Shown here in pieces: positions 1 to 54,349 of a DNA stretch of 54,349 bases. The position numbers and the translations under genes were made by a program. This stretch comes from an uncultured Gemmatimonadales bacterium (GTDB lineage Bacteria; Gemmatimonadota; Gemmatimonadetes; Gemmatimonadales; JACORV01). Every line of letters begins with the position of its first letter. The first letter of the stretch is position 1. The stretch spans positions 2,955 through 57,303 of the forward strand of contig CAYHQJ010000001.1 of NCBI GenBank assembly GCA_964358595.1. Direction: 5' to 3'. The notes under the pieces are model-generated. The model did no database searches and was not told where the DNA came from. It worked only from the letters and a program-made list of their open reading frames with translations.

Positions 1-95
1 GGGGGGGGGGCGGGGGCGCCCCGGGGGGGGGGGGCGGCACCCCCCGCGCCGGGGCGGGCGGCGCGCGCGGGCGCGGCCCGGGCGGCGGCGGCGGC
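1..95. other. G/C-only low-complexity tract at the window/contig edge, probably an assembly or read-end artefact
   Basis: Positions 1-95 contain a single A (pos 39) and no T, with long G runs. Ordinary coding-like sequence starts only after about pos 96, as the 3' end of an unidentifiable + strand ORF stopping at TAG 160-162. Confidence 0.5.
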
Positions 96-174
96 ATCGA
101 GTCCGGCCGACAAGCTTGCGGCCTGGCTGCTGCGCCAGGCGGACCTCAGCGACCTGGTGTAGGGGAGCAACGGG

Positions 175-1026
175 ATGCAGCTCGGGACGATCCTCGCCGC
201 AGTCACGACCCTCGGGGCGATCGGCCTGTTCTTCGCCGCGCTGATCGCGCTCGTGCACCGCCACTTCCACGTCTGGGTGGACCCACGCATCGAGGCCGTC
301 ACGGCGATGCTGCCCGGCTCGAACTGCGGCGCGTGCGGCTTCGCCGGGTGCGCCAACTTCGCGGAAGGGCTGATCGGGGGCGCGGCGCAGCCGGCCGGCT
401 GTACCCAGCTCAGCGAGGATGACAGCCAGAGCGTCGCCCTCTACCTCGGCGTGGCGGTGGGTGAGGCGAACCGCCGCGTGGCGCGCCTGCTGTGCGGCGG
501 TGGCTGCACCGCTGCGCCGCAGCAGGCCGAGTATCGCGGCCTGCAGACGTGCCGCGCCGCCACTGCCGTCGCCGGCGGGGGCAAGAGCTGCCGGTGGGGC
601 TGCCTCGGCCTCGCCGACTGCGCGGTGGCGTGCGACTACGACGCGATATTCATGAACGCCGAGGCGCTGCCGGTCGTCATCCCCGAGCGCTGCATCGCCT
701 GCGGCGACTGCGTCGAGGCGTGCCCGAAGGACCTGTTCGTGCTCATGCCGGCCGCGCAGAAGCTGATCGTGCAGTGCCGGAGCCCGCTGGAAGGCGCCCA
801 GGTCGAGGCGCTGTGCAGCGCCGCGTGCAACGCGTGCGGGAAGTGCGTGCTCGACGCGGCGCCGGGGCTGATCAGCATCGTGAACGGCCTCGCCGTGATC
901 GACTACGCGAACAACGAGCTCGCCGCGCCGGAGGCCACCACACGGTGTCCGACCGGCGCGATCGTCTGGGTCGAGGGCCGGCAGTTCGCCGCGCGCCCCA
1001 TCCCGGCACTGATGGAGGTGGCATGA
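175..1026 (+). CDS. rnfB: Rnf complex subunit B (polyferredoxin, ferredoxin-docking subunit)
   Basis: ORF-track ORF with an AGGGGAG SD-like element about 8 nt upstream. It has an N-terminal TM helix, the CGACGFAGC motif and several CxxCxxCxxxCP-type Fe-S motifs (CIACGDCVEACP, CNACGKCV), as in RnfB. Confidence 0.9.
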   Translation: MQLGTILAAVTTLGAIGLFFAALIALVHRHFHVWVDPRIEAVTAMLPGSNCGACGFAGCANFAEGLIGGAAQPAGCTQLSEDDSQSVALYLGVAVGEANRRVARLLCGGGCTAAPQQAEYRGLQTCRAATAVAGGGKSCRWGCLGLADCAVACDYDAIFMNAEALPVVIPERCIACGDCVEACPKDLFVLMPAAQKLIVQCRSPLEGAQVEALCSAACNACGKCVLDAAPGLISIVNGLAVIDYANNELAAPEATTRCPTGAIVWVEGRQFAARPIPALMEVA

Positions 1027-4000
1027 TGTTCCGCCGCAACGATTCGCCGAAGCCCGGCCCGGCGGTCAACGGGCCGAAGTATCCCGGCATCCCGACGGCC
1101 GTGGACGGCAGCACCGCCGTCGTCGAGATGGAGACCGCCGCGAGCGAGGGAGCGGGCGCGTATCCCATCACGCCGTCCACCCAGATGGGCGAGGGGTGGG
1201 CCGCCGCGGTGGCCGCCGGCACGCCGAACGTGCACGGCCGCAAGCTGATCTTCTTCGAGCCGGAGGGTGAGCACGCCGCCGCCGCGGTGACCGCCGGGAT
1301 GAGCATGTCGGGCCTGAGGGCCACGAACTTCTCGAGCGGCCAGGGCATCGCCTACATGCACGAGTCGCTGTACGCGGCCGTCGGCAAGCGGCTCACGTAC
1401 GTGCTGAACGTCGCCTGCCGCGCCATGACGAAACACGCGCTGAACGTCCACGCGGGCCACGACGACTATCACTGCGTGGACGACACCGGGTTCTTCCAGC
1501 TGTTCGCGAAGAACGTGCAGGAGTCGGCCGACCTCAACCTGATCGCCCATAGGGTCGCGGAGCTGTCGCTGAACCCGGGGCTCGTCGCGCAGGACGGCTT
1601 CCTCACCAGCCACGTGATCGAGTCGATCCGGCTCCCCGAGCGCGAGCTGGTGCGCGAGTACCTGGGAGCGCCCTCTGACGCCATCGACTCACCGACCCCG
1701 GCGCAGCGCATGGTGTTCGGCGAGCGCCGCCGCCGGATCCCCGAGATGTTCGACCTCGACTACCCGGCGATGCTCGGCGTCGTGCAGAACCAGGACAGCT
1801 ACGCCCAGGGTGTGGCGGCGCAGCGGCCGTTCTACTTCGACCACGTCGCCGACCTGACGGACCGGGCGTGCGACGAGTACGCCGCGCTCACCGGGCGGCG
1901 CTACGCGCGCGCGATGGGCTACCTGCTGGAGGACGCCGAGTGGGTGATCGTGGGACAGGGCTCGGTCGTGTGGAACGCCGAGGCGGTCGCGGACCACCTG
2001 CGCGCGACGCGGGGCCTGAAGGTCGGCGTGCTCAACGTGACGATGTTCCGGCCGTTCCCCACCGACCTCGTCACCCGGATGCTGCGCGGCAAGAAGGGCG
2101 TGACGGTGCTGGAGCGCACCGACCAGCCGCTCGCCGTGGACGCGCCGCTGCTGCGCGAGATCCGGGCGGCGATGGGCAAGGCGCTGGAGAACGGCCGTGC
2201 GGGCGAGCCGCTGCCCCACCCGGGTGTCGCCGCCTGCCGGCCGGAGGAGGTCCCCGACTTCTTCTCCGGCTGCTTCGGCCTGGGGAGTCGCGACCTCCAG
2301 CCCGGGCACCTCGTGGCGACCGTGGAGAACATGCTGCCGGGCGGGCGGCGCCGCCGCCAGTTCTACCTCGGCATCGACTTCATCCGCGCCGGCTCGCGCC
2401 TTCCGAAGCTCGAGATCTGGCAGCAGGAGTTGCAGGAGGCCTACCCGCACCTCGCGGAGCTCGCGCTCCCGCTCGCCGGCGACCTCAATTTGATGCCGGC
2501 GGGCTCGCTGTCGATCCGCATCCACTCGGTGGGCGGCTGGGGCGCGATCACGATGGGGAAGAACCTGGCGCTGACGGCCGCGGACCTGATGGGCCTCACC
2601 GTCCAGGCGAACCCGAAGTACGGGTCGGAGAAGAAGGGGCAGCCCACGACCTTCTACGCGACGCTGGCACGCGACCCGATCCGCACGAACTGCGAGCTCC
2701 GGCACGTAGACGTCGTGCTCTCGCCGGACCCGAACGTGTTCCGCCACTCGACCCCGCTGTCGGGGCTGCCCGAGCTCGGCGTGTTCGTGATCCAAAGCAG
2801 CCTCACGCCCGAGGGGCAGTGGGCCGCGCTCCCCGCGCCGGCCCAGCGGCGCATTCGCGAGCGGCGGCTGAAGGTCTGGATGCTCGACGCCTTCAAGATC
2901 GCGACCGAGGAGGCCACCGACCCCGAGCTGCGCTATCGCATGCAGGGCACCGCGTTCATGGGGGCGTTCTTCCGCGCGGCGCCGCTGCTGGGGCGCGAAG
3001 GGCTCGGCGAGGAGCAGCTGTTCGAGGGCATCCGCGCCCAGCTCACGAAGAAGTTCGGCCACCTCGGCGAGGCCGTGGTGGAGGCCAACGTGCGGGTGAT
3101 CCGCCGCGGCTACGACGAGGTCCGCGAGCTCGACTGGTCGCGGCTCGAGGAGTCCGCCGAGCTGGCCGCGGCCAACCCGGTGATGCCGGCGCTGCTCGAC
3201 GGCACGCGGGTACGGCCGGGGATCGGGAATCCCGGCCGGTTCTGGGAGCAGGTCTGCCACCTCTACAAGACCGGCCAGGACGGCATCGCCGACCCGTTCG
3301 CCGCGCTGAGCGCCATCCCAGCGGCGACGAGCACGATCCGCGACATGACCGACGTGCGCTTCGAGGTGCCGGCGTTCCTCGCCGCCAAGTGCACCGGGTG
3401 CGCGCGGTGCTGGACGCAGTGCCCCGACGCCGCCATCCCGGGCGTCGTCAGCGAGATCGACGCCGTCATCCAGGCGGCGCTGGCGCACGCGGCCACCGGC
3501 GGGCACACCGTCAACCGCCTCAAGCAGGTCGTGCCGCACCTGGCGCGCGAGAGCCGGCGCCTGATGACGGGCGCGCCGTTCACGACCTTCGGCGCGGTGC
3601 TGCGCACGGCGTACGGCAACGTCCTCGAGCAGCTGGGGCCCGATGCGGAGCGGCGCTCCGCCCTGGACGGGGAGTTCGCGCCCGTCGCCGCGGCGCTCGC
3701 GGAGTTCCCGCTCGCCAGGACCGGGCAGTTCTTCGACGTGCCCGAGAGCAAGGCGCCGGGCAGCGGCGGGCTCCTGTCCATCACGGTGAACCCAGAGGCC
3801 TGCAAGGGCTGCAACCTGTGCGTCGAGGTGTGCCCCGACGGCGCGCTGGTCACCGTGCGCCAGGACGCCGAGGTCCTCGAGCAGCTGCGCCGCAACTGGG
3901 CGCTGTGGCAGTACCTGCCGGAGACGCCCGACCGTTACGTCAACATCGCGAGCTATGAGGAGGGGATCGGCGTCCTGTCCTCGCTGCTCCTCAAGCAGTC

Positions 4001-6029
4001 CAACTACCGCTCGATGGTCGGCGGCGACGGCGCCTGCATGGGGTGCGGCGAGAAGACCGGCATCCACCTCGTCCTCTCGGCCGTCAACGCCCTGATGCTG
4101 CCGCGGGTGCGGAGGCACGTAGCGCAGCTCGACGACCTCGTCGCCAAACTGGACCACAAGGCCCGCGAGGTGCTCGCCGCCGACGCCGACCTCGACGCCG
4201 TGCACGGTGCGGCGGGGGCGCTCGCGATCCCGGTGGACGAGCAGACGCGCGAGCGCGTGGATCGCATCGCCCGGACGATCCACGACCTCAAGGACCTGAA
4301 GTGGCGCTACACGGAGGGTCCGAGCGGCAAGGGGCGGTCCACGCTCGGCATGGCGAACGCGACCGGCTGCTCGTCGGTGTGGGGGAGCACGTACCCGTTT
4401 AATCCATACCCGTTCCCCTGGGTCAACCACCTGTTCCAGGACGCGCCGTCGATCGCCATCGGCCTGTTCGAGGGGCACATGCGGAAGATGGCCGACGGCT
4501 TCGCCGCCGTGCGCCGCGCCGAGCTCGAGCTGGGCGACGGGTACGACCCGAAGCGGGACGAGGCCTTCTTTGCGCGGTTCGACTGGCACCAGTTCGGCGA
4601 CGACGAATTCGCGCTGTGTCCGCCGATCTTCGCGGTCGGCGGCGACGGCGCCATGATGGACATCGGGTTCCAGAACCTCTCGCGGCTCCTGGCGTCCGGA
4701 AAGCCGGTGCGGGTGATAGTGCTCGACACGCAGGTGTACTCCAACACCGGCGGCCAGGCGTGCACCAGCGGGTTCCTCGGCCAGGTGTCGGACATGGCCG
4801 CGTATGGGAAGGGCCAGCACGGCAAGGAGGAAGTGCGCAAGGAGCTGGCGCTCCTGGCCATCGCCCACCGCGGGGCGTACGTCCTCCAGGCGTCGCAGGC
4901 CTCCCCGTCGCACATGCTGGGCGGGGTGCTGCGCGCGCTGCAGTCGCGCCGGCCCGCGGTCATGGTGCTGCACTGCCCGTGCCCGCCGGAACACGGCATC
5001 GCGGACGAGGGCGCCGAGCGCGCGGCCCGGCTCGCGCTCGAGAGCCGCGCCTTCCCGGTGCTGGAGCACAACCCGGACGCGGGGGCGACGCTCGCCGAGC
5101 AGCTGAACCTCGACGGCAACCCCGCGCTCGACGATCCCTGGCCGTCCTACGAGCTGCGCTACCTGGACGAGTCGGGTGCCGAGCAGACGATGACGGTGCC
5201 GGTGACGACGGCCGACTGGGCGGCGACCGAGCTGCGCTTCCGCAAGCACTTCGTTCCCCTGCCGGACAACGCCGACGCCGACGACCTGGTGCCGTTCCAC
5301 GAGTTCCTGCTGTTGCCGCGCGAGGAGCGGGAGGGCAAGCGGCCGTTCATCTACACCATCGACGCGCAGCGCCGGCTGGCGCGGCTGGTCGCCTCGCCGG
5401 AAATCGTGGCGCTCGCCGAAGATCGGCTCGGCTTCTGGTCGCTGCTGCGCCAGATGAGCGGGCGCGAGCTGGCCGAGTCGGTCCGCGACGAGGTGGCGGA
5501 CGCCGCCGTCACGCCGGTCCGGGCCGAGTACGAAGCCAGGCTCGCCGACATCAAGGCGACGTATCCGCCGCGCATTGCGCGCCGCCTGGCCGAAGGGCTG
5601 ATCCGCGCCGGCAACGGCAAGCAGACCATCGCCGATCTTCTGGCGAAGGTGCAGGCGATGCCCGACCTTGTGGCCCTGGGACCGGAGGGCAGCGCGACGG
5701 CGGTTCCGGGCGCGCCCGCCGCGCCGGCGGCGGCGAAGGCCGCGGCGGCGCCGGCCGCGGCGGCCGCGGGGGTGGGCCTGGCGCTCGAGCCGTACATCGA
5801 CACCGAGCGCTGCACGAGCTGCGACGAGTGCACCAAGCTCAACGCCAAGATGTTCGCCTACAACGCGAAGAAACAGGCGTTCATCAAGGACCCGCGCGCG
5901 GGCACCTTCCGCGAGCTGGTGATAGCCGCCGAGCGGTGCACGGTCGGCATCATCCACCCGGGGACGCCGCTCAATCCCAAGGAAAAGGACCTGCCGAAGT
6001 GGACGAAGCGCGCGGAGCGCTTCGCGTGA
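1023..6029 (+). CDS. Pyruvate:ferredoxin (flavodoxin) oxidoreductase family protein, 1668 codons, with internal insertions and a C-terminal tethered ferredoxin-like domain
   Basis: An in-frame ATG at 1023 (MMFRRNDSPK...) forms an ATGA overlap with the rnfB stop. The part of ORF 492-6029 upstream of 1023 lies over rnfB in another frame. PFOR landmarks are YPITPSTQMGE, GGWGAITMGKNLA, two CxxCxxCxxxCP motifs, CMGCGEK, ANATGCSSVWG and GGDGAMMDIGFQNL...NTGGQ (TPP binding). The C-terminus has an Ala/Pro linker followed by CTSCDEC...C. Confidence 0.9.
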   Translation: MMFRRNDSPKPGPAVNGPKYPGIPTAVDGSTAVVEMETAASEGAGAYPITPSTQMGEGWAAAVAAGTPNVHGRKLIFFEPEGEHAAAAVTAGMSMSGLRATNFSSGQGIAYMHESLYAAVGKRLTYVLNVACRAMTKHALNVHAGHDDYHCVDDTGFFQLFAKNVQESADLNLIAHRVAELSLNPGLVAQDGFLTSHVIESIRLPERELVREYLGAPSDAIDSPTPAQRMVFGERRRRIPEMFDLDYPAMLGVVQNQDSYAQGVAAQRPFYFDHVADLTDRACDEYAALTGRRYARAMGYLLEDAEWVIVGQGSVVWNAEAVADHLRATRGLKVGVLNVTMFRPFPTDLVTRMLRGKKGVTVLERTDQPLAVDAPLLREIRAAMGKALENGRAGEPLPHPGVAACRPEEVPDFFSGCFGLGSRDLQPGHLVATVENMLPGGRRRRQFYLGIDFIRAGSRLPKLEIWQQELQEAYPHLAELALPLAGDLNLMPAGSLSIRIHSVGGWGAITMGKNLALTAADLMGLTVQANPKYGSEKKGQPTTFYATLARDPIRTNCELRHVDVVLSPDPNVFRHSTPLSGLPELGVFVIQSSLTPEGQWAALPAPAQRRIRERRLKVWMLDAFKIATEEATDPELRYRMQGTAFMGAFFRAAPLLGREGLGEEQLFEGIRAQLTKKFGHLGEAVVEANVRVIRRGYDEVRELDWSRLEESAELAAANPVMPALLDGTRVRPGIGNPGRFWEQVCHLYKTGQDGIADPFAALSAIPAATSTIRDMTDVRFEVPAFLAAKCTGCARCWTQCPDAAIPGVVSEIDAVIQAALAHAATGGHTVNRLKQVVPHLARESRRLMTGAPFTTFGAVLRTAYGNVLEQLGPDAERRSALDGEFAPVAAALAEFPLARTGQFFDVPESKAPGSGGLLSITVNPEACKGCNLCVEVCPDGALVTVRQDAEVLEQLRRNWALWQYLPETPDRYVNIASYEEGIGVLSSLLLKQSNYRSMVGGDGACMGCGEKTGIHLVLSAVNALMLPRVRRHVAQLDDLVAKLDHKAREVLAADADLDAVHGAAGALAIPVDEQTRERVDRIARTIHDLKDLKWRYTEGPSGKGRSTLGMANATGCSSVWGSTYPFNPYPFPWVNHLFQDAPSIAIGLFEGHMRKMADGFAAVRRAELELGDGYDPKRDEAFFARFDWHQFGDDEFALCPPIFAVGGDGAMMDIGFQNLSRLLASGKPVRVIVLDTQVYSNTGGQACTSGFLGQVSDMAAYGKGQHGKEEVRKELALLAIAHRGAYVLQASQASPSHMLGGVLRALQSRRPAVMVLHCPCPPEHGIADEGAERAARLALESRAFPVLEHNPDAGATLAEQLNLDGNPALDDPWPSYELRYLDESGAEQTMTVPVTTADWAATELRFRKHFVPLPDNADADDLVPFHEFLLLPREEREGKRPFIYTIDAQRRLARLVASPEIVALAEDRLGFWSLLRQMSGRELAESVRDEVADAAVTPVRAEYEARLADIKATYPPRIARRLAEGLIRAGNGKQTIADLLAKVQAMPDLVALGPEGSATAVPGAPAAPAAAKAAAAPAAAAAGVGLALEPYIDTERCTSCDECTKLNAKMFAYNAKKQAFIKDPRAGTFRELVIAAERCTVGIIHPGTPLNPKEKDLPKWTKRAERFA

Positions 6030-6036
6030 CGCCGCG

Positions 6037-7359
6037 GTGAAACTCGCCACGTTCCGCCACGGCGTGCACCCGCCCGAGCTGAAGGAGCTGACGGCGCGCT
6101 CGCCGATCCGCCGGCTGCCGTTTCCGGCCGAGGTGGTGCTCCCGCTGCGGCAGCACACCGGCAATCCGGCCCGCCCCCTCGTGCGGCCCGGCGACCGCGT
6201 CGAGCGCGGCGACAAGATCGCGGAGGCCGACGGCTGGGTCTCCTCGCCGGTGCACGCTTCGGCCACCGGGACGGTCACAGCCATCGGTCTGTGGCCGCAC
6301 CCGGACGGCACCTACGAGCCGGCCATCCGGATCGCGGTGGAGCCGTTCTCGGCGCAGGCCGCGCGGCCCAGGATGGTGCCGGACTGGCACGGACTCGCGC
6401 CGAAGCAGATCGTCGAAGCCATACGGGATGCCGGGGTGGTCGGGCTCGGGGGCGCCGCGTTTCCCACGCACGTCAAGCTCTCGCCGCCTGATGAGCAGAA
6501 GGTCGACGTGCTGGTGATCAACGGTTGTGAATGTGAGCCGTACCTCACGACCGATCACCGGAGCATGGTGGAATACCCGGAGCGCGTCCACCTCGGCATC
6601 CGCATGATCATGCACTGCCTCGGCGTCGCGCGCGGCATGATCGGGATCGAGCGCAACAAGCCCGACGCGATCGCCGCACTCAGCGCCACGCTGCCCTCCG
6701 ACCTCGCGGTGACCGTGCACCCGCTGACCGTGAAGTACCCGCAGGGCGCCGAGAAAATGCTGATCCACGCCCTGCTCGGCCGCGAGGTGCCATCGGGCAA
6801 GCTGCCGATGCACGTCGGCGCCGTGGTGCACAACGTCGCGTCGGCCCAGACCATCGGCGAGGTCTTCGACACCGGCCTGCCGCTCATCGAGCGGATCGTG
6901 ACGCTCACCGGTCACGGCGTGCGCCGGCCCTCGAACCTCATCGTCCCGGTGGGCACCAAGATCCGCGACCTGATCGACGCTTGCGGCGGCCTCACGGAGG
7001 ACGCCCGCGAGATCGTCTTCGGCGGGCCGATGATGGGCGTCGCGCAGCCGGACCTCGACACGCCCGTCGTGAAGGGCGTGACCGGCGTCGTGGTCCTCAC
7101 CGAGGCCGACTGCAAGCCGCTGGCGTCCTACCCGTGCATCAAGTGCGGGCATTGCCTCGACGCCTGCCCGGTGTTCCTCAACCCGCAGCGGCTCGGCGCC
7201 CTCGCGCTGGCCGAGCGCTACGACGAGGCGGCGGCGAACCACCTGGCCGACTGCATGCTGTGCGGCTGCTGCGGCTACGTCTGTCCGTCCAACGTGCCGC
7301 TGCCGCAGCTGTTCAAGCTCGCCAAGTCCGAGCTCAAGCGCCGGAGCGCCGCCGCGTGA
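6037..7359 (+). CDS. rnfC: Rnf complex subunit C
   Basis: GTG start 7 nt after the PFOR stop. Motifs are the GLGGAAFPT nucleotide/FMN motif and two 4Fe-4S motifs (CIKCGHCLDACP, CMLCGCCGYVCP), a typical RnfC layout. Confidence 0.92.
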   Translation: MKLATFRHGVHPPELKELTARSPIRRLPFPAEVVLPLRQHTGNPARPLVRPGDRVERGDKIAEADGWVSSPVHASATGTVTAIGLWPHPDGTYEPAIRIAVEPFSAQAARPRMVPDWHGLAPKQIVEAIRDAGVVGLGGAAFPTHVKLSPPDEQKVDVLVINGCECEPYLTTDHRSMVEYPERVHLGIRMIMHCLGVARGMIGIERNKPDAIAALSATLPSDLAVTVHPLTVKYPQGAEKMLIHALLGREVPSGKLPMHVGAVVHNVASAQTIGEVFDTGLPLIERIVTLTGHGVRRPSNLIVPVGTKIRDLIDACGGLTEDAREIVFGGPMMGVAQPDLDTPVVKGVTGVVVLTEADCKPLASYPCIKCGHCLDACPVFLNPQRLGALALAERYDEAAANHLADCMLCGCCGYVCPSNVPLPQLFKLAKSELKRRSAAA

Positions 7360-8360
7360 CTCGCCCGCCGTTCCTGGTGACGGCGGCGCCGCACCTTTCC
7401 TCCGCGGACAGCACCCCCCGAATCATGTGGACCGTGGTCGGCGCCCTGGCGCCGATCGTCGTTGCCGCCACCTGGTTCTTCGGCGTGAGCGCGCTGCTGG
7501 TCATCCTGGCGAGCGCCGCGGGCGCCCTCGCCACCGAACGGACGCTCGGGCGCGGCGGCACCCTGCGCGACGGCTCAGCGACGATCACCGGCGTCCTGCT
7601 CGGCCTGACGCTGCCGGCCGGCCTCCCGATGTGGATGGCCTTCGTGGGCGGCGCGTTCGCGATCGGGTTCGGCAAGCTGATCTTCGGCGGCCTCGGCCAG
7701 AACGTGTTCAACCCGGCGCTGCTGGGACGCGCGTTCCTCCAGGCGGCCTTCCCCACCCCGCTCACCACATGGCCCGTCCCCGGCGGGTCCTGGTGGGCGT
7801 TGCGCGGCGACAACTTCGCCCTGCCGCTGATGAGCGCGCGGCCGCTGGACGCCGTCACCGGCGCGACGCCGCTCGGGCTCATGAAGTTCGAGCACCAGGC
7901 CACCGACGTGGTCCCGCTCATGGTCGGCTCCACCGGCGGCTCCCTCGGCGAGACGGCCGGGCTGCTGATCCTGGCGTGCGGCGCCTACCTCGCCGTGCGC
8001 AGCTACCTGAACTGGCGGATCCCGGCGAGCATCCTGCTGACCGTCGCCGCGTTTTCCGAGGGCCTGCACCTGCTCGGTCCCGCCCGGTTCGCCGGCCCGC
8101 TGTTCATGCTCTTCTCGGGCGGCCTCATGCTCGGCGCCGTGTTCATGGCGACCGACATGGTCACGTCGCCCGTGACCCAACGGGGCTGCTGGATCTTCGG
8201 GATCGGGATCGGCATCCTGGTGGTCGTCATCCGCGTGTGGGGAGGACTCCCGGAGGGCGTGATGTACGCCATCCTGCTGATGAACGCGCTCGTGCCGTTC
8301 ATCAATCGCGCCACCCAGCCGCGCGTCTTCGGGACGCGCACCGCCCCGGCGTCCGCGTGA
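7356..8360 (+). CDS. rnfD: Rnf complex subunit D (NqrB/RnfD family membrane protein)
   Basis: In-frame GTG at 7356 overlaps the rnfC stop (GTGA). The protein is polytopic and contains a TGATPLG flavinylation-type motif. The upstream part of ORF 6981-8360 overlies rnfC. Confidence 0.88.
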   Translation: MTRPPFLVTAAPHLSSADSTPRIMWTVVGALAPIVVAATWFFGVSALLVILASAAGALATERTLGRGGTLRDGSATITGVLLGLTLPAGLPMWMAFVGGAFAIGFGKLIFGGLGQNVFNPALLGRAFLQAAFPTPLTTWPVPGGSWWALRGDNFALPLMSARPLDAVTGATPLGLMKFEHQATDVVPLMVGSTGGSLGETAGLLILACGAYLAVRSYLNWRIPASILLTVAAFSEGLHLLGPARFAGPLFMLFSGGLMLGAVFMATDMVTSPVTQRGCWIFGIGIGILVVVIRVWGGLPEGVMYAILLMNALVPFINRATQPRVFGTRTAPASA

Positions 8361-9016
8361 GCACTCCGCCCGCCGCCGAGCACGCCCCGCCGCGGGTGCC
8401 GGCCGCCCGGCTCCTGACGACGCTGGGAACCGGCGGCGCGCTCGCCGGCGCGCTGCTCGTCTTCGCGTACCAGGCCACGCAGCCCACCATCCTCGCCAAC
8501 AAGCGGAAGGAGCTGGCGCAGGCGATCGCGGAGGTGCTCAGGGCGCCGCAGCGCTACGACACGCTCTACGTGTACCGGAACGCGCTCCGGCGCGAGCTGC
8601 CGCCCGGCGTGGACCCGCGCGGCCTGGAGCGCGTCTATCTGGGCTACGGAGCGAACGGCGAGCGGATCGGCTTCGCCGTCGAATCGAACGCGGCCGGCTT
8701 CCAGGACCGCATCGGCCTTATCTTCGGCTACGAAAGCGCCACCGGCCGGCTGCTGGGAATGAAGGTGCTCCAGAGCACCGAGACGCCCGGGCTGGGCGAC
8801 AAGATCTACAAGGACACGGCGTTCGTCGGGCAGTTCAGCCGGGTCGCCGTGCCCCTCCACGGCGTCAAGCGCGGCGCCGGCCGGGGTGACAGCGCCGCGG
8901 TGGACATGATCACCGGCGCCACCATCTCCTCGCGCGCCGTGATCCGCGCGATCAACGACGCACTGGCGCGGCTGCGCCCGCTGCTCGACGGTTACCGGGC
9001 CGAGGCATCGCGATGA
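8357..9016 (+). CDS. rnfG: Rnf complex subunit G (FMN_bind domain)
   Basis: In-frame GTG at 8357 overlaps the rnfD stop (GTGA). It has an N-terminal TM anchor and the ITGATISS covalent-FMN motif. Confidence 0.88.
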   Translation: MSTPPAAEHAPPRVPAARLLTTLGTGGALAGALLVFAYQATQPTILANKRKELAQAIAEVLRAPQRYDTLYVYRNALRRELPPGVDPRGLERVYLGYGANGERIGFAVESNAAGFQDRIGLIFGYESATGRLLGMKVLQSTETPGLGDKIYKDTAFVGQFSRVAVPLHGVKRGAGRGDSAAVDMITGATISSRAVIRAINDALARLRPLLDGYRAEASR

Positions 9017-9669
9017 AAGCGTCGCGGCCCGCCGACGACTTCCTGCGCTGCATCTGGCAGGAGAACCCGGTGCTGGTCCAGGTGCTGGGCCTGTGCCCCA
9101 CCCTCGCCGTCACCAACACGGTCGCCAACGCCGTGGCGATGAGCATCGCGGTGGCTTTCGTGCTCGTGTTCTCGAGCCTGATCGTGTCCTCGCTCAAGCG
9201 GTTCATCCCGAACGAGGTGCGGATCTCGGCGTACATCATGATCATCGCCACGTTCGTGAGCATCGCCGACATGACGCTCCAAGCCACCCAGCCGGTCATC
9301 CACAAGGCGATGGGCCCGTTCGTCCCGCTGATCGTGGTGAACTGCATCATCCTCGCCCGCCAGGAGGCCTTCGCCGCGCGCAACCCCGTCTGGCGCTCGG
9401 TGCTCGACGCCGCGGGCAACAGCGTCGGGTTCACGATCGCCCTCCTGATCATGGGCAGCGTCCGCGAGGTCCTCGGGAGCGGCACGTTCCTCGGGACCAG
9501 CGTCTTCGGCCCGCACTACGAACCGTGGGTGATAATGATCCTCCCGCCGGGCGGGTTCTTCACGCTGGGCTCGCTCGTGCTGGCCGTGAACGTCATCCGC
9601 CGCCGGCGCGTGGCGCGCGCCGGGGTCCCGGCGCTCCCGGTGCGGTCCGAGACGAAGGAAGCGGCCTGA
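9013..9669 (+). CDS. rnfE: Rnf complex subunit E (NqrD/RnfE family)
   Basis: The ORF-track start ATG 9013 overlaps the rnfG stop (ATGA). It carries the VLGLCPTLAVT motif and is polytopic. Confidence 0.92.
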   Translation: MKASRPADDFLRCIWQENPVLVQVLGLCPTLAVTNTVANAVAMSIAVAFVLVFSSLIVSSLKRFIPNEVRISAYIMIIATFVSIADMTLQATQPVIHKAMGPFVPLIVVNCIILARQEAFAARNPVWRSVLDAAGNSVGFTIALLIMGSVREVLGSGTFLGTSVFGPHYEPWVIMILPPGGFFTLGSLVLAVNVIRRRRVARAGVPALPVRSETKEAA

Positions 9670-10247
9670 TGGGCGACCTGTTCTGGATCCTGTTCTCGAC
9701 GATGGTGGTGAACAACTTCACCCTCGCGCTGTTCCTCGGGCTGTGCCCGTTCATGGGCGTGTCGAACCGGGTGGATACCGCGCTGCGCATGGGCGCCGCC
9801 AACATTTTCGTCATGACGCTCACGTCGGTCGCCGTGTGGGCGCTCAACACCTTCGTGCTGGCGCACGCGCCCTACCTGCGGCTGATCGCCTTCATCGTCG
9901 TCATCGCCTCGCTGGTGCAGATCGTGGAGATGGTGATCAAGAAGGTGAGCCCCGCGCTGTTCCGCGCGCTCGGCATCTACCTGCCGCTCATCACGACCAA
10001 CTGCGCCATCCTCGGCCTCGCGATCTTCCAGACGACCCGCGGCTACGGCCTCCTCCAGGGACTGTTCTTCGCCATCGGCGGCGGGCTCGGCCTGCTGCTC
10101 GCGCTGGTCCTGATGGCGTCGATCCGGGAGGCCCTCGAGACCGCCGACCTGCCCGACGTGGTCAAGGGCACCGCCCTCGTGCTCCTCATCTCGGGCAGCC
10201 TGTCGCTGGCGTTCATGGGATTCGCCGGCCTGCTGAGTGCCTCGTGA
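9669..10247 (+). CDS. rnfA: Rnf complex subunit A (NqrE/RnfA family)
   Basis: ATG 9669 shares its A with the rnfE TGA (TGATG). Motifs are MGDLFWILFS..., LGLCPFMGVS and TTNCAILG. Confidence 0.9.
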   Translation: MGDLFWILFSTMVVNNFTLALFLGLCPFMGVSNRVDTALRMGAANIFVMTLTSVAVWALNTFVLAHAPYLRLIAFIVVIASLVQIVEMVIKKVSPALFRALGIYLPLITTNCAILGLAIFQTTRGYGLLQGLFFAIGGGLGLLLALVLMASIREALETADLPDVVKGTALVLLISGSLSLAFMGFAGLLSAS

Positions 10248-10423
10248 GGCTGGTCGCCGGTATGCTTGCGGCCGCGGCGCTGTTCGTCGCCGCCGGATAT
10301 GTGGTTTCCAGGAGACGCCGGTCCGCCGCGTGCGACACCTGCCCCGCGGCCGAATCCTGCGACACCGGCGAGCCCCCGTGCCCCGCCGAGGACGAAACGG
10401 AGTCGAGCCATGCACATCGCTGA
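10244..10423 (+). CDS. Small single-TM, four-Cys membrane peptide (NqrM-like / FeoB-associated Cys-rich architecture), 59 codons
   Basis: GTG 10244 overlaps the rnfA stop (GTGA), and the 3' end overlaps the apbE start by 14 nt. The translation is VRLVAGMLAAAALFVAAGYVVSRRRRSAACDTCPAAESCDTGEPPCPAEDETESSHAHR, giving a TM helix, a basic anchor and C-x2-C-x6-C-x6-C. Confidence 0.55.
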   Translation: MRLVAGMLAAAALFVAAGYVVSRRRRSAACDTCPAAESCDTGEPPCPAEDETESSHAHR

Positions 10424-11405
10424 CGTGCCGCGCACACCGACCACCCGTCGCGGCTTCATCGCCCTTGGCGTCGGGGCCCTCGCCGTGGCGGCCGTGCCCG
10501 TCCTCGGGCGCGCTCGGCTGCGCCTGTGGCGCCGCACGCTCCCGGTGATGGGCACCCTGGCCGAGATCGCCGTCGAGGAGCGCGACCCGCGGCGCGCCCA
10601 GGCCGCGCTCGATGCCGCGTTCACCGAGCTGGTGGCCGTCGAGCGCGCGATGACGCGGTTCGACGCTGCCTCCGAGGTGGGTCGCGTGAACCTCGGAGCG
10701 GCGGCCGAGGCCGTCCCGGTGAGCGCGCCGACCGCCGCCGTGATCGGCGCGGCGCTGGCGTGGGCCGAGGCCAGCGACGGCGCGTTCGACCCCGGCCTCG
10801 CGCGGGTCGCGCAGCTGTGGGACGTCACGCACCGGCGCTTGCCGCCACCCGCCCGCGACGTGCGCCACTTCGCGGGACGCCGGCTCTACCGCGCGCTGGA
10901 CCTCGACACCTGGCGCGGACGGCCGGCGGTGCGGCTCACCGATCCGGACGTGGCGATCGACCTCGGCGGGATCGCCAAGGGCTACGGCGCGGACCGCGCC
11001 GCGGACGCGCTGCGCGCGCGCGGAATCCGCCGGGCACTCGTGAACGTCGGCGGCGAACTGTACGCCATTGGCGACTCCCCCGAAGGCGACCCGTGGCGCA
11101 TCGGCATCCAGTCACCGTTCGAGCCGGAGCGGATGATGGGGGAGATGACGGTGAGCGACGGCGCGGTCGCCACGTCGGGCGACTACCTCCAGTACTTCGA
11201 GTACCGCGGCGTGCGCTACCACCACCTGCTGGACCCGATGACGGCCGCCCCGCGCGTGTGCCACATGCACAGCATCACCGTCGTCGCGGCCACCGGCATG
11301 CAGGCGGACGCGGCGACCACGGCGCTCTTCGGCATGCCTCCCGCGGCCGCTGCGGGCGTGCTCCAGGTGGTGGCGCCCGGCGCCAGGGTGGAGCGCCGGA
11401 TCTAG
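10410..11405 (+). CDS. apbE: FAD:protein FMN transferase ApbE, with a Tat-type signal peptide
   Basis: An internal ATG (MHIADVPRTPTTRRGFIALGVGALAVAA) gives a twin-arginine leader. DLGGIAKGY and ATSGDY are ApbE motifs. It lies downstream of its flavinylation substrates RnfG and RnfD. Confidence 0.88.
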   Translation: MHIADVPRTPTTRRGFIALGVGALAVAAVPVLGRARLRLWRRTLPVMGTLAEIAVEERDPRRAQAALDAAFTELVAVERAMTRFDAASEVGRVNLGAAAEAVPVSAPTAAVIGAALAWAEASDGAFDPGLARVAQLWDVTHRRLPPPARDVRHFAGRRLYRALDLDTWRGRPAVRLTDPDVAIDLGGIAKGYGADRAADALRARGIRRALVNVGGELYAIGDSPEGDPWRIGIQSPFEPERMMGEMTVSDGAVATSGDYLQYFEYRGVRYHHLLDPMTAAPRVCHMHSITVVAATGMQADAATTALFGMPPAAAAGVLQVVAPGARVERRI

Positions 11406-11457
11406 CGGGCGCTTGCTCCGTCCGGGGTGGGGGCTCCCCGCCGGGCGCGCCGGCGCC

Positions 11458-11486
11458 TTGACGCCCGCGCGCCCGCCTCCATATAT
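11458..11486 (+). promoter_or_regulatory. Putative sigma70-type promoter for the TonB-dependent receptor gene
   Basis: TTGACG (11458-11463), a 17-nt spacer and ATATAT (11481-11486), about 40 nt upstream of ATG 11529, which is preceded by GGAGG. Confidence 0.4.
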
Positions 11487-11528
11487 GGGGGCACGGTTCC
11501 GCCCCACCAAAGCTCCCCTGGAGGCTCC

Positions 11529-14342
11529 ATGCGACGTGCCGCCGGCTTCCTCACGTGCACCTTGATCCTGCTCCTTCTGCCCGTGCGGGCACTCCATGCC
11601 CAGCGCGGCGTAGTGCGCGGCCACATCGCGGACTCGGCGGGCACCGCGCTCCCCCACGCCCAGTTGTCGCTCGGAGGCATCCGCCTCACGGTGACCAGCA
11701 GCGACCAGGGCGACTACCAGATCCGCAGCGTGGCACCCGGCACCTACACGCTGCGCGTCAGGCTGCTGGGGTACTCCCCGCAGAGCGCCCGCATCACCGT
11801 CACGGCAGGCGGCACGGTGCAGCAGGACTTCATCATGGTCAGCCAGCCGATCGGCCTCTCGGCCATCGACGTGGTCGTTGGCTCCCGGGCGCCGCACACT
11901 GCCGCCGCGGAACTGGCAGTGCCGGTGGACGTCTACGTCGCCGAAGACCTCGCGCGCCAGGGTACCAGCGAGACGAGTCAGATCCTGGCGACGCTCACAC
12001 CCTCGGTGAATTTCCCGCGCCAGAGCGTCACGGATGCCACCGACATCGTCCGGCCGTTCACGTTGCGCGGCTTGAGCCCCGACCACACCCTGGTACTCGT
12101 GAACGGGTGGCGGCGGCACCAAACCGCCGTGGTCAATACCTTCGCCTACGGCACGAACGCCGGCTCGAGCGGCGTGGACCTCAACGCGATCCCGGCGAGC
12201 GCCCTCGAGCGGGTCGAGGTGCTCCGCGACGGCGCCTCCGCCCAGTACGGCTCCGATGCGATCGCTGGGGTTGTCAACCTCGTCATGAAGGAAGGAGCGT
12301 TCGCCCCGTTCGTGAATGTCGAAGCCGGACGCTACGCCGTCCCGGGCTACCCAGACGACGGGAGGACCATCGACGTGAACGGCGGCTGGGGCTTCGGGCT
12401 GGGGCGAGGCTCGCTTACACTGTTCGCTGAGGTCCTCGACCGCCAGCCGACCAATCGCGCGTGGGCCGACCCCTACGAGGACGCCGGCACGGGGCTGACC
12501 GACTCGGTCAACAGCCGGGGGCAGGTCGTCGTCAAGAACAACCCGGTCCCGCAGCCCAACCACCACTGGGGCGACGGGCTGGAGCGGGACATCATGACGA
12601 TGGCCAACCTCCGGCTGCCGCTCAACGACGCGCGCACCAGCGAGGTGTACGCGTTCGGCGGCTACAGCTTCCGGCGGGGGACGGGGAACGGGTATCGGCG
12701 CTACGCGGGCAACTACCGGAACTGGCCGGAGATCTACCCGCTGGGCTTTCTGCCCGAGTTCAACCCGGACGCAACGGACTACTCGCTCGCCGGCGGGTAT
12801 CGGGGCGCCACCCAAGGGTGGTCATTCGACGTCGGCGCCTCGTTCGGGCGCAACGATTTCGACTACAACCTTCGCAACACCCTCAACGCGTCGCTGGGGC
12901 CGTGTGTCGCTCCCGCTGCGCCGTGCGCGCCGGGCTCCGACGGCGTCCTCGGGAACGTGGACGATCCGGGGATCCCCAATCAGACGTCCTTCTTCGCGGG
13001 TCAGCTCAGACGGGACGAGCTCATTGCGGCGATCAACGCGGCCAAGAGGCTGGATCTGGGGCTTGCCTCCCCCGTGAACCTCGCGGTCGGCGCCGCGTTC
13101 CGGCGGGAGTCGTACCGGATTACCCAGGGGGAGCGCGCCTCGTGGATCGACGGCGGGCACCTGGCCCAGGACTCGAGCGACGCGCCCGGCGGCTCACAGG
13201 TGTTCCAGGGCTTCGCCCCGTCGGACGAAGCGGACCAGAGCCGCACCAACGTGTCCGCCTACGTCGATCTCGAGACCGATCTGAGCCCCCGGCTTCTGGG
13301 CAACCTGGCGGGACGATTCGAGCGCTACAGCGACTTCGGCTCGCTGGTCACCGGCAAGCTGGCGTTCCGGTACCAGGCCTCGCCGCGGCTCACGCTGCGG
13401 GCCGCCGGGAGCACGGGCTTCCGTGCGCCAGGACTGGGGCAGATCAACTTCAGCAAGGTGGTCACCAACGTGATCGCCGGCGTGTTCGAGGAGATCGGGA
13501 TCTTCCCCGTGGAGGACTCGGCTGCACGCCTCCTCGGGGCCAGGCCGCTCCAGGAAGAGACCTCGGTGAACTTCAGCGCGGGGTTCGCGTTCAGTCCGCG
13601 GGACAATCTTACGTTCACGGCCGACTACTTCCATGTCAAGATCAACGACCGGATCCTGCTCGGCGCGACGTTCGACGACGACACGACCAGAGCGATCCTC
13701 ACGCGCGGCGGCTTCACCGAGATCGCCGGGGTCCAGTACTTCACGAACGGGCTCGATACCCGAACGCAGGGCGTTGACGTCACGGGCAGCTTCCGGACAC
13801 CCGCGGGGGCCGGCATGCTCGACCTGACGGGCTCGGTCAACTACACCTCGAACGAGATTACCGGGTACGATCCGCTTCCCGCAGTGCTCCGGAACGCGGA
13901 CCAGGAAACCGGGCTCATCGATAGTGTCACGTACATCGGGATCACGGAGGAGCGCCCCGACTGGCGCGCCACCATGACCGCGCAGTACTCAGCGGGCCGG
14001 CTCCGCGGGCTCGCGCGGGCCTCCTACTTCGGCAAGTTCTCCTCGGCGCAGCCGGGCTACTGCGACCGGTGCCGGGAGCGGTACGGGGCCAAGACGCTGT
14101 TCGACGCCGAAGTGGGCTACCGCCTCAGCCTGGTGGACCTGGCGGTCGGAGTTCGCAACATCTTCAATACGTATCCGGACCAGCCGTCGTCCACGACTCC
14201 CACCGACAAGGATGATCCGAGCTCGGACCCCGCCATGCTGTACAACAACAACTATGGCACGTTCCCCTGGGCGGCGGCCTCGCCGTTTGGGTACAACGGG
14301 CGATACGTCTACGTGCGGGCCTCGATACCGTTGAGTCGCTAG
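11529..14342 (+). CDS. TonB-dependent outer-membrane receptor with an N-terminal carboxypeptidase-regulatory-like domain
   Basis: ATG 11529 follows a GGAGG SD. The signal peptide ends in ...ALHAQ. The CarboxypepD_reg-like segment is GHIADSAG...YTLRVRLLGY. A plug region (TLRGLSPDHTLVLVNGWRR, RVEVLRDGASAQYGSDAIAGVVN) is followed by a long beta-barrel. Confidence 0.9.
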   Translation: MRRAAGFLTCTLILLLLPVRALHAQRGVVRGHIADSAGTALPHAQLSLGGIRLTVTSSDQGDYQIRSVAPGTYTLRVRLLGYSPQSARITVTAGGTVQQDFIMVSQPIGLSAIDVVVGSRAPHTAAAELAVPVDVYVAEDLARQGTSETSQILATLTPSVNFPRQSVTDATDIVRPFTLRGLSPDHTLVLVNGWRRHQTAVVNTFAYGTNAGSSGVDLNAIPASALERVEVLRDGASAQYGSDAIAGVVNLVMKEGAFAPFVNVEAGRYAVPGYPDDGRTIDVNGGWGFGLGRGSLTLFAEVLDRQPTNRAWADPYEDAGTGLTDSVNSRGQVVVKNNPVPQPNHHWGDGLERDIMTMANLRLPLNDARTSEVYAFGGYSFRRGTGNGYRRYAGNYRNWPEIYPLGFLPEFNPDATDYSLAGGYRGATQGWSFDVGASFGRNDFDYNLRNTLNASLGPCVAPAAPCAPGSDGVLGNVDDPGIPNQTSFFAGQLRRDELIAAINAAKRLDLGLASPVNLAVGAAFRRESYRITQGERASWIDGGHLAQDSSDAPGGSQVFQGFAPSDEADQSRTNVSAYVDLETDLSPRLLGNLAGRFERYSDFGSLVTGKLAFRYQASPRLTLRAAGSTGFRAPGLGQINFSKVVTNVIAGVFEEIGIFPVEDSAARLLGARPLQEETSVNFSAGFAFSPRDNLTFTADYFHVKINDRILLGATFDDDTTRAILTRGGFTEIAGVQYFTNGLDTRTQGVDVTGSFRTPAGAGMLDLTGSVNYTSNEITGYDPLPAVLRNADQETGLIDSVTYIGITEERPDWRATMTAQYSAGRLRGLARASYFGKFSSAQPGYCDRCRERYGAKTLFDAEVGYRLSLVDLAVGVRNIFNTYPDQPSSTTPTDKDDPSSDPAMLYNNNYGTFPWAAASPFGYNGRYVYVRASIPLSR

Positions 14343-14388
14343 ACCGGGGAAGCCGCTCCGGTCGTTGGCGACCGGCGGCTCGGGCCCG

Positions 14389-14425
14389 AAAAACGACGAC
14401 GGCCATCGGGTAACCGATGGCCGTC
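14389..14425 (-). terminator. Intrinsic terminator for the Yip1-like gene; the hairpin is shared with the convergent receptor gene
   Basis: A perfect 12-bp stem (gacggccatcgg / ccgatggccgtc) with loop gtaa. On the minus-strand RNA it is followed by GUCGUUUUU. A second 7-bp hairpin (14358-14375) follows the receptor stop. Confidence 0.55.
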
Positions 14426-14450
14426 TCGCGTCGTACCGCCGAGGGCGCTG

Positions 14451-15188
14451 TTATGCGCCGCTCATCCCCTGGAGCAAGGCAGCCACCACGAGCATGACTA
14501 CGAACGAGGCCGTCGCGGCGGTCCATGCCGCGCCCTTGGGCTGCTTCTCAAGCGTGGCCACCCCGATCGCCATGATCGCCAGCCCCCAGATAGAGATCGG
14601 GCCGATTCCGCCCAGCAGCCCGCGCAGGAAGCCCGAGATCGTCGACTCCGAGGACAGCAGCAGGTCCAGGCCCAGCGACATTCGCATGTCGGCGAGGCTG
14701 GTGACCGACTCCGGCCCTCCGCGCATGCGCAGCGCGACCGACGTCAGAACCGCCTGAACCACCCCCACCACCGACGCGAAGATCGCGACGGAGAACAGGC
14801 CCTTGAAGCGCACCTGCCCGCCGGTCGCCAGCAACACCACCCACATCACGAACGCGCTGATCAGCCCGGCCAGCAGCAGGAAGATCGGCGCGCCGACGAT
14901 CGCGGTCACCTTGCCGATCACGCGGGCGCTCTCCGGCACCGCCTGGCCGCCGCGCGCGGCGATCGCCAGCTCCATCGCGCGCTCCTGGTAGGGCGCCATC
15001 ACCAGGCCGATAGCGACCATCATCACGCTGATGATCAGCCAGGGAAGGACCCACGTCGGCTTCTCGCGCTGCTCCTCGAACACCCCCGTGGGGGAGAACA
15101 TCACCCGCACCACGCGCATGATGTCGGTCACGATCGGGGTGTATGATGCCGCGGGGGGAGCGGCTGGCGTTTCGGGAGTCGTCATCAC
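14451..15188 (-). CDS. Yip1-domain-like polytopic membrane protein of unknown function
   Basis: ORF-track ORF of 245 aa with about five predicted TM helices after a soluble N-terminal segment. The Yip1-like assignment rests on overall architecture only. Confidence 0.7.
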   Translation of the reverse strand: MMTTPETPAAPPAASYTPIVTDIMRVVRVMFSPTGVFEEQREKPTWVLPWLIISVMMVAIGLVMAPYQERAMELAIAARGGQAVPESARVIGKVTAIVGAPIFLLLAGLISAFVMWVVLLATGGQVRFKGLFSVAIFASVVGVVQAVLTSVALRMRGGPESVTSLADMRMSLGLDLLLSSESTISGFLRGLLGGIGPISIWGLAIMAIGVATLEKQPKGAAWTAATASFVVMLVVAALLQGMSGA

Positions 15189-15311
15189 GGCATTCCGGGT
15201 TGAAGGTCGGGCCCCAAACTACGGCCCGGCGCGAGAAAGTCAAAGCGGCGGAGCCGTCCGGCCCCACCGCCCTGATTACCAACCCCTGCGCGTCTGCGCG
15301 TCTGTCTTCAG

Positions 15312-15670
15312 TGGAGGCGCGGGGAATTGAACCCCGGTCCGAGCGTCGATCCGCGACCGCTTCTACGTGCGTAGCCCGCGATTCAGGCCGTCGTCAACCG
15401 CCGGCTCCCAGGCGACCTTCGGTTGACCGAGCCCCGGTGGAATCTCGCCGCGCGCGCCGTGGCGCCACGCACGACCAGCCTGACTTTTCGATACCCGAGC
15501 GTCGCCTCAGGCGGGCTCCATCTCGGGCAGGAGCATAAGGCGGTTACGCCTTACGCCGCCAGCGCGTACTCAGCGTTGGCATTTGAAGCGTTTCCTGATG
15601 TTTAGCGAGGTTTCAGGACCTCGGCACGCTGCAATCGCCCCACGATACCCGTCGAATCCAGGACGCCCCC
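15312..15670 (-). ncRNA. ssrA: tmRNA (transfer-messenger RNA)
   Basis: The minus strand begins GGGGGCGTCCTGGATTCGACGGG and ends GGGGTTCAATTCCCCGCGCCTCCA. The acceptor stem pairs 5' GGGGGCG with 3' CGCCTCC, including the G3:U alanine identity pair. CCA is not encoded. The tag ORF GCC AAC GCT GAG TAC GCG CTG GCG GCG TAA (15580-15551) reads ANAEYALAA. Confidence 0.93.
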
Positions 15671-15686
15671 GTAGGACACCCGCAAT

Positions 15687-16781
15687 CTAGCCGACCCGCG
15701 CCATGCTCGCCACGACGCGGTTGCGACCCGCATTCTTGGCGCGGTAGAGCGCCGCGTCGGCCGAGGCCATCAGGTTGTCGGGGTGGCCGATGGGGATAGG
15801 GTAGGCCGCGACGCCGCACGAGATCGTCAGCTCCCGCTCGACGCCGGCGCCGCGCCAGGGCGCGAGCGCCACCTGCTGCCGGAGCCGCTCGGCCACCTCG
15901 ACGCCGAGGTTGAGGTCGGCGCCGGGCAGCCACACCGCGAACTCCTCGCCGCCCACGCGCGCCGCCATGTCGCGGCCGCGCAAAGCGTCACGCAGCACCT
16001 TGGCGATGTGCTTGAGCGCGGCGTCCCCGGCCGGGTGGCCGAGGGTGTCGTTGATCTTCTTGAAGTGGTCGATGTCGAGGATGATGAGTGCGGCACCGTC
16101 GGTCCCATTGCGGGACAGCGCCGCGTTCAGCGCCCGCCGGTTCGGCAGGCCGGTCAGCTCGTCCGTGTCCGCGCGTCGCACGGCGTTCGCGACCACGTAC
16201 GCGGGCACGAGCACCGGGCCGAACTTCCGGACCATCGCCATCAGCGTCTCGACCGCCTCGCTGCCCTTCCCTTTTGGGTCGCCAAACGCCACGACGGCCC
16301 CCATGACGCTCGGCCCCTGCACCAGCGGCACCGCTACGCCGCCGCTCACCGGCCGCCGGCGGTCCTTCCTCGCGAGCCGAACCACTGACTCGTCGGACGC
16401 GCCTACCACCGGAACGTTGTCCGTGATCGCCCGCCCGGCGGGCGATTCGAGCGGCACCTCCACGCTGATCAGCCTCGGGTCCAGCCCGGAGGACACGGAT
16501 GCGATGTACGCCGGCGCCCCCTCCTTTTCGCGCATCACCAGCGCGCACGGCATGTCGATCATGGCGGCGCACCGCTCGATGAGCGCGAAGGCGAGGGCCT
16601 CGAAGCTCGATTCGGCGGGAAGGCTCGCGGCGATGTGGGTCGCCGTGTCGGAGGCGAGCAGCTCGTCGGCCAGGTCGGGAGGGATGGCCGGGACGTGCTT
16701 GCGCTGGTGGCGGCGCCCGAGCCCCCACCCGGCCGCCGCACCGGCGGCCGCGCCCGCGAGGAGGAGGAGGAGGCCGCTCAC
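15687..16781 (-). CDS. Diguanylate cyclase (TM anchor, GAF-like sensory region and GGDEF domain with GGEEF active site and RxxD I-site)
   Basis: In-frame GTG 16781 overlaps the dus stop (GTGA). Motifs are TGLPNRR, DIDHFKKINDTLGHPAGD, RGRDMAARVGGEEF and YRAKNAGRN. The rest of ORF 15687-17480 lies over dus in another frame. Confidence 0.88.
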   Translation of the reverse strand: MSGLLLLLAGAAAGAAAGWGLGRRHQRKHVPAIPPDLADELLASDTATHIAASLPAESSFEALAFALIERCAAMIDMPCALVMREKEGAPAYIASVSSGLDPRLISVEVPLESPAGRAITDNVPVVGASDESVVRLARKDRRRPVSGGVAVPLVQGPSVMGAVVAFGDPKGKGSEAVETLMAMVRKFGPVLVPAYVVANAVRRADTDELTGLPNRRALNAALSRNGTDGAALIILDIDHFKKINDTLGHPAGDAALKHIAKVLRDALRGRDMAARVGGEEFAVWLPGADLNLGVEVAERLRQQVALAPWRGAGVERELTISCGVAAYPIPIGHPDNLMASADAALYRAKNAGRNRVVASMARVG

Positions 16782-17791
16782 GCCGCGGCGACGCCCGCCG
16801 CGACGCCCGCCGCGCCGCCCGCGACGTACTCCGCGAAGATCCGCTCGACGTCGGCGAGCGCCTTCACCTGCTGGAGCTTCGAGCGCAGCTCCGCGCTCCC
16901 CGGCAGCCCGCGCGTGTACCAGCCGAGGTGTTTGCGGAACTCGCGCGCCGCCTTGGGCGACTCCCCCTCGAGGGCGATCGTGAGCCGCGCGTGCTCCAGC
17001 GCCGTGGCGAACCGCTCCTCCGGCGTCGGCTCGGACGGTTTCGGCCGGCGGTCCAGGAGCGCACGCGCCTGGCGGAAGATCCACGGGTTCCCGAAGCTGC
17101 CGCGCGCGATCATCACGCCGGCGCACCCGGTCCGCTCGCGCATCCGCAGCACGTCCTCCGGCGTCGTGACATCGCCGTTGCCGATCACCGGGATCCGGAC
17201 GGCGGCTACCACGGCCGCGATCTCGTCCCAAGCCGCCCGGCCCGAGAACATCTGCGTCCGGCTCCGTGCATGGAGGGTGAGAGCGCGCGCGCCGGCCTCC
17301 TCGCACCGCCGCGCGATGCCCACCGGGTCGCGACTGGTCTCGTCCCACCCCGAGCGGATCTTCACGCTCACGGGCAGGGGCGTCGCGCCGGACACGGCCC
17401 GGACGATCCGCCCGACCAAGTCGAGGTCCTTGAGGCAGCCCGAGCCGCCGCTGCGCCTCACGACCTTCTTGACCGGACACCCGAAGTTGATGTCCACGAA
17501 CTCCGGCGCGAAGTGTTCGCTGACGAGCGCGGCCGCCTCGGCCATCGCCACCGGATCGGCCCCGAAGATCTGGATCCCGATCGGCCGCTCCTCGGCGGCG
17601 AACGCCGCCATCTCGAGCGTGCGCTCGCTGCGGCGCCTGAGTCCCTCCGACGAGAGGAACTCCGACACCACGACGTCCGCCCCAAAGCGGCGGCAGAGCA
17701 GCCTGAACGGCTGCTCCGACACCCCCGCCATGGGGGCGAGGAACAGCGGGAACGGGCTCCCGGTCGGATAGGGAAAGCGCACGGAACTCAA
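16778..17791 (-). CDS. dus: tRNA-dihydrouridine synthase
   Basis: Motifs are LAPMAGVSEQPFR, INFGCP, HARSRTQMFSG and VIGNGD. TTG start as given by the ORF track; an in-frame GTG lies at 17782. Confidence 0.9.
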   Translation of the reverse strand: MSSVRFPYPTGSPFPLFLAPMAGVSEQPFRLLCRRFGADVVVSEFLSSEGLRRRSERTLEMAAFAAEERPIGIQIFGADPVAMAEAAALVSEHFAPEFVDINFGCPVKKVVRRSGGSGCLKDLDLVGRIVRAVSGATPLPVSVKIRSGWDETSRDPVGIARRCEEAGARALTLHARSRTQMFSGRAAWDEIAAVVAAVRIPVIGNGDVTTPEDVLRMRERTGCAGVMIARGSFGNPWIFRQARALLDRRPKPSEPTPEERFATALEHARLTIALEGESPKAAREFRKHLGWYTRGLPGSAELRSKLQQVKALADVERIFAEYVAGGAAGVAAGVAAA

Positions 17792-17827
17792 GCTAATTCA
17801 GGGCCTTACGCCCGGCAACGGCGACGT

Positions 17828-17856
17828 TTGACCGTCCCGCCCGGCGCGGCTAGCTT
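17828..17856 (+). promoter_or_regulatory. Putative sigma70-type promoter of ptsN, giving a leaderless or near-leaderless mRNA
   Basis: TTGACC (17828-17833), a 17-nt spacer and TAGCTT (17851-17856). The ATG at 17866 is only 10 nt from the -10 end, and no SD is present in between. Confidence 0.35.
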
Positions 17857-17865
17857 CCATCCGCC

Positions 17866-18318
17866 ATGCTGCTTCGCGAATTCTTCGCCGAGGACGCCAT
17901 CGCTCTGGACCTCACGTCCCAGACGAAGGACGACCTCCTGAAGGAGCTGATCTCGCTCCTCAAGCTGGATGAGAAGTCGGAGGCGATGCTGTACAAGATG
18001 CTGAAGCGCCGCGAGAACCTCGGCTCGACCGGGATCGGGCGCGGCATCGCCATCCCCCACTGCCGCTCGCTGGTCGTGAACCGGCTGCGCGTCGCCTTCG
18101 GTCGCAGGACCGCGGGCGTCGACTACAAGGCGATCGACGACAAGCCGGTGCAGTTTTTCTTCCTGATCGTCGCGCCGCCGCTCGAGGTCTCGAACCAGTA
18201 CCTCCCGGTGCTCGGCAAGATCGCGCAGTTCGCCAAGGAGGAGGACGTGCCGAAGCGGCTGCTCGAGATCACCACGCCGCAGGAGTTCCTGAAGCTGATC
18301 GAAGCGAAGGGCGTCTAA
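17866..18318 (+). CDS. ptsN: PTS EIIA-type-2 protein (nitrogen-regulatory EIIA-Ntr-like)
   Basis: 150 aa. GSTGIGRGIAIPH is the phospho-His motif, and FFFLIVAP is typical of PtsN. Confidence 0.85.
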   Translation: MLLREFFAEDAIALDLTSQTKDDLLKELISLLKLDEKSEAMLYKMLKRRENLGSTGIGRGIAIPHCRSLVVNRLRVAFGRRTAGVDYKAIDDKPVQFFFLIVAPPLEVSNQYLPVLGKIAQFAKEEDVPKRLLEITTPQEFLKLIEAKGV

Positions 18319-18324
18319 GGCCGC

Positions 18325-19878
18325 TTACTCCCACTCGATCGTCGCCGGCGGCTTGCTGCTGACATCGTACACCACGCGGTTCACGCCCTTGACCTCGTTG
18401 GTGATCCGCGTGGCGATCCGGCCCAGCACCTCGTGCGGGAAGGGGTACCAGTCCGCCGTCATCCCGTCGAGGCTCGTCACCGCGCGCAGCGCGACGACGT
18501 TGGCGTAGGTGCGGTAGTCCCCCATCACCCCCACCGAGCGGATCGGCAGCAGCACCGCGAACGCCTGCCAGATCTGGTCGTACAGCCCCGCCTCGCGGAT
18601 CTCCTCGAGGTAGATCGCGTCCGCCTTCTGGAGCACCGCCGCGCGCTCCGCCGTCACCGGGCCCAGGATGCGCACGGCGAGGCCGGGGCCCGGGAACGGG
18701 TGCCGCCGCACGATCTCCTCGGGCAGACCCAGCTCGCGCCCCACCTGCCGCACCTCGTCCTTGAACAGCTCGCGCAGCGGCTCGATCAGCGCGAACGGAA
18801 GATCGGGCCTGAGCCCGCCGACGTTGTGGTGCGTCTTGATCGTGACCGACGGGCCGCCCCGCGGCGCCGCGCTCTCGATCACGTCGGGATACAGCGTGCC
18901 CTGCACCAGGAAGGCGACGTCGTCGCCCGCGTGCTTCGCGGCGTCCTCGAACACGTCGATGAAGGTGTGCCCGATGCGGCGCCGCTTCTCCTCCGGGTCG
19001 TCCACGTCCGCGAGCTTCTCGAGGAACAGCTCCGAAGCTTCCACCACCCGCAAGTCCGCGCCCAGCTCCGAGCGGAAGGTGCGCTCCACCTGCGCGCGCT
19101 CGCCCGCGCGCAGCAACCCGTGGTCCACGAAGATGCAGGTCAGCCGCTTGCCGATCGCGCGATAGACCAGCGCCGCGGCCACCGCCGAGTCCACGCCCCC
19201 CGAGAGCCCGCAGATCGCGCGCCGCTCACCGACCTTCTCACGGACCTCGTGGACCGCCGCCTCGATGAAGCGCCCCGGCGTCCAGGTCGGCTTCGCCCGG
19301 CAGATGCGGAACAGGAAGTTCTGGAGGATCTCCGCGCCCCGCGGCGTATGCGCCACCTCGGGATGGAACTGCACCCCGAACAGCGGCTTGGCCCGGTGCG
19401 CGAAGGCCGCGACCGGCGCGTTCGCGCTGCTCGCGAGCACCGTCCAGTCCCCGGGCGGCGCCTCGACCCGGTCCCCGTGCGACATCCAGACCTGCGTGCG
19501 GGTGCCGGGGCAGAACCCGGAGAACAGCGGGTCGTCGGCGACGACCTCGATCTCCGCGCGCCCGTACTCGCGCTCCCCCCCGGGCCGCACGTCGCCGCCC
19601 CCGATGTGCGCGAGCAGTTGCATGCCGTAGCAGATACCGAGGACCGGCACGCCGAGGTCGAGGAGGCCGGGGTCGGCGCTCGGCACGCCTTCGTCGTACA
19701 CCGAGTTGGGCCCGCCCGAGAGGATGACGCCGATCGGCCGGAAGTCACGGATCCACGCCACGTCGTGCGTCGGCGGGTGGATCTCGCAGTACACGTGCGC
19801 CTCGCGCACCCGCCGCGCGATCAACTGGGTGTACTGCGACCCGTAGTCGATGATGAGGACGCGCTGCGTCTCGCTCAC
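18325..19878 (-). CDS. guaA: GMP synthase (glutamine-hydrolysing)
   Basis: Motifs are [33 protein letters not shown] and a C-terminal TIEWE. I chose GTG 19878 because it forms a GTGA overlap with the lysA stop. The ORF-track start GTG 19911 would add a poly-Gly leader. Confidence 0.9.
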
Positions 19879-21149
19879 CGCGCCGCCCCCGCCGCCCCCG
19901 CCGTCAGCCACGCCGGCTCCCGCACTTCGCCCCGCATCAGATCCTCGGCCGTCTCCCGCTCCCGGATCACCGCGAACCGGTCGCCGTCCACCAGCACCTC
20001 GGGCGGCCGTGGCCGGGCGTTGTAGGTGGACGTCATCACGAAGCCGTACGCGCCCGCCCCGCGCAGCACCAGCAGGTCCCCCGGCGCCAACTCCGGCAGG
20101 TCACGGTCGAGCGCGAAGAAGTCGCCGCTCTCGCAGATCGGGCCCACCACGTCGTACGAGACGCGCGGCCGGCCCTCGCTCCCGTCCACCGCGATCTCGT
20201 GGTACGCCTGGTAGTGGCTCGGTCGGATCAGGTCGGTCATGCCCGCATCCACCACGGCGATCATCCTGCCGCCCGAGCGCTTGCGGTAGAGCAGGCGGGT
20301 CAGCAGCAGGCCGGCGTTGCCCACCAGGTAGCGCCCCGGCTCCAGCACGAGCCGCAGCTGCGACGCCGCCACGTGCGGCAGGATCGCGTCGGCGTACGCC
20401 TGGACGTCGAGCGGCTGGTCGGCCTCGCGGTACTTGATCCCCAGCCCGCCGCCGAGGTCCAGCATCGACAGCGTCGTCACGCCCCGGCCCCTGAGGCCCG
20501 CGACCAGCTCCAGCAGCTTGAGCACCGCCTCGACGAACGGCGCCGGGTCCCTGAGGCCGGAGCCGATGTGGATCGCGAGGCCGCGCAGTTTCAGCCCCGG
20601 CGTGCAGAAGGCGCGGTATGCCAGGTCCTCCGCCTCGTCGTAGGGCACGCCGAACTTCTTCCCCTTCGTCCCCGTCGTCGTGTACGGGTGGGTGTCCACC
20701 AGCACTTCCGGATTCACCCGGATCGCGATGGGCGCGACCGTGCGTGTCGTCCGCGCGAGCGCCGCGAGGACCCCCAGCTCCTCCTCCGATTCCACGTTGA
20801 TCGAGCCGACGCCCGCCGCGATCGCCTGCTCCATCTCCTGCTCCGTCTTCCCGACGCCGCTGAACACCACGTCCGCGCCGGTGAAGCCCGCGGCGAGCGC
20901 GCGCGCCAGCTCGCCGCCGGAGACGATGTCCACGCCGGCACCCAGCGCGCGCATCAGTCCGAGGATCGCGAGGTTGCCGTTGGCCTTGATGGAATAGCAG
21001 ATGCGGTGGGGAACCGGCGCGAGCACCGCCGAAAGGCGCCCGTACTGCTCGCGGATGTGGCCGGCGCTGTAGACGTACACGGGCGTGCCCACCGCGTCGG
21101 CGATCCGGCGCAGCGGCACGCCCTCGACGCTCAGTACGCCTTCGCCCAC
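19875..21149 (-). CDS. lysA: Diaminopimelate decarboxylase
   Basis: Motifs are [27 protein letters not shown] and GPICESGD. The start is uncertain, with in-frame GTGs at 21149 and 21179 and an ATG at 21275, all overlapping the proS 3' end. 21149 gives a typical length of about 424 aa. Confidence 0.85.
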
Positions 21150-22582
21150 ACCGCCTCGGTCACGGATGGTCCGCCGCACCAGACGCAGCGCGCCGGTGTG
21201 ACGGGGCTCCTGAACTCCTCGTCGGGCAGCACGCGCACGGTCGCCTTCGTCGCCTCCTTGATCTGCTGCTCGCACAGGGCGCTCCCGCAGAAGCCGCCGT
21301 ACGCGAACCCGCCGCCCCCTTCGCCCTGCATCAACTCGATCAGCTCGTCCTTGGTGACGCCGCGCCGCGTGTGCTGCTCCTGCCGCGTCCGCGCCGCCTC
21401 GAACAGCGCGCGCTGGATCACCTCGAGCTGCTGCTGCACCTCGCCGACCAGCCCGCGGAGCGGGAGCGGCACTTTCCCGCCGGTGCGCTGGGCCGCCGTG
21501 ACCTGCCCCTGCCCTACGTCGCGCGGCCCGACCTCGAGCCGGAGCGGCACGCCGCGCCCCTCGTGCTCGTAATACTTGGCGCCGGGCTTCATCCCCTCAC
21601 GCGCGTCCAGCTCCACCCGGATGAGCGCCGCACGGAGCGCCTCTGCGGACTTCGTCCCGACCTCCATGACCGCCGCCCGCTCGGTATCCGTCTTGTAGAT
21701 CGGCACGATCACGACCTGCACCGGCGCGAGCTTCGGCGGGCAGACGATCCCGACGTCGTCACCGTGCGTCATCACGAGGCCGCCGACGAGCCGCGTCGAG
21801 ACACCCCACGACGTGTTCCATACATAGTCGAGCCCGCCCTCGGCCGTCTGGTACTGCACGCCGAACGCCTTCGCGAAGTTCTGGCCGAGGTTGTGCGAGG
21901 TGCCGGCCTGGAGGCCGCGGTTGTCCTGCATCAGCCCCTCGATCGCGTAGGTGCGCAGCGCGCCCGCGAACTTCTCAGCCGCGGTCTTGATGCCGGTGAT
22001 CACGGGCATCGCCATCCAGTCCTCGGCGAAGCGCCGGTACACGGCGAGCATCTGGCGCGTTTCCCGCTCGGCGTCCGCTTCGTCAACGTGCGCCGTGTGG
22101 CCTTCCTGCCACAGGAATTCCGTGGTGCGCAGGAACAGCCGCGTGCGCATCTCCCAGCGCACGACGTTGCACCACTGGTTGATCAGCAGCGGCAGGTCGC
22201 GGTACGACTGGATCCACTTCGCGAACATCGCGTAGATGATGGTCTCGCTCGTGGGACGCACGACGAGCGGCTCCTCGAGCACCTTGCCGCCCCCGATCGT
22301 CACGACCGCCGTCTGGGGGGCGAACCCCGCGACGTGCTCGGCCTCCTTCTCCAGGAACGACTGGGGGATGAACAGCGGGAAGTAGGCGTTCTTGTGCCCC
22401 GTCGCCTTGAACATGTCGTCCAGGGCGCGCTGCATCAGCTCCCAGATCGCGTAGCCGTTGGGCCGGATCACCATGCAGCCGCGCACCGGCGAGTAGTCCG
22501 CCAGCTCGGCGCGCATGATCGCCTCGTTGTACCAGGCGTTGAAGTCCTGCGCCCGCGGCGTAATCCCGGCGCCCTGGCTCAC
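21131..22582 (-). CDS. proS: Proline--tRNA ligase (class II, archaeal/eukaryote-like short form)
   Basis: 483 aa with FNAWYNEAIMRAELADYSPVRGCMVIRP, class II motifs and a C-terminal zinc-type CxxC...WAKAY. GTG start 22582 overlaps the stop of the upstream lipoprotein gene (GTGA). Confidence 0.92.
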   Translation of the reverse strand: MSQGAGITPRAQDFNAWYNEAIMRAELADYSPVRGCMVIRPNGYAIWELMQRALDDMFKATGHKNAYFPLFIPQSFLEKEAEHVAGFAPQTAVVTIGGGKVLEEPLVVRPTSETIIYAMFAKWIQSYRDLPLLINQWCNVVRWEMRTRLFLRTTEFLWQEGHTAHVDEADAERETRQMLAVYRRFAEDWMAMPVITGIKTAAEKFAGALRTYAIEGLMQDNRGLQAGTSHNLGQNFAKAFGVQYQTAEGGLDYVWNTSWGVSTRLVGGLVMTHGDDVGIVCPPKLAPVQVVIVPIYKTDTERAAVMEVGTKSAEALRAALIRVELDAREGMKPGAKYYEHEGRGVPLRLEVGPRDVGQGQVTAAQRTGGKVPLPLRGLVGEVQQQLEVIQRALFEAARTRQEQHTRRGVTKDELIELMQGEGGGGFAYGGFCGSALCEQQIKEATKATVRVLPDEEFRSPVTPARCVWCGGPSVTEAVWAKAY

Positions 22583-23091
22583 GGCGTCACCCGGGCGGGA
22601 GCCTCAGGCACGTCCCGCAACCACACGATGTTCACCCGGTGGCCGGCACGCGCAGTGGAGACGCTCGCCGAGTCCCACCCCGGCAGCGGCACCCACTCGA
22701 GGTAGCCCATCGGCGTGAGCGTGGCCCCCTGCGCGCTGCTGTCCGTCATGGTCGGCGGGAAGTAGCCGATCACCCGCACCGCGGCGAGCGTCGTGTCCCG
22801 GTGCCGCGCGCTGTCGGCGATCGCCTGCATCGCCATCCGCGCCGCGGCCCGTCCCTGGTCCACGCCGATGATCGCGTGCACGATCAGCCGCGCCACGCCG
22901 GCCGCGACCGTCTGCCGCTCGCGGTCGAACACCTGACGCGACGACGGCGGCGCGCTGTCGGGCCACGCCCGGAAGCTGAATTCCGCTCCGCCCTGCGAGG
23001 CGTTCGGCTGCCCCGGGGGCGAACCGCGCTCGACGCTGCACGCCCCGAGCGCCACCATGGCGATCGCCAGCCACTCAGTCCTGGAACGCAT
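22579..23091 (-). CDS. Hypothetical lipoprotein (170 aa) embedded between hisS and proS
   Basis: The signal peptide has a lipobox-like ...AMVALGAC. I recognise no family. The gene is tightly coupled on both sides, with a 17-nt overlap with the hisS end and a GTGA overlap with the proS start. Confidence 0.65.
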   Translation of the reverse strand: MRSRTEWLAIAMVALGACSVERGSPPGQPNASQGGAEFSFRAWPDSAPPSSRQVFDRERQTVAAGVARLIVHAIIGVDQGRAAARMAMQAIADSARHRDTTLAAVRVIGYFPPTMTDSSAQGATLTPMGYLEWVPLPGWDSASVSTARAGHRVNIVWLRDVPEAPARVTP

Positions 23092-24349
23092 AGTCCCTTC
23101 GCAGATGCTCCAGCGTGACCCGCGTTTCCGCGCCCGTGCCGAGAACGCGAACGACCGCTTCGCCGGCCCCGCGCTCCGCCGGCCCCACCACGATCGCGTG
23201 GCGCGCCCCGCGCGCCGCCGCCAGCTCCAGCTGCTTGCCGACCGCCTGCTTCTTCAGAGCGAACTCGACGCGCAGGCCGCGGTCCCGCAACGCGTGGGCG
23301 AGTCCCAACACGGCGTCGCGATCGTCCTCCGTCACCATCACCACGAAAACGTCCGCCGACGGCAGCGCCGGCGGCGCACCCTCGCGCTCGGCGATCAGCT
23401 CGCCAAGCACCACATCGCCCATCCCGAAGCCGACGCACGGCAGGTTCACCCCGCCCAGCTGCTGGAGCAAGTCGTCGTAGCGCCCGCCGCCACAGATCGC
23501 CCGCAGCGAGCGCTGCGCGTCGAACAGCTCGAAGACGATCCCGGTGTAGTACGCCAGACCGCGCACGACCCGGAAATCCACGTCCACGAACTCGCCGAGC
23601 CCCATCGCCCCGAGGTGCGCCACGCACCCCCGGAGCGCTCCCGCCGCGGGCAGCTCCAGCAGCGGCGCCGGATCGCCGAGCGCCGCGGCGAACTGCCGGA
23701 CGCGGTGCGCCCGCGCCGCGTCCTCCACGAAGATCTCGCCGAGCGCTTCCTCGGCCGCCTCCTTCGACTTCTCGTAGCGGTCGAACGCGGTCAGCACTCT
23801 CGGGACCTCGGCCTCGAGCACGCCCAGCCCCTCGGTCAGAGCCGCGGCCAGCACCCGCCGGTCCGAGAGCCGCACCCGCACGTCCGACGGCCCGAAGCCC
23901 AGAGCGCGCACGACGTCGATTGCCGCGGCGATCACCTCGGCGTCGGCGAGCGGTCCGGCCTCGCCGATGATGTCCATGTTGAGCTGGAAATGCTCCCGCA
24001 GCCGGCCCCGCTGCTGCCGCTCGTAGCGGAACAGCTGCGGGATGCTGAACCAGCGGATCGGCTTCTTGAGCTGCTGGGCGCGCGCGGCCACCATGCGCGC
24101 CAGGGTCGGCGTCATCTCGGGCCGCAGCGCCACCTGGCGGCCGCCCTTGTCCAGGAACGCGTAGAGCTGCTCGACAATCTCCTCGCCGCTCTTCTGCGTG
24201 TACAGCTCGAGCGGCTCCAGCGGCGGCCCGTCGTACTCCTCGAACCCGTAGCGCGCGGCGACCTCGCGCCACACCCCGAGAATGCGACGTCGCCTCGCGA
24301 GGGCGTCGGGATAAGCATCGCGAAACCCTGGCAGGGCGACGAAGCGCAT
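23075..24349 (-). CDS. hisS: Histidine--tRNA ligase
   Basis: Motifs are GFRDAYP, LRPEMT, RYERPQ-like FRYERQQRGRLREHFQ and GGGRYD. Confidence 0.93.
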   Translation of the reverse strand: MRFVALPGFRDAYPDALARRRRILGVWREVAARYGFEEYDGPPLEPLELYTQKSGEEIVEQLYAFLDKGGRQVALRPEMTPTLARMVAARAQQLKKPIRWFSIPQLFRYERQQRGRLREHFQLNMDIIGEAGPLADAEVIAAAIDVVRALGFGPSDVRVRLSDRRVLAAALTEGLGVLEAEVPRVLTAFDRYEKSKEAAEEALGEIFVEDAARAHRVRQFAAALGDPAPLLELPAAGALRGCVAHLGAMGLGEFVDVDFRVVRGLAYYTGIVFELFDAQRSLRAICGGGRYDDLLQQLGGVNLPCVGFGMGDVVLGELIAEREGAPPALPSADVFVVMVTEDDRDAVLGLAHALRDRGLRVEFALKKQAVGKQLELAAARGARHAIVVGPAERGAGEAVVRVLGTGAETRVTLEHLRRDYAFQD

Positions 24350-24358
24350 CTAGATAAT

Positions 24359-25576
24359 CTAGCCGAGCGGCGCGAGGCCGGGCAAGCACGCCATCGCGTC
24401 GCCGACGGTGTGGAACGAGCCCGTGACGAGCACCGTGCGCGCCGTCGCGGACGCCACATGGAGCGCGTTCCCGAAATCCCCCTCGACGCGGGCGGGAATG
24501 CCCTGCCCGCGCGCCCACTCCGCCGCCACCTCGAGCGACCACGCGCGCCCCTCCGGCGCGCTCGGTGCGCGCGTCAGCACCAGCAGGTCCACCGCCGAGG
24601 CCAGGAGCGTCAGCATCTCCCGCCACGCCTTGTCCCGCAGGATCGAGACGACCGCGAACACCGGCCGCGGAAGCGGGGATCCTGCCAGCGCCGCCACCAG
24701 CGCCCGCATCCCGTCCGGGTTGTGCGCTACGTCGAACAGCCACCGCCCGCGCCGATCGAAGCGCCCCGGCAGCCGCGCCACCTTCAGCCCGAGCGCAATC
24801 GCTCCCTCGTCCGGCCGGAACCGCCCCGGGAGCTGCTGCGCCAAGGCGACCGCGAGCGCGGCGTTGGCCCGCTGGTGCGGGCCTACCAGCCCGAGCTCGA
24901 GGCCGGCGGCGCCCGCGGGATCCACCCGCATGAACTCCGCCCCGAGCCCCCGCGCCGCGGCTCCGAGCACCGCGGCCAGCGCGTCGTTCGGCTCCGTGGT
25001 GAGGAACGGCACCCCGGGTTTGGCGATCCCGGCCTTCTCCCGGGCGAACCCCTCGAGCGAATCGCCGAGGTAATCGGTGTGCTCGAGCGCGATCCGCGTC
25101 ACACCGCAGGCGAGCGGCGCGATCACGTTGGTCGCGTCGAGCCTCCCGCCGAGCCCGACCTCAATCACCGCGACGTCCACGCCCCGCGCCGCGAAGTCGG
25201 CGAACGCCACGGCCGTCGTGATCTCGAAGAACGAGGCCTGACGCGCCAGGGCGACCTCCTCGAGCCGCGCCACCCACGCCGCGACCGCCGCCTCGGCAAC
25301 CGCCACGCAATCCACCTGGATCCGCTCGCAGAACGACACCAGGTGCGGCGACGTGTAGAGCCCCACGCGCAGCCCCGCCGCGCGCAGGATCGCCGCGAGC
25401 ATGGCGGCGGTGCTCCCCTTCCCGTTGGTGCCCCCTACGTGCACCGTAGCGTAGTGCCGCTCCGGATGGCCGAGCACGTCGAGCAGCGCCCCGGTCGTCT
25501 CGAGGCCCCACTTGATACCGCCGGCAGTTCTTGGGAAGAGGAAGCGACAGGCGTCGGCGAAGCTGCGGACCGTCAG
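24359..25576 (-). CDS. folC: Bifunctional folylpolyglutamate synthase / dihydrofolate synthase
   Basis: The GGTNGKGS P-loop is present. The first canonical start is GTG 25477, but the in-frame upstream translation (SFADACRFLFPRTAGGIKWGLETTGALLD) is clearly the conserved FolC N-terminus. The only plausible initiator is CTG 25576, which overlaps the accD TGA (CTGA). The minimal canonical model is 24359-25477. Confidence 0.8.
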   Translation of the reverse strand: MTVRSFADACRFLFPRTAGGIKWGLETTGALLDVLGHPERHYATVHVGGTNGKGSTAAMLAAILRAAGLRVGLYTSPHLVSFCERIQVDCVAVAEAAVAAWVARLEEVALARQASFFEITTAVAFADFAARGVDVAVIEVGLGGRLDATNVIAPLACGVTRIALEHTDYLGDSLEGFAREKAGIAKPGVPFLTTEPNDALAAVLGAAARGLGAEFMRVDPAGAAGLELGLVGPHQRANAALAVALAQQLPGRFRPDEGAIALGLKVARLPGRFDRRGRWLFDVAHNPDGMRALVAALAGSPLPRPVFAVVSILRDKAWREMLTLLASAVDLLVLTRAPSAPEGRAWSLEVAAEWARGQGIPARVEGDFGNALHVASATARTVLVTGSFHTVGDAMACLPGLAPLG

Positions 25577-26436
25577 GAGGCGAGCACTCCGTCCGTCTCG
25601 GGTTGGTTGAGGAGCAGCCGCACCAGCCGGCTGGTCGTCGAGCGTAGATGGCTGCGCGGCACGACGGCGTCAATCATCCCGTGCTCGAGCAGGAACTCGG
25701 CGGTCTGGAACCCCTCGGGGAGGTCCTGGCCGATCGTCTGCTTGATCACGCGCGGCCCCGCGAACCCGACCACCGCGCCCGGCTCGGCGATGATCACGTC
25801 CCCCTGCATAGCGTACGAGGCAGAGACGCCGCCGGTCGTCGGGTTCGTCACGATCGAGACGAACGGGATCCCGTGCTCCTTGAGCTGCGCGATCACCACG
25901 CTGGTCTTGGCCAGCTGCATGAGGGAGAGCACACCCTCCTGCATCCGCGCGCCGCCCGACGCCGACACGATGACCAGGGACTCCTTCTGCGCCAGCGACC
26001 GCATCGCCATCCGGGCGATCTTCTCACCCACCACCGACCCCATCGAGCCACCCATGAACTTGAAGTCCATCACCCCGAGCTGGATCGGGACCCCGTCCAG
26101 CGTCGCCGAGCCGGTGTGGATGGCGTCGTTCGTCCCCGCCTTCTTGAAGGAGGCGGCCAAGCGGTCCCTGTACGAGTCGAACGCGAGGACGTCTACGGAG
26201 CGCAGGTTGGTGTCGGCCGGCTTGAAGCTGTCGTCGTCGGACAGCAGGGAGATGTAGACGGCCGCCCCGACGCGCTTGTGGTTGCCGCAGCCCGGGCAGA
26301 CCTCGAATGCCCGCGCGAAGTTCTCCCGCACGTCCACATGACCGCACTCCTCGCACTTCTCCCATACGTCGGCCGGGATTTCCAGCCGCTCGCGTTGGGA
26401 CGTCCGAGGACGCCGATCCTTTCGGAACCAGGCCAT
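25573..26436 (-). CDS. accD: Acetyl-CoA carboxylase carboxyltransferase beta subunit
   Basis: The start is taken at MAWFRKDRR (ATG 26436). The zinc ribbon is CEECGHVDV...CPGCGNH. Other motifs are FMGGSMG and SGGARMQEG. Confidence 0.9.
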   Translation of the reverse strand: MAWFRKDRRPRTSQRERLEIPADVWEKCEECGHVDVRENFARAFEVCPGCGNHKRVGAAVYISLLSDDDSFKPADTNLRSVDVLAFDSYRDRLAASFKKAGTNDAIHTGSATLDGVPIQLGVMDFKFMGGSMGSVVGEKIARMAMRSLAQKESLVIVSASGGARMQEGVLSLMQLAKTSVVIAQLKEHGIPFVSIVTNPTTGGVSASYAMQGDVIIAEPGAVVGFAGPRVIKQTIGQDLPEGFQTAEFLLEHGMIDAVVPRSHLRSTTSRLVRLLLNQPETDGVLAS

Positions 26437-26549
26437 GTGGGTCAAGTCGTTGGGATTGGTGTGTCGGGCCCTGGCAGGGGCCACCCATAGGGACCCGCTA
26501 ATCTGGGCAGCGCCCCGGACCCGCGCCAGTAGCAGCTTCTAAGTCGTTG

Positions 26550-27794
26550 TCACAATTCACGATAGCCAAGCTCTTTCCCCTCTTGTGCGAGCCGGAGGCA
26601 GAGTCCGACCATCACCCAGCAGGTGAGCAGGAACGACCCCCCGTACGAGAAGAACGGCAGCGGGATGCCGGTGATGGGCATCACATTGGCCGTCATCCCC
26701 ACGTTCTCGAAGATGTGGGTGAAGAACACCCCCACGACGCCGAAGGCGACCAGGCTGCCGAACGGATCGGGGGCGCGCCGGGCGATCCGGATCAGCGTGC
26801 CGAGCAGGAGGAAGAAGAGCGCCAGGGCCACCACGACGCCGATGAAGCCGAGCTCCTCGCCCACCACCGAAAAGATGAAGTCGGTATGCTGGGCCGGCAG
26901 GAACGCCAGGCGCTTCTGCGACCCCATGGTGAAACCCTTCCCGAGCCACCCGCCGCTGCCGATCGCGATCTTCGACTGAATGATGTGCCAGCCCGTGGCA
27001 CGTGGGTCCAGCTCGGGGTTCAGAAACGAAACGAGGCGGTGCTGCTGGTAGGTCGCAAGCCGTTGCCAGAGGGGGAGGGCGACGATCCCCATGGCGAGGT
27101 TGGCGCCCAGGACCGCCAGCCCCTCCCAAACGTACGGCCGCCACAGGACGAGCAGGACGCACAGGATCAGGATCCACCCGCCCCACGACCACGCCGAGAA
27201 CGCGAGCACCAGGGACAGGATCGGCGAGGCGAGCAGGACGAGGAGCGGGATCCGCACGCCGGCCCAGAACAGCATCGCGAACAGGATCCCGGCGAACACG
27301 ACGGCGCTGCCGAGGTCCGGCTGGAGCATCACCAGCGCGGCCGGCGCGGCGGCGATGAGGCACGGGGGGATGAGCTCCCGCATGGTCGCCGCCGGCGCGC
27401 GCTGGCCGGCGAGGTAGCGGGCGAGCATGAGCACCGTCGTCAGCTTGGCGAACTCGGCGGGCTGGCCCAGGCGCACGCCCGCGATCGTGATCCACGACCG
27501 CGACGAGACGGCGGTCCCGCCTCCCGTCCCGATGAACAGCGTGATCACCAGGATCGACAGGCCGGCACCGTAAAGGGCAGGCGCGAACCACTCGAGGACC
27601 CGCGGCGAGAAGCGCATCGCCAGCGCCGCGCCCACGACCCCGATGCCGAACCAGACGAGCTGCCGCTGCCAGACGTGCGCGACCGACGTCGGCACGTCGG
27701 TCTGGCCCGCCGAGTAGAGGATCAGCACCCCGTAGGCGGCCAGCGCGAGGGTGACGAGCAGCAGCGGCCGGTCGAGCTTGGCGAAAGCTCTCAC
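26550..27794 (-). CDS. rodA: Peptidoglycan glycosyltransferase RodA (FtsW/RodA/SpoVE family)
   Basis: In-frame GTG 27794 overlaps the mrdA stop (GTGA). The protein is polytopic, with AEFAKL, QPDLGS, HTDFIFS and PLPFFSYGGS motifs. Confidence 0.9.
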   Translation of the reverse strand: MRAFAKLDRPLLLVTLALAAYGVLILYSAGQTDVPTSVAHVWQRQLVWFGIGVVGAALAMRFSPRVLEWFAPALYGAGLSILVITLFIGTGGGTAVSSRSWITIAGVRLGQPAEFAKLTTVLMLARYLAGQRAPAATMRELIPPCLIAAAPAALVMLQPDLGSAVVFAGILFAMLFWAGVRIPLLVLLASPILSLVLAFSAWSWGGWILILCVLLVLWRPYVWEGLAVLGANLAMGIVALPLWQRLATYQQHRLVSFLNPELDPRATGWHIIQSKIAIGSGGWLGKGFTMGSQKRLAFLPAQHTDFIFSVVGEELGFIGVVVALALFFLLLGTLIRIARRAPDPFGSLVAFGVVGVFFTHIFENVGMTANVMPITGIPLPFFSYGGSFLLTCWVMVGLCLRLAQEGKELGYREL

Positions 27795-29698
27795 CGGCGC
27801 TTCCCTGGGGCCGGGGCTGTGACGGGCCGGGGCGCCGCCGGGCGCGGGGCTCGCGGGGACGGCGGGGCCGCCGAATCCCGCGGCTCGGAGCGCGGGGCCG
27901 TATCCTCCGGGATCCGGAGGGGCACGATCTCGGTGTCCGCGGCGCGGGCCGAGTCGGGCCCCAGGAGGTAGCGCTCCACGACGCGGGCCACGTACCGCGC
28001 GACGATCGTGCCGTGCTCGGCGAATTCCATGATGCCGCCGACGACGATCGCCGGGTCGGCGGCGGGAGCGAACCCGATGAACCACCCGTGGTCGGGGCCG
28101 TGCGGGTTCTGGGCCGTACCGGTCTTGCCCGCCAGCCGCAGCCGCTCGAGGCGCACGCCGCGGGCCGTGCCCCGCTCCACCACCGCGATGAGCGCCTGGC
28201 GCACGCCGAGGAACGTGCTCTCGGGGAGCTGGACGACGGGCGGCGGCGCCGCGCGCTCGCGCACCACGTAGGGCGTGGGGACGTGGCCGCCGTTGGCGAG
28301 CGCGGCGTAGAAGCGCACCATGTTGATCAGCGTCTGCGCGTTCTCCCCCTGCCCGATGGCGAGGTTCACGGCGACGGCGTTGGTCCAGCGCCCGCGGCCG
28401 TAAAGCCGGTCGTAGTAGGCCGGTCCCGCCGGGAACGCCGACCTGAGCTCGCCCGGCAGGTCGATCCCGCTGACGCTGCGGAAGCCCATGGCGTTGCCGT
28501 CCTCGAGCAGGTTGGTCACGCCGAGTCGCATGCCGAGCTGATAGAAGTACACATCGCACGAGCTGGCGATGGCGCCGACCAGGTCCAGCGAGCCGTGCCC
28601 CTCCTTCTTCCAGCACTTGAAGAACCGATTGCCGATCTGCATGCCCCCGCGGCACGGCTGCGGCATGTGGCTGTCGAAGCGCGCCACGCCGTGGCGCAGC
28701 GCCATCGTCGCGATCGCGAGCTTGAAGGTCGAGGCCGGCGGATAGCGGGTCGCGATCGCGCGGTTGAGGAGTGGCCGCGCCGGATCCTCGTTGAGGGCGC
28801 GCCAGCTGTCGCGCTGGATCCCGCCGACGAAGGCGTTCGGGTCGTAGGCCGGGTTCGAGTAAAGCGCGAGGATCGCGCCGCTGCGCGGGTCCATCGCGAC
28901 GATCGCGCCGCGCCGGGTCGCCGGGAAGATGGACGCCACGAACCGCTGGAGGTCGAGGTCGATCGTGGTACGGATGACGTGCCCGGGTTCGGTGGCGAGC
29001 GCGGGCGCCCCCTGGTCCCTGATCACGCGGCCCAGGGCGTCCACCTCGACGAACCGCACGCCGTCCGAGCCCTTGAGCGAGTCCTCGTACTCGCGCTCGA
29101 GGCCCTCTTGGCCCACGATCGCTCCGGGGCGGCGGTCGCCGTAGGCGGGCGTCGCCAGCTCCTGCTCGGTGACTTCCCCCACGTAGCCGACGATGTGCGC
29201 CACCGCCGTGCTGTCGGGGTACATGCGCTTCGGCTCGGTCTGGATGACGAGGCCCGGCAGCGTGGATCGCCGCTCCTCGAGGTGCGCGACGAGGGCGAAG
29301 GGCGCATCCTTGACGACGAGCGTCGGCTCGTAAGGCGCGGCGCGATAGCGCCGGATGATGCGGCGCACCTGCTCCGTGTCGAGCGCCACGAGCGGCTCGA
29401 GCCGGGCCAGCATCGCGCGCAGCGAGTCCGCGTTCGCCGCGAGCACCAGCACCGAGTAGCCCGGCACGTTCTCGGCGATGATGCGCCCGCGGCGGTCGAG
29501 GATCAGCCCGCGCGGCGCGGGGAGCGGCACCGGGCGCAGGCGGTTCGACTCCGACTTCAACCGGTACTTGTCGTGCTGGAGAACCTGGAGCCGGAAGAAC
29601 GACAGCCCCAGCAGGCCGAAGACCAGCAGCAGCGCGCGCGCGGCGGCGGTGCCCCGCTGCGCGAGCAGGAAGGGGTGGAACGCCTGGCGGCCGCTCAC
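27791..29698 (-). CDS. mrdA: Penicillin-binding protein 2 (elongasome transpeptidase)
   Basis: In-frame GTG 29698 overlaps the mreD stop (GTGA). It has a TM anchor, the motifs RGLILDRRGRIIAEN, STFK, SSCD and KTGTA, and a Pro/Arg-rich C-terminal tail. Confidence 0.9.
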   Translation of the reverse strand: MSGRQAFHPFLLAQRGTAAARALLLVFGLLGLSFFRLQVLQHDKYRLKSESNRLRPVPLPAPRGLILDRRGRIIAENVPGYSVLVLAANADSLRAMLARLEPLVALDTEQVRRIIRRYRAAPYEPTLVVKDAPFALVAHLEERRSTLPGLVIQTEPKRMYPDSTAVAHIVGYVGEVTEQELATPAYGDRRPGAIVGQEGLEREYEDSLKGSDGVRFVEVDALGRVIRDQGAPALATEPGHVIRTTIDLDLQRFVASIFPATRRGAIVAMDPRSGAILALYSNPAYDPNAFVGGIQRDSWRALNEDPARPLLNRAIATRYPPASTFKLAIATMALRHGVARFDSHMPQPCRGGMQIGNRFFKCWKKEGHGSLDLVGAIASSCDVYFYQLGMRLGVTNLLEDGNAMGFRSVSGIDLPGELRSAFPAGPAYYDRLYGRGRWTNAVAVNLAIGQGENAQTLINMVRFYAALANGGHVPTPYVVRERAAPPPVVQLPESTFLGVRQALIAVVERGTARGVRLERLRLAGKTGTAQNPHGPDHGWFIGFAPAADPAIVVGGIMEFAEHGTIVARYVARVVERYLLGPDSARAADTEIVPLRIPEDTAPRSEPRDSAAPPSPRAPRPAAPRPVTAPAPGKRR

Positions 29699-30189
29699 GC
29701 CGGCCGCGCGGCGAGCCAGCCGCGGAACACGAGCAGCACGGCGAACGCCGCCGCCGCGGTCGTCAGCCCCGAGAGCGGGGACCAGGCGAGCAGCTGCCAG
29801 GCCAGCGCGCCGCCCGCGAGCTGGTTCGCGGCGAGCACCTGGACGGCGTCCCGCAGCCACGAGGCGGCAAAGACGAACAGCGCGTTGATCAGCAGGTTGT
29901 CGGCGAAGGTGAGCGTCGTGAGCCACGCCGCGCCGTAGCCGACCACCGTGCAGGCGAGCGCCGCCGAGCCGAAGGCAGTCGGCGCCAGGGCGTCGGTCAT
30001 CAGGCCAACGAGGAAGCCGGCCGCCGCGCCCGCGCCCGGCCGCGTGCGCACGGCGAAGAACAACAGCGCGACCAGCACGAAGTCGGGGGCGAAGCGCGGG
30101 TCGCCGAGCCGCGGGCGGACCGCGAAGTGGAGCGCCACGAGGAGGAGCAGCAGCCCCCAGAACCGGGCGAGGGCCGGCGTGTTCCTCAT
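29695..30189 (-). CDS. mreD: Rod shape-determining protein MreD
   Basis: Start ATG 30189 (MRNTPALARFWG...). About 164 aa with five TM segments and a GFLVGLMTDAL motif. It lies immediately upstream of mrdA. Confidence 0.75.
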   Translation of the reverse strand: MRNTPALARFWGLLLLLVALHFAVRPRLGDPRFAPDFVLVALLFFAVRTRPGAGAAAGFLVGLMTDALAPTAFGSAALACTVVGYGAAWLTTLTFADNLLINALFVFAASWLRDAVQVLAANQLAGGALAWQLLAWSPLSGLTTAAAAFAVLLVFRGWLAARPA

Positions 30190-30208
30190 CGGGCCGGGGC
30201 GCCTCCCG

Positions 30209-31408
30209 TCACTGCCGGCATGGCGCGTTCGGGTCGCCGCGCGGCCCGTCCACCACGGGCCGACGCTCGAGGTCCGCGACCGCGCGCACCGCCTCGAGCA
30301 CCAGTTGCCCAACGCGGGCCATGTCGTCGTAGGCGATGTACTGCGGCTCGTCCGTTACCTGGTGGTAGTCGAGGTGCACGCCGCGCGAGAGCGCGACGGA
30401 CGGGATGCCGTAGCGCGCGTAGCTGTAGTGATCGGCGCGGCAGTAGTACCGGAGCGGGTGGCCGGGCGCGTCGAACTCGTAGCTGAAGCGGAACGGTTGC
30501 GCGAGCCGCGCGTTCGCCGCCTCGAGCAGATCGCCGAACTCGGTCGAGAGCCGCCGCGCGCCGACCACCTCGAGGTACTCCGGCCCGCCGCCCGGCAGGT
30601 CGGCCGCCATGCCGCGCCCGACCATGTCCAGGTCCATCTCGGCGACGATCGAGTCGCGCGGGACCGTCGGATGGTCGGCGAACCACCGCGAGCCGAGCAG
30701 CCCGCGCTCCTCCGCCGCGTGCGAAACGAACAGCACCGAGCGGCGCGGGCGCGGCCCAGCGGCGAGCGCGCGGGCAACCTCCACCAGCGTCACCGTTCCC
30801 GAGCCGTCGTCGTCCGCGCCGTTGTAGATCGAATCCGGCCGCGGTGCGTGGTCGGTCCGGAGGCTGTCGCGCAGCGCCCGGATCCGCACCCGCTCCTCGG
30901 CCGTGGCGGGACGGTTCGGGGAGTCGGCGCCCGCCGGCCGGACCACGCGGTTGTGTGCGCGCGTCGAATCGTGGTCCACGCTCGTGCCGCTCACGCCGAG
31001 GTGATCGTTGTGTGCGCTGAGCGAGACATACGTCGAGCGCAGCGCGGGATCCCGCCCCGGCAGGATGGCCACGACGTTGCGCGCCGGGTAGCGCAGCGGC
31101 ACGGCCGTGATGCGGGAGGCCGTGTCCGGTGCGATTCGCACGAACGCGAGCGTCTGGAAGAAGGTCCCGTTCTCTCCCGCCGGCTGCAGCCCGAAGCGCC
31201 GGAACGACGCGGCGACCCATTCGGCCGCCTTGAAGTTACCGGGCTCTCCGGTGTCGCGCCCGCCCATCGAGTCGTGGGCGATGGCGAACAGGTCGGAGCG
31301 CAGATCCGCTGCGCGCAGTTCCGGTGATCCCTGCGCGGCGGCCGGCGCTGCCCCGACGAACGCGCGTGCCGCGAGCAGGAGCATGGCGAGGGGACCGCGT
31401 CCGATCAC
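30209..31408 (-). CDS. Secreted M28-family zinc aminopeptidase
   Basis: In-frame GTG 31408 overlaps the mreC stop (GTGA). An alternative start is ATG 31384. The signal peptide is ...MLLLAARAFVGAAPAAAQ. M28 motifs are NGADDDGSGTV, AAEERGLLGS, EMDLDMVG and YHQVTD. Confidence 0.85.
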   Translation of the reverse strand: MIGRGPLAMLLLAARAFVGAAPAAAQGSPELRAADLRSDLFAIAHDSMGGRDTGEPGNFKAAEWVAASFRRFGLQPAGENGTFFQTLAFVRIAPDTASRITAVPLRYPARNVVAILPGRDPALRSTYVSLSAHNDHLGVSGTSVDHDSTRAHNRVVRPAGADSPNRPATAEERVRIRALRDSLRTDHAPRPDSIYNGADDDGSGTVTLVEVARALAAGPRPRRSVLFVSHAAEERGLLGSRWFADHPTVPRDSIVAEMDLDMVGRGMAADLPGGGPEYLEVVGARRLSTEFGDLLEAANARLAQPFRFSYEFDAPGHPLRYYCRADHYSYARYGIPSVALSRGVHLDYHQVTDEPQYIAYDDMARVGQLVLEAVRAVADLERRPVVDGPRGDPNAPCRQ

Positions 31409-32268
31409 GGGGATCTCGGCAGGCTGTCGGTCGTGGACGAGTCGCTGAAGGCGGAGGACCGGTCGGAAACCGGGGCGGGCGAGAGAATCATCACGTGCGA
31501 GGCATCCGCAGGGTGCACCGCCGGTCGCAGCAGATACGTACGCTCCCACCCCGCGGATTCACTGAGTATCCCCTGGACGGTGCCGAGCGGAATGCCGCGC
31601 GGGAATACGCCGCCCAGCCCCGAGGTCACCACCCGCGTTCCGGGCGCGAGCTGGTCCCGGTAGGCGACACCGCGCAGCTCCATGACCTCGCCGGCGGCCG
31701 ACTCGCGCCGGGCCGCGACGATGCCGTACACGTCGCCCCCATCCACCATCGCGCTCGCCCGGAAGTCCGGGTGTGTCCACGCCAGCGCCACACTCGTGTG
31801 CGCGTCCACCGAGCGCACCATCCCGACCAGGCCGCGCGCCGCCACGACCGGCGCCAGCTGCTCCACTCCCTCGGCGGCGCCGGCCGAAAGCACGAGGGTG
31901 AGCCCATCCGTGACCCCGGCCTGGTGCAAGACCTCGGCCGTGACGAAAGCGCCCCCCAGCCGCGCGCCCAGCCCGACCAGCCGGCGCAGCCGCGTGTTCT
32001 CCGCGCGCAGCTCCGGGAGGAAGGCCGCCGCCAGCGCGAGCGAGTCGCGCTCGGCGCGCAGCGCCGTGAGGCGCTGGCGGTACTGCGCCGACTCTATGCT
32101 CTGCCGCTCGACGGTGAGGGCCGGGAAGAGGACGGTCCGGCGGAGCGCGCCGGCGATCGGCTGGCGCAGAGCGTCGGGGAGGGCCAATGCGACGAGCGCC
32201 AGCACGAGGCAGGCGGCGAACACGGCCGTGTCGGCCCGCGTCCCGTAGCGCTCCGTCCGCAGGGCCAC
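31405..32268 (-). CDS. mreC: Rod shape-determining protein MreC
   Basis: GTG start with an N-terminal TM helix, a coiled-coil segment (RLTALRAERDSL...LRAENTRLRRL), beta-barrel repeats (VVTSGLGGVFPRGIPLG) and a Ser-rich tail. Confidence 0.88.
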   Translation of the reverse strand: MALRTERYGTRADTAVFAACLVLALVALALPDALRQPIAGALRRTVLFPALTVERQSIESAQYRQRLTALRAERDSLALAAAFLPELRAENTRLRRLVGLGARLGGAFVTAEVLHQAGVTDGLTLVLSAGAAEGVEQLAPVVAARGLVGMVRSVDAHTSVALAWTHPDFRASAMVDGGDVYGIVAARRESAAGEVMELRGVAYRDQLAPGTRVVTSGLGGVFPRGIPLGTVQGILSESAGWERTYLLRPAVHPADASHVMILSPAPVSDRSSAFSDSSTTDSLPRSP

Positions 32269-32274
32269 GCGCGG

Positions 32275-33312
32275 TTACGTCGTCAGGACGGCGCGGTACT
32301 TCTCGGGATCGTCGAGGATCCGCCCCGTGCCGCGGACCACGCAGGTGAGCGGGTCCTCGTCCACGTGGATCGGGAGGCTGGTCTCGTGCGACAGGAGGAT
32401 GTCGAGCCCGCGGATCAGCGCGCTGCCGCCGGTCATGACGATGCCGCGGTCCACGATGTCGCTCGCCAGCTCCGGCGGCGTGATCTCGAGGGCGCGGCGC
32501 ACCGCGTCCACGATCTGCTGGACCGGCTCCTGGATCGCCTCGCGGATCTCGCTCGAGTGCACGCGCACCGTCTTGGGGATCCCGGAGACGAGGTCGCGTC
32601 CCTTCACCGCCATCTCGCGCTCCTCGCCCACCGGCGCCGCCGAGCCGATCTCGATCTTGACGCGCTCGGCTGTCGGCTCGCCGATCAGTAGGTTGTAGTT
32701 CTTGCGCATGAACTGCACGATGGCGGTGTCCATCTCGTCGCCGGCCGTGCGGATGGAGGTGTCGCACACGATGCCGCTGAGCGCGATCACTGCGATCTCG
32801 GTCGTGCCGCCGCCGATGTCGATCACCATGTTGCCGGTCGGCGTCTCGATCGGCAGCCCCACGCCGATCGCCGCGGCCATCGGCTCGGCCACCATGTACA
32901 CTTGCTTCGCGCCCGCCGACTGCGCGCTGTCACGCACCGCGCGCTTCTCCACCTCGGTGATCCCGCTCGGCACGCAGATGATAACCTTCGGCTTCACCGG
33001 GAAGACGTGCTTGTTGATGATCTCCGAGAGGAAGTAGCGCAGCATCTTCTCGGTCACGTCGAAGTCGGCGATCACGCCGTCCTTCAGCGGCCGCACCGCG
33101 AGCACGCCGTCCGGCGTGCGGCCCAGCATGCGCTTCGCCTCGAGGCCGATGCCCGCGATCTTCCCCGTGCGCTTCTCGATCGCGACGACCGAAGGCTCGT
33201 TCAGCACGATCCCCTCGCCGCGCACGTAGATCAGCGTGTTCGAGGTGCCGAGATCGACGGCGATTTCGTTGGCGGGAAGGAACGACCCCAGCTTGAATGA
33301 CGGCCAGCGCAT
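32275..33312 (-). CDS. mreB: Rod shape-determining actin homologue MreB
   Basis: The start is taken at ATG 33312 (MRWPSFKLGSFLPANEIAVDLGTSNTLIYV), giving 345 aa. Motifs are DIGGGTTE and MTGGSALIRGLD. Confidence 0.92.
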   Translation of the reverse strand: MRWPSFKLGSFLPANEIAVDLGTSNTLIYVRGEGIVLNEPSVVAIEKRTGKIAGIGLEAKRMLGRTPDGVLAVRPLKDGVIADFDVTEKMLRYFLSEIINKHVFPVKPKVIICVPSGITEVEKRAVRDSAQSAGAKQVYMVAEPMAAAIGVGLPIETPTGNMVIDIGGGTTEIAVIALSGIVCDTSIRTAGDEMDTAIVQFMRKNYNLLIGEPTAERVKIEIGSAAPVGEEREMAVKGRDLVSGIPKTVRVHSSEIREAIQEPVQQIVDAVRRALEITPPELASDIVDRGIVMTGGSALIRGLDILLSHETSLPIHVDEDPLTCVVRGTGRILDDPEKYRAVLTT

Positions 33313-33476
33313 TCCGGCGACGGTTGACCCGGTTGAAGGTGCGGCCTGCCAGAGGGCCGCCCGCGACCCCCCGTAAGTCATTGATAGTACCGCAACATAG
33401 CCGCGCTGTACGGTTCGAGCAAGCGGCCCCGAGCATGTGGCACTGGCGCCACAAAACGGCCTCCCGGAGTCCCTGG

Positions 33477-33506
33477 TTGACACCCGCGACGGCCCCTGGG
33501 TAATCT
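33477..33506 (+). promoter_or_regulatory. Putative sigma70-type promoter of the ferredoxin/GGR-like operon, giving a leaderless mRNA
   Basis: TTGACA (33477-33482), an 18-nt spacer and TAATCT (33501-33506). The ATG at 33513 is 7 nt from the -10 end, and there is no SD. Confidence 0.4.
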
Positions 33507-33512
33507 CGCCCA

Positions 33513-33713
33513 ATGCCCGTCACCACCGTGCGCCGCGTCGCGGTCGTGGACAACGACCTGTGCGACGAATGCGGCCTCTGCATGCCGCTCTGCCCCCCCG
33601 AGGCGATCCACATGACCCGCAAGGGTCTGGTGGTGGACGGCGACACCTGCACGGGGTGCGTCAAGTGCATCGCGCCCTGCCCCGTCGGCGCGCTCGCGAT
33701 GGTGGATGCGTAA
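33513..33713 (+). CDS. Small 2x[4Fe-4S]-type ferredoxin (66 aa)
   Basis: Motifs CDECGLCMPLCP and CTGCVKCIAPCP. Its 3' end overlaps the next gene by 8 nt. Confidence 0.85.
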   Translation: MPVTTVRRVAVVDNDLCDECGLCMPLCPPEAIHMTRKGLVVDGDTCTGCVKCIAPCPVGALAMVDA

Positions 33714-34878
33714 GACCGACGTGCTCGTGGTCGGTGCCGGGCCCGCCGGCTGCATTGCCGCGCGGGAGGCGGCGGCGGGCGGCACGGGACTCGACGTCCT
33801 CCTGATCGAGCGCGACCGCGCCATCGGCGCGCCGGTGCGCTGCGCCGAAGGCGTCGGCAGCGCCGGCCTGCGCGAGTTCCTCGACCCCACCGGCGCCGAC
33901 TGGGTCTCCCGCCGGATCACCAAGGTCATCTTCTGGGCGCCCGACGACACCGAGGTGCGCGTAGCCGAGGGTGACGTCGGCTACGTGCTCGACCGCACGC
34001 GCTTCGAGCCGGTGCTCGCCGACGAGGCGCGCCGCGCGGGCGCGGAAGTCCTGATTCGCACCGAGGCGTGCGGGATGGTGCGCGATGACGGCGGCTGGAA
34101 GGTGCGGCTGACGGGCCCGCGCGGCGAGCAGGAGATCCGCGCGAAGATCGTGATCGGCGCCGACGGCGTGGAGTCCATGGTGGGCCGCTGGGCGGGCCTC
34201 GACACGCGCGTCGCGTCGCGCGACATGGAGTCCTGCGCGCAGTATGTCGTCTCGAACATCGCGTTCGACCCCGACGCCATCTACCTGCACTTCACCAGCC
34301 GGTGGGCGCCGGGTGGCTACGGGTGGATCTTCCCCAAGAGCGTCGGTGTCGCGAACGTCGGCCTCGGGATGGTCGCGCTCAAGTCCGACGGCCGGAACGC
34401 GCGACAGTACCTCGACGAGTACGTGGCGCGCTACTTCCCGCAGGGCACCGTCGTCGGGCTCACGGTGGGCGGCGTGATCGTCGCCACGACCGTCAAGCGG
34501 ACGACCACCGACGGCGTGATGCTCGCCGGCGACGCGGCCCACATGATCAACCCGCTTTCCGGCGGCGGCATCGTGAACGCGATGAAAGCGGGCCGGCTGG
34601 CCGGCCGCCACGCCGCCGCGTCACTCGCCGAAGGGGACACGTCCGCGAGGCGGCTCCAGCGCTACCACGACGACTGGATGGCGCTCCTGGGCGACGACCA
34701 CCTCAAGTACTACCGGCTCAAGGAAGCGCTCACCAAGCTCGACGACGCCTTCTTCAACAAGCTGGCGCGCACGGTGAACGCGATTCCGCTGGAGAAGCGC
34801 ACCCTCGGCAGGATCTTCGCGCACGCGCTGGTGAACCATCCGCAGCTGATTCCGGTCGCCGCCCGGTTCTTCGTCTGA
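33706..34878 (+). CDS. Geranylgeranyl reductase family FAD-dependent oxidoreductase (archaeal GGR-like)
   Basis: Motifs are DVLVVGAGPAGCIAA (dinucleotide fold), APVRCAEGVG, GYGWIFPK and LAGDAAHMINPLSGGGI. Confidence 0.85.
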   Translation: MRKTDVLVVGAGPAGCIAAREAAAGGTGLDVLLIERDRAIGAPVRCAEGVGSAGLREFLDPTGADWVSRRITKVIFWAPDDTEVRVAEGDVGYVLDRTRFEPVLADEARRAGAEVLIRTEACGMVRDDGGWKVRLTGPRGEQEIRAKIVIGADGVESMVGRWAGLDTRVASRDMESCAQYVVSNIAFDPDAIYLHFTSRWAPGGYGWIFPKSVGVANVGLGMVALKSDGRNARQYLDEYVARYFPQGTVVGLTVGGVIVATTVKRTTTDGVMLAGDAAHMINPLSGGGIVNAMKAGRLAGRHAAASLAEGDTSARRLQRYHDDWMALLGDDHLKYYRLKEALTKLDDAFFNKLARTVNAIPLEKRTLGRIFAHALVNHPQLIPVAARFFV

Positions 34879-35474
34879 TGGCGAGCGCCCGCCGTGTCGC
34901 GGCCCTCGCCCTCGCCGCTGCCCTGACGGCTCCGGCCTGCGCGACGGTCCGGCAACTCACCGCGCTGCGCCAGGTGGACTTCGCGATCGACCGCGTGTCG
35001 GGCGTCTCCCTGGCGGGCGTCTCGCTCGACCAGGTCCGCTCCTTCGCCGATCTCGACCTCCGGGAGGCGGGCCGCCTCGCGGCGGCGGTGGCCCGCCGCC
35101 AGGTGCCGGCCGAGTTCACGCTGCACCTGCGCGGCGAGAACCCGGCCGACAACCCCGTGACGGCACGGATGCTCCGGCTGACCTGGACCCTCGCGCTCAA
35201 CGGGCGGGAGACGGTGTCGGGGACGATCGACACCACATACACGTTCCCGCCTGGCGAGCCCCAGGACGTCGCCGTGCCGGTCCGGCTCGACCTCTACGAG
35301 TTCTTCCAGGCCAGCGGGCGCGACGCGTTCGAGCTGGCCCTCGGGCTGCTCGGCGCCGGCGGGCGCCCGACCGAAGTGTCCCTGCGCGCTGTCCCCGTGA
35401 TCGACACGCCGCTCGGCGCGATCCACTACCCCACCGCCATCACGATCGTCCGCCGGATTGTCGGCGGGCCCTGA
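34878..35474 (+). CDS. LEA_2 (LEA14/NDR1-HIN1-like) domain protein with signal peptide
   Basis: ATG 34878 shares its A with the GGR stop (TGATG). The signal peptide is MASARRVAALALAAALTAPAC. The pattern L..ENPADNP...L.WTLALNGRETVSG resembles the LEA_2 fold. The family call is tentative. Confidence 0.6.
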   Translation: MASARRVAALALAAALTAPACATVRQLTALRQVDFAIDRVSGVSLAGVSLDQVRSFADLDLREAGRLAAAVARRQVPAEFTLHLRGENPADNPVTARMLRLTWTLALNGRETVSGTIDTTYTFPPGEPQDVAVPVRLDLYEFFQASGRDAFELALGLLGAGGRPTEVSLRAVPVIDTPLGAIHYPTAITIVRRIVGGP

Positions 35475-35504
35475 AGTGCCACCGCCCCGCAGGAGCGCCG
35501 GCGC

Positions 35505-36962
35505 ATGATCTCGAGACAGGACCTGAACCCCAACGCCCTGCGCGCCCAGTACGCCGTGCGCGGCCCCATCGTGGCGCGGGCACAGGAGCTCGAGGAGCAG
35601 GGCCGCAGGATCGTCTACTGCAACATCGGCAACCCGCAGGCCCTGCAGCAGAAGCCCACGACCTACCTCCGGCAGCTCCTCAGCCTGGTCGAGTACCCCG
35701 CGCTGCTGGACGATCCGCGCGCCGCGGCGCACTATCCGCCGGACGTGGCCGCCGGGGCGCGGGCGGTCCTCGAGCGCCACCCGGCGGGCACCGGCGCGTA
35801 CTCCCAGAGCTGCGGGATCCCGTTCATCCGGCAGGCGGTGGCCGACTTCATCGCGCGGCGCGACGGCATCAGCGCCGACCGGGATCACGTCATCCTGACC
35901 GACGGCGCGAGCCGCGCGATCGAGCTGGTCATCATCGCGCTGCTCAAGGGTCCCACCACGGGGATCATGATCCCGGTGCCACAGTACCCGCTCTACAGCG
36001 CCGTCATCGCCCTCTACGGCGGGCGGGAGGTCGACTACTACGTCGATGAGGCGCGCCACTGGCAGCTCTCCGAGGCAGCGCTGACCGACGCCTTCACCCG
36101 CGCGACGCACGAGGGCGTGACGCCCGTCGCCCTCGTCGTGATCAATCCCGGCAACCCGACCGGTGCCGTCCTCACCTACGACACCATCCGCATGGTCGTG
36201 GGATTCGCGAGGCGCCACGGCCTCGCGATCATGGCCGACGAAGTCTACCAGGAAAACGTGTACGCGAGCGACCGGAAGTTCTTCTCGTTCGCGAAGGCGC
36301 TGCACGACCTCGGCGAGCGCGACGTCTCACTGTTCAGCTTCCACTCGGTCTCCAAGGGCTTTCTCGGCGAATGCGGCCACCGCGGCGGCTACGTCGAGAT
36401 GCGCAACGTACCCGCCGACGTCGTCGCCGAGCTCGCGAAGCTGCAGTCCATCGCTCTATGCGCCAACGTGCCGGGCCAGCTCGCTACCTACGTGATGGTC
36501 GCGCCGCCCCGGCCCGGCGAAGCGAGCTACGCCGTGTTCACCGCCGAACGCGATGCCATCCTGCACGCCCTGAAGGCGAAGGCCGAGCTGCTCGACCGGG
36601 GCATCAACTCCATCGCGGGGATGTCGCTGGAGATGCCGCAGGGGGCGATGTACGGCTTCGTGCGCTTCGAGCTGCCGAGCGAGCCCGGCGTGGACATCGA
36701 GCGGATGACGCCGGAGGAGCGGCGCGTATGCGAGGCGCGCCGCGATTCGGACTACTGCCTCGCCCTGCTGGAGGAGACGGGGATCTGCGTGGTGCCCGGC
36801 TCCGGCTTTGGTCAGCAGCCGGGCACCTTCCACTTCCGCACCACGTTCCTGCCACCGATCGAGGAGATCGAGGAGCTGGTGCGCACGCTGAAGACCTTCC
36901 ACGAGCGGTACGTCACTATTGGGCCAGGATCTTCTCCGCCTCCTCCTGGTCCACTTCCATGA
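35505..36962 (+). CDS. Alanine aminotransferase-like class I/II PLP aminotransferase (eukaryote/GPT-like type)
   Basis: AGGAG SD at 35491. Motifs are LNPNALRAQYAVRGPIVARAQELE, NPGNPTG and SVSKGFLGECGHRGGY (PLP Lys). The last 47 nt overlap the convergent gene. Confidence 0.85.
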   Translation: MISRQDLNPNALRAQYAVRGPIVARAQELEEQGRRIVYCNIGNPQALQQKPTTYLRQLLSLVEYPALLDDPRAAAHYPPDVAAGARAVLERHPAGTGAYSQSCGIPFIRQAVADFIARRDGISADRDHVILTDGASRAIELVIIALLKGPTTGIMIPVPQYPLYSAVIALYGGREVDYYVDEARHWQLSEAALTDAFTRATHEGVTPVALVVINPGNPTGAVLTYDTIRMVVGFARRHGLAIMADEVYQENVYASDRKFFSFAKALHDLGERDVSLFSFHSVSKGFLGECGHRGGYVEMRNVPADVVAELAKLQSIALCANVPGQLATYVMVAPPRPGEASYAVFTAERDAILHALKAKAELLDRGINSIAGMSLEMPQGAMYGFVRFELPSEPGVDIERMTPEERRVCEARRDSDYCLALLEETGICVVPGSGFGQQPGTFHFRTTFLPPIEEIEELVRTLKTFHERYVTIGPGSSPPPPGPLP

Positions 36963-38496
36963 CGTAGGGGATGCCGCTGATCGCGGCGGCCTCGCGCGTG
37001 AGGGCCGCGATGTCGCCGCGCTCCACGTACCGCAGCGCGAACTTGCGCGCGCCGGCCATCAGCTGGCGCAGGCCCTGCGCGAGGCGCTGGTAGTACGTGT
37101 AGTACCCGATCGCGCCCGCCGGCAGCTTGTCGAACCGGTCGCCGTACTTCTGGCGCAGCTCCGGCGCGGTGACGAAGATCTCGTCCAGCGACGTGCCGAA
37201 GCGCTCGATGTAGATGGGCAGGCTCTGCTGCGCGATGGCGTTGCCGATGGTCTTGGCGACCATGGCCGCCGCGAGCGGTGCCCGCGCCATCGCGATGAGC
37301 CGGACGAACGGGGCGCCCAGCGCGAGGCCCTTGAAGATCTGGTCCTCGAAGGTGAAGCCGCCCGCCAGCGCGACGGCCGGGACGAACCGGCCCCTGGTCG
37401 CGAGACGCTGCAGGTAGTCCCGGAGCAGCGAGTGCAGCTCGATGCCGGGAATGCCCCACTCGTTCATCATTCGCCACGGGCTCATCCCGGTGCCGCCGCC
37501 CGCCGCGTCCACCGTGAGCAGGTCGAGCTCGGCCAGCGAGGCGAACTTCACGGCGCGCGCGAGGTCCACCGGGCGGTAGGCGCCCGTCTTGAGGAAGACG
37601 TGCTTGGCGCCGAGGTTGCGCAGCATCTCCACGCGCTTCAGGAACGAGTCCTGGTCCACCATGCCGACGCGCGAGTGCCGCTCGAACTCGTGGAAGCTGC
37701 CGAGCCGGAACGCCTCGATGACGTGCGGGCTCGACGGATCGGGGAGCACGATGTAGCCGCGGCGCTGGAGCTCCTGCGCCTTGGCGAGGTCCCGGATCTT
37801 CACCTCGCCGCCGATATCCTTGGCGCCCTGGCCCCACTTCAGCTCGACGCTGGTGACGCCCAGCTTGGTGAGGGCGTACTCCTGCACGCCGGCCTTCGTG
37901 TCTTCGACGTTGGCCTGGACGACGACGTCGCCGTAGCCGTCCTCCTGCCAGTCGCGGAAGCAGCGGACCCGCCACTCCAGGTCCGGGCCCGAGATCACCT
38001 TGCCGTTGCCGTACTTCGCGTCCATGTCCATGCCGACGACGTTCTCGCCGATAGCAATCATCGTCCCGGTGATCGCGGCGCCCGCCGCCAGAGCGGGCCA
38101 GTTGTTCGTCGCCACGTTGGTCGAGCCCATCGCGGCCAGCGTGAACGGCAGCCGGCTCTTGATCCCCGGCTCGCGGCCGATCGTGACCTCGAGATCCACG
38201 TTCGGGAACAGGGCGCGGTCGCTATCCGCCTCGATCCCCCAGGCCCCCGTCGCCCGGCCCAGGATCGTGAAGTGCGACAGGTCCACCGGGTAGTCCTTCT
38301 GGGACGCCGTAGTGATGATCCCGAAGGGCTGCGGGTAGATCATCTCCGTGCCGCGGTACGCGGACTTCCCGATCTCGCACATCCCGATGCAGCCGTCGAT
38401 GCAGGTGGCGCACATCCCGCTGAGCGGGCTGATCGAGTCCTCGGTGCGGTTCTTGGTCAGCGTGGCGGCGGACGAATTGAGACGCGTGAAGCTCAT
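36916..38496 (-). CDS. Glutamate synthase FMN-domain (GltB domain 2 / Glu_synthase family) protein with an N-terminal Cys cluster; no amidotransferase domain
   Basis: ATG 38496 is preceded by GGGAGA. Motifs are CATCIDGCIGMCEIG, ELKWGQGAKDIGGE, FLKTGAYRP and LTVDAAGGGTGMSPW. 526 aa. Confidence 0.85.
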   Translation of the reverse strand: MSFTRLNSSAATLTKNRTEDSISPLSGMCATCIDGCIGMCEIGKSAYRGTEMIYPQPFGIITTASQKDYPVDLSHFTILGRATGAWGIEADSDRALFPNVDLEVTIGREPGIKSRLPFTLAAMGSTNVATNNWPALAAGAAITGTMIAIGENVVGMDMDAKYGNGKVISGPDLEWRVRCFRDWQEDGYGDVVVQANVEDTKAGVQEYALTKLGVTSVELKWGQGAKDIGGEVKIRDLAKAQELQRRGYIVLPDPSSPHVIEAFRLGSFHEFERHSRVGMVDQDSFLKRVEMLRNLGAKHVFLKTGAYRPVDLARAVKFASLAELDLLTVDAAGGGTGMSPWRMMNEWGIPGIELHSLLRDYLQRLATRGRFVPAVALAGGFTFEDQIFKGLALGAPFVRLIAMARAPLAAAMVAKTIGNAIAQQSLPIYIERFGTSLDEIFVTAPELRQKYGDRFDKLPAGAIGYYTYYQRLAQGLRQLMAGARKFALRYVERGDIAALTREAAAISGIPYVMEVDQEEAEKILAQ

Positions 38497-38509
38497 AGGT
38501 GTTCTCCCG

Positions 38510-39229
38510 CTAGCGCGCAGTGGGTACCGCGCGGATTCGCTTGCGCGCGTCGGCGCGGAACGGACCCGCCAGCTCGCAGGCGTGGCACGGGTCAAGGAAG
38601 CACATCGCGTTGTCGTAGCTCTGCAAGCACACAGTCGCGAAATTGACACAGCCGTTGCACAGCGTGGTATCCGCCGCCGCGCCCTGGCAGCGCAGCTCGC
38701 ACACGGGACAGATGTAGAGACACGCGCCGCACTGGCGGCACAGCTCGCTGGTCATGTCGAACGGCCGGGCGACGCGTCGGTTGAGGCCCCGGCCGGCGAA
38801 GCCGATGGCGCCCGCCATCATCTGCTCGGCACACATCCGCACGCACAGCCCGCACTGGATGCAGGTCTCGTGTTTCGGCTCGTACCGGCACTGCCGCACG
38901 CCGGCGGCCGAGGCCAGGTCCTGGATCCGCTTGGACTGGGGCGAGGTCGCGACGTACAGCTCGAGCAGCAGCCGGCGGGCACGCTCCACGCGGGCGGAGT
39001 GCGTCCAGACCGTCAGCCCGTCTTCTGCCGGACAGGTGCACGACGCCTGGAGGCTCCTCCCGTTCCCGCGGGAGACCTCCACGAGGCAGAGACGGCAGGC
39101 TCCGTACGGCGTGAGCCCTTCGTCGTGACAGAGGGTGGGGATCGGTATGCCGTAGAGGCGCGCAACGTCCAGCACGCTGCTGCCACGCTCGACCTCAACC
39201 TCGGTCCCGTTGATCGTCAGCTTCGGCAC
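38510..39229 (-). CDS. NuoG/HydA-N-terminal-like Fe-S protein ([2Fe-2S] plus [4Fe-4S] clusters, with no catalytic domain)
   Basis: MPKLTINGTEVEVE...TLCHDEGLTPYGACRLCLVEV is a plant-type 2Fe-2S fold as in NuoG. CIQCGLCVRMC and CRQCGACLYICP follow, with extra C-terminal Cys residues. Confidence 0.85.
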   Translation of the reverse strand: MPKLTINGTEVEVERGSSVLDVARLYGIPIPTLCHDEGLTPYGACRLCLVEVSRGNGRSLQASCTCPAEDGLTVWTHSARVERARRLLLELYVATSPQSKRIQDLASAAGVRQCRYEPKHETCIQCGLCVRMCAEQMMAGAIGFAGRGLNRRVARPFDMTSELCRQCGACLYICPVCELRCQGAAADTTLCNGCVNFATVCLQSYDNAMCFLDPCHACELAGPFRADARKRIRAVPTAR

Positions 39230-39239
39230 GGGAGACTCC

Positions 39240-41093
39240 TCAGCTCACCAGCACGGCATCGGGTTGGCAGACCTCGAGACACGCACCGCACCTGATGCAC
39301 TTGGCCGAGTCGATGCGGTGCGGCTGGTCCTTCTCGCCCAGGATCGCCTCGGACGCGCACACCCGCACGCAGGCGTGACAGCCGTCACACAGCGTGGGCT
39401 CGATGGCGTAGCGAATCAGCTCGCGACAGACCTTGGCGGGGCAGCGCTTCTCGCGAACGTGCGCCAGATACTCGTCCCGGAAGTACCGCAGCGTGGACAA
39501 CACCGGATTGGCCGCCGTCTGGCCGAGACCGCACAGCGAGGACTCCTTGATCATCCAGCCGGCGTCCTCCAGCAGCGCGAGGTCGGACTCGCTGCCCTTG
39601 CCTTGCGAGATGCGGGTGAGGATGCCCCGCAGCCGCTGGGTCCCCTCGCGGCACGGGAAGCACTTCCCGCAGGACTCCTCTTCCAGGAACTCCATGAAGT
39701 AGCGGGCGACATCCACCATGCAGGTGTCTTCGTCCATGACTACGATGCCGCCCGAGCCCATCATGGATCCGGCCCCGGTGAGGGCCTCGTAATCGATGGG
39801 CAGATCGATCAGGCTCGCCGGTATGCAGCCGCCGGAGGGCCCGCCGATCTGGATCGCCTTGAGCGCCTTGCCCTTGGGAATGCCCCCGCCGATCTCGTAG
39901 ATCATCTCGCGCAGCGTGATGCCCATCGGGACTTCCACCAGACCGGTGTTGGTGATCTTCCCCACCAGCGAGAAGACCATGGTGCCCTTGCTGCGCTCCG
40001 TCCCGATCGACGCGTACCACTCGGCGCCGCGGTTGACGACGACCGGGACGCTGGCCCACGTCTTCACGTTGTTGATGACCGTCGGCTTGCCCCAGAGTCC
40101 CTTCTGGACCGGGTACGGCGGACGGGCGTGGGGCTCGCCGACGCGCCCCTCGATAGAGGCGATGAGCGCGGTCTCCTCACCGCAGACGAACGCGCCCGCA
40201 CCCTGGACGACGTGGATCCGGAAGCTGTGACCCGATCCCAGGATGTCGTCGCCCAGGAGTCCGTACTGCTCCGCCTGGGTAAGCGCCGCGCGCAGATTCT
40301 CGACGGCGAGAGGGTATTCCGCGCGCACGTAGATGAAGCCCTCGCTGGCGTCCAGGGCGTAGGCGCCGATGATCATCCCTTCGATGACGCTGTGGGGATT
40401 GCCCTCCAGGAGGCTGCGATCCATGAACGCGCCGGGATCGCCCTCGTCGGCGTTGCAGATGAGGTAGTGCGGCCGGACCGGATTGCCCCGCAGCGCCTGC
40501 CACTTCACCCCGGTGGGGAAGCCGGCGCCGCCGCGGCCGCGCAGGCCGGAGCGCGAGACCATGTCCACGACCTCGGGCGCGGACAGCGTCGCCAACGCCT
40601 TGGCCAGCGCCGCGTAGCCGCCGACGCGGACATAGTCGCGGATGTCCTTGGGATCGATCTGCCCGTTGTTGCCGAAGAGAATACGTTGCTGGCGCCTGTA
40701 GAACGGCACCTCATCCTCGTGGAGGACGCGCGCGCCGGAGACCGGGTCCTTGTAGAGCAGGCGCTCCACGGGCTTGCGGCCGTTGCTGACGCTGGCCACG
40801 AGCGCCGCGGCGTCGCGGGGGCCGACGCCGTTGTAGAACACCTTCTCCGGCCACACGACCATCACCGGCCCCTTCTCGCAGAAGCCGTGGCAACCCGTAC
40901 TCTTGACCTCGACCGCGTCCTGCAGCCCCTGGCGTTCCAGCTCCCGGCGCAGCGACTGCAGCACCTCCTGCGCGCCTGAAGCGGTGCAGCCGCTGCCGGC
41001 GCACACCGAGAGGCAGGGCCGGCCGCTGCCACCCGGTTCCCGGCAGGTTGTCCTCAGCGCCTCCAGTTCCTGCGGTGAGCGAAGCGTCAGCAT
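39240..41093 (-). CDS. NuoF-like NADH-binding flavoprotein with an N-terminal thioredoxin-like [2Fe-2S] domain and a C-terminal 2x[4Fe-4S] domain (HydB/HndC/BfuB architecture)
   Basis: Start ATG 41093 (MLTLRSPQEL), 1 nt after the nuoE-like stop. Motifs are GLRGRGGAGFPTGVKW (FMN/NADH), SCGKCFPCREG and SLCGLGQTA (N3 cluster). The C-terminus has CDGCHACVRVC and CIRCGACLEVC. Confidence 0.9.
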   Translation of the reverse strand: MLTLRSPQELEALRTTCREPGGSGRPCLSVCAGSGCTASGAQEVLQSLRRELERQGLQDAVEVKSTGCHGFCEKGPVMVVWPEKVFYNGVGPRDAAALVASVSNGRKPVERLLYKDPVSGARVLHEDEVPFYRRQQRILFGNNGQIDPKDIRDYVRVGGYAALAKALATLSAPEVVDMVSRSGLRGRGGAGFPTGVKWQALRGNPVRPHYLICNADEGDPGAFMDRSLLEGNPHSVIEGMIIGAYALDASEGFIYVRAEYPLAVENLRAALTQAEQYGLLGDDILGSGHSFRIHVVQGAGAFVCGEETALIASIEGRVGEPHARPPYPVQKGLWGKPTVINNVKTWASVPVVVNRGAEWYASIGTERSKGTMVFSLVGKITNTGLVEVPMGITLREMIYEIGGGIPKGKALKAIQIGGPSGGCIPASLIDLPIDYEALTGAGSMMGSGGIVVMDEDTCMVDVARYFMEFLEEESCGKCFPCREGTQRLRGILTRISQGKGSESDLALLEDAGWMIKESSLCGLGQTAANPVLSTLRYFRDEYLAHVREKRCPAKVCRELIRYAIEPTLCDGCHACVRVCASEAILGEKDQPHRIDSAKCIRCGACLEVCQPDAVLVS

Positions 41094-41094
41094 G

Positions 41095-41598
41095 TCACCC
41101 TCGTCGAGTCGGTTCCGCTGCGCTCGCATCCGCTTGGCGACGGTATTTCTTCAGCAGTCCGGGCACCTTGGTTTGGGTGAGGTGGGCATGGACGTTCTTG
41201 TCCACGCGGGCCACCGGCGCCAGGCCGCAGCAGCCGATGCACCGCACGGTCTCCACCGTGAACTGCAGGTCGTGTGTGGTGCCCGGCACCGGGAGCTTCA
41301 GGTCCCGCAGCACGCGGTCCAGCACCCGCGGCGCCCCGCGGACGTGGCAGGCGGTCCCAAGGCACACCTGGATGACGTGCCTGCCGAGCGGTGTCAGGCT
41401 GAAGCACCGGTAAAACGTTGCGACCTGGTAGACCTCCGGCAGCGGCACGCGCAGCTTCCGCGAGACCCTGCGCAGCAGGCCTTCGGGCAAATACGAGTAG
41501 ACCGCTTGGATTTCCTGGAGGATGGGAATGAGGTTGGCGCGCCGGTCGTCGAACTCGCCCAGAGTTTCTTCTACGATGGCGCTCTCGACGTAGGTCAT
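41095..41598 (-). CDS. NuoE-like thioredoxin-like [2Fe-2S] subunit (HydC/HndA/BfuC-like)
   Basis: Motifs are LIPILQEIQ, VCLGTACHVRG and CIGCCGLAP. 167 aa. Confidence 0.9.
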   Translation of the reverse strand: MTYVESAIVEETLGEFDDRRANLIPILQEIQAVYSYLPEGLLRRVSRKLRVPLPEVYQVATFYRCFSLTPLGRHVIQVCLGTACHVRGAPRVLDRVLRDLKLPVPGTTHDLQFTVETVRCIGCCGLAPVARVDKNVHAHLTQTKVPGLLKKYRRQADASAAEPTRRG

Positions 41599-41803
41599 CG
41601 TGGCAGTATCCTTGCGCGATGGCTCCGGACAACGGAGCCCGCAAGTCCCGCGCCTCCCTGGCGCCGCGGCGCTACGGCGGCATCATCGGGCTGTCCCTTC
41701 GGCCGTGTCACGTGCTGCGGCGGCCGGCCCCAGCGGCAATGTGGCGATTTGTCGCAAGCGGGTCGGTGGGACTGGGACGCCGTGGATGGCTCGTAAGCGG
41801 CGC

Positions 41804-41825
41804 CGCGTGAAGGTCCTTTCACGCG
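41804..41825 (-). terminator. Hairpin downstream of the deacetylase gene; a possible terminator without a U-tract
   Basis: An 8-bp stem (cgcgtgaa / ttcacgcg) with loop ggtcct, about 25 nt after the stop at 41849. It is followed by a 200-nt untranslated region before the nuoE-like gene. Confidence 0.3.
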
Positions 41826-41848
41826 CCCCCACCGAACCCCCGACCGGG

Positions 41849-42685
41849 CTACGGTTCACGGTCGGCCTGGCAGCTGATGTACCGCCGGCCCAGCGCCCGC
41901 TGGATGAGCGCGGTCCCGACGGCGCACCGGTTCGTCAGGCGCGCGACGCCGCGACCCGCCGTGCCCCACACGCCGCCCCGCAGGACGAGCGGCACGCCGA
42001 ACCGGTCCCAGCCGTACACCGGCAGCCGCGCGAGCACCAGCGGGTCGTGCTTCTCCCCGGCGGCGGCCGCCGCCACGGGGCCCGCGAAGCCCAGGCGATA
42101 GCCGGCCGCCTCCGCCAGCGCACGCACCCGCACGTCCACCGCGCCGAACGGGTAGCTGATGCCGAGCGGGGCCCGGCCGAGCCGCTGCACGATCGCCTCT
42201 CGCGCGCGGCGCAGCTCGTCCGCCGCCTCGGCATCGGGGAGCCAGGTAAGCCGCGCGTGCGTCGCCCCGTGCGCGTGCGCCTCGATGCCGCGCTCCTGCC
42301 AGCGGGCGAGATCGTCCCACGAAAGGTGCCGGAACACGCGCCATCCGTACTGGACGTCCCAACTGTTCTCGCGGCCCGCGTAGTCGGTGATCACGAAGAC
42401 CAGCGCCGGAAAGCCGTGGTCCGCGAGGACCGGGAAAGCGTGCTCGGCCAGCGCCGCGTAGCCGTCGTCGAAGGTGAAGACGACGGTGCGGGGTGCGGGG
42501 TTCGAGGGGTGAGGGTTCGTGACGGCTGCCAGCAGTTCGGCGCCGGAGAGGGCCCGGTAGCCGAGCCGCGCCAGCGTCTCCACCTGGCGCCGAAACACGT
42601 GCGGCCCGAGCTGGGTGAACCCCAGCTCGAGCCGCGGGTCGACCTTGTGGTAGCACAGGATCGGCGGCACCCTATCACCCCTCAC
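41849..42685 (-). CDS. Polysaccharide deacetylase (NodB-homology, CE4) family protein
   Basis: Motifs are PILCYHKV, TFDDGY and HGATH. Candidate starts are GTG 42685 (chosen) and GTG 42670. A CTG at 42706 would overlap the M16 stop (CTGA). Confidence 0.82.
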   Translation of the reverse strand: MRGDRVPPILCYHKVDPRLELGFTQLGPHVFRRQVETLARLGYRALSGAELLAAVTNPHPSNPAPRTVVFTFDDGYAALAEHAFPVLADHGFPALVFVITDYAGRENSWDVQYGWRVFRHLSWDDLARWQERGIEAHAHGATHARLTWLPDAEAADELRRAREAIVQRLGRAPLGISYPFGAVDVRVRALAEAAGYRLGFAGPVAAAAAGEKHDPLVLARLPVYGWDRFGVPLVLRGGVWGTAGRGVARLTNRCAVGTALIQRALGRRYISCQADREP

Positions 42686-42702
42686 CGCCGGTCCGTCGGA
42701 GG

Positions 42703-43806
42703 TCAGTGGGGACCGAGCCAGACGACCGCCTGGCGCTCCGGGTCGAAGAACTCGGCCGCGACCGCCGCCATCTCGTCGGCGGTGACGGCCTCGACCTCCG
42801 CGAGTACCTGGTCGATCGACCGGTACGGCTCGCCGTAGAGGGCCAGGCCGGCCAGACGATACATGCGCGACAGCGGGCCCTCCAGCGCCAGCACCAGCTG
42901 CCCTTTCACCTGCTGCTTGGCGGCCGCCAGCTCCGGGGGCGAGAGCGCGTGGCGCGCCAGGCGGGCATACTCCTCGCGGATCACCTCGAGCGCCTGCGCC
43001 GCCGTCGGCGGCTGCGTGCCGACGTACACGCCGGTGACGCCCGAGAGCTGGTAGAACGAGTGGAAGGCGTAGACGGTGTAGGCGAGCCCCAGGTCCTCGC
43101 GCACCCGCTGGAAGAGCCGCGAGCTCATCCCGCCCCCGAACACGGTCGCGAGCAGGATCAGTGCCTGCCGGCGCGGGTCCGCGTAGGGGAAGGTCTCCGT
43201 GCCCAGCACCAGGTGCACCTGGCTGGTGTCGCGCTCGACGCGGCGCAGCCCGCGCGTCCCCGGTCCCGGACGGGTAACCCTGCGCAGGTCCGGGCCGGGC
43301 GGCAGGTCGAGCCACCCGGCGGCCTTCAGCATCCCGAGGATCGCCTCGTGCTCGACGCTGCCGGCCGCGGCTAACACCATGTTGCGTGGGTGGTAGGCGG
43401 CCCCGTGCAGCGACCGCAGGTCGCCGACCCGGAGCGTCCCCACCGTCTCGGGCGTGCCGAGGATCCGGTAGCCGTAGGAGTGCTCGGGCCACAGCGTGCC
43501 GGCGTGCAGGTCGAAGACGAGGTCGTCCGGGTCGTCCTCGACCATCGCGATCTCCTCCATGATCACCTGCCGCTCCTTGGCGAGGTCGTCCTCGCGGAGC
43601 ACCGGGTGGCGGATCAGATCGTCGAGGACGTCGAAGGCGAGCGGGAGGTCGGTGTCGAGGACGCGGGCCTGGAAGGACGTGTGGTCGCGGCCCGTGTAGG
43701 CGTCGAGCGCGCCGCCGCGGGACTCGAGCGCGAGCGCGATCTCGCGCGCGCTGCGCCGCTCGGTCCCCTTGAAGACCATGTGCTCGAGCAGGTGCGAGAC
43801 GCCCAT
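42703..43806 (-). CDS. M16 (insulinase/pitrilysin) family zinc peptidase; this is the longest uninterrupted ORF and lacks the conserved N-terminal 49 codons
   Basis: The ORF starts at MGVSHLLEHMVFKGT (HxxEH zinc motif). The conserved N-terminus continues in frame upstream but is cut by TAG 43845-43843. Confidence 0.8.
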   Translation of the reverse strand: MGVSHLLEHMVFKGTERRSAREIALALESRGGALDAYTGRDHTSFQARVLDTDLPLAFDVLDDLIRHPVLREDDLAKERQVIMEEIAMVEDDPDDLVFDLHAGTLWPEHSYGYRILGTPETVGTLRVGDLRSLHGAAYHPRNMVLAAAGSVEHEAILGMLKAAGWLDLPPGPDLRRVTRPGPGTRGLRRVERDTSQVHLVLGTETFPYADPRRQALILLATVFGGGMSSRLFQRVREDLGLAYTVYAFHSFYQLSGVTGVYVGTQPPTAAQALEVIREEYARLARHALSPPELAAAKQQVKGQLVLALEGPLSRMYRLAGLALYGEPYRSIDQVLAEVEAVTADEMAAVAAEFFDPERQAVVWLGPH

Positions 43807-43842
43807 CTGCGCGCGCTGCTCGTGGGCCGAGGCGGTGCGGAC

Positions 43843-43953
43843 CTAGAACCCCGCTGCCGCCGAGCGGACGGCGGGCATCGTCTCGGTCAGGACGACGAGC
43901 CCGTTCGGCGCCTCGGTCCGGACGACGCCGGCGTCCAGCCGCTCGGTGCGCAC
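43843..43953 (-). pseudogene. Detached N-terminal fragment of the M16 peptidase gene (GTG 43953 to in-frame TAG 43845-43843)
   Basis: The translation VRTERLDAGVVRTEAPNGLVVLTETMPAVRSAAAGF* matches the M16 N-terminal consensus (LPNGL.V..E.MP..RS...G.WV). The TAG sits where the conserved Trp (TGG) is expected and is in frame with ORF 42703-43806. Confidence 0.7.
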
Positions 43954-46035
43954 CTACTTCGGCAGCAGCGCCTTGCGCGAGAGCCGCATCTTCCCGCGGT
44001 CGTCGACTTCGAGGAGCTTCACCTCGACGGTGTCACCCTTCTTGACGACGTCCTCGGTCTTCTCGGTGCGGCCGTGCTGCAGCTCCGAGATGTGCACCAG
44101 GCCCTCGACACCGGGCAGGATCTCGACGAACGCGCCGAAGGCGGTCGTCGTCTTCACCTTGCCGGTGTAGGTCTTCCCGATCTCGGGCTCCTGCACCAGG
44201 GCCTCGACCATCTCCCTGGCCTTGGTCCCGGCCTCGCCGCCGACGGCGCTGATCGTGACGACGCCGTCGTCGTCGATGCTCACCGAGGCGCCCGACTGCT
44301 CCTCGATACCCCGGATCACGGCGCCCTTGGGCCCGATGATCTTGCCGATGTCCTTCGGCTTGACCTGGATCGTGATCACCCGCGGCGCCCACGGCGACAT
44401 CTCGCTGCGGTGCGTGGCGAGCGACTTGTTCATCGCGCCCAGGATGTGCAGGCGGGCCTTGCGCGCCTGCTCCAGCGCCGTCGCCATGATGTCGAGCGCC
44501 AGGCCCTGGATCTTGATGTCCATCTGGATCGACGTGATCCCCTGCTCGGTCCCCGCGACCTTGAAGTCCATGTCGCCGAGCGCGTCCTCGGTGCCGAGGA
44601 TGTCGGTCAGGACGGCGACTTTGTCGCCCGCCTTGATCAGCCCCATGGCCACGCCGGCGCAGGCGGCCTTGAGCGGCACGCCGGCGTCCATCAGCGCGAG
44701 CGACGAGCCGCACACGGTCGCCATCGAGGACGAGCCGTTGGACTCGAGGGTCTCGGAGACCACGCGGATCGTGTAGGGGAACTCCGAGTAAGGCGGCAGC
44801 AGCGGTGTGATCGCCCGTTCGGCCAGCGCCCCGTGCCCGATCTCGCGGCGGCTGGTGCCGCGCATCGGCCGCACCTCTCCGGTACAGAACGGCGGGAAGT
44901 TGTAGTGCAGCATGAACGACTTCGTCGTCTCGCGCGGCACGTCGATGTTGTCGATCCGCTGCTCGTCGTCCACGCTGCCGAGCGTCGCCGTCACCAGCGC
45001 CTGCGTCTGGCCGCGGGTGAACAGCGCCGAACCGTGCGTGCGCGGCAGCACGCCGACCTCGCACGAGATCGGCCGCACCGTCTTCGTGTCGCGCCCGTCG
45101 ATCCGCTCGCCGTGCTCGAGCACCTGCCTGCGCATCGAGTCGTACTGCATCCCTTCGAGCAGCTCGCCGATCAGCCGCCCCTGGTCGGGGAACTCCGCAT
45201 CGAGCTGGTGCCGGACCGTGGCCGCGAGCGAGGAGAGGGCCTGCGCGCGCTCTTCCTTCCTCGCGAGGTTCATCGCCTCCTTCACCCGTGGCTCGGCGAT
45301 CTCCTTCACGCGCTTCACCAGGTCGGCCGGCGGCTCCGCCTTCGTCCACTCCATCTTCGGCAGGCTGTGGTGTCCGAGCAGCTCCTCCTGCATCGCCACC
45401 AGCTCGGCGATGCCCTTCTGCGCCACCTTGAGTGCCGCGAGCATGTCCTCCTCGCCGCACTCGGCCGCGCCGCCCTCGACCATCATGATCGAGTCCTTGC
45501 TGCCGCTCACCACGACGTCGAGGTCCGAGAACTCGAGCTGCTGGAAGGTCGGGTTGAGGATCCACTTACCGTCCACCCGCCCTACCCGCACCGCCGCGAT
45601 CGGCCCCGCGAACGGGATCTTCGAGCTGGTGAGCGCGAAGCTCGCCGCCATCAGGCCGAGCACGTCGGCGTCGTTCTCCTGGTCGGCCGAGAGGACATAG
45701 ACGTAGACCTGCACCTCGTTCTTGAACCCCTCGGCGAACAGCGGCCGGATCGAGCGGTCGATGATCCGCGCCGCGATGATCTCCTCGTCGTGCGGCCGCG
45801 CCTCACGCTTGAGGAAGCCGCCGGGGATCTTGCCCGCGGCGTAGAACTTCTCGCGGTACTCGACGAGCAGCGGGAAGAACGGCAGGTTGCTCTGGGTGTC
45901 GGACACCGACGCCGCCGCCAGGACGACCGTCTCGCCGAACTGGACCAGTGCGCTGCCCGCGGCCTGCTTGGCCAGCCGCCCGCACTCGATCCGCAGGGGG
46001 CGGCCTGCAAAGGTCCGCTCAATGCGATGCATCAT
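43954..46035 (-). CDS. pnp: Polyribonucleotide nucleotidyltransferase (PNPase)
   Basis: 693 aa with two RNase PH domains (FFPLLVEYREKFYAAGKIPGGF, REIGHG), then KH and S1 (GKVKTTTAFGAFVEI) domains. Confidence 0.95.
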   Translation of the reverse strand: MMHRIERTFAGRPLRIECGRLAKQAAGSALVQFGETVVLAAASVSDTQSNLPFFPLLVEYREKFYAAGKIPGGFLKREARPHDEEIIAARIIDRSIRPLFAEGFKNEVQVYVYVLSADQENDADVLGLMAASFALTSSKIPFAGPIAAVRVGRVDGKWILNPTFQQLEFSDLDVVVSGSKDSIMMVEGGAAECGEEDMLAALKVAQKGIAELVAMQEELLGHHSLPKMEWTKAEPPADLVKRVKEIAEPRVKEAMNLARKEERAQALSSLAATVRHQLDAEFPDQGRLIGELLEGMQYDSMRRQVLEHGERIDGRDTKTVRPISCEVGVLPRTHGSALFTRGQTQALVTATLGSVDDEQRIDNIDVPRETTKSFMLHYNFPPFCTGEVRPMRGTSRREIGHGALAERAITPLLPPYSEFPYTIRVVSETLESNGSSSMATVCGSSLALMDAGVPLKAACAGVAMGLIKAGDKVAVLTDILGTEDALGDMDFKVAGTEQGITSIQMDIKIQGLALDIMATALEQARKARLHILGAMNKSLATHRSEMSPWAPRVITIQVKPKDIGKIIGPKGAVIRGIEEQSGASVSIDDDGVVTISAVGGEAGTKAREMVEALVQEPEIGKTYTGKVKTTTAFGAFVEILPGVEGLVHISELQHGRTEKTEDVVKKGDTVEVKLLEVDDRGKMRLSRKALLPK

Positions 46036-46092
46036 AGTTGGGAATCCCTACTCTGGTGTAACAGGGTGATCGCTGAAAGCCCGAAGCTGAAT

Positions 46093-46116
46093 GCCGAAGG
46101 AGCACGCCCCCTCGGC
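46093..46116 (-). terminator. Hairpin between rpsO and pnp, either the rpsO terminator or a pnp leader structure
   Basis: The minus-strand RNA reads GCCGAGGGGGCGUGCUCCUUCGGC (an imperfect stem of about 7 bp), about 22 nt after the rpsO stop. A longer alternative stem spans 46075-46120. The U-tract is weak. Confidence 0.35.
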
Positions 46117-46138
46117 TTTCCGCCGTCGGCTCTGAGCG

Positions 46139-46399
46139 CTAATGCCGCAGCCCCAGCGCGTCGATGAGCTGGCGGTAACCGGCGAGATTCGCGCGCTTCA
46201 AATAGTCCAGCAGCCGGCGGCGCTTGCCCACCATCTTGAGCAGGCCCCGACGACCGTGGTGGTCCTTGGCATGGGTCCGAAAGTGGTCGGTCAAGGAGGT
46301 GATGCGGGCACTGAGCAGGGCGACCTGGACCTTCGTCGATCCGAAGTCCTTCTCGTGCAACTGGTACTTTGCGGCCGCAGCCGTCTTGTCGTAACCCAT
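46139..46399 (-). CDS. rpsO: 30S ribosomal protein S15
   Basis: Start ATG 46399 ([40 protein letters not shown]...) preceded by GAAGGA. 86 aa. The longer ORF-track version has no homology support. Confidence 0.92.
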
Positions 46400-46466
46400 C
46401 TGGTGTTCCTTCTGTCGATCCCCGTCGTCGGTGCGGGGACTATTCTGTAATTGCCCGTAGCATGGT

Positions 46467-46495
46467 AAGTTAACCGCGATCGCCCCATAGCTCAA
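46467..46495 (-). promoter_or_regulatory. Putative sigma70-type promoter of rpsO
   Basis: On the minus strand: TTGAGC, a 17-nt spacer and TAACTT. This predicts a 5' UTR of about 60 nt containing a 6-bp hairpin (46419-46439), a possible S15 autoregulatory leader. Confidence 0.3.
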
Positions 46496-46505
46496 GAGGC
46501 CCGGC

Positions 46506-47399
46506 TTGACCAGTGCCGAGATCCGGCTGCCCCAGGACAAGATCGGCCCCTATCGGCTCACCGCCCTGATCGGCGGGGGCGGGTTCGCCTGGGTCATGGC
46601 CGCCCGCCGCGAGGGCGACACCCTTGACGTGGCACTCAAGGTTCTCAAGCCCAAGTACGCCGGCGACAGGCAGTTCACCGCCCGGTTCATGAACGAGGCC
46701 CAGGTTGCCGGGGAGCTGCGTCACCCCAACATCATCCGCATCCTCGACGTCGGGCAGGACGGCGAGCACGTCTGGTTCGCCATGCCCCGGCTCCAGGCCT
46801 CCCTCGAGACCGTCCTCGAGGACGGCAAGGTCCTCCCGGAGCTGGAGGTCGCCCGCGTCGCCCGGGATATCGCCCGGGCCCTCGCCTTCGCCCACGAGAC
46901 CGGCGTCATCCACCGCGACATCAAGCCCCAGAACATCCTGTTCGACGAGCACGGCGCGGCGATTCTGACCGACTTCGGCATCGCCCGCGCCGTGGCGGGT
47001 TATGTCTCGACCACCGGCAAGCAGCTCGTCCTCGGCACACCGCACTACATCAGCCCCGAGCAGGCTCGCGGCATGCCCCTCGATGGCCGCACCGACATCT
47101 ACGCCCTCGGCGTGACGCTGTACCGCGCCGCGACGGGAGAGCTCCCGTTCCGCTCCGGCGACTGGTACGAGCTGGCGCGGCTGCACGTCGAGGAGCCGCC
47201 CGAGCCCCCGCGCAAGCGGCGCCCCGAGCTCTCGAAGGCCTTCGAGCGGATCGTCCTGACCTGCCTCGCGAAGGATCGCGAGATGCGCTACACGACCGCC
47301 GCCGCCCTCGCGGACGACCTCGACGGGCTGCTCAAAGCGCCCCGCACGACGGCCGAGTACGCGATCGCCGCGTTCAGGAAGATCCTGGGGAGGTCCTAA
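46506..47399 (+). CDS. Ser/Thr protein kinase (Hanks-type catalytic domain only)
   Basis: TTG start. Motifs are the GGGGFAWV glycine loop, [20 protein letters not shown] and GTPHYISPE. No TM or sensor domain follows. Confidence 0.88.
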
Positions 47400-47417
47400 G
47401 GCCTAAGACCCCAAGAC

Positions 47418-48761
47418 CTACCGAAACAGCCGCAGCACGTCGTTCGACAGCGCCAGCAGCATGATCCCCACCAGCACGAACAGGCCGATCTGCGTCGCCA
47501 CCTGGCGCTGGCGCAGCGTCAGCGGTCGCCGCCGCACCCCCTCGATGAACAGGAAGACGAGGTGCCCGCCGTCGAGGACCGGGATCGGGAGCAGATTGAG
47601 CACCGCCAGGTTGATCGAGAACAACGCCATGAAGCCCAGGAAGGTCTGCATCCCCTGTCGCGCCGCCTCACCGGAGAGCTGGCCCACCAGGATGGGGCCG
47701 CCGAGATCGCGCGCCGAGATCCGGCCGAGGATCATGCTCTTGAGCGTGAACAGCACGATGCCGGCCGAGGCCGAAGCGTCGCCGAAGCCGCGGCCGACGG
47801 CGGCCACTGGACCGAAGCGCTGTCGTGGGATGTACAGGCTGGCGCCGATCTTGCCGACGACGCGGTTGCGCGCGCGGTCGCGCTCGGCGCGCGGAGTCAC
47901 GGTGAGCGTCACCACCTGGCCGCCGCGCCCGATCAGCAACGGGATCGGCCGACCGGGGTTCACCTCGATGATGCCCACGAGCTGCTCCCAGGCGCGCACC
48001 GTGTCCGAGCCCGCGCGCAGCACCCGGTCGCCGATGCGCACCCCGGCGGAGGCCGCGGGCCGGCCCGGGAGGACGTCACCGATCACCGGTTGGTGCCACG
48101 GCGCCACCGCCAGCAGCAGTTTGCCCCGAGCGTCCTGGTCGGAGAGCGGCACATCCACGAGCACGGGCTCGGTCCGACCCGCGATCTCGATGCGGAACGG
48201 CGTCCGTTCCGTGGTCAGGAGCGCTTCCTGCACGTCGCGCCAGTTCCGGACGGTGTCGCCGTCGATGCGCACGATGCGATCGCCCGGGCGCAGCGTTCCC
48301 AGGTGCGCGGCGCCCATCGGCAGGTCGGCGGACCGCACTTCGCCCACCGTGGTGGTCCGGTCGTCGCTGGCGCCATAGACGCCGGCGAGCACCGCATAGG
48401 CGACCACGGCGAACGCCGCGTTCATCAGCACGCCGCCGCTGATGACGACGATCCGCGCCCACAGCGGCTTGGCATCGAAGGTGCGCTCGCGCGGGACGAG
48501 CGCCTCCTCGCGCTGCCCTTCGAGCGGCTCGTCTTCGAGGCCGGCCATCTTCACGAAGCCGCCGAACGGGATCCACGACAGGCAGTAGTCGGTCTCGCCG
48601 ATCCGGAAGCCGATCGGCGTGCGCGGGCCGAGCCCGAAGGAGAAGCGCAGCACGGCGATGCCCACCGCCTTCGCCGCCAGGAAGTGCCCCAGCTCGTGCA
48701 CGAAGATCAGCACGCCGAGCACGATGATGGCTGCGCCGACCGTGATCAGAACCGATTCCAC
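47418..48761 (-). CDS. rseP: RIP metalloprotease RseP (site-2 protease, M50)
   Basis: HELGHF, PDZ segments and the LNLLPIPVLDGG motif. Confidence 0.93.
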   Translation of the reverse strand: MESVLITVGAAIIVLGVLIFVHELGHFLAAKAVGIAVLRFSFGLGPRTPIGFRIGETDYCLSWIPFGGFVKMAGLEDEPLEGQREEALVPRERTFDAKPLWARIVVISGGVLMNAAFAVVAYAVLAGVYGASDDRTTTVGEVRSADLPMGAAHLGTLRPGDRIVRIDGDTVRNWRDVQEALLTTERTPFRIEIAGRTEPVLVDVPLSDQDARGKLLLAVAPWHQPVIGDVLPGRPAASAGVRIGDRVLRAGSDTVRAWEQLVGIIEVNPGRPIPLLIGRGGQVVTLTVTPRAERDRARNRVVGKIGASLYIPRQRFGPVAAVGRGFGDASASAGIVLFTLKSMILGRISARDLGGPILVGQLSGEAARQGMQTFLGFMALFSINLAVLNLLPIPVLDGGHLVFLFIEGVRRRPLTLRQRQVATQIGLFVLVGIMLLALSNDVLRLFR

Positions 48762-48773
48762 GGCTCCGCCTCC

Positions 48774-49892
48774 CTAGCCCTGCAGCAGGCCCGCGGCGTG
48801 GCGCCGCGCCCAGGCGTCGGCCGCGTGCACCGCCCCGAGGGTGTCGGCCTTCGCCACGGTCTGCGCCTCGAGGACCAGATCGATGACCTCGGCGATCCGG
48901 CCGAACGGGATGCGCCCCTCGAGGAACGCCGCGACCGCCACCTCGTTGGCGGCGTTGAACGCCGCGGGCGCCGTGCCACCCGTCCGTCCCGCCCGCACGC
49001 CAAGGGCGAAGGCGGGGAAGACGTCGGTGCGCAGCGGCTCGAAGCTGAGCGTACCGGCCGCCACCGGGTCGAACCGCACCACGCCGTCGTCGGCCAGCCG
49101 CTCCGGGTGGGTGAGCGCGTAGAGGATCGGCAACTCCATGTTCGGGAAGCCGAGCTGCGCGAGCACCGAGCCGTCCGCGAACTCCGCGAACGAGTGGATG
49201 ATCGACTGCGGGTGCACCACCGCCTCGATGCACCCGTACGCCAGGTCGAAGAGGAAGTGCGCCTCGATCACCTCGAGCGCCTTGTTGGCGAGCGTCGCGC
49301 TGTCCACCGTGATCTTCTTCCCCATCCGCCACGTCGGGTGGTTGAGCGCCTCGGCCACCGTGGCGTGCCGCACCCGCTCGGCGTCCCAGGCGTGGAACGG
49401 CCCGCCCGAGGCGGTGAGGATGATGCGCGCCAGCGCCGGTTCCTGCCCGGTGATGCACTGCAGGATCGCCGAGTGCTCCGAGTCCACCGGGACGATCTCG
49501 CCGCCGCCCTCGCGCGCGGCGTCCGTCACCAGCTCGCCGGCCATCACGAGCGTCTCCTTGTTGGCGAGCGCCACGCGCTTCCCGGCGCGCAGCCCGGCGA
49601 GGGTCGCCTCGAGCCCGGCCGCGCCCACGATGCCGTTGACCACGACGTCCACGTCGGGCAGCGTGGCCGCCTCGACGAGGCACTCGCGGCCGGCGCCCCA
49701 GCCATTGGTCGGCTCGCCGCGGCCCAGGCCGACGAACCCCGGCCGGTAGGCCGCGACTTGCGCCTCGAGCAGGTCCTTCTGGCCGAACGCGGTCAGCGCG
49801 ACGACCCGGAACCGGTCCGGATGCCGGGCGAGCACCTTGAGTGCGCTGGTCCCGATCGAGCCAGTGGAGCCGAGGATCGCGACGCGCTTCAT
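48774..49892 (-). CDS. dxr: 1-deoxy-D-xylulose-5-phosphate reductoisomerase
   Basis: Start ATG 49892 (MKRVAILGSTGSIGTSAL). Motifs are LANKE, VDSEHSA and NHPTWRMG. Confidence 0.93.
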   Translation of the reverse strand: MKRVAILGSTGSIGTSALKVLARHPDRFRVVALTAFGQKDLLEAQVAAYRPGFVGLGRGEPTNGWGAGRECLVEAATLPDVDVVVNGIVGAAGLEATLAGLRAGKRVALANKETLVMAGELVTDAAREGGGEIVPVDSEHSAILQCITGQEPALARIILTASGGPFHAWDAERVRHATVAEALNHPTWRMGKKITVDSATLANKALEVIEAHFLFDLAYGCIEAVVHPQSIIHSFAEFADGSVLAQLGFPNMELPILYALTHPERLADDGVVRFDPVAAGTLSFEPLRTDVFPAFALGVRAGRTGGTAPAAFNAANEVAVAAFLEGRIPFGRIAEVIDLVLEAQTVAKADTLGAVHAADAWARRHAAGLLQG

Positions 49893-49894
49893 GC

Positions 49895-50773
49895 TCAGAT
49901 CAGGTGGAAGGCATCGTAGAGCAGCGCCGTGACCGGGAGCACGAAGTACAGCGAGTCGAACCGGTCGAGCACGCCACCGTGACCGGGGATGAGCGCCGAG
50001 CTGTCCTTCACCCCGACCTCGCGCTTGAACAGCGACTCGGCGACGTCGCCGAGCTGGCCCACGAGGCTGATCGCGGCGCCGAGGACGAGTAGCTCGCCGA
50101 GGCCGACCGCGACGCCGACCCGCTGGAACACGACGGCCGCGTAGATCAGCGCGGCGGCGATCGTGCCGAACAGACCCGCGGCCGCTCCCGACCAGGTCTT
50201 GTTGGGCGAGACCACGGGGGCGAGCTTCGGCCCGCCGAACGCCGTCCCGCCGGCAAACGCCGCCGTGTCGCCCGCCCAAGTCAGCGCCAGCGGGAAGAAC
50301 AGCAGCGCCATCCCGACCCGCCAGCCCGACGCGGGCCCGGCCACCGGGTGGCGGAGCAGGATCGCGAACGCCGGCAGCCACCCGGCGTACAGCGCCCCGA
50401 AGACCGTCACGGCCACCGCCGTGAGGGGCCGGTGGCTGGGTCCGCGGCGCCACAGGCCGACGGTGATGACGAGCAGGAGCCAGACCGCGACCGCATAGCG
50501 CCCGGCCCGGAAGGGCCCCTGGGCGGCGTGCTCGACGGCATAGAAGGCCATCAGCACCGGAGCCAGCGCGGCACCGAGCATGCCGGTGCGGCGCAGCGGG
50601 GCGATCCCCTGCACCGCGGCGAAGTCGTAGATCTCGCGGGCGCCGAGCACCGCGATGGCGGCCAGCAGCGCGACGAAATACCAGCCGCCGAGCCGGGCGA
50701 TGCCGAGGGCCGCCGGAATGGCGACGACCGCGACCGCGATGCGCCGAGCGAGGTTGCCGGACACGAGCCTCAC
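49895..50773 (-). CDS. cdsA: Phosphatidate cytidylyltransferase
   Basis: In-frame GTG 50773 overlaps the uppS stop (GTGA). The CTP_transf_1 signature is SLFKREVGVKDSSALIPGHGGVLDRFDS. Confidence 0.9.
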   Translation of the reverse strand: MRLVSGNLARRIAVAVVAIPAALGIARLGGWYFVALLAAIAVLGAREIYDFAAVQGIAPLRRTGMLGAALAPVLMAFYAVEHAAQGPFRAGRYAVAVWLLLVITVGLWRRGPSHRPLTAVAVTVFGALYAGWLPAFAILLRHPVAGPASGWRVGMALLFFPLALTWAGDTAAFAGGTAFGGPKLAPVVSPNKTWSGAAAGLFGTIAAALIYAAVVFQRVGVAVGLGELLVLGAAISLVGQLGDVAESLFKREVGVKDSSALIPGHGGVLDRFDSLYFVLPVTALLYDAFHLI

Positions 50774-51513
50774 GCGGTGACGCGACCGAACCGGCGCTCG
50801 CGCCCCTGGAAGTCGATGACCGCTTCGAACAGGTGCCGCCGGGTGAAGTCCGGCCACAGCACCGGGGTGATGTGCAGCTCGGTGTAGGCCAACTGCCAGA
50901 GCAGGAAGTTGGAGATGCGCAGCTCCCCCGACGTGCGGATCAGCAGGTCCGGGTCGGGAAGCCCCGCGGTATAGAGGCGCAGGCCGAGCGCCTCCTCGTC
51001 CACGTCCTCGAGGGCGAGCCGGCCCTGGCGCACGTCCTCGGCGAGCCGTCGCGCGGCCCGCGCGATCTCGGCGCGGCTCGAGTAGGAGATGGCGAGGTTC
51101 AGCAGCAGCTTCGTGCCGCCGCGGGTGCCGGCGACGAGCTGGTCGATCGCGTCGCGCGCCGCCTGGGAGAGCCGTGCCAGGTCGCCGAAGACGTGCACTT
51201 CGACGCCGGTGGCGCGCAGCTCCCGCGTCTCGCGGGCGATGTACTCCTCGAGGAGGCCCATGAGCGCGCCGATCTCGACCGCGGGCCGCCGCCAGTTCTC
51301 CTCCGAGAACGCGAACAGGGTGAGCGCCTCGATCCCCGCCTCGATGGCGCCCTCGACGGTCTCGCGCACCGCCTTCATCCCCTCGCGGTGGCCGAGGGTG
51401 CGCGGCAGGTGGCGCTCCTTCGCCCACCGGCCGTTGCCGTCCATGATGATGGCCACGTGCCGGGGCACCGCGCCGCCCGCGCGGAGGCGCTCGAGGAGGG
51501 GGTCGGCGCTCAC
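50770..51513 (-). CDS. uppS: Undecaprenyl-diphosphate synthase (cis-prenyltransferase)
   Basis: Motifs are HVAIIMDGNGRWA, FAFSEENWRRP and RTSGELRISNFLLWQ. The GTG start overlaps the frr stop (GTGA). Confidence 0.93.
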   Translation of the reverse strand: MSADPLLERLRAGGAVPRHVAIIMDGNGRWAKERHLPRTLGHREGMKAVRETVEGAIEAGIEALTLFAFSEENWRRPAVEIGALMGLLEEYIARETRELRATGVEVHVFGDLARLSQAARDAIDQLVAGTRGGTKLLLNLAISYSSRAEIARAARRLAEDVRQGRLALEDVDEEALGLRLYTAGLPDPDLLIRTSGELRISNFLLWQLAYTELHITPVLWPDFTRRHLFEAVIDFQGRERRFGRVTA

Positions 51514-52070
51514 ACCTCCATGATCTCCGCTTCCTTCGCCTTGACCAGCTCGTCCAGGTGCTTGATGTGGTCGTCGGTGACCTTCTGCACGTCCTTCTCG
51601 GCGTGCTTCTTCTCGTCCTCGGAGACGTGCGCGATCTTCTTAAGTTGCGCGAGCGCCTCGTGCCGCGCGTGCCGCACGCCGACCCGCCCCTCTTCGGCAA
51701 GCTTGTGCATGACCTTCACCAGGTCGCGGCGCCGCTCCTCGGTGAGCGCCGGGATCGGGACGCGGATGATCCCGCCCTGCGAGGAGGGATTGAGCCCGAG
51801 GTCCGAATCGCGGATCGCCTTCTCGATGGTGGACATCAGCGACTTGTCCCACGGCGTGACCGTGAGGAGTCGCGCCTCGGGGGCCGTCACCGAGCCGACC
51901 TGGTTGAGCGGCATCTCGCTGCCGTAGGCCTCGACCTTCACCAGGTCGAGGAGCGACGTCGTCGCCTTGCCGGTGCGGATCGTGGCAAACTCGCGACGGG
52001 TGTTCTCCATCGCCTTGTCCATCGTGGCCTTCGCGTGCCTGACGATCTCGGGCAGGGTCATCGCGCTCAT
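51510..52070 (-). CDS. frr: Ribosome recycling factor
   Basis: 186 aa with typical RRF sequence ([27 protein letters not shown]). The ATG overlaps the pyrH stop (ATGA). Confidence 0.95.
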
Positions 52071-52777
52071 CGGACCATCGTGCCGATGCGCTCACCCTGC
52101 AGGATCCGGGCGATCGCGCCGGGCTGGTTGATGTTGAACACCGTGATCGGGAGGGCGTTGTCCTTGCACAGGCCGAACGCGTTCGCGTCCATCACGCCGA
52201 GGCCCTTCACGATCGCCTCGTGGAAGCTGACCTCGGGGATGAACTCGGCGTTCCGGTCCTTCTTCGGGTCGGCGGTGTAGACGCCGTCCACGTTGGTCGC
52301 CTTGAGGATCACCGTCGCCTCGATCTCGAGGGCGCGCAGCACCGCGGCCGTGTCCGTGGAAAAGTACGGGTTTCCGGTGCCGCCCGCGAAGATCACCACG
52401 CGGCCCTTCTGGAGGTGCCGCACGGCGCGGCGGCGGATGTACGGCTCGGCGAGCGCCTCCATGCGGATCGCCGTCATCACCCGCGTGTCCACGCCCTTCT
52501 TCTCCAGGATGTCCTGGATGGCCAGCGCGTTGATGATCGTGGCCAGCATCCCCATGTAGTCGGCGGAGACGCGGTCCATCCCCTGCCGGCTCGCCACCGT
52601 GCCCCGGATGATGTTGCCGCCGCCGATGACCAGGCCGAGGTCGGCGCCGAGCACGCGAACGGCCTTGATCTCCTCGGCCAGCCGCTCGATGACGGCGAAG
52701 TCGATCGCGAGGCCGCGCTCGCCGGCCAACGCCTCGCCCGAGAGCTTGAGCAGCGCGCGGTGGTAGACGAGCGTCAC
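52067..52777 (-). CDS. pyrH: UMP kinase
   Basis: Motifs are [17 protein letters not shown] and [16 protein letters not shown]. The GTG start overlaps the tsf stop (GTGA). Confidence 0.95.
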
Positions 52778-53385
52778 ATGGCCTCGCCGAGCTGGAAGCG
52801 CACGAACCGCCGCACGACGACGTTCTCGCCGGTCTTGCCCGAGACCGCCTTGACGAGGTCGCCCACGGTCTGCTTGTCGTCCTTCACGAACGGCTGCTCG
52901 AGCAACACGGCCTCGGCGTAGAACTTCTTGAGCTTACCCTCGACGATCCTGGCGCGGATGGCCTCCGGCTTTCCCTCCGCCGCCACCTGCTCCGCGTAGA
53001 TGCGGCGCTCGCGCTCCACCACGTCGGCCGGCAGGTCCTCGATCCGCACCGCGATGGGCGCCGCCGACGCGACGTGCATCGCGAGGTCCTTGCAGAGGGC
53101 CCGGAAGTCCTCGGTCTTGGCGACGAAGTCGGTCTCGCAGTTGACCTCCACCAGCACGGCGAGCTTGCGGTTGTGGTGGTGGTACACCTCGACCAGGCCC
53201 TCCTTCACCTCGCGGCCCGCGCGCTTCTCGGCCTTGGCGATGCCCTTGCCGCGGAGCCACTCGACCGCCCTGTCCAGGTCGCCGCCGTTCTCCTCCAGCG
53301 CCTTCTTGCAGTCCAACATCCCGGCGCCCGTGCGCTTGCGCAGCTCGGCGACGGCCTGAGCGGTGATACTCATGGTCTGCGTCAT
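52774..53385 (-). CDS. tsf: Elongation factor Ts (short form)
   Basis: [24 protein letters not shown]. The start was chosen at ATG 53385 after AAGGGA. An alternative is ATG 53373. Confidence 0.92.
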
Positions 53386-53438
53386 CGTTTCCCTTGGGGT
53401 GATTGCCCACAGCTCGCGGCGCAAAGCTGAACGCTCAA

Positions 53439-53462
53439 CGGCTTCAGCTGCGGCTTCAGCTG
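53439..53462. repeat. Perfect tandem duplication of a 12-mer (cggcttcagctg x2) in the rpsB-tsf spacer
   Basis: Read directly from the sequence. Each unit contains the palindrome CAGCTG, so the pair can also fold as a short hairpin. Confidence 0.6.
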
Positions 53463-53470
53463 CCGTGCGA

Positions 53471-53507
53471 GAAAACCGCCGCCCGCCCGATCGGGCACAG
53501 GCGGCGG
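53471..53507 (-). terminator. Intrinsic terminator/attenuator between rpsB and tsf
   Basis: The minus-strand RNA reads CCGCCGCC-UGUGCCCGAUCGGGCG-GGCGGCGG-UUUUCUC. The outer stem is 8 bp, with an inner GCCCGA/UCGGGC palindrome and a U-tract. It lies 25 nt after the rpsB stop. Confidence 0.55.
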
Positions 53508-53532
53508 AGCCGGAGGGGCCGGGACCGGCCGC

Positions 53533-54349
53533 TCAGTGCGCGGCGTCTTCCGCCGCGGCTGCGGCCGCCGGGGCCGGCTCGTCCGTCTTGATGCGCGCGA
53601 CGATCGCTTCCGGCTTCGGCCGCCGCTTGCGGCGCGGCCGCTTGCGGCGCTTCTCGGCGTCCTCACCGCCCTCCACCGCACCGCCATCGGTCGAGTACGT
53701 GGCGTAGTCGGACTCCTCGGTCTCCTCACGCTGCGGCCTCAAGGCCCGCGCCTCAATGATCGCATCCGCCAGCGCGGCCGCGATCAGCGAGACCGACCGG
53801 ATCGCGTCGTCGTTCCCCGCGATCGGCACGGTGATGATGTCCGGGTCGGCGTTGGTGTCCACGATCGCGACGATCGGGATGCCGAGCTTGTTCCCCTCGG
53901 CCACCGCGATCCGCTCCTTCTTCGCGTCCACCACGAACAGCGCCCCCGGCAGGCGGCTCATCTGCTTCACGCCCGACATGTTGCGCTCCAGCTTCACCCG
54001 CTCGCGCTCGAGCAGCAGCTGCTCCTTCTTCGTGAAGAACTCGAAGGCGCCCTCTTCCTGGCCCTGCTCGAGCTCCTTCAGGCGGCGGATCTGACGCTTG
54101 ATCGTGGTGAAGTTGGTGAGCGTGCCACCCAGCCAGCGCTCGGTCACGTGGAACGCGCCGCACCGCTCGGCCTCGACCTTCGTGATCGCCTTGAGCTGCT
54201 TCTTGGTGCAGACGAAGAGGACGTTGTCCCCCTTCAGCACGACGTCGCGCATCAGGTCCTGCGCGACCTTGAGCTGCTTGAGCGTCTTCTCGAGGTCGAT
54301 GATGTAGATGCCGTTGCGCTCGGCGAAGATGAACCGGCGCATCTTCGGA
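53533..54349 (-). CDS. rpsB: 30S ribosomal protein S2 (5'-partial; the N-terminus lies beyond the window end) with a long charged C-terminal extension
   Basis: FAERNGIYIIDLEKT, VLFVCTKKQ and LPGALFVVD match S2 from about residue 35 onward. The ORF is open to the window edge. Confidence 0.92.
   Translation of the reverse strand, partial: PKMRRFIFAERNGIYIIDLEKTLKQLKVAQDLMRDVVLKGDNVLFVCTKKQLKAITKVEAERCGAFHVTERWLGGTLTNFTTIKRQIRRLKELEQGQEEGAFEFFTKKEQLLLERERVKLERNMSGVKQMSRLPGALFVVDAKKERIAVAEGNKLGIPIVAIVDTNADPDIITVPIAGNDDAIRSVSLIAAALADAIIEARALRPQREETEESDYATYSTDGGAVEGGEDAEKRRKRPRRKRRPKPEAIVARIKTDEPAPAAAAAAEDAAH

Follow-up and report, generated by a model that had tools for sequence, protein, structure and literature searches.

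A conserved rnf operon with a PFOR-type gene between rnfB and rnfC and a predicted tethered ferredoxin

Genes at the locus

The window, a stretch of 54,349 nucleotides from an uncultured Gemmatimonadales bacterium (GCA_964358595.1, contig CAYHQJ010000001.1, positions 2,955 to 57,303), holds the final 11.4 kb of an operon of 12 genes that is widely conserved and has the order korA-korB-X-rnfB-PFOR::Fd-rnfC-rnfD-rnfG-rnfE-rnfA-(small Cys-rich membrane protein)-apbE (Table 1). ORF listing, direct reading and domain scans place nine + strand genes and their eight junctions where a preliminary description, made from the sequence alone, had put them. Neighboring genes meet at ATGA (rnfB/PFOR, 1023-1026), a 7-nt spacer (PFOR/rnfC, 6030-6036), GTGA (rnfC/rnfD, 7356-7359; rnfD/rnfG, 8357-8360), ATGA (rnfG/rnfE, 9013-9016), TGATG (rnfE/rnfA, 9667-9671), GTGA (rnfA/small ORF, 10244-10247) and a 14-nt overlap (small ORF/apbE, 10410-10423). 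A consensus scan of nt 1-12000 returned no promoters or terminators, 0.3 and 3.0 of them being expected from shuffled sequences; this agrees with the earlier view that the unit has no internal promoter or terminator, and is weak evidence because the DNA is 71% GC.

Table 1. Features at the 5′ end of the window
Feature	Position (nt)	Strand	Evidence or remarks
G/C-only low-complexity stretch, poly-G runs	1..96	.	Direct reading
3′ end of gene X	97..162	+	Encodes ...SSPADKLAAWLLRQADLSDLV, stop TAG 160-162; match to X-family C-terminal helix
rnfB	175..1026	+	Pfam and NCBIfam; N-terminal membrane helix, PF04060 Fe-S domain, several 4Fe-4S ferredoxin motifs
PFOR-type gene, 1668 aa	1023..6029	+	POR_N, PFOR_II, POR, 2x Fer4, TPP_enzyme_C, Fer4_13
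PFOR domain V, ferredoxin-like	3390..3836	+	4Fe-4S motifs CTGCARCWTQCP and CKGCNLCVEVCP, ~110-residue insertion between
Proximal-cluster Cys motifs GACMGCGEK, ANATGCSSVWG and ThDP/Mg motif GGDG...YSNTGGQ	4029..4757	+	Interrupted by ~90-residue insertion
Family-specific C-terminal tail domain, residues 1354-1543	5082..5651	+	
Flexible linker, residues 1544-1588	5652..5786	+	45 residues: 20 Ala, 6 Pro, 5 Gly
Tethered single-cluster ferredoxin domain, CxxCxxC...C	5787..6026	+	Pfam Fer4_13, match at residues 1592-1645
rnfC, NADH/FMN-binding subunit, 2x 4Fe-4S	6037..7359	+	TIGR01945, 520 bits (cut-off 246); Pfam
rnfD	7356..8360	+	TIGR01946, 313 bits (cut-off 207); flavinylation motif TGAT, residues 168-171
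rnfG, FMN_bind domain	8357..9016	+	TIGR01947, 109 bits (cut-off 102)
rnfE	9013..9669	+	TIGR01948, 222 bits (cut-off 213)
rnfA	9669..10247	+	TIGR01943, 227.2 bits, just below cut-off 229.3; Pfam Rnf-Nqr, 186 bits
Small Cys-rich membrane protein, 59 aa	10244..10423	+	One transmembrane helix, then Cys-rich tail
apbE, FAD:protein FMN transferase	10410..11405	+	Pfam ApbE, 247 bits; twin-arginine-type signal TRRGFIALG

RnfB is of the long, polyferredoxin type, and RnfG has D-x-I-TGAT as its flavinylation motif (residues 186-189). In 38 of 39 loci, rnfA and apbE flank an ORF built like the 59-aa Cys-rich one; in the loci of the sister operon type described below (variant B) it is a 52-54-aa gene. Its similarity to PF12669 (FeoB_associated) is sub-threshold only.

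The 5′ edge of the window cuts the operon, and korA, korB and most of gene X are missing. This follows from nt 97-162, which encode the C-terminus of X, and from korA and korB preceding X in related loci, where they specify a two-subunit 2-oxoacid:ferredoxin oxidoreductase. Gene X is a conserved operon gene of ~334 aa, only the last 21 codons of which are inside the window; the X family has an invariant C-terminal helix, DKLAAWLLxQADLSD, which the product of nt 97-162 matches. X stands before rnfB in 62 of 80 loci, and most of the remaining loci are truncated by a contig end. The G/C-only stretch at the very start is a contig-end artefact or else belongs, in degraded form, to the disordered linker of X. 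The rnf and PFOR genes had been described as one unit starting at nt 175; tight packing and evolutionary conservation uphold the unit but not its limits, since a further conserved gene, X, precedes rnfB and korA-korB-X are lost at the window edge.

The PFOR-type enzyme

The gene between rnfB and rnfC encodes, by alignment to 6CIN and 1B0P, a single-chain PFOR-type 2-oxoacid:ferredoxin oxidoreductase that has large insertions and ends in a tethered ferredoxin. It has in common with the PFORs of Desulfovibrio africanus (1B0P) and Moorella thermoacetica (6CIN) the domain order I-II-III-V-VI, the ThDP motif, three [4Fe-4S] clusters and the substrate Thr/Arg/Asn. It is, however, ~450-500 residues longer: insertions lie at ~806-915 and ~1019-1110, and the C-terminus is extended by a ~190-residue tail, a linker and an additional ferredoxin domain. 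The EKR domain (PF10371) was not detected in it by domain scan. For the tail (residues 1354-1543), the PDB gave no structural match past the point where PFOR domain VI ends.

The protein has YPITPST, the substrate Arg, all eight domain-V Cys, the proximal-cluster ligands (GACMGCGE, ANATGCSS and CPC) and the ThDP motif (GGDG...NTGGQ), and in the close family (at least 68% identity) these are conserved to 90% or more. As every catalytic and cluster motif checked is kept, the enzyme is predicted to be catalytically intact. Its substrate is uncertain, because against the curated PFOR equivalog model (cut-off 911) it reaches no more than 387 bits and an EKR match is lacking; only the conserved Thr/Arg/Asn positions suggest pyruvate. 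The low score and the lack of an EKR match could also mean that this large protein is no working pyruvate enzyme but only an iron-sulfur scaffold or electron conduit for KorAB, like the dead homologs that occupy the same operon position in the sister type. That reading is very unlikely, since the window protein, unlike the sister type, has all the checked catalytic, ThDP-binding and cluster-ligand motifs, and these are at least 90% conserved among its close relatives.

Alignment and structure prediction together show a C-terminus that bears a predicted [4Fe-4S] ferredoxin domain on a ~45-residue, apparently flexible Ala/Pro linker. The linker is hypervariable among homologs in both length and sequence (column entropy 2.1-2.3 bits, against 0.5-0.7 in the adjoining ferredoxin domain), and within the C-terminal 395 residues analyzed few parts are as well conserved as the ferredoxin domain. 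In the AlphaFold2 model, pLDDT falls below 50 only at residues 1552-1599, between two folded parts. At E ≤ 1e-30, 497 clusters (50% identity) contain the C-terminal module.

Conservation of the gene order

Relatives of the PFOR occur in at least 585 species-representative genomes; gene order was inspected in the best 80 of these and in five sister-type loci. Among the best 80, rnfB-PFOR-rnfCDGEA-(small ORF)-apbE is colinear in 78, and the full korA...apbE order is present in 31 loci, the other colinear ones ending at contig ends. Median junctions over the related loci are -3 nt for rnfB/PFOR and 17 nt for PFOR/rnfC. MAGs with these loci bear the labels Gemmatimonadota, Rokubacteria, Planctomycetota, Acidobacteriota, Delta- and Gammaproteobacteria; the labels cover six or more phyla, as far as MAG labels, which can be wrong, are to be trusted. 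A different layout was seen in a complete Gemmatimonadota genome (L081), where korB-X-rnfB-PFOR is followed by a truncated rnfC and rnfDGEA are absent; unless this is an assembly or decay artefact, PFOR may persist without an adjacent Rnf.

A chimeric assembly, in which the PFOR gene would have been misjoined into an rnf operon, was a concern of the preliminary description, and the poly-G junk at the window start does look like a poor-quality contig end. The comparative data refute it: the same junctions recur in 78 of 80 independently assembled loci, some of them on contigs of 0.7-4 Mb, and we give this explanation practically no credence.

The arrangement, whose rarity and novelty the preliminary description implied, is common, not unusual, and has been in print since 2014. 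In the Solemya velum symbiont, PFOR genes were noted to be "located between rnfB2 and rnfC2" (Dmytrenko et al. 2014, BMC Genomics 15:924; PMC4287430), in a single genome-annotation sentence without experiments. By published gene order, that rnf2 (rnfBCDGEA-type) operon has the same architecture as the window, and gammaproteobacterial loci with the same order are among those inspected here (L071, L076 and L077). The tethered ferredoxin, the upstream korAB-X, the phylogenetic breadth and the dead paralogs are absent from the S. velum report (PMC4287430). The reservation that the architecture might be both common and already characterized thus held in its first half and not in its second: no biochemistry on a PFOR-containing rnf arrangement was found in the literature. 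New here are the upstream korA-korB-X, the tethered ferredoxin, the dead sister-type homologs and the conserved small ORF, the gene order itself being already published.

A sister operon type with dead PFOR homologs

In four loci of a sister operon type (L082, L083, L085 and L086), the gene flanked by rnfB and rnfC encodes a protein from which the ThDP, substrate and proximal-cluster motifs have disappeared. Both domain-V cluster motifs are retained in three of the four, and the module of tail plus tethered ferredoxin is found on the X-position protein instead. Because catalytically dead homologs keep the position between rnfB and rnfC, mostly with their domain-V clusters, the comparison argues for a structural, electron-wiring role of the PFOR-family protein there. 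Hemerythrin or rubrerythrin genes lie beside some sister-type operons.

Proposed function and direction of electron flow

The operon encodes an Rnf ion-translocating ferredoxin:NAD+ oxidoreductase and, with it, a dedicated set of low-potential redox partners, namely a KorAB-type two-subunit 2-oxoacid:ferredoxin oxidoreductase, lying outside the window, and the predicted intact single-chain PFOR-type enzyme. We consider it likely that Rnf is here hard-wired to 2-oxoacid oxidoreductases in a tethered-ferredoxin machine, whichever way this machine runs. The tethered ferredoxin, rather than a freely diffusing one, would act as the electron shuttle that connects the clusters of the oxidoreductase with RnfB, the polyferredoxin subunit, and the PFOR-family protein would be a physical part of the membrane complex. 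ApbE, predicted to be exported by the Tat pathway, would flavinylate RnfD and RnfG, as established knowledge and the flavinylation motifs indicate. A hard-wired path from PFOR through ferredoxin to Rnf, with possible docking, had already been proposed, and it gains support from the ferredoxin tethered to PFOR and from the dead homologs that keep their place, three of four with ferredoxin-domain clusters.

The gene order could instead reflect balanced co-expression only, PFOR::Fd being a soluble enzyme whose ferredoxin domain reaches RnfB by diffusion, with no stable supercomplex. Operons commonly group pathway partners that form no complexes, and selection for co-expression alone can conserve gene order; moreover, no membrane anchor or known docking motif was detected in PFOR or X, and L081 keeps rnfB-PFOR without rnfDGEA. 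Nevertheless, dead homologs exactly between rnfB and rnfC are hard to explain by the enzymatic product alone, and in 78 of 80 loci the gene is inserted at the same point, within the rnf set and not at its edge, so that co-expression as the whole explanation appears rather unlikely.

If the hard-wired machine runs forward, oxidation of 2-oxoacids (pyruvate, and probably 2-oxoglutarate via KorAB) would lead to NAD+ reduction and ion export; the machine would then be the energy-conserving equivalent of the 2-oxoacid dehydrogenase complexes. Backward, NADH and the ion gradient would power reductive carboxylation of acyl-CoA: electrons would pass through Rnf and the tethered ferredoxin to a pyruvate synthase and a 2-oxoglutarate synthase, and aerobic or microaerobic bacteria would use this for anaplerosis, to assimilate acetyl-CoA or to fix CO2. 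Such reverse operation, which differs in direction and not in the identity of the machinery, is quite possible. Aerobes and diazotrophs (Azotobacter, Rhodobacter, E. coli with Rsx) run Rnf-type complexes uphill, and OFORs catalyze reversible reactions. The operon also brings together the two kinds of ferredoxin-dependent carboxylating enzyme found in the reductive TCA cycle and occurs in chemoautotrophic symbionts, and the hemerythrin and rubrerythrin genes flanking some sister-type operons point the same way. On the other hand, most carriers are labelled as heterotrophic phyla, and the window harbors no ATP-citrate lyase or other rTCA marker. Furthermore, in the Riftia symbiont the adjacent KorA(3), KorB(3) and 'PFOR-like ferredoxin' shift expression together, going down under sulfide limitation while the rTCA cluster goes up (PMC11636981). 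Speculatively, hard-wiring in these mostly aerobic phyla may prevent the loss of low-potential electrons to O2.

Comparison with known systems

With the characterized Rnf complexes of Acetobacterium woodii, Clostridium tetanomorphum, Azotobacter vinelandii (Rnf1) and Rhodobacter capsulatus, the operon has in common the six subunits RnfA-E and G, the NADH/FMN module of RnfC, the flavinylation motifs of RnfD and RnfG, a polyferredoxin RnfB and an ApbE encoded alongside. To our knowledge, these complexes use freely diffusing ferredoxin or flavodoxin, and we know of no oxidoreductase inside the rnf operons of known order (rnfCDGEAB, rnfABCDGE(H), rnfBCDGEA), whereas here a 5-kb OFOR gene separates rnfB from rnfC and the ferredoxin is covalently tethered. 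The korA and korB products of related loci pass or approach the models of KorAB-type OFORs (TIGR03710 family; Mycobacterium tuberculosis KOR, Sulfolobus OFOR) and keep their ThDP and Cys motifs. Their genes sit, outside the window, within an rnf operon beside PFOR-derived accessory proteins, an embedding of which we know no description.

Fusion of an electron-acceptor module to the C-terminus of a PFOR has a precedent in pyruvate:NADP+ oxidoreductase (PNO) of Euglena and Cryptosporidium, in which PFOR is fused to an NADPH-cytochrome P450 reductase-like flavoprotein. In the window PFOR, a flexible linker instead holds a small [4Fe-4S] ferredoxin, and NAD reduction and ion pumping fall to Rnf, a membrane complex of its own. 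The lipoyl 'swinging arm' of 2-oxoacid dehydrogenase E2 is likewise a small carrier domain on an Ala/Pro-rich flexible linker, which visits several active sites in a multienzyme complex. This likeness is an analogy only, sequence and cofactor being unrelated; the arm of the window PFOR would carry electrons on an iron-sulfur cluster and not acyl groups on lipoamide.

Gene content and junctions of the operon

In the window, which has a GC content of about 71%, genes were called from an ORF listing, by reading the sequence directly and by searching with profiles, and the calls confirm all nine genes and every junction that the preliminary description had placed. The nine genes are consecutive, all on the + strand, between 175 and 11405. 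The preliminary description had also seen no fitting internal promoter or terminator, and a consensus scan of 1-12000 for promoter- or terminator-like sites was likewise empty, a result of little weight and in effect uninformative at 71% GC. The operon does not follow any canonical contiguous rnf order (rnfABCDGE, rnfCDGEAB or rnfBCDGEA); a 5-kb gene splits the B-first order between rnfB and rnfC.

Directly 3′ of apbE lies a gene for a TonB-dependent receptor with a CarboxypepD_reg domain (11427-14342), which related loci do not keep beside the operon. Beyond the operon, the window holds housekeeping genes (this TonB-dependent receptor, Dus, GuaA, ProRS, PBP2, MreB, PNPase, RseP, PyrH, EF-Ts and S2), with no bearing on the rnf-PFOR finding. 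Three neighbouring genes on the - strand (36916-41598) encode a protein of 576 aa with a Glu_synthase domain, a NuoF-like protein of 628 aa in which Complex1_51K, NADH_4Fe-4S, thioredoxin-like 2Fe-2S and Fer4 domains are combined, and an ORF of 167 aa, which together may form an NADH-linked iron-sulfur flavoenzyme.

Operon genes in the window, and stretches and flanking genes of the sister operon type in related loci (positions in nucleotides)
Feature	Sequence	Position	Strand	Junction with the following gene
rnfB	window	175-1026	+	ATGA, 1023-1026
PFOR-type gene, 1668 aa	window	1023-6029	+	7-nt spacer
rnfC	window	6037-7359	+	GTGA, 7356-7359
rnfD	window	7356-8360	+	GTGA, 8357-8360
rnfG	window	8357-9016	+	ATGA, 9013-9016
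rnfE	window	9013-9669	+	TGATG, 9667-9671
rnfA	window	9669-10247	+	GTGA, 10244-10247
Cys-rich small ORF, 59 aa	window	10244-10423	+	14-nt overlap
apbE	window	10410-11405	+	
Sister-type stretch	L082	10001-18266		
Sister-type stretch	L083	10001-18072		
Sister-type stretch	L085	10001-18906		
Sister-type stretch	L086	10001-17323		
Hemerythrin gene directly 5′ of korA	L082	6155-6586		
Hemerythrin gene directly 5′ of korA	L085	6541-6963		
Rubrerythrin-like gene, 3′	L085	23246-23731		
Hemerythrin gene directly 5′ of korA	L086	6625-7086		

Rnf subunits, ApbE and the small ORF

RnfA, B, C, D, E and G, the complete six-subunit Rnf set, are encoded together. Four of the subunits exceed the curated TIGR cut-offs, namely RnfC (520 bits, cut-off 246), RnfD (313, cut-off 207), RnfG (109, cut-off 102) and RnfE (222, cut-off 213); RnfA (227.2, cut-off 229.3) and RnfB (67.6, cut-off 68.7) fall slightly under theirs, each with a clear Pfam match. 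The covalent-FMN motif (S/T)GAT is present as TGAT at residues 168-171 of RnfD and 186-189 of RnfG, and ApbE (PF02424; 247 bits over profile positions 1-256 of 266) carries a Tat-type (twin-arginine) signal. These motifs and the Tat signal are what a functional Rnf would be expected to show.

In 38 of 39 loci, rnfA and apbE are separated by an ORF that combines a single transmembrane helix with a Cys-rich tail, and its counterpart in loci of the sister operon type described below is a called gene of 52-54 aa; the small ORF is thus a real gene. It has the same build as PF12669, the FeoB-associated Cys-rich membrane protein, and in four of the six members tested it reaches at best 11-15 bits (E 0.035-0.43) against a cut-off of 27. 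No NCBIfam match was found for it.

Extension of the operon upstream of rnfB

The unit as delimited in the preliminary description, starting at rnfB, is too short. Among the 80 related loci, three further conserved + strand genes lie directly 5′ of rnfB in most of those with enough flank (59-63 of 80, depending on the gene), and the full order korA-korB-X-rnfB-PFOR-rnfCDGEA-apbE is intact in 31 loci. KorA is a gamma-alpha fusion (TIGR03710, 532 bits against a cut-off of 483), KorB has an intact ThDP motif and four Cys, and X, a protein of about 334 aa, matches nothing in Pfam, NCBIfam or PDB sequences. Window nucleotides 97-162 encode SSPADKLAAWLLRQADLSDLV followed by the stop codon, the invariant C-terminal helix of X, so the operon is cut by the window edge. 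The 5′ end of the window removes most of X and all of korA and korB, leaving 3 kb missing upstream; positions 1-96 consist of G and C only, with long poly-G runs, and look like a contig-end or sequencing artefact. An exact-sequence look-up of the window's own PFOR returned no record.

The AlphaFold2 model of X is good (pLDDT 83). Foldseek returned nothing for it at E <= 0.001, and the weak top matches are ThDP enzymes; the similarity of X to PFOR residues 1153-1369 is likewise only weak by BLAST and hhalign. X may tentatively be regarded as a degenerate relative of the ThDP-binding domain. At its C-terminus (residues 298-334 in the X protein P0121; window 97-159), a disordered stretch (pLDDT below 50) precedes a near-invariant amphipathic helix, DKLAAWLLxQADLSD, which may serve as a peptide for docking.

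A PFOR with a tethered ferredoxin

The PFOR-type gene encodes POR_N, PFOR_II, POR, two Fer4 and TPP_enzyme_C in one chain, corresponding to domains I, II, III, V and VI. In alignment with 6CIN and 1B0P, the ThDP/Mg motif and the ligands for three [4Fe-4S] clusters are present; the protein retains the YPITPST threonine, the substrate arginine, GGDG...YSNTGGQ, the proximal-cluster motifs GACMGCGE, ANATGCSS and CPC, and both domain-V cluster motifs, and in its relatives conservation at these catalytic and cluster columns is 90% or higher. It does not reach the curated equivalog TIGR02176 for PFOR/NifJ (387 bits, cut-off 911). Domain IV (EKR, PF10371) gave no match at E <= 0.001, the HMMER alignment of this region to 6CIN being loose, and there are insertions at residues ~806-915 and ~1019-1110 as well as about 315 extra C-terminal residues. 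The threonine of YPITPST, the arginine of ACRA and the asparagine of YSNTGGQ, substrate contacts in D. africanus PFOR, are conserved in the window PFOR; these positions are common to several OFOR specificities. We infer from them that pyruvate is a candidate substrate.

The C-terminal extension consists of a tail of about 190 residues, a 45-residue linker (20 Ala, 6 Pro, 5 Gly) and a CxxCxxC...C ferredoxin domain of about 80 residues (Pfam Fer4_13). Among homologues the linker is hypervariable in length and sequence (column entropy 2.1-2.3 bits) and the ferredoxin domain (0.5-0.7 bits) ranks with the most conserved stretches of the 395 C-terminal residues analysed. In the AlphaFold2 model of residues 1274-1668, pLDDT falls below 50 only at 1552-1599, between folded parts. 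Because of the variable Ala/Pro linker, the conserved Fer4_13 domain and this confinement of low pLDDT, the protein is identified as a PFOR with a tethered ferredoxin. The only Foldseek match to the C-terminal model was the end of PFOR domain VI, the tail having no recognisable fold, and no flavodoxin or FAD-binding domain was found at the C-terminus, where the module is the Fer4_13 ferredoxin.

Conserved synteny and distribution

Relatives of the PFOR were sought in one genome per species (GTDB representatives), giving at least 585, of which the best 80 were retrieved, all of them MAGs, and the operon proteins were located in these loci by tblastn. As far as each contig reaches, 78 of the 80 are colinear with the window, with median junctions of -3 nt for rnfB/PFOR and 17 nt for PFOR/rnfC; the other two, L055 and L061, carry local rearrangements. 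Carriers among the best 80 are mostly Gemmatimonadota MAGs, and other labels are Rokubacteria, Planctomycetota, Acidobacteriota, Delta- and Gammaproteobacteria, some on contigs of 0.7-4 Mb. A chimeric assembly, a concern raised in the preliminary description, is rejected because the same synteny recurs in 78 of 80 loci, with such contigs among the other-phylum labels.

The arrangement rnfB-PFOR-rnfC is thus common and not exceptional, and the rarity implied in the preliminary description is not upheld. Nor is the gene order new to print: one sentence in the genome paper on the Solemya velum symbiont places PFOR genes 'located between rnfB2 and rnfC2' in an rnfBCDGEA-type operon, and the same paper suggests pyruvate as donor (PMC4287430).

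In a complete Gemmatimonadota genome (CP070792.1; L081, 7197-15614), korB-X-rnfB-PFOR is present, korA is missing, rnfC is shortened to 184 aa and the locus lacks rnfDGEA, reflecting either operon decay or an assembly error.

A sister operon type with degenerate PFOR homologues

When the C-terminal 315 PFOR residues were searched against 1.84 billion cluster representatives, 497 clusters matched at E <= 1e-30, many of them proteins of ~800-870 aa annotated merely as 'ferredoxin'. One of these, P0267, aligns to PFOR residues 1155-1668 with 36% identity and has a degenerate ThDP motif; X, too, is weakly similar to this ThDP-domain region. Four of the five genomic contexts examined (L082, L083, L085 and L086) share the order (hemerythrin)-korA-korB-Y-rnfB-Z-rnfCDGEA-small ORF; next comes apbE in L086, a rubrerythrin-like gene in L085 and the locus edge in L082 and L083. 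Y, at the position of X, is a protein of the kind found in that search, a degenerate PFOR-beta-like protein of 795-1258 aa with tail and tethered ferredoxin. Z, in the rnfB/rnfC slot, is a PFOR homologue of 1357-1546 aa (33% identical to the window PFOR in the one pair compared, from L083) without the ferredoxin tail; substrate, ThDP and proximal-cluster motifs are lost in all four loci, and both domain-V [4Fe-4S] motifs are kept in three. The tethered ferredoxin shifts from one operon protein to another.

Since the motifs of Z are lost in all four sister loci, the slot is kept for a PFOR-family protein even without catalysis. The operon enzymes might merely be co-expressed with Rnf and not be parts of an assembly; retention of a catalytically degenerate protein in the slot argues against this. 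Such conservation, together with the shift of the tethered ferredoxin, is the strongest evidence, if indirect, that PFOR-family proteins belong to an Rnf assembly as structural and electron-transfer components.

The hemerythrin and rubrerythrin-like neighbours hint that the sister type is tied to oxygen sensing or protection; no hemerythrin gene was found upstream of korA at L006 or L076, which have the operon type of the window. At L084 (4565-12586), the genes next to korA-korB-Y are of defence and mobile types (ORF6N, GmrSD and PIN) and come after it, and rnfD and rnfG lie upstream on the opposite strand beside T6SS genes; this looks like a disrupted operon copy.

Proposed mechanism and its direction

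Given the gene content, conserved order, intact motifs, tethered ferredoxin and dead paralogues, an interpretation resting entirely on comparative sequence evidence can be offered. A PFOR-family protein would dock on Rnf, and the tethered ferredoxin would carry electrons between PFOR and RnfB and probably also serve the path from KorAB to RnfB. The net reaction would be 2-oxoacid + CoA + NAD+ -> acyl-CoA + CO2 + NADH with ion export, or its reverse. Tentatively, and with somewhat less than even confidence, we propose a distinct Rnf subtype that has the PFOR-family proteins as stoichiometric structural subunits and in which a swinging-arm [4Fe-4S] ferredoxin replaces the soluble one and links the active sites of KorAB and PFOR to RnfB. 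The whole would be a supercomplex in the membrane, an ion-pumping 2-oxoacid:NAD+ oxidoreductase that in reverse would become a gradient-driven pyruvate/2-oxoglutarate synthase. It would be found widely in aerobic phyla of soil and sediment (Gemmatimonadota, Planctomycetota, Rokubacteria and Acidobacteriota), which are not normally expected to conserve energy through ferredoxin. The reading in the preliminary description is upheld in part: the hard-wired route from PFOR through ferredoxin to Rnf, with possible docking, gains from the tethered ferredoxin and the dead PFOR homologues kept in the slot, and the implied rarity and priority are weakened.

As for direction, the sequence is compatible with both. 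Operation of Rnf, PFOR and KorAB in reverse, toward reductive carboxylation, is the reading favoured by the usually uphill Rnf of aerobes and by the two enzymes, which are of the types used in reductive carboxylation. Most carriers, however, are labelled heterotrophs, and in the Riftia symbiont adjacent KorAB(3) and 'PFOR-like ferredoxin' genes went down in a condition in which rTCA genes went up (PMC11636981).

Significance and comparison with known systems

The components belong to known families and the integrated architecture is uncharacterised. In the open-access papers and preprints searched, the Solemya velum sentence was the only description met with, the one other relevant item being the Riftia 'PFOR-like ferredoxin' beside KorAB(3); nothing was found on the fused ferredoxin, upstream genes, dead paralogues, distribution or biochemistry of the operon, and a paper on Nqr/Rnf evolution makes no mention of the arrangement. 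The operon type is widespread, mostly in phyla regarded as aerobic heterotrophs; it places an oxidoreductase inside the rnf set, tethers the ferredoxin covalently and retains dead enzyme copies as apparent scaffolds. If the proposal is true, the assembly would be an alternative to the dehydrogenase complexes for pyruvate and 2-oxoglutarate and would conserve energy where these discard about 180 mV between the 2-oxoacid couple and NAD+; in reverse, NADH and the membrane gradient would power CO2 and acetyl-CoA assimilation through it. For structural study of how Rnf takes up electrons, it would also provide a ferredoxin and an RnfB that are naturally locked together, and it would change metabolic reconstructions of these MAG-rich phyla, in which the operon genes are now annotated apart as 'PFOR', 'ferredoxin', 'hypothetical' and 'Rnf'.

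PFOR is a textbook partner of Rnf, and the link between them, mainly in anaerobes, is thought to be freely diffusing ferredoxin. The closest characterised Rnf complexes use a soluble ferredoxin, whereas in the window operon it is tethered to PFOR; the closest characterised PFORs are those of D. africanus and M. thermoacetica. The Ala/Pro linker resembles lipoyl swinging arms, by analogy only. A precedent for an acceptor fused to PFOR is PNO, the eukaryotic pyruvate:NADP+ oxidoreductase, whose C-terminal module is of the flavodoxin/FAD/NADPH (CPR-like) kind, whereas the window PFOR carries a Fer4_13 ferredoxin instead.

Follow-up and report, generated by a model that had tools for sequence, protein, structure and literature searches.

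A conserved four-gene cluster of an uncultured Gemmatimonadales bacterium predicted to encode a Bfu-type NADH/ferredoxin module with a separate glutamate-synthase-like FMN subunit

Gene organization of the locus

The window analyzed here, a 54,349-nt stretch of DNA from an uncultured Gemmatimonadales bacterium, harbored four ORFs on the minus strand (41598-36916) with intergenic gaps of 1, 10, and 13 nt, exactly as the initial annotation had placed them. The gene calls supplied with the source agreed in length (167, 617, 239, and 526 aa). The first gene (41095..41598, minus strand, as for all four) encoded BfuC, a NuoE/HydC-like protein of 167 aa with a thioredoxin-like [2Fe-2S] domain. It was followed by the genes for BfuB, a HydB-type NuoF-like protein of 617 aa (39240..41093), a small BfuA of 239 aa without a catalytic domain (38510..39229), and a stand-alone FMN TIM-barrel protein of 526 aa (36916..38496), which is the candidate catalytic subunit. 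Shine-Dalgarno-like GGAG/GGGAG sequences preceded the starts of the third and fourth genes. The 250-nt intergenic region upstream (41599..41848, minus strand), located between the start of the NuoE-like gene and a polysaccharide-deacetylase gene, was presumed from its position to be the promoter region of the operon, and no convincing sigma-54 site was found on its minus strand.

The tblastn analysis of the window with E. coli GltB and GltD domains as queries detected no amidotransferase domain, GXGXG domain, or GltD, as the initial annotation had claimed, and the central domain of GltB had no match either. Neither a hydrogenase domain or subunit nor a HoxYH-type gene was found among the window ORFs scanned with Pfam. 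Genes for a PFOR-type enzyme and Rnf were present within the same window, which would represent a ferredoxin supply in the host genome.

The NADH/ferredoxin core composed of BfuB and BfuC

BfuC matched PF01257 with an E-value of 5e-44. Pfam assigned to BfuB a PF01257 remnant at the N-terminus, then PF01512, SLBB, and PF10589, with a 2x[4Fe-4S] domain at the C-terminus, in agreement with the earlier description of a NuoF-like protein carrying extra cluster domains at both ends. The corresponding minus-strand regions were those of the N-terminal [2Fe-2S] domain (40791-41024), the FMN/NADH site (40044-40559), the N3-type [4Fe-4S] cluster (39459-39713), and the ferredoxin-like 2x[4Fe-4S] domain (39255-39404). 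CxxCxxC motifs started at residues 475, 569, and 599, and the cluster cysteines all aligned with those of solved HydB. The domain set defining BfuB, BfuC, and BfuA (PMC9304861) was thus complete in the first three genes. BfuB also kept the AFM and GGPSG motifs, reported to be specific to bifurcating members (PMC12018979), as GAFM at 221 and GGPSG at 417, along with RCPAKVC at the RCPAxxC site (550).

The best PDB match of BfuB was 7t2r_B, the HydB of the A. mobile NiFe enzyme, aligned over the full length (E 5e-243), and the next were 7q4v_B and 8a6t_B, whereas complex-I NuoF reached only about 1e-120. In terms of score, BfuB gave 811 bits against 7t2r_B, the six further solved BfuBs of bifurcating enzymes gave 647-768 bits, and non-bifurcating NuoF and FdsB gave 300-417 bits. 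The gene set also resembled the HoxEFU diaphorase of bidirectional NiFe hydrogenases in its E/F/U layout and in the approximately 240-aa U subunit. The HoxE and HoxU models, however, scored 135 and 105 on the first and third genes against equivalog cut-offs of 224 and 333, the NuoE model of NCBIfam likewise matched BfuC below its cut-off, and BfuB possessed the HydB-typical C-terminal 2x[4Fe-4S] domain that distinguishes it from HoxEFU. The Pfam domains, PDB scores, cysteines, and motifs together bear out the proposal that the first three genes are a genuine HydABC/Bfu-type module, as judged by sequence.

The small BfuA

BfuA contained PF13510 and a 4Fe-4S dicluster domain (Fer4_7), corresponding to a [2Fe-2S] site (38996-39220, minus strand) and a 2x[4Fe-4S] site (38699-38872). 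Its best PDB match was 9mqx_A (E 1.5e-33), the A subunit (247 aa) of Wor-Bfu, a tungsten aldehyde oxidoreductase. The initial annotation had equated this protein with the cluster-binding N-terminus of NuoG/HydA; the lack of a catalytic domain held, but the protein was of the small Type-2 BfuA type, and PF10588, the His-ligated NuoG cluster predicted for it, was absent in the Pfam search. The other families expected for the four genes, PF01257, PF01512, PF10589, PF13510, and PF01645, were all detected. A conserved C-terminal tail with eight cysteines, from C177 to C218 (38576-38701, minus strand), had been overlooked previously. Each of the 20 conserved cysteines of BfuA was retained by 54-58 of the 58 homologues.

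The FMN subunit

The sole Pfam match of the FMN subunit was PF01645 (48 bits, E 1e-12), covering residues 279-400. The N-terminal CxxCxxxCxxxC motif noticed in the initial annotation (38377-38412, minus strand; C29-x2-C32-x3-C36-x3-C40) was invariant in 73/73 homologues. QGAK(226) and R246, 20 residues further on (37759-37830), E151, and the FMN-phosphate motif GGGTGMSP (37477-37500) were in register with E. coli GltB, and QGAK, R246, E151, and GGTGxSP were likewise invariant in all 73. Q223, K226, and R246 presumably play the roles known for GltS, an assumption made from a remote pairwise alignment and GltS structures. The identification of this protein as GltB domain 2 needed to be weakened to a remote relationship, since the HMM overlap with E. 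coli GltB was only about 80 residues, and GltS was not among the PDB matches obtained with either the sequence or the family profile. The amidotransferase, central, and GXGXG domains and the [3Fe-4S] cysteine motif were absent from the protein. Foldseek with the AF2 model (pLDDT 83) retrieved FMN TIM barrels including GltS (1ofd and 7mfm), with glycolate/lactate oxidases and IDI-2 ranked slightly above GltS. The family formed a narrow and distinct clade, with E<1e-30 reached by no more than 176 of the clusters made at 50% identity. Judged from these alignments, the FMN subunit is a stand-alone protein remotely homologous to the FMN (synthase) domain of glutamate synthase.

Conservation of the gene set and variant forms

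The cluster was compared with 84 homologous loci from approximately 20 phyla including archaea, counting for synteny those loci that held enough upstream DNA. The FMN gene was immediately preceded by that of BfuA in 79/79 loci, and BfuB and BfuC were found in the same order in 61/62 and 50/53, respectively. The single synteny exception (L048) was a locus that a TraG/Mrr insertion had split. Because the same order recurred at this frequency, the arrangement is not a matter of chance, and the view that the four genes form one system rather than mere neighbors, with membership in a common complex, is well supported. The constant position of the FMN gene behind BfuA also upheld the idea that a separate GltB-like protein takes the place of the A subunit's catalytic domain. 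The FMN gene was carried by at least 583 species genomes, and the C-B-A-FMN set was found in Terriglobia, Planctomycetota, Zixibacteria, Bacteroidota, Syntrophales, Thermoplasmata, and others, with flanking genes varying from locus to locus.

In about 50 related loci, the ferredoxin-like domain of BfuB was replaced by a C-terminal GltD homologue (Fer4_20 and Pyr_redox_2) with 33-36% identity to E. coli GltD. The GltD-fused and ferredoxin-like forms interleaved in the tree, and the two forms seem to echo the split between Fd-dependent and NADPH-dependent glutamate synthases. In another protein of 800 aa (P0253), 2x[4Fe-4S] and the N and C domains of FrhB_FdhB were fused to the FMN domain seen here, with the N-terminal Cys motif also present, and the P0253 gene adjoined two GDH genes. 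The same catalytic module is therefore combined with a different electron-input module, an F420-type flavoprotein within one chain in place of the separate NADH/ferredoxin BfuABC. FrhB-fused glutamate-synthase-like proteins of archaea were reportedly regarded as putative F420-dependent glutamate synthases by Susanti and Mukhopadhyay in 2012.

Nitrogen-related neighbors

Across the homologous loci, GDH was found near 12, GS near 6, NrpR near 2, and PII/Amt near only one. An NtrC-type sigma-54 activator was located near 22 loci, and 13 of the 17 examined among these had a -24/-12 promoter. Such nitrogen-metabolism neighbors occurred in a minority, as most loci had none. A convergent class I/II aminotransferase gene (35505..36962, plus strand; PF00155 at E 1e-37) overlapped the FMN gene by 47 nt in the window, and its product scored 183 bits against the NCBIfam AlaAT model (cut-off 534). 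This adjacency had been taken as support for an amino-acid role, which was not sustained, as an aminotransferase adjoined the cluster in 0/84 homologous loci; two loci showed weak matches (24-25% identity) more than 5 kb away. The aminotransferase probably lies outside the system.

Discussion

We tentatively favor, by a sequence-based argument, a Type-2 Bfu complex in which NADH and ferredoxin would power a GltS-type reductive amination that adds free ammonia to 2-oxoglutarate. In this soluble BfuABC-family complex, NADH would bind at the FMN of BfuB and ferredoxin would dock at its C-terminal 2x[4Fe-4S] domain. Electrons may pass from the flavin-cluster site of BfuC/BfuB to the [2Fe-2S], 2x[4Fe-4S], and Cys-rich tail of the small BfuA, which would wire the core to the separate catalytic subunit, and from there via the N-terminal 4-Cys cluster of that subunit to its FMN, where 2-iminoglutarate would be reduced to L-glutamate. 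Free ammonia is a poor substrate for the synthase sites of canonical GltS. For the glutamate couple, the standard potential is about -0.12 to -0.14 V, well above NADH, and confurcation would therefore be energetically sensible only at low ammonium, which together with a high glutamate/2-oxoglutarate ratio may bring the effective potential of the couple between NADH and ferredoxin. The glutamate-synthase/imine reading is strengthened by the conserved GltS active-site motifs, by the BfuB forms that carry a genuine GltD homologue, and by the recurrence of GDH, GS, NrpR, and sigma-54/NtrC neighbors. Since the ferredoxin-like domain is missing from the GltD-fused variant, the NADH-plus-ferredoxin scheme cannot apply to it unchanged.

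The prototype Type-2 Bfu enzyme is Wor-Bfu (WorABCSL, Acetomicrobium mobile, PDB 9mqx), which shares with the present system the BfuBC core (9mqx_B against BfuB, E 4e-219), a small BfuA of approximately 240 aa with [2Fe-2S] and 2x[4Fe-4S] that lacks a catalytic domain, and a separate catalytic subunit to which this BfuA would hand on electrons. The partner in Wor-Bfu is formed by the tungstopterin SL subunits, whereas here it would be one GltS-synthase-type FMN/[4Fe-4S] protein, and the 8-Cys tail of BfuA is specific to the present family. The bifurcating hydrogenases NiFe-HydABCSL (7t2r) and FeFe-HydABC (7q4v, 8a6t, and 7p5h) have the cofactor cysteines and the AFM, GGPSG, and RCPAxxC motifs of BfuB in common with it, but BfuA here is truncated to the cluster-binding part. 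The PF01645 barrel with QGAK...R, E(151), and GGTGxSP is shared with glutamate synthase (GltBD; Fd-GltS 1ofd; B. subtilis GltAB 7mfm), from which the FMN subunit differs in having the 4-Cys motif instead of the [3Fe-4S] cysteines and BfuABC as the predicted electron supply. In the Nfn-Bfu transhydrogenases NfnABC/StnABC (9n5u, 9bov, and 8oh5), the BfuBC core is accompanied by a GltD/NfnL-like module with FAD and 2x[4Fe-4S], a building block also used by the GltD-fused relatives. That module lies inside BfuA as the catalytic end in Nfn-Bfu but on BfuB in the relatives, in which the FMN subunit follows BfuA, and BfuB of the window has no such module.

A possible though somewhat unlikely alternative is that the same complex acts on another substrate, such as a different 2-oxo/2-imino acid, a 2-hydroxy acid, an enoate, or some other metabolite, with the resemblance to GltS reflecting only shared FMN-barrel ancestry. 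The remote relation to GltS, the 2-hydroxy-acid oxidases and IDI-2 at the top of Foldseek with E-values similar to that of GltS, the narrowness of the clade, in which no member has a known function, and the lack of nitrogen-related neighbors at most loci agree with this. On the other hand, the Pfam match was to PF01645 and not PF01070, the invariant QGAK...R and GGTGxSP are GltS-specific, the His motif of hydroxy-acid oxidases was not seen at the corresponding position, and the GltD fusion and GDH/GS adjacency, with GDH also beside the FrhB-fused form, point to glutamate.

It is unlikely that the enzyme is a non-bifurcating reductase of the glutamate-synthase type dependent on NADH (or ferredoxin) alone, with NuoEF/BfuBC as mere NADH input in the manner of HoxEFU or the NAD-dependent formate dehydrogenases, and the extra clusters serving as a wire or being vestigial. 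By textbook standard potentials NADH alone would suffice, the NCBIfam models ranking first for genes 1 and 3 were HoxE and HoxU, and many hosts (Gemmatimonadota, Terriglobia) fall outside the classical strict anaerobes. Against this, the HoxE and HoxU scores were far under the cut-offs, BfuB retains all features separating bifurcating members (both Fe-S end domains and the three motifs) and scored about twice as high against them as against FdsB/NuoF, and the ferredoxin-like domain is either strongly conserved or swapped for a second nucleotide-binding module, suggesting that a second redox partner matters.

An NADH-bifurcating mode, in which NADH would be the only donor, with the exergonic reduction of 2-iminoglutarate as its high-potential branch and ferredoxin taking the second electron, would make a ferredoxin-generating glutamate synthase with a logic like that of Bcd-EtfAB. 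Textbook potentials would permit this at ample ammonium, the PFOR-type and Rnf ferredoxin-using enzymes of the genome would benefit, and the Bfu family has been proposed to include members with a third substrate of high potential, namely Rub-Bfu and Nuo-Bfu (PMC9304861). We consider it improbable, as no characterized Bfu enzyme works in this manner, the third substrates of those enzymes are of mid potential (H2, formate, NADPH) or low potential (aldehyde), and the sigma-54/NtrC, NrpR, and GS neighbors suggest induction under nitrogen limitation, where the couple is no longer high-potential. That an orphan BfuABC and an independent ferredoxin-dependent FMN enzyme merely lie side by side is very hard to credit: distant FMN homologues (<=50% identity) occur without Bfu genes, so the FMN module can use other electron donors, but the genes keep their order, strand, and close spacing in about 20 phyla despite varying flanks, the small BfuA itself carries no catalytic domain, and the lone exception is the insertion-cut locus.

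We found no description of such a four-gene complex in the literature searched, and the cluster appears to represent an uncharacterized complex type spread over hundreds of bacterial and archaeal species. If the favored coupling of NADH and ferredoxin to glutamate formation is true, the two would act as joint donors for ammonia assimilation without ATP; if run in reverse, the complex would oxidize glutamate to yield NADH and reduced ferredoxin.

Organization of the four-gene cluster

The four genes were located on the minus strand of the window, comprising gene 1 (41598-41095) for a NuoE-type [2Fe-2S] protein of 167 aa (BfuC), gene 2 (41093-39240) for BfuB of 617 aa, gene 3 (39229-38510) for BfuA of 239 aa, and gene 4 (38496-36916) for the FMN protein of 526 aa. 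The open reading frames and the public gene calls agreed on these positions with the initial annotation, and the identical four products are called in the public record of the 57-kb contig, the nearest named relatives of which are the Gemmatimonadetes MAGs RIFCSPLOWO2_02_FULL_71_11 and GWC2_71_9. The stop codon of gene 1 is followed by 1 nt and the ATG of gene 2, that of gene 2 by 10 nt including GGAG and the GTG of gene 3, and that of gene 3 by 13 nt including GGGAG and the ATG of gene 4. The third-codon-position GC was 0.84-0.93, like that of other genes in the window, for the three cluster ORFs obtained from the codon-position GC filter, the overlap rule of which left out the BfuA gene.

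The class I/II aminotransferase gene on the plus strand (35505-36962) converges on gene 4 with a 47-nt overlap, and had been regarded as a hint of an amino-acid role of the cluster. This gene adjoined the cluster in none of the 84 homologous loci, and its membership of the system was rejected.

Distribution and synteny of the cluster

The family of the FMN protein was narrow, consisting of 1079 clusters of 50% identity at E<1e-3 and 176 at E<1e-30 among 1.8 billion proteins, and was abundant, with at least 8000 clusters at 90% identity. When one genome was scanned for each species, the gene was present in at least 583 of them, distributed over approximately 20 bacterial and archaeal phyla, and the cluster was widespread in uncultured lineages of soil, sediment, and bioreactors. 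A second homologue search started with a Syntrophorhabdus protein detected no cultured organism. The FMN proteins of Gemmatimonadota and Terriglobia shared 74-82% identity, and those of the remaining bacteria and of the archaea (Thermoplasmata or Methanobacteriota) were 65-70% identical to them, an unusual conservation between bacteria and archaea. Some contigs labelled as Dehalococcoidia (e.g. with the proteins HLB24592-HLB24594) were more than 90% identical to the Gemmatimonadota cluster, and one locus (L006) labelled as Chlamydiota harbored a Terriglobales-like cluster with 82% identity. Mis-binning of MAG contigs, or else a very recent transfer, was suggested by these odd labels.

Gene order was compared in 84 loci, of which 80 were fetched from the genome scan with 10 closer sequences as the query and four were from metagenome contigs. 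The BfuA gene was directly upstream of the FMN gene on the same strand in all 79 loci with at least 800 nt of upstream DNA. BfuB was found upstream in 61 of 62 loci and BfuC in 50 of 53, while the flanking genes varied among the loci. As such a fixed arrangement is not expected of four independent genes, the four genes constitute one system. The only locus without BfuB and BfuC (L048, 2651-7971) was likely an interrupted one, formed by insertion of a mobile element or as an assembly chimera, because BfuA was cut to 160 aa and the place of BfuB and BfuC was taken by two other genes, one for a coupling protein (TraG/TrwB-like) and one for an endonuclease (Mrr-like).

Genes 1-3 as a Bfu module

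The Pfam search assigned PF01257 to gene 1 (E 5e-44), and all of PF01512, PF10531 (SLBB), PF10589, and the Fer4 dicluster models to BfuB, which has a remnant thioredoxin-like [2Fe-2S] domain at the N-terminus and a 2x[4Fe-4S] domain at the C-terminus. BfuA contained PF13510 and a Fer4_7 4Fe-4S dicluster domain, and its cysteines, including eight further ones in the tail from C177 to C218, were kept in 54-58 of 58 homologues. Gene 3 had been described as equal to the cluster-binding N-terminus of NuoG/HydA; this description was corrected on two points, as PF10588 was not found by Pfam and the eight-cysteine tail was extra. In the InterPro-based definitions (PMC9304861), BfuB consists of a NuoF FMN-binding domain, SLBB, a NuoF [4Fe-4S] region, and a 4Fe-4S ferredoxin-type domain, BfuC has a NuoE-type thioredoxin-like [2Fe-2S] domain and is encoded alongside BfuB, and BfuA has at least one 2Fe-2S and one 4Fe-4S ferredoxin-type domain. 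All of these were found in genes 1-3 through the equivalent Pfam models.

BfuB matched solved bifurcating B subunits over the whole length, best NiFe-HydB (7t2r_B, E 5e-243), and further FeFe-HydB (7q4v_B and 8a6t_B), Wor-BfuB (9mqx_B), NfnB (9n5u_B and 9bov_B), and 7p5h_B. The scores against these seven chains were 647-811 bits, compared with 300-417 bits against FdsB, Nqo1, and NuoF. Every cluster cysteine of BfuB, the N-terminal ones included, aligned with HydB, and the protein possessed GAFM at 221, GGPSG at 417, and RCPAKVC at 550 (the Cys/His 'B2' site). The AFM motif and the GGPSG loop are reported to be conserved in bifurcating members and missing in non-bifurcating NuoF homologues (PMC12018979). 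The domain set, bit scores, cysteines, and motifs together bore out the earlier view of genes 1-3 as a Bfu domain set. By sequence, the cluster is thus assigned to the Bfu family, genes 1-3 being neither a complex-I nor a Hox fragment, and the bit scores put its BfuB nearer to the characterised bifurcating chains than to NuoF or FdsB, which do not bifurcate.

HoxE and HoxU were the top-ranked NCBIfam models, yet their scores of 135 bits (cut-off 224) and 105 bits (cut-off 333), respectively, were far under the cut-offs, and identity with HoxEFU was rejected. Pfam scans of the other ORFs in the window detected no hydrogenase genes, those of HoxYH-type included.

The best solved relative of BfuA was 9mqx_A. 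This chain is the A subunit from Wor-Bfu, a tungsten aldehyde oxidoreductase and the prototype Type-2 enzyme (PMC12318220). In Type-2 Bfu enzymes, a small BfuA without the A3 and A5 clusters feeds one or more separate subunits carrying the third-substrate site (PMC9304861, PMC12018979). The present BfuA is similarly small (239 aa, compared with 247 aa of 9mqx_A) and lacks PF10588, and the FMN subunit was always downstream of it. From this comparison of sequences, the cluster can be read as a putative Bfu enzyme of Type 2 in which the catalytic partner is new.

The FMN subunit and its relation to glutamate synthase

The sole Pfam match of the FMN protein was PF01645 (48.4 bits, gathering score 20.4) at residues 279-400, spanning profile positions 185-303 of 369 (57-309 in relatives). 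Neither sequence nor family-profile searches detected a glutamate synthase among the PDB matches, and the family HMM aligned only approximately 80 residues of E. coli GltB. The FMN protein is, as judged from these searches, a remote relative of glutamate synthase (GltS). In public annotation, these proteins bear no more specific label than 'FMN-binding glutamate synthase family protein' or 'glutamate synthase domain-containing protein 2'.

Several GltS motifs were nevertheless in register between the FMN protein and E. coli GltB, namely AAMG.../IGENV vs AAMS.../SGEGGE, LKWGQGAK vs IKVAQGAK, GGGTGMSP vs GGTGASP, and AGGF..ED..K vs DGGL....K. In this remote alignment, Q223-G-A-K226 was aligned with Q934-G-A-K937 of E. 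coli, and by residue numbering R246 lies 20 residues beyond K226, just as R957 of GltB does beyond K937. E151, Q223, K226, R246, H274, and the glycine-rich FMN motif were invariant in all 73 homologues from many phyla. The Lys and Arg equivalent to K226 and R246 presumably contact 2-oxoglutarate in Fd-GltS structures. The motif C29-x2-C32-x3-C36-x3-C40 was also invariant among the homologues, and these four residues and C179 are the only cysteines in the protein.

The defining parts of glutamate synthase other than the synthase domain were searched for. The segment of the FMN protein corresponding to GCxxxxxCxxxxC in E. coli GltB had none of the [3Fe-4S] cysteines of GltS. The class II (Ntn) amidotransferase domain was absent from the window and the 84 loci by tblastn with the E. 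coli GltB domain; the GXGXG beta-helix and the central domain gave no Pfam match and were negative by tblastn in the window and the loci, and tblastn detected no GltD homologue in the window. These searches with E. coli GltB and GltD confirmed the lack of amidotransferase, GXGXG, and GltD that had been noticed in the window. The FMN protein therefore shares with glutamate synthase the PF01645 FMN domain and the QGAK/R/GGTGxSP-type motifs, and differs from it by the absence of the amidotransferase, central, and GXGXG domains and the [3Fe-4S] cysteines, in addition to the absence of GltD from the window. As the searches for three of the defining features were negative, the cluster, as far as its sequence tells, is not a canonical glutamate synthase. 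It plausibly acts in the manner of the synthase half of this enzyme.

Other FMN barrels were also considered. The AlphaFold model of the FMN protein (pLDDT 83, pTM 0.86), in which the N-terminal 28 residues were poorly modelled, matched general FMN TIM barrels in Foldseek, such as glycolate and lactate oxidases and IDI-2, and matched Fd-GltS (1ofd) and B. subtilis GltAB (7mfm) with similar E-values. The TM-score to the hydroxy-acid oxidase fold was 0.42-0.47 (query-normalised) with 10-15% identity. As PF01070 (alpha-hydroxy-acid oxidase/dehydrogenase) gave no match in Pfam and the motifs were of GltS-type, identity as a hydroxy-acid oxidase or IDI-2 was rejected at the primary-structure level.

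The only PDB matches to the FMN protein, with the sequence or the family profile as query, were de novo designed TIM barrels. Residues 278-311 (window 37564-37665), GMVDQDSFLKRVEMLRNLGAKHVFLKTGAYRP, form a single beta-alpha unit resembling a designed TIM-barrel repeat, and matched the fourfold repeat of DeNovoTIM13, sTIM11, and others with summed E-values down to 2.5e-11. As one unit was matched four times, this was taken as a repeat artefact and homology to the designed barrels was rejected; the match is a trap for automated annotation of the FMN protein.

Nitrogen-related, regulatory, and ferredoxin-related genes around the cluster

Twelve loci had genes for dehydrogenases of the Glutamate/Leu/Phe/Val type beside the cluster or close to it, 6 had a glutamine synthetase (GS) gene nearby, and 2 had NrpR. 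Upstream genes included one for a histidine kinase (20 loci) and one for a sigma-54-dependent NtrC-type response regulator (22 loci). Of 17 loci of the latter kind, 13 had a -24/-12 sigma-54 promoter (with two or fewer mismatches) in the stretch from the regulator to the operon, the background being 0.115 per kb. None of these regulators was present in the window, and no convincing sigma-54 site was seen upstream of the operon in the window. PII/Amt genes were not enriched near the cluster, appearing in one locus only, and were dropped as evidence.

In a locus of a bacterial MAG of Smithella (L026), the gene directly downstream of the cluster (9665-10666) encoded an NrpR-type regulator; next came genes for a histidine kinase and a sigma-54 response regulator, with PII and Amt at the far end of the locus. 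NrpR is a nitrogen repressor characterised in methanogens. Approximately 22 loci had a conserved, Pfam-negative ORF of about 90-150 aa between the sigma-54 regulator and BfuC near the predicted -24/-12 promoter (e.g. L057 1177-1542 and L062 2727-3182), which could represent a genuine small subunit, a chaperone, or an artefact of ORF calling.

At 492-11405 on the plus strand, the window itself carries the gene for a PFOR-type 2-oxoacid:ferredoxin oxidoreductase of 1845 aa and, directly after it, those for RnfD, an Rnf-Nqr membrane subunit, and ApbE. The 1845-aa protein contained POR_N, PFOR_II, POR, Fer4, and TPP_C, and its first ~220 and last ~350 residues were Pfam-negative; it is approximately 600 aa longer than NifJ-type enzymes. 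The presence of the PFOR-type enzyme, Rnf, and ApbE genes indicated that ferredoxin turnover is part of the host metabolism, and this gene block in a Gemmatimonadota contig is worth separate attention. Another ORF, of 1066 aa at 23057-26257 on the plus strand, had no Pfam match and a third-position GC of 0.81, below that of its neighbours. It represents a large protein of a new kind, or else a spurious reading frame opposite genuine genes.

Variation of BfuB and interchangeable electron inputs

Approximately 28 loci including the window had the ~617-aa BfuB with the ferredoxin-like C-terminus, and in approximately 50 loci this C-terminus was swapped for Fer4_20 and Pyr_redox_2, giving a BfuB of ~1180 aa. 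The swapped part was a full-length homologue of GltD with 33-36% identity to E. coli GltD. The long form was found in most anaerobe relatives, for example at 3760-7308 in the Smithella locus L026 and in the homologous loci L028, L038, and L062. As the two forms interleaved, even inside phyla, in the neighbour-joining tree of the FMN subunit, the domain swap occurred repeatedly while the catalytic subunit stayed constant.

A relative of the FMN protein, P0253 (locus L086, 6001-8403), was an 800-aa fusion of 2x[4Fe-4S], an FrhB/FdhB (F420-type) part, and the cluster-type FMN domain. Two genes of glutamate dehydrogenase (GDH) type and a small ferredoxin gene neighbored it (2355-5585), with PylC/PylD genes upstream. 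More distant members of the FMN family, with 50% identity or less, stood alone. This variety of input modules, from the two BfuB forms to P0253 and the stand-alone members, suggests that the FMN protein behaves as a catalytic cassette to which interchangeable donors may pass their electrons by way of the N-terminal cluster. A HydB with a GltD/GltA-like domain has been noted in archaeal hybrid hydrogenases (PMC11216029).

Proposed mechanism and energetics

The cofactor-binding motifs and their order were observed in the four subunits, from which we infer an electron path. NADH would feed the FMN of BfuB and ferredoxin the C-terminal clusters of BfuB, and their electrons would meet at the flavin-cluster site of BfuB/BfuC. 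They would then pass through the [2Fe-2S] and 2x[4Fe-4S] of BfuA, perhaps its Cys tail, the C29-C40 cluster, and FMN to the substrate. The substrate would most likely be 2-iminoglutarate formed from 2-oxoglutarate and free ammonia, the latter being favored over glutamine because no glutaminase is present. A substrate other than 2-iminoglutarate is one alternative; others are operation with NADH only, and bifurcation of NADH electrons towards ferredoxin.

The standard potential of the glutamate couple is approximately -0.12 to -0.14 V, and each tenfold drop in ammonium, or in the 2-oxoglutarate/glutamate ratio, lowers the potential by about 30 mV. The potentials of NADH and ferredoxin are -0.28 V and -0.5 V, respectively. 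With micromolar ammonium and a glutamate-rich cytoplasm, these textbook values would bring the glutamate couple to approximately -0.35 V. The characterised Bfu enzymes (hydrogenases, formate dehydrogenases, and Nfn) work in the 'mid-potential' zone between NADH and ferredoxin (PMC9304861). If the couple lies in this zone, confurcation would permit ammonia assimilation without the ATP consumed by GS. In the reverse mode, glutamate oxidation would yield NADH and reduced ferredoxin, if 2-oxoglutarate is kept very low.

It is possible, if on the unlikely side, that the cluster serves an ATP-independent route of ammonia assimilation, not recognised before, in at least 583 species of approximately 20 phyla. 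Bfu-type pooling of electrons from NADH and reduced ferredoxin (NADPH in the GltD-fused form) would drive direct reductive amination of 2-oxoglutarate where ammonium is too low for GDH, bypassing GS. The main line of the initial annotation, a Bfu-like module joined to a GltB-type FMN protein possibly acting as a glutamate synthase, was supported and extended here, except for the argument drawn from the aminotransferase.

Position within the Bfu family

The published third reactions of Bfu enzymes involve H2, formate, NADPH, F420, aldehyde, CO, pyruvate, aryl-CoA, quinone, and peroxide, and 17 of the 57 published BfuB clades are without an assigned function (PMC9304861). A partner of glutamate synthase type is missing from that catalogue. 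Neither a search of the full-text literature open without subscription nor one via PDB codes found a description of this cluster. The repeated natural swap of the ferredoxin domain and GltD on BfuB offers a ready test of the role of the low-potential branch in Bfu enzymes. The cluster would give one of the unknowns of the Bfu family a testable substrate, and, if the proposal is true, amino-acid synthesis joins the third reactions of the family. If the glutamate hypothesis holds, electron bifurcation would be tied to nitrogen assimilation, as an ATP-free alternative to the GS-GOGAT route.
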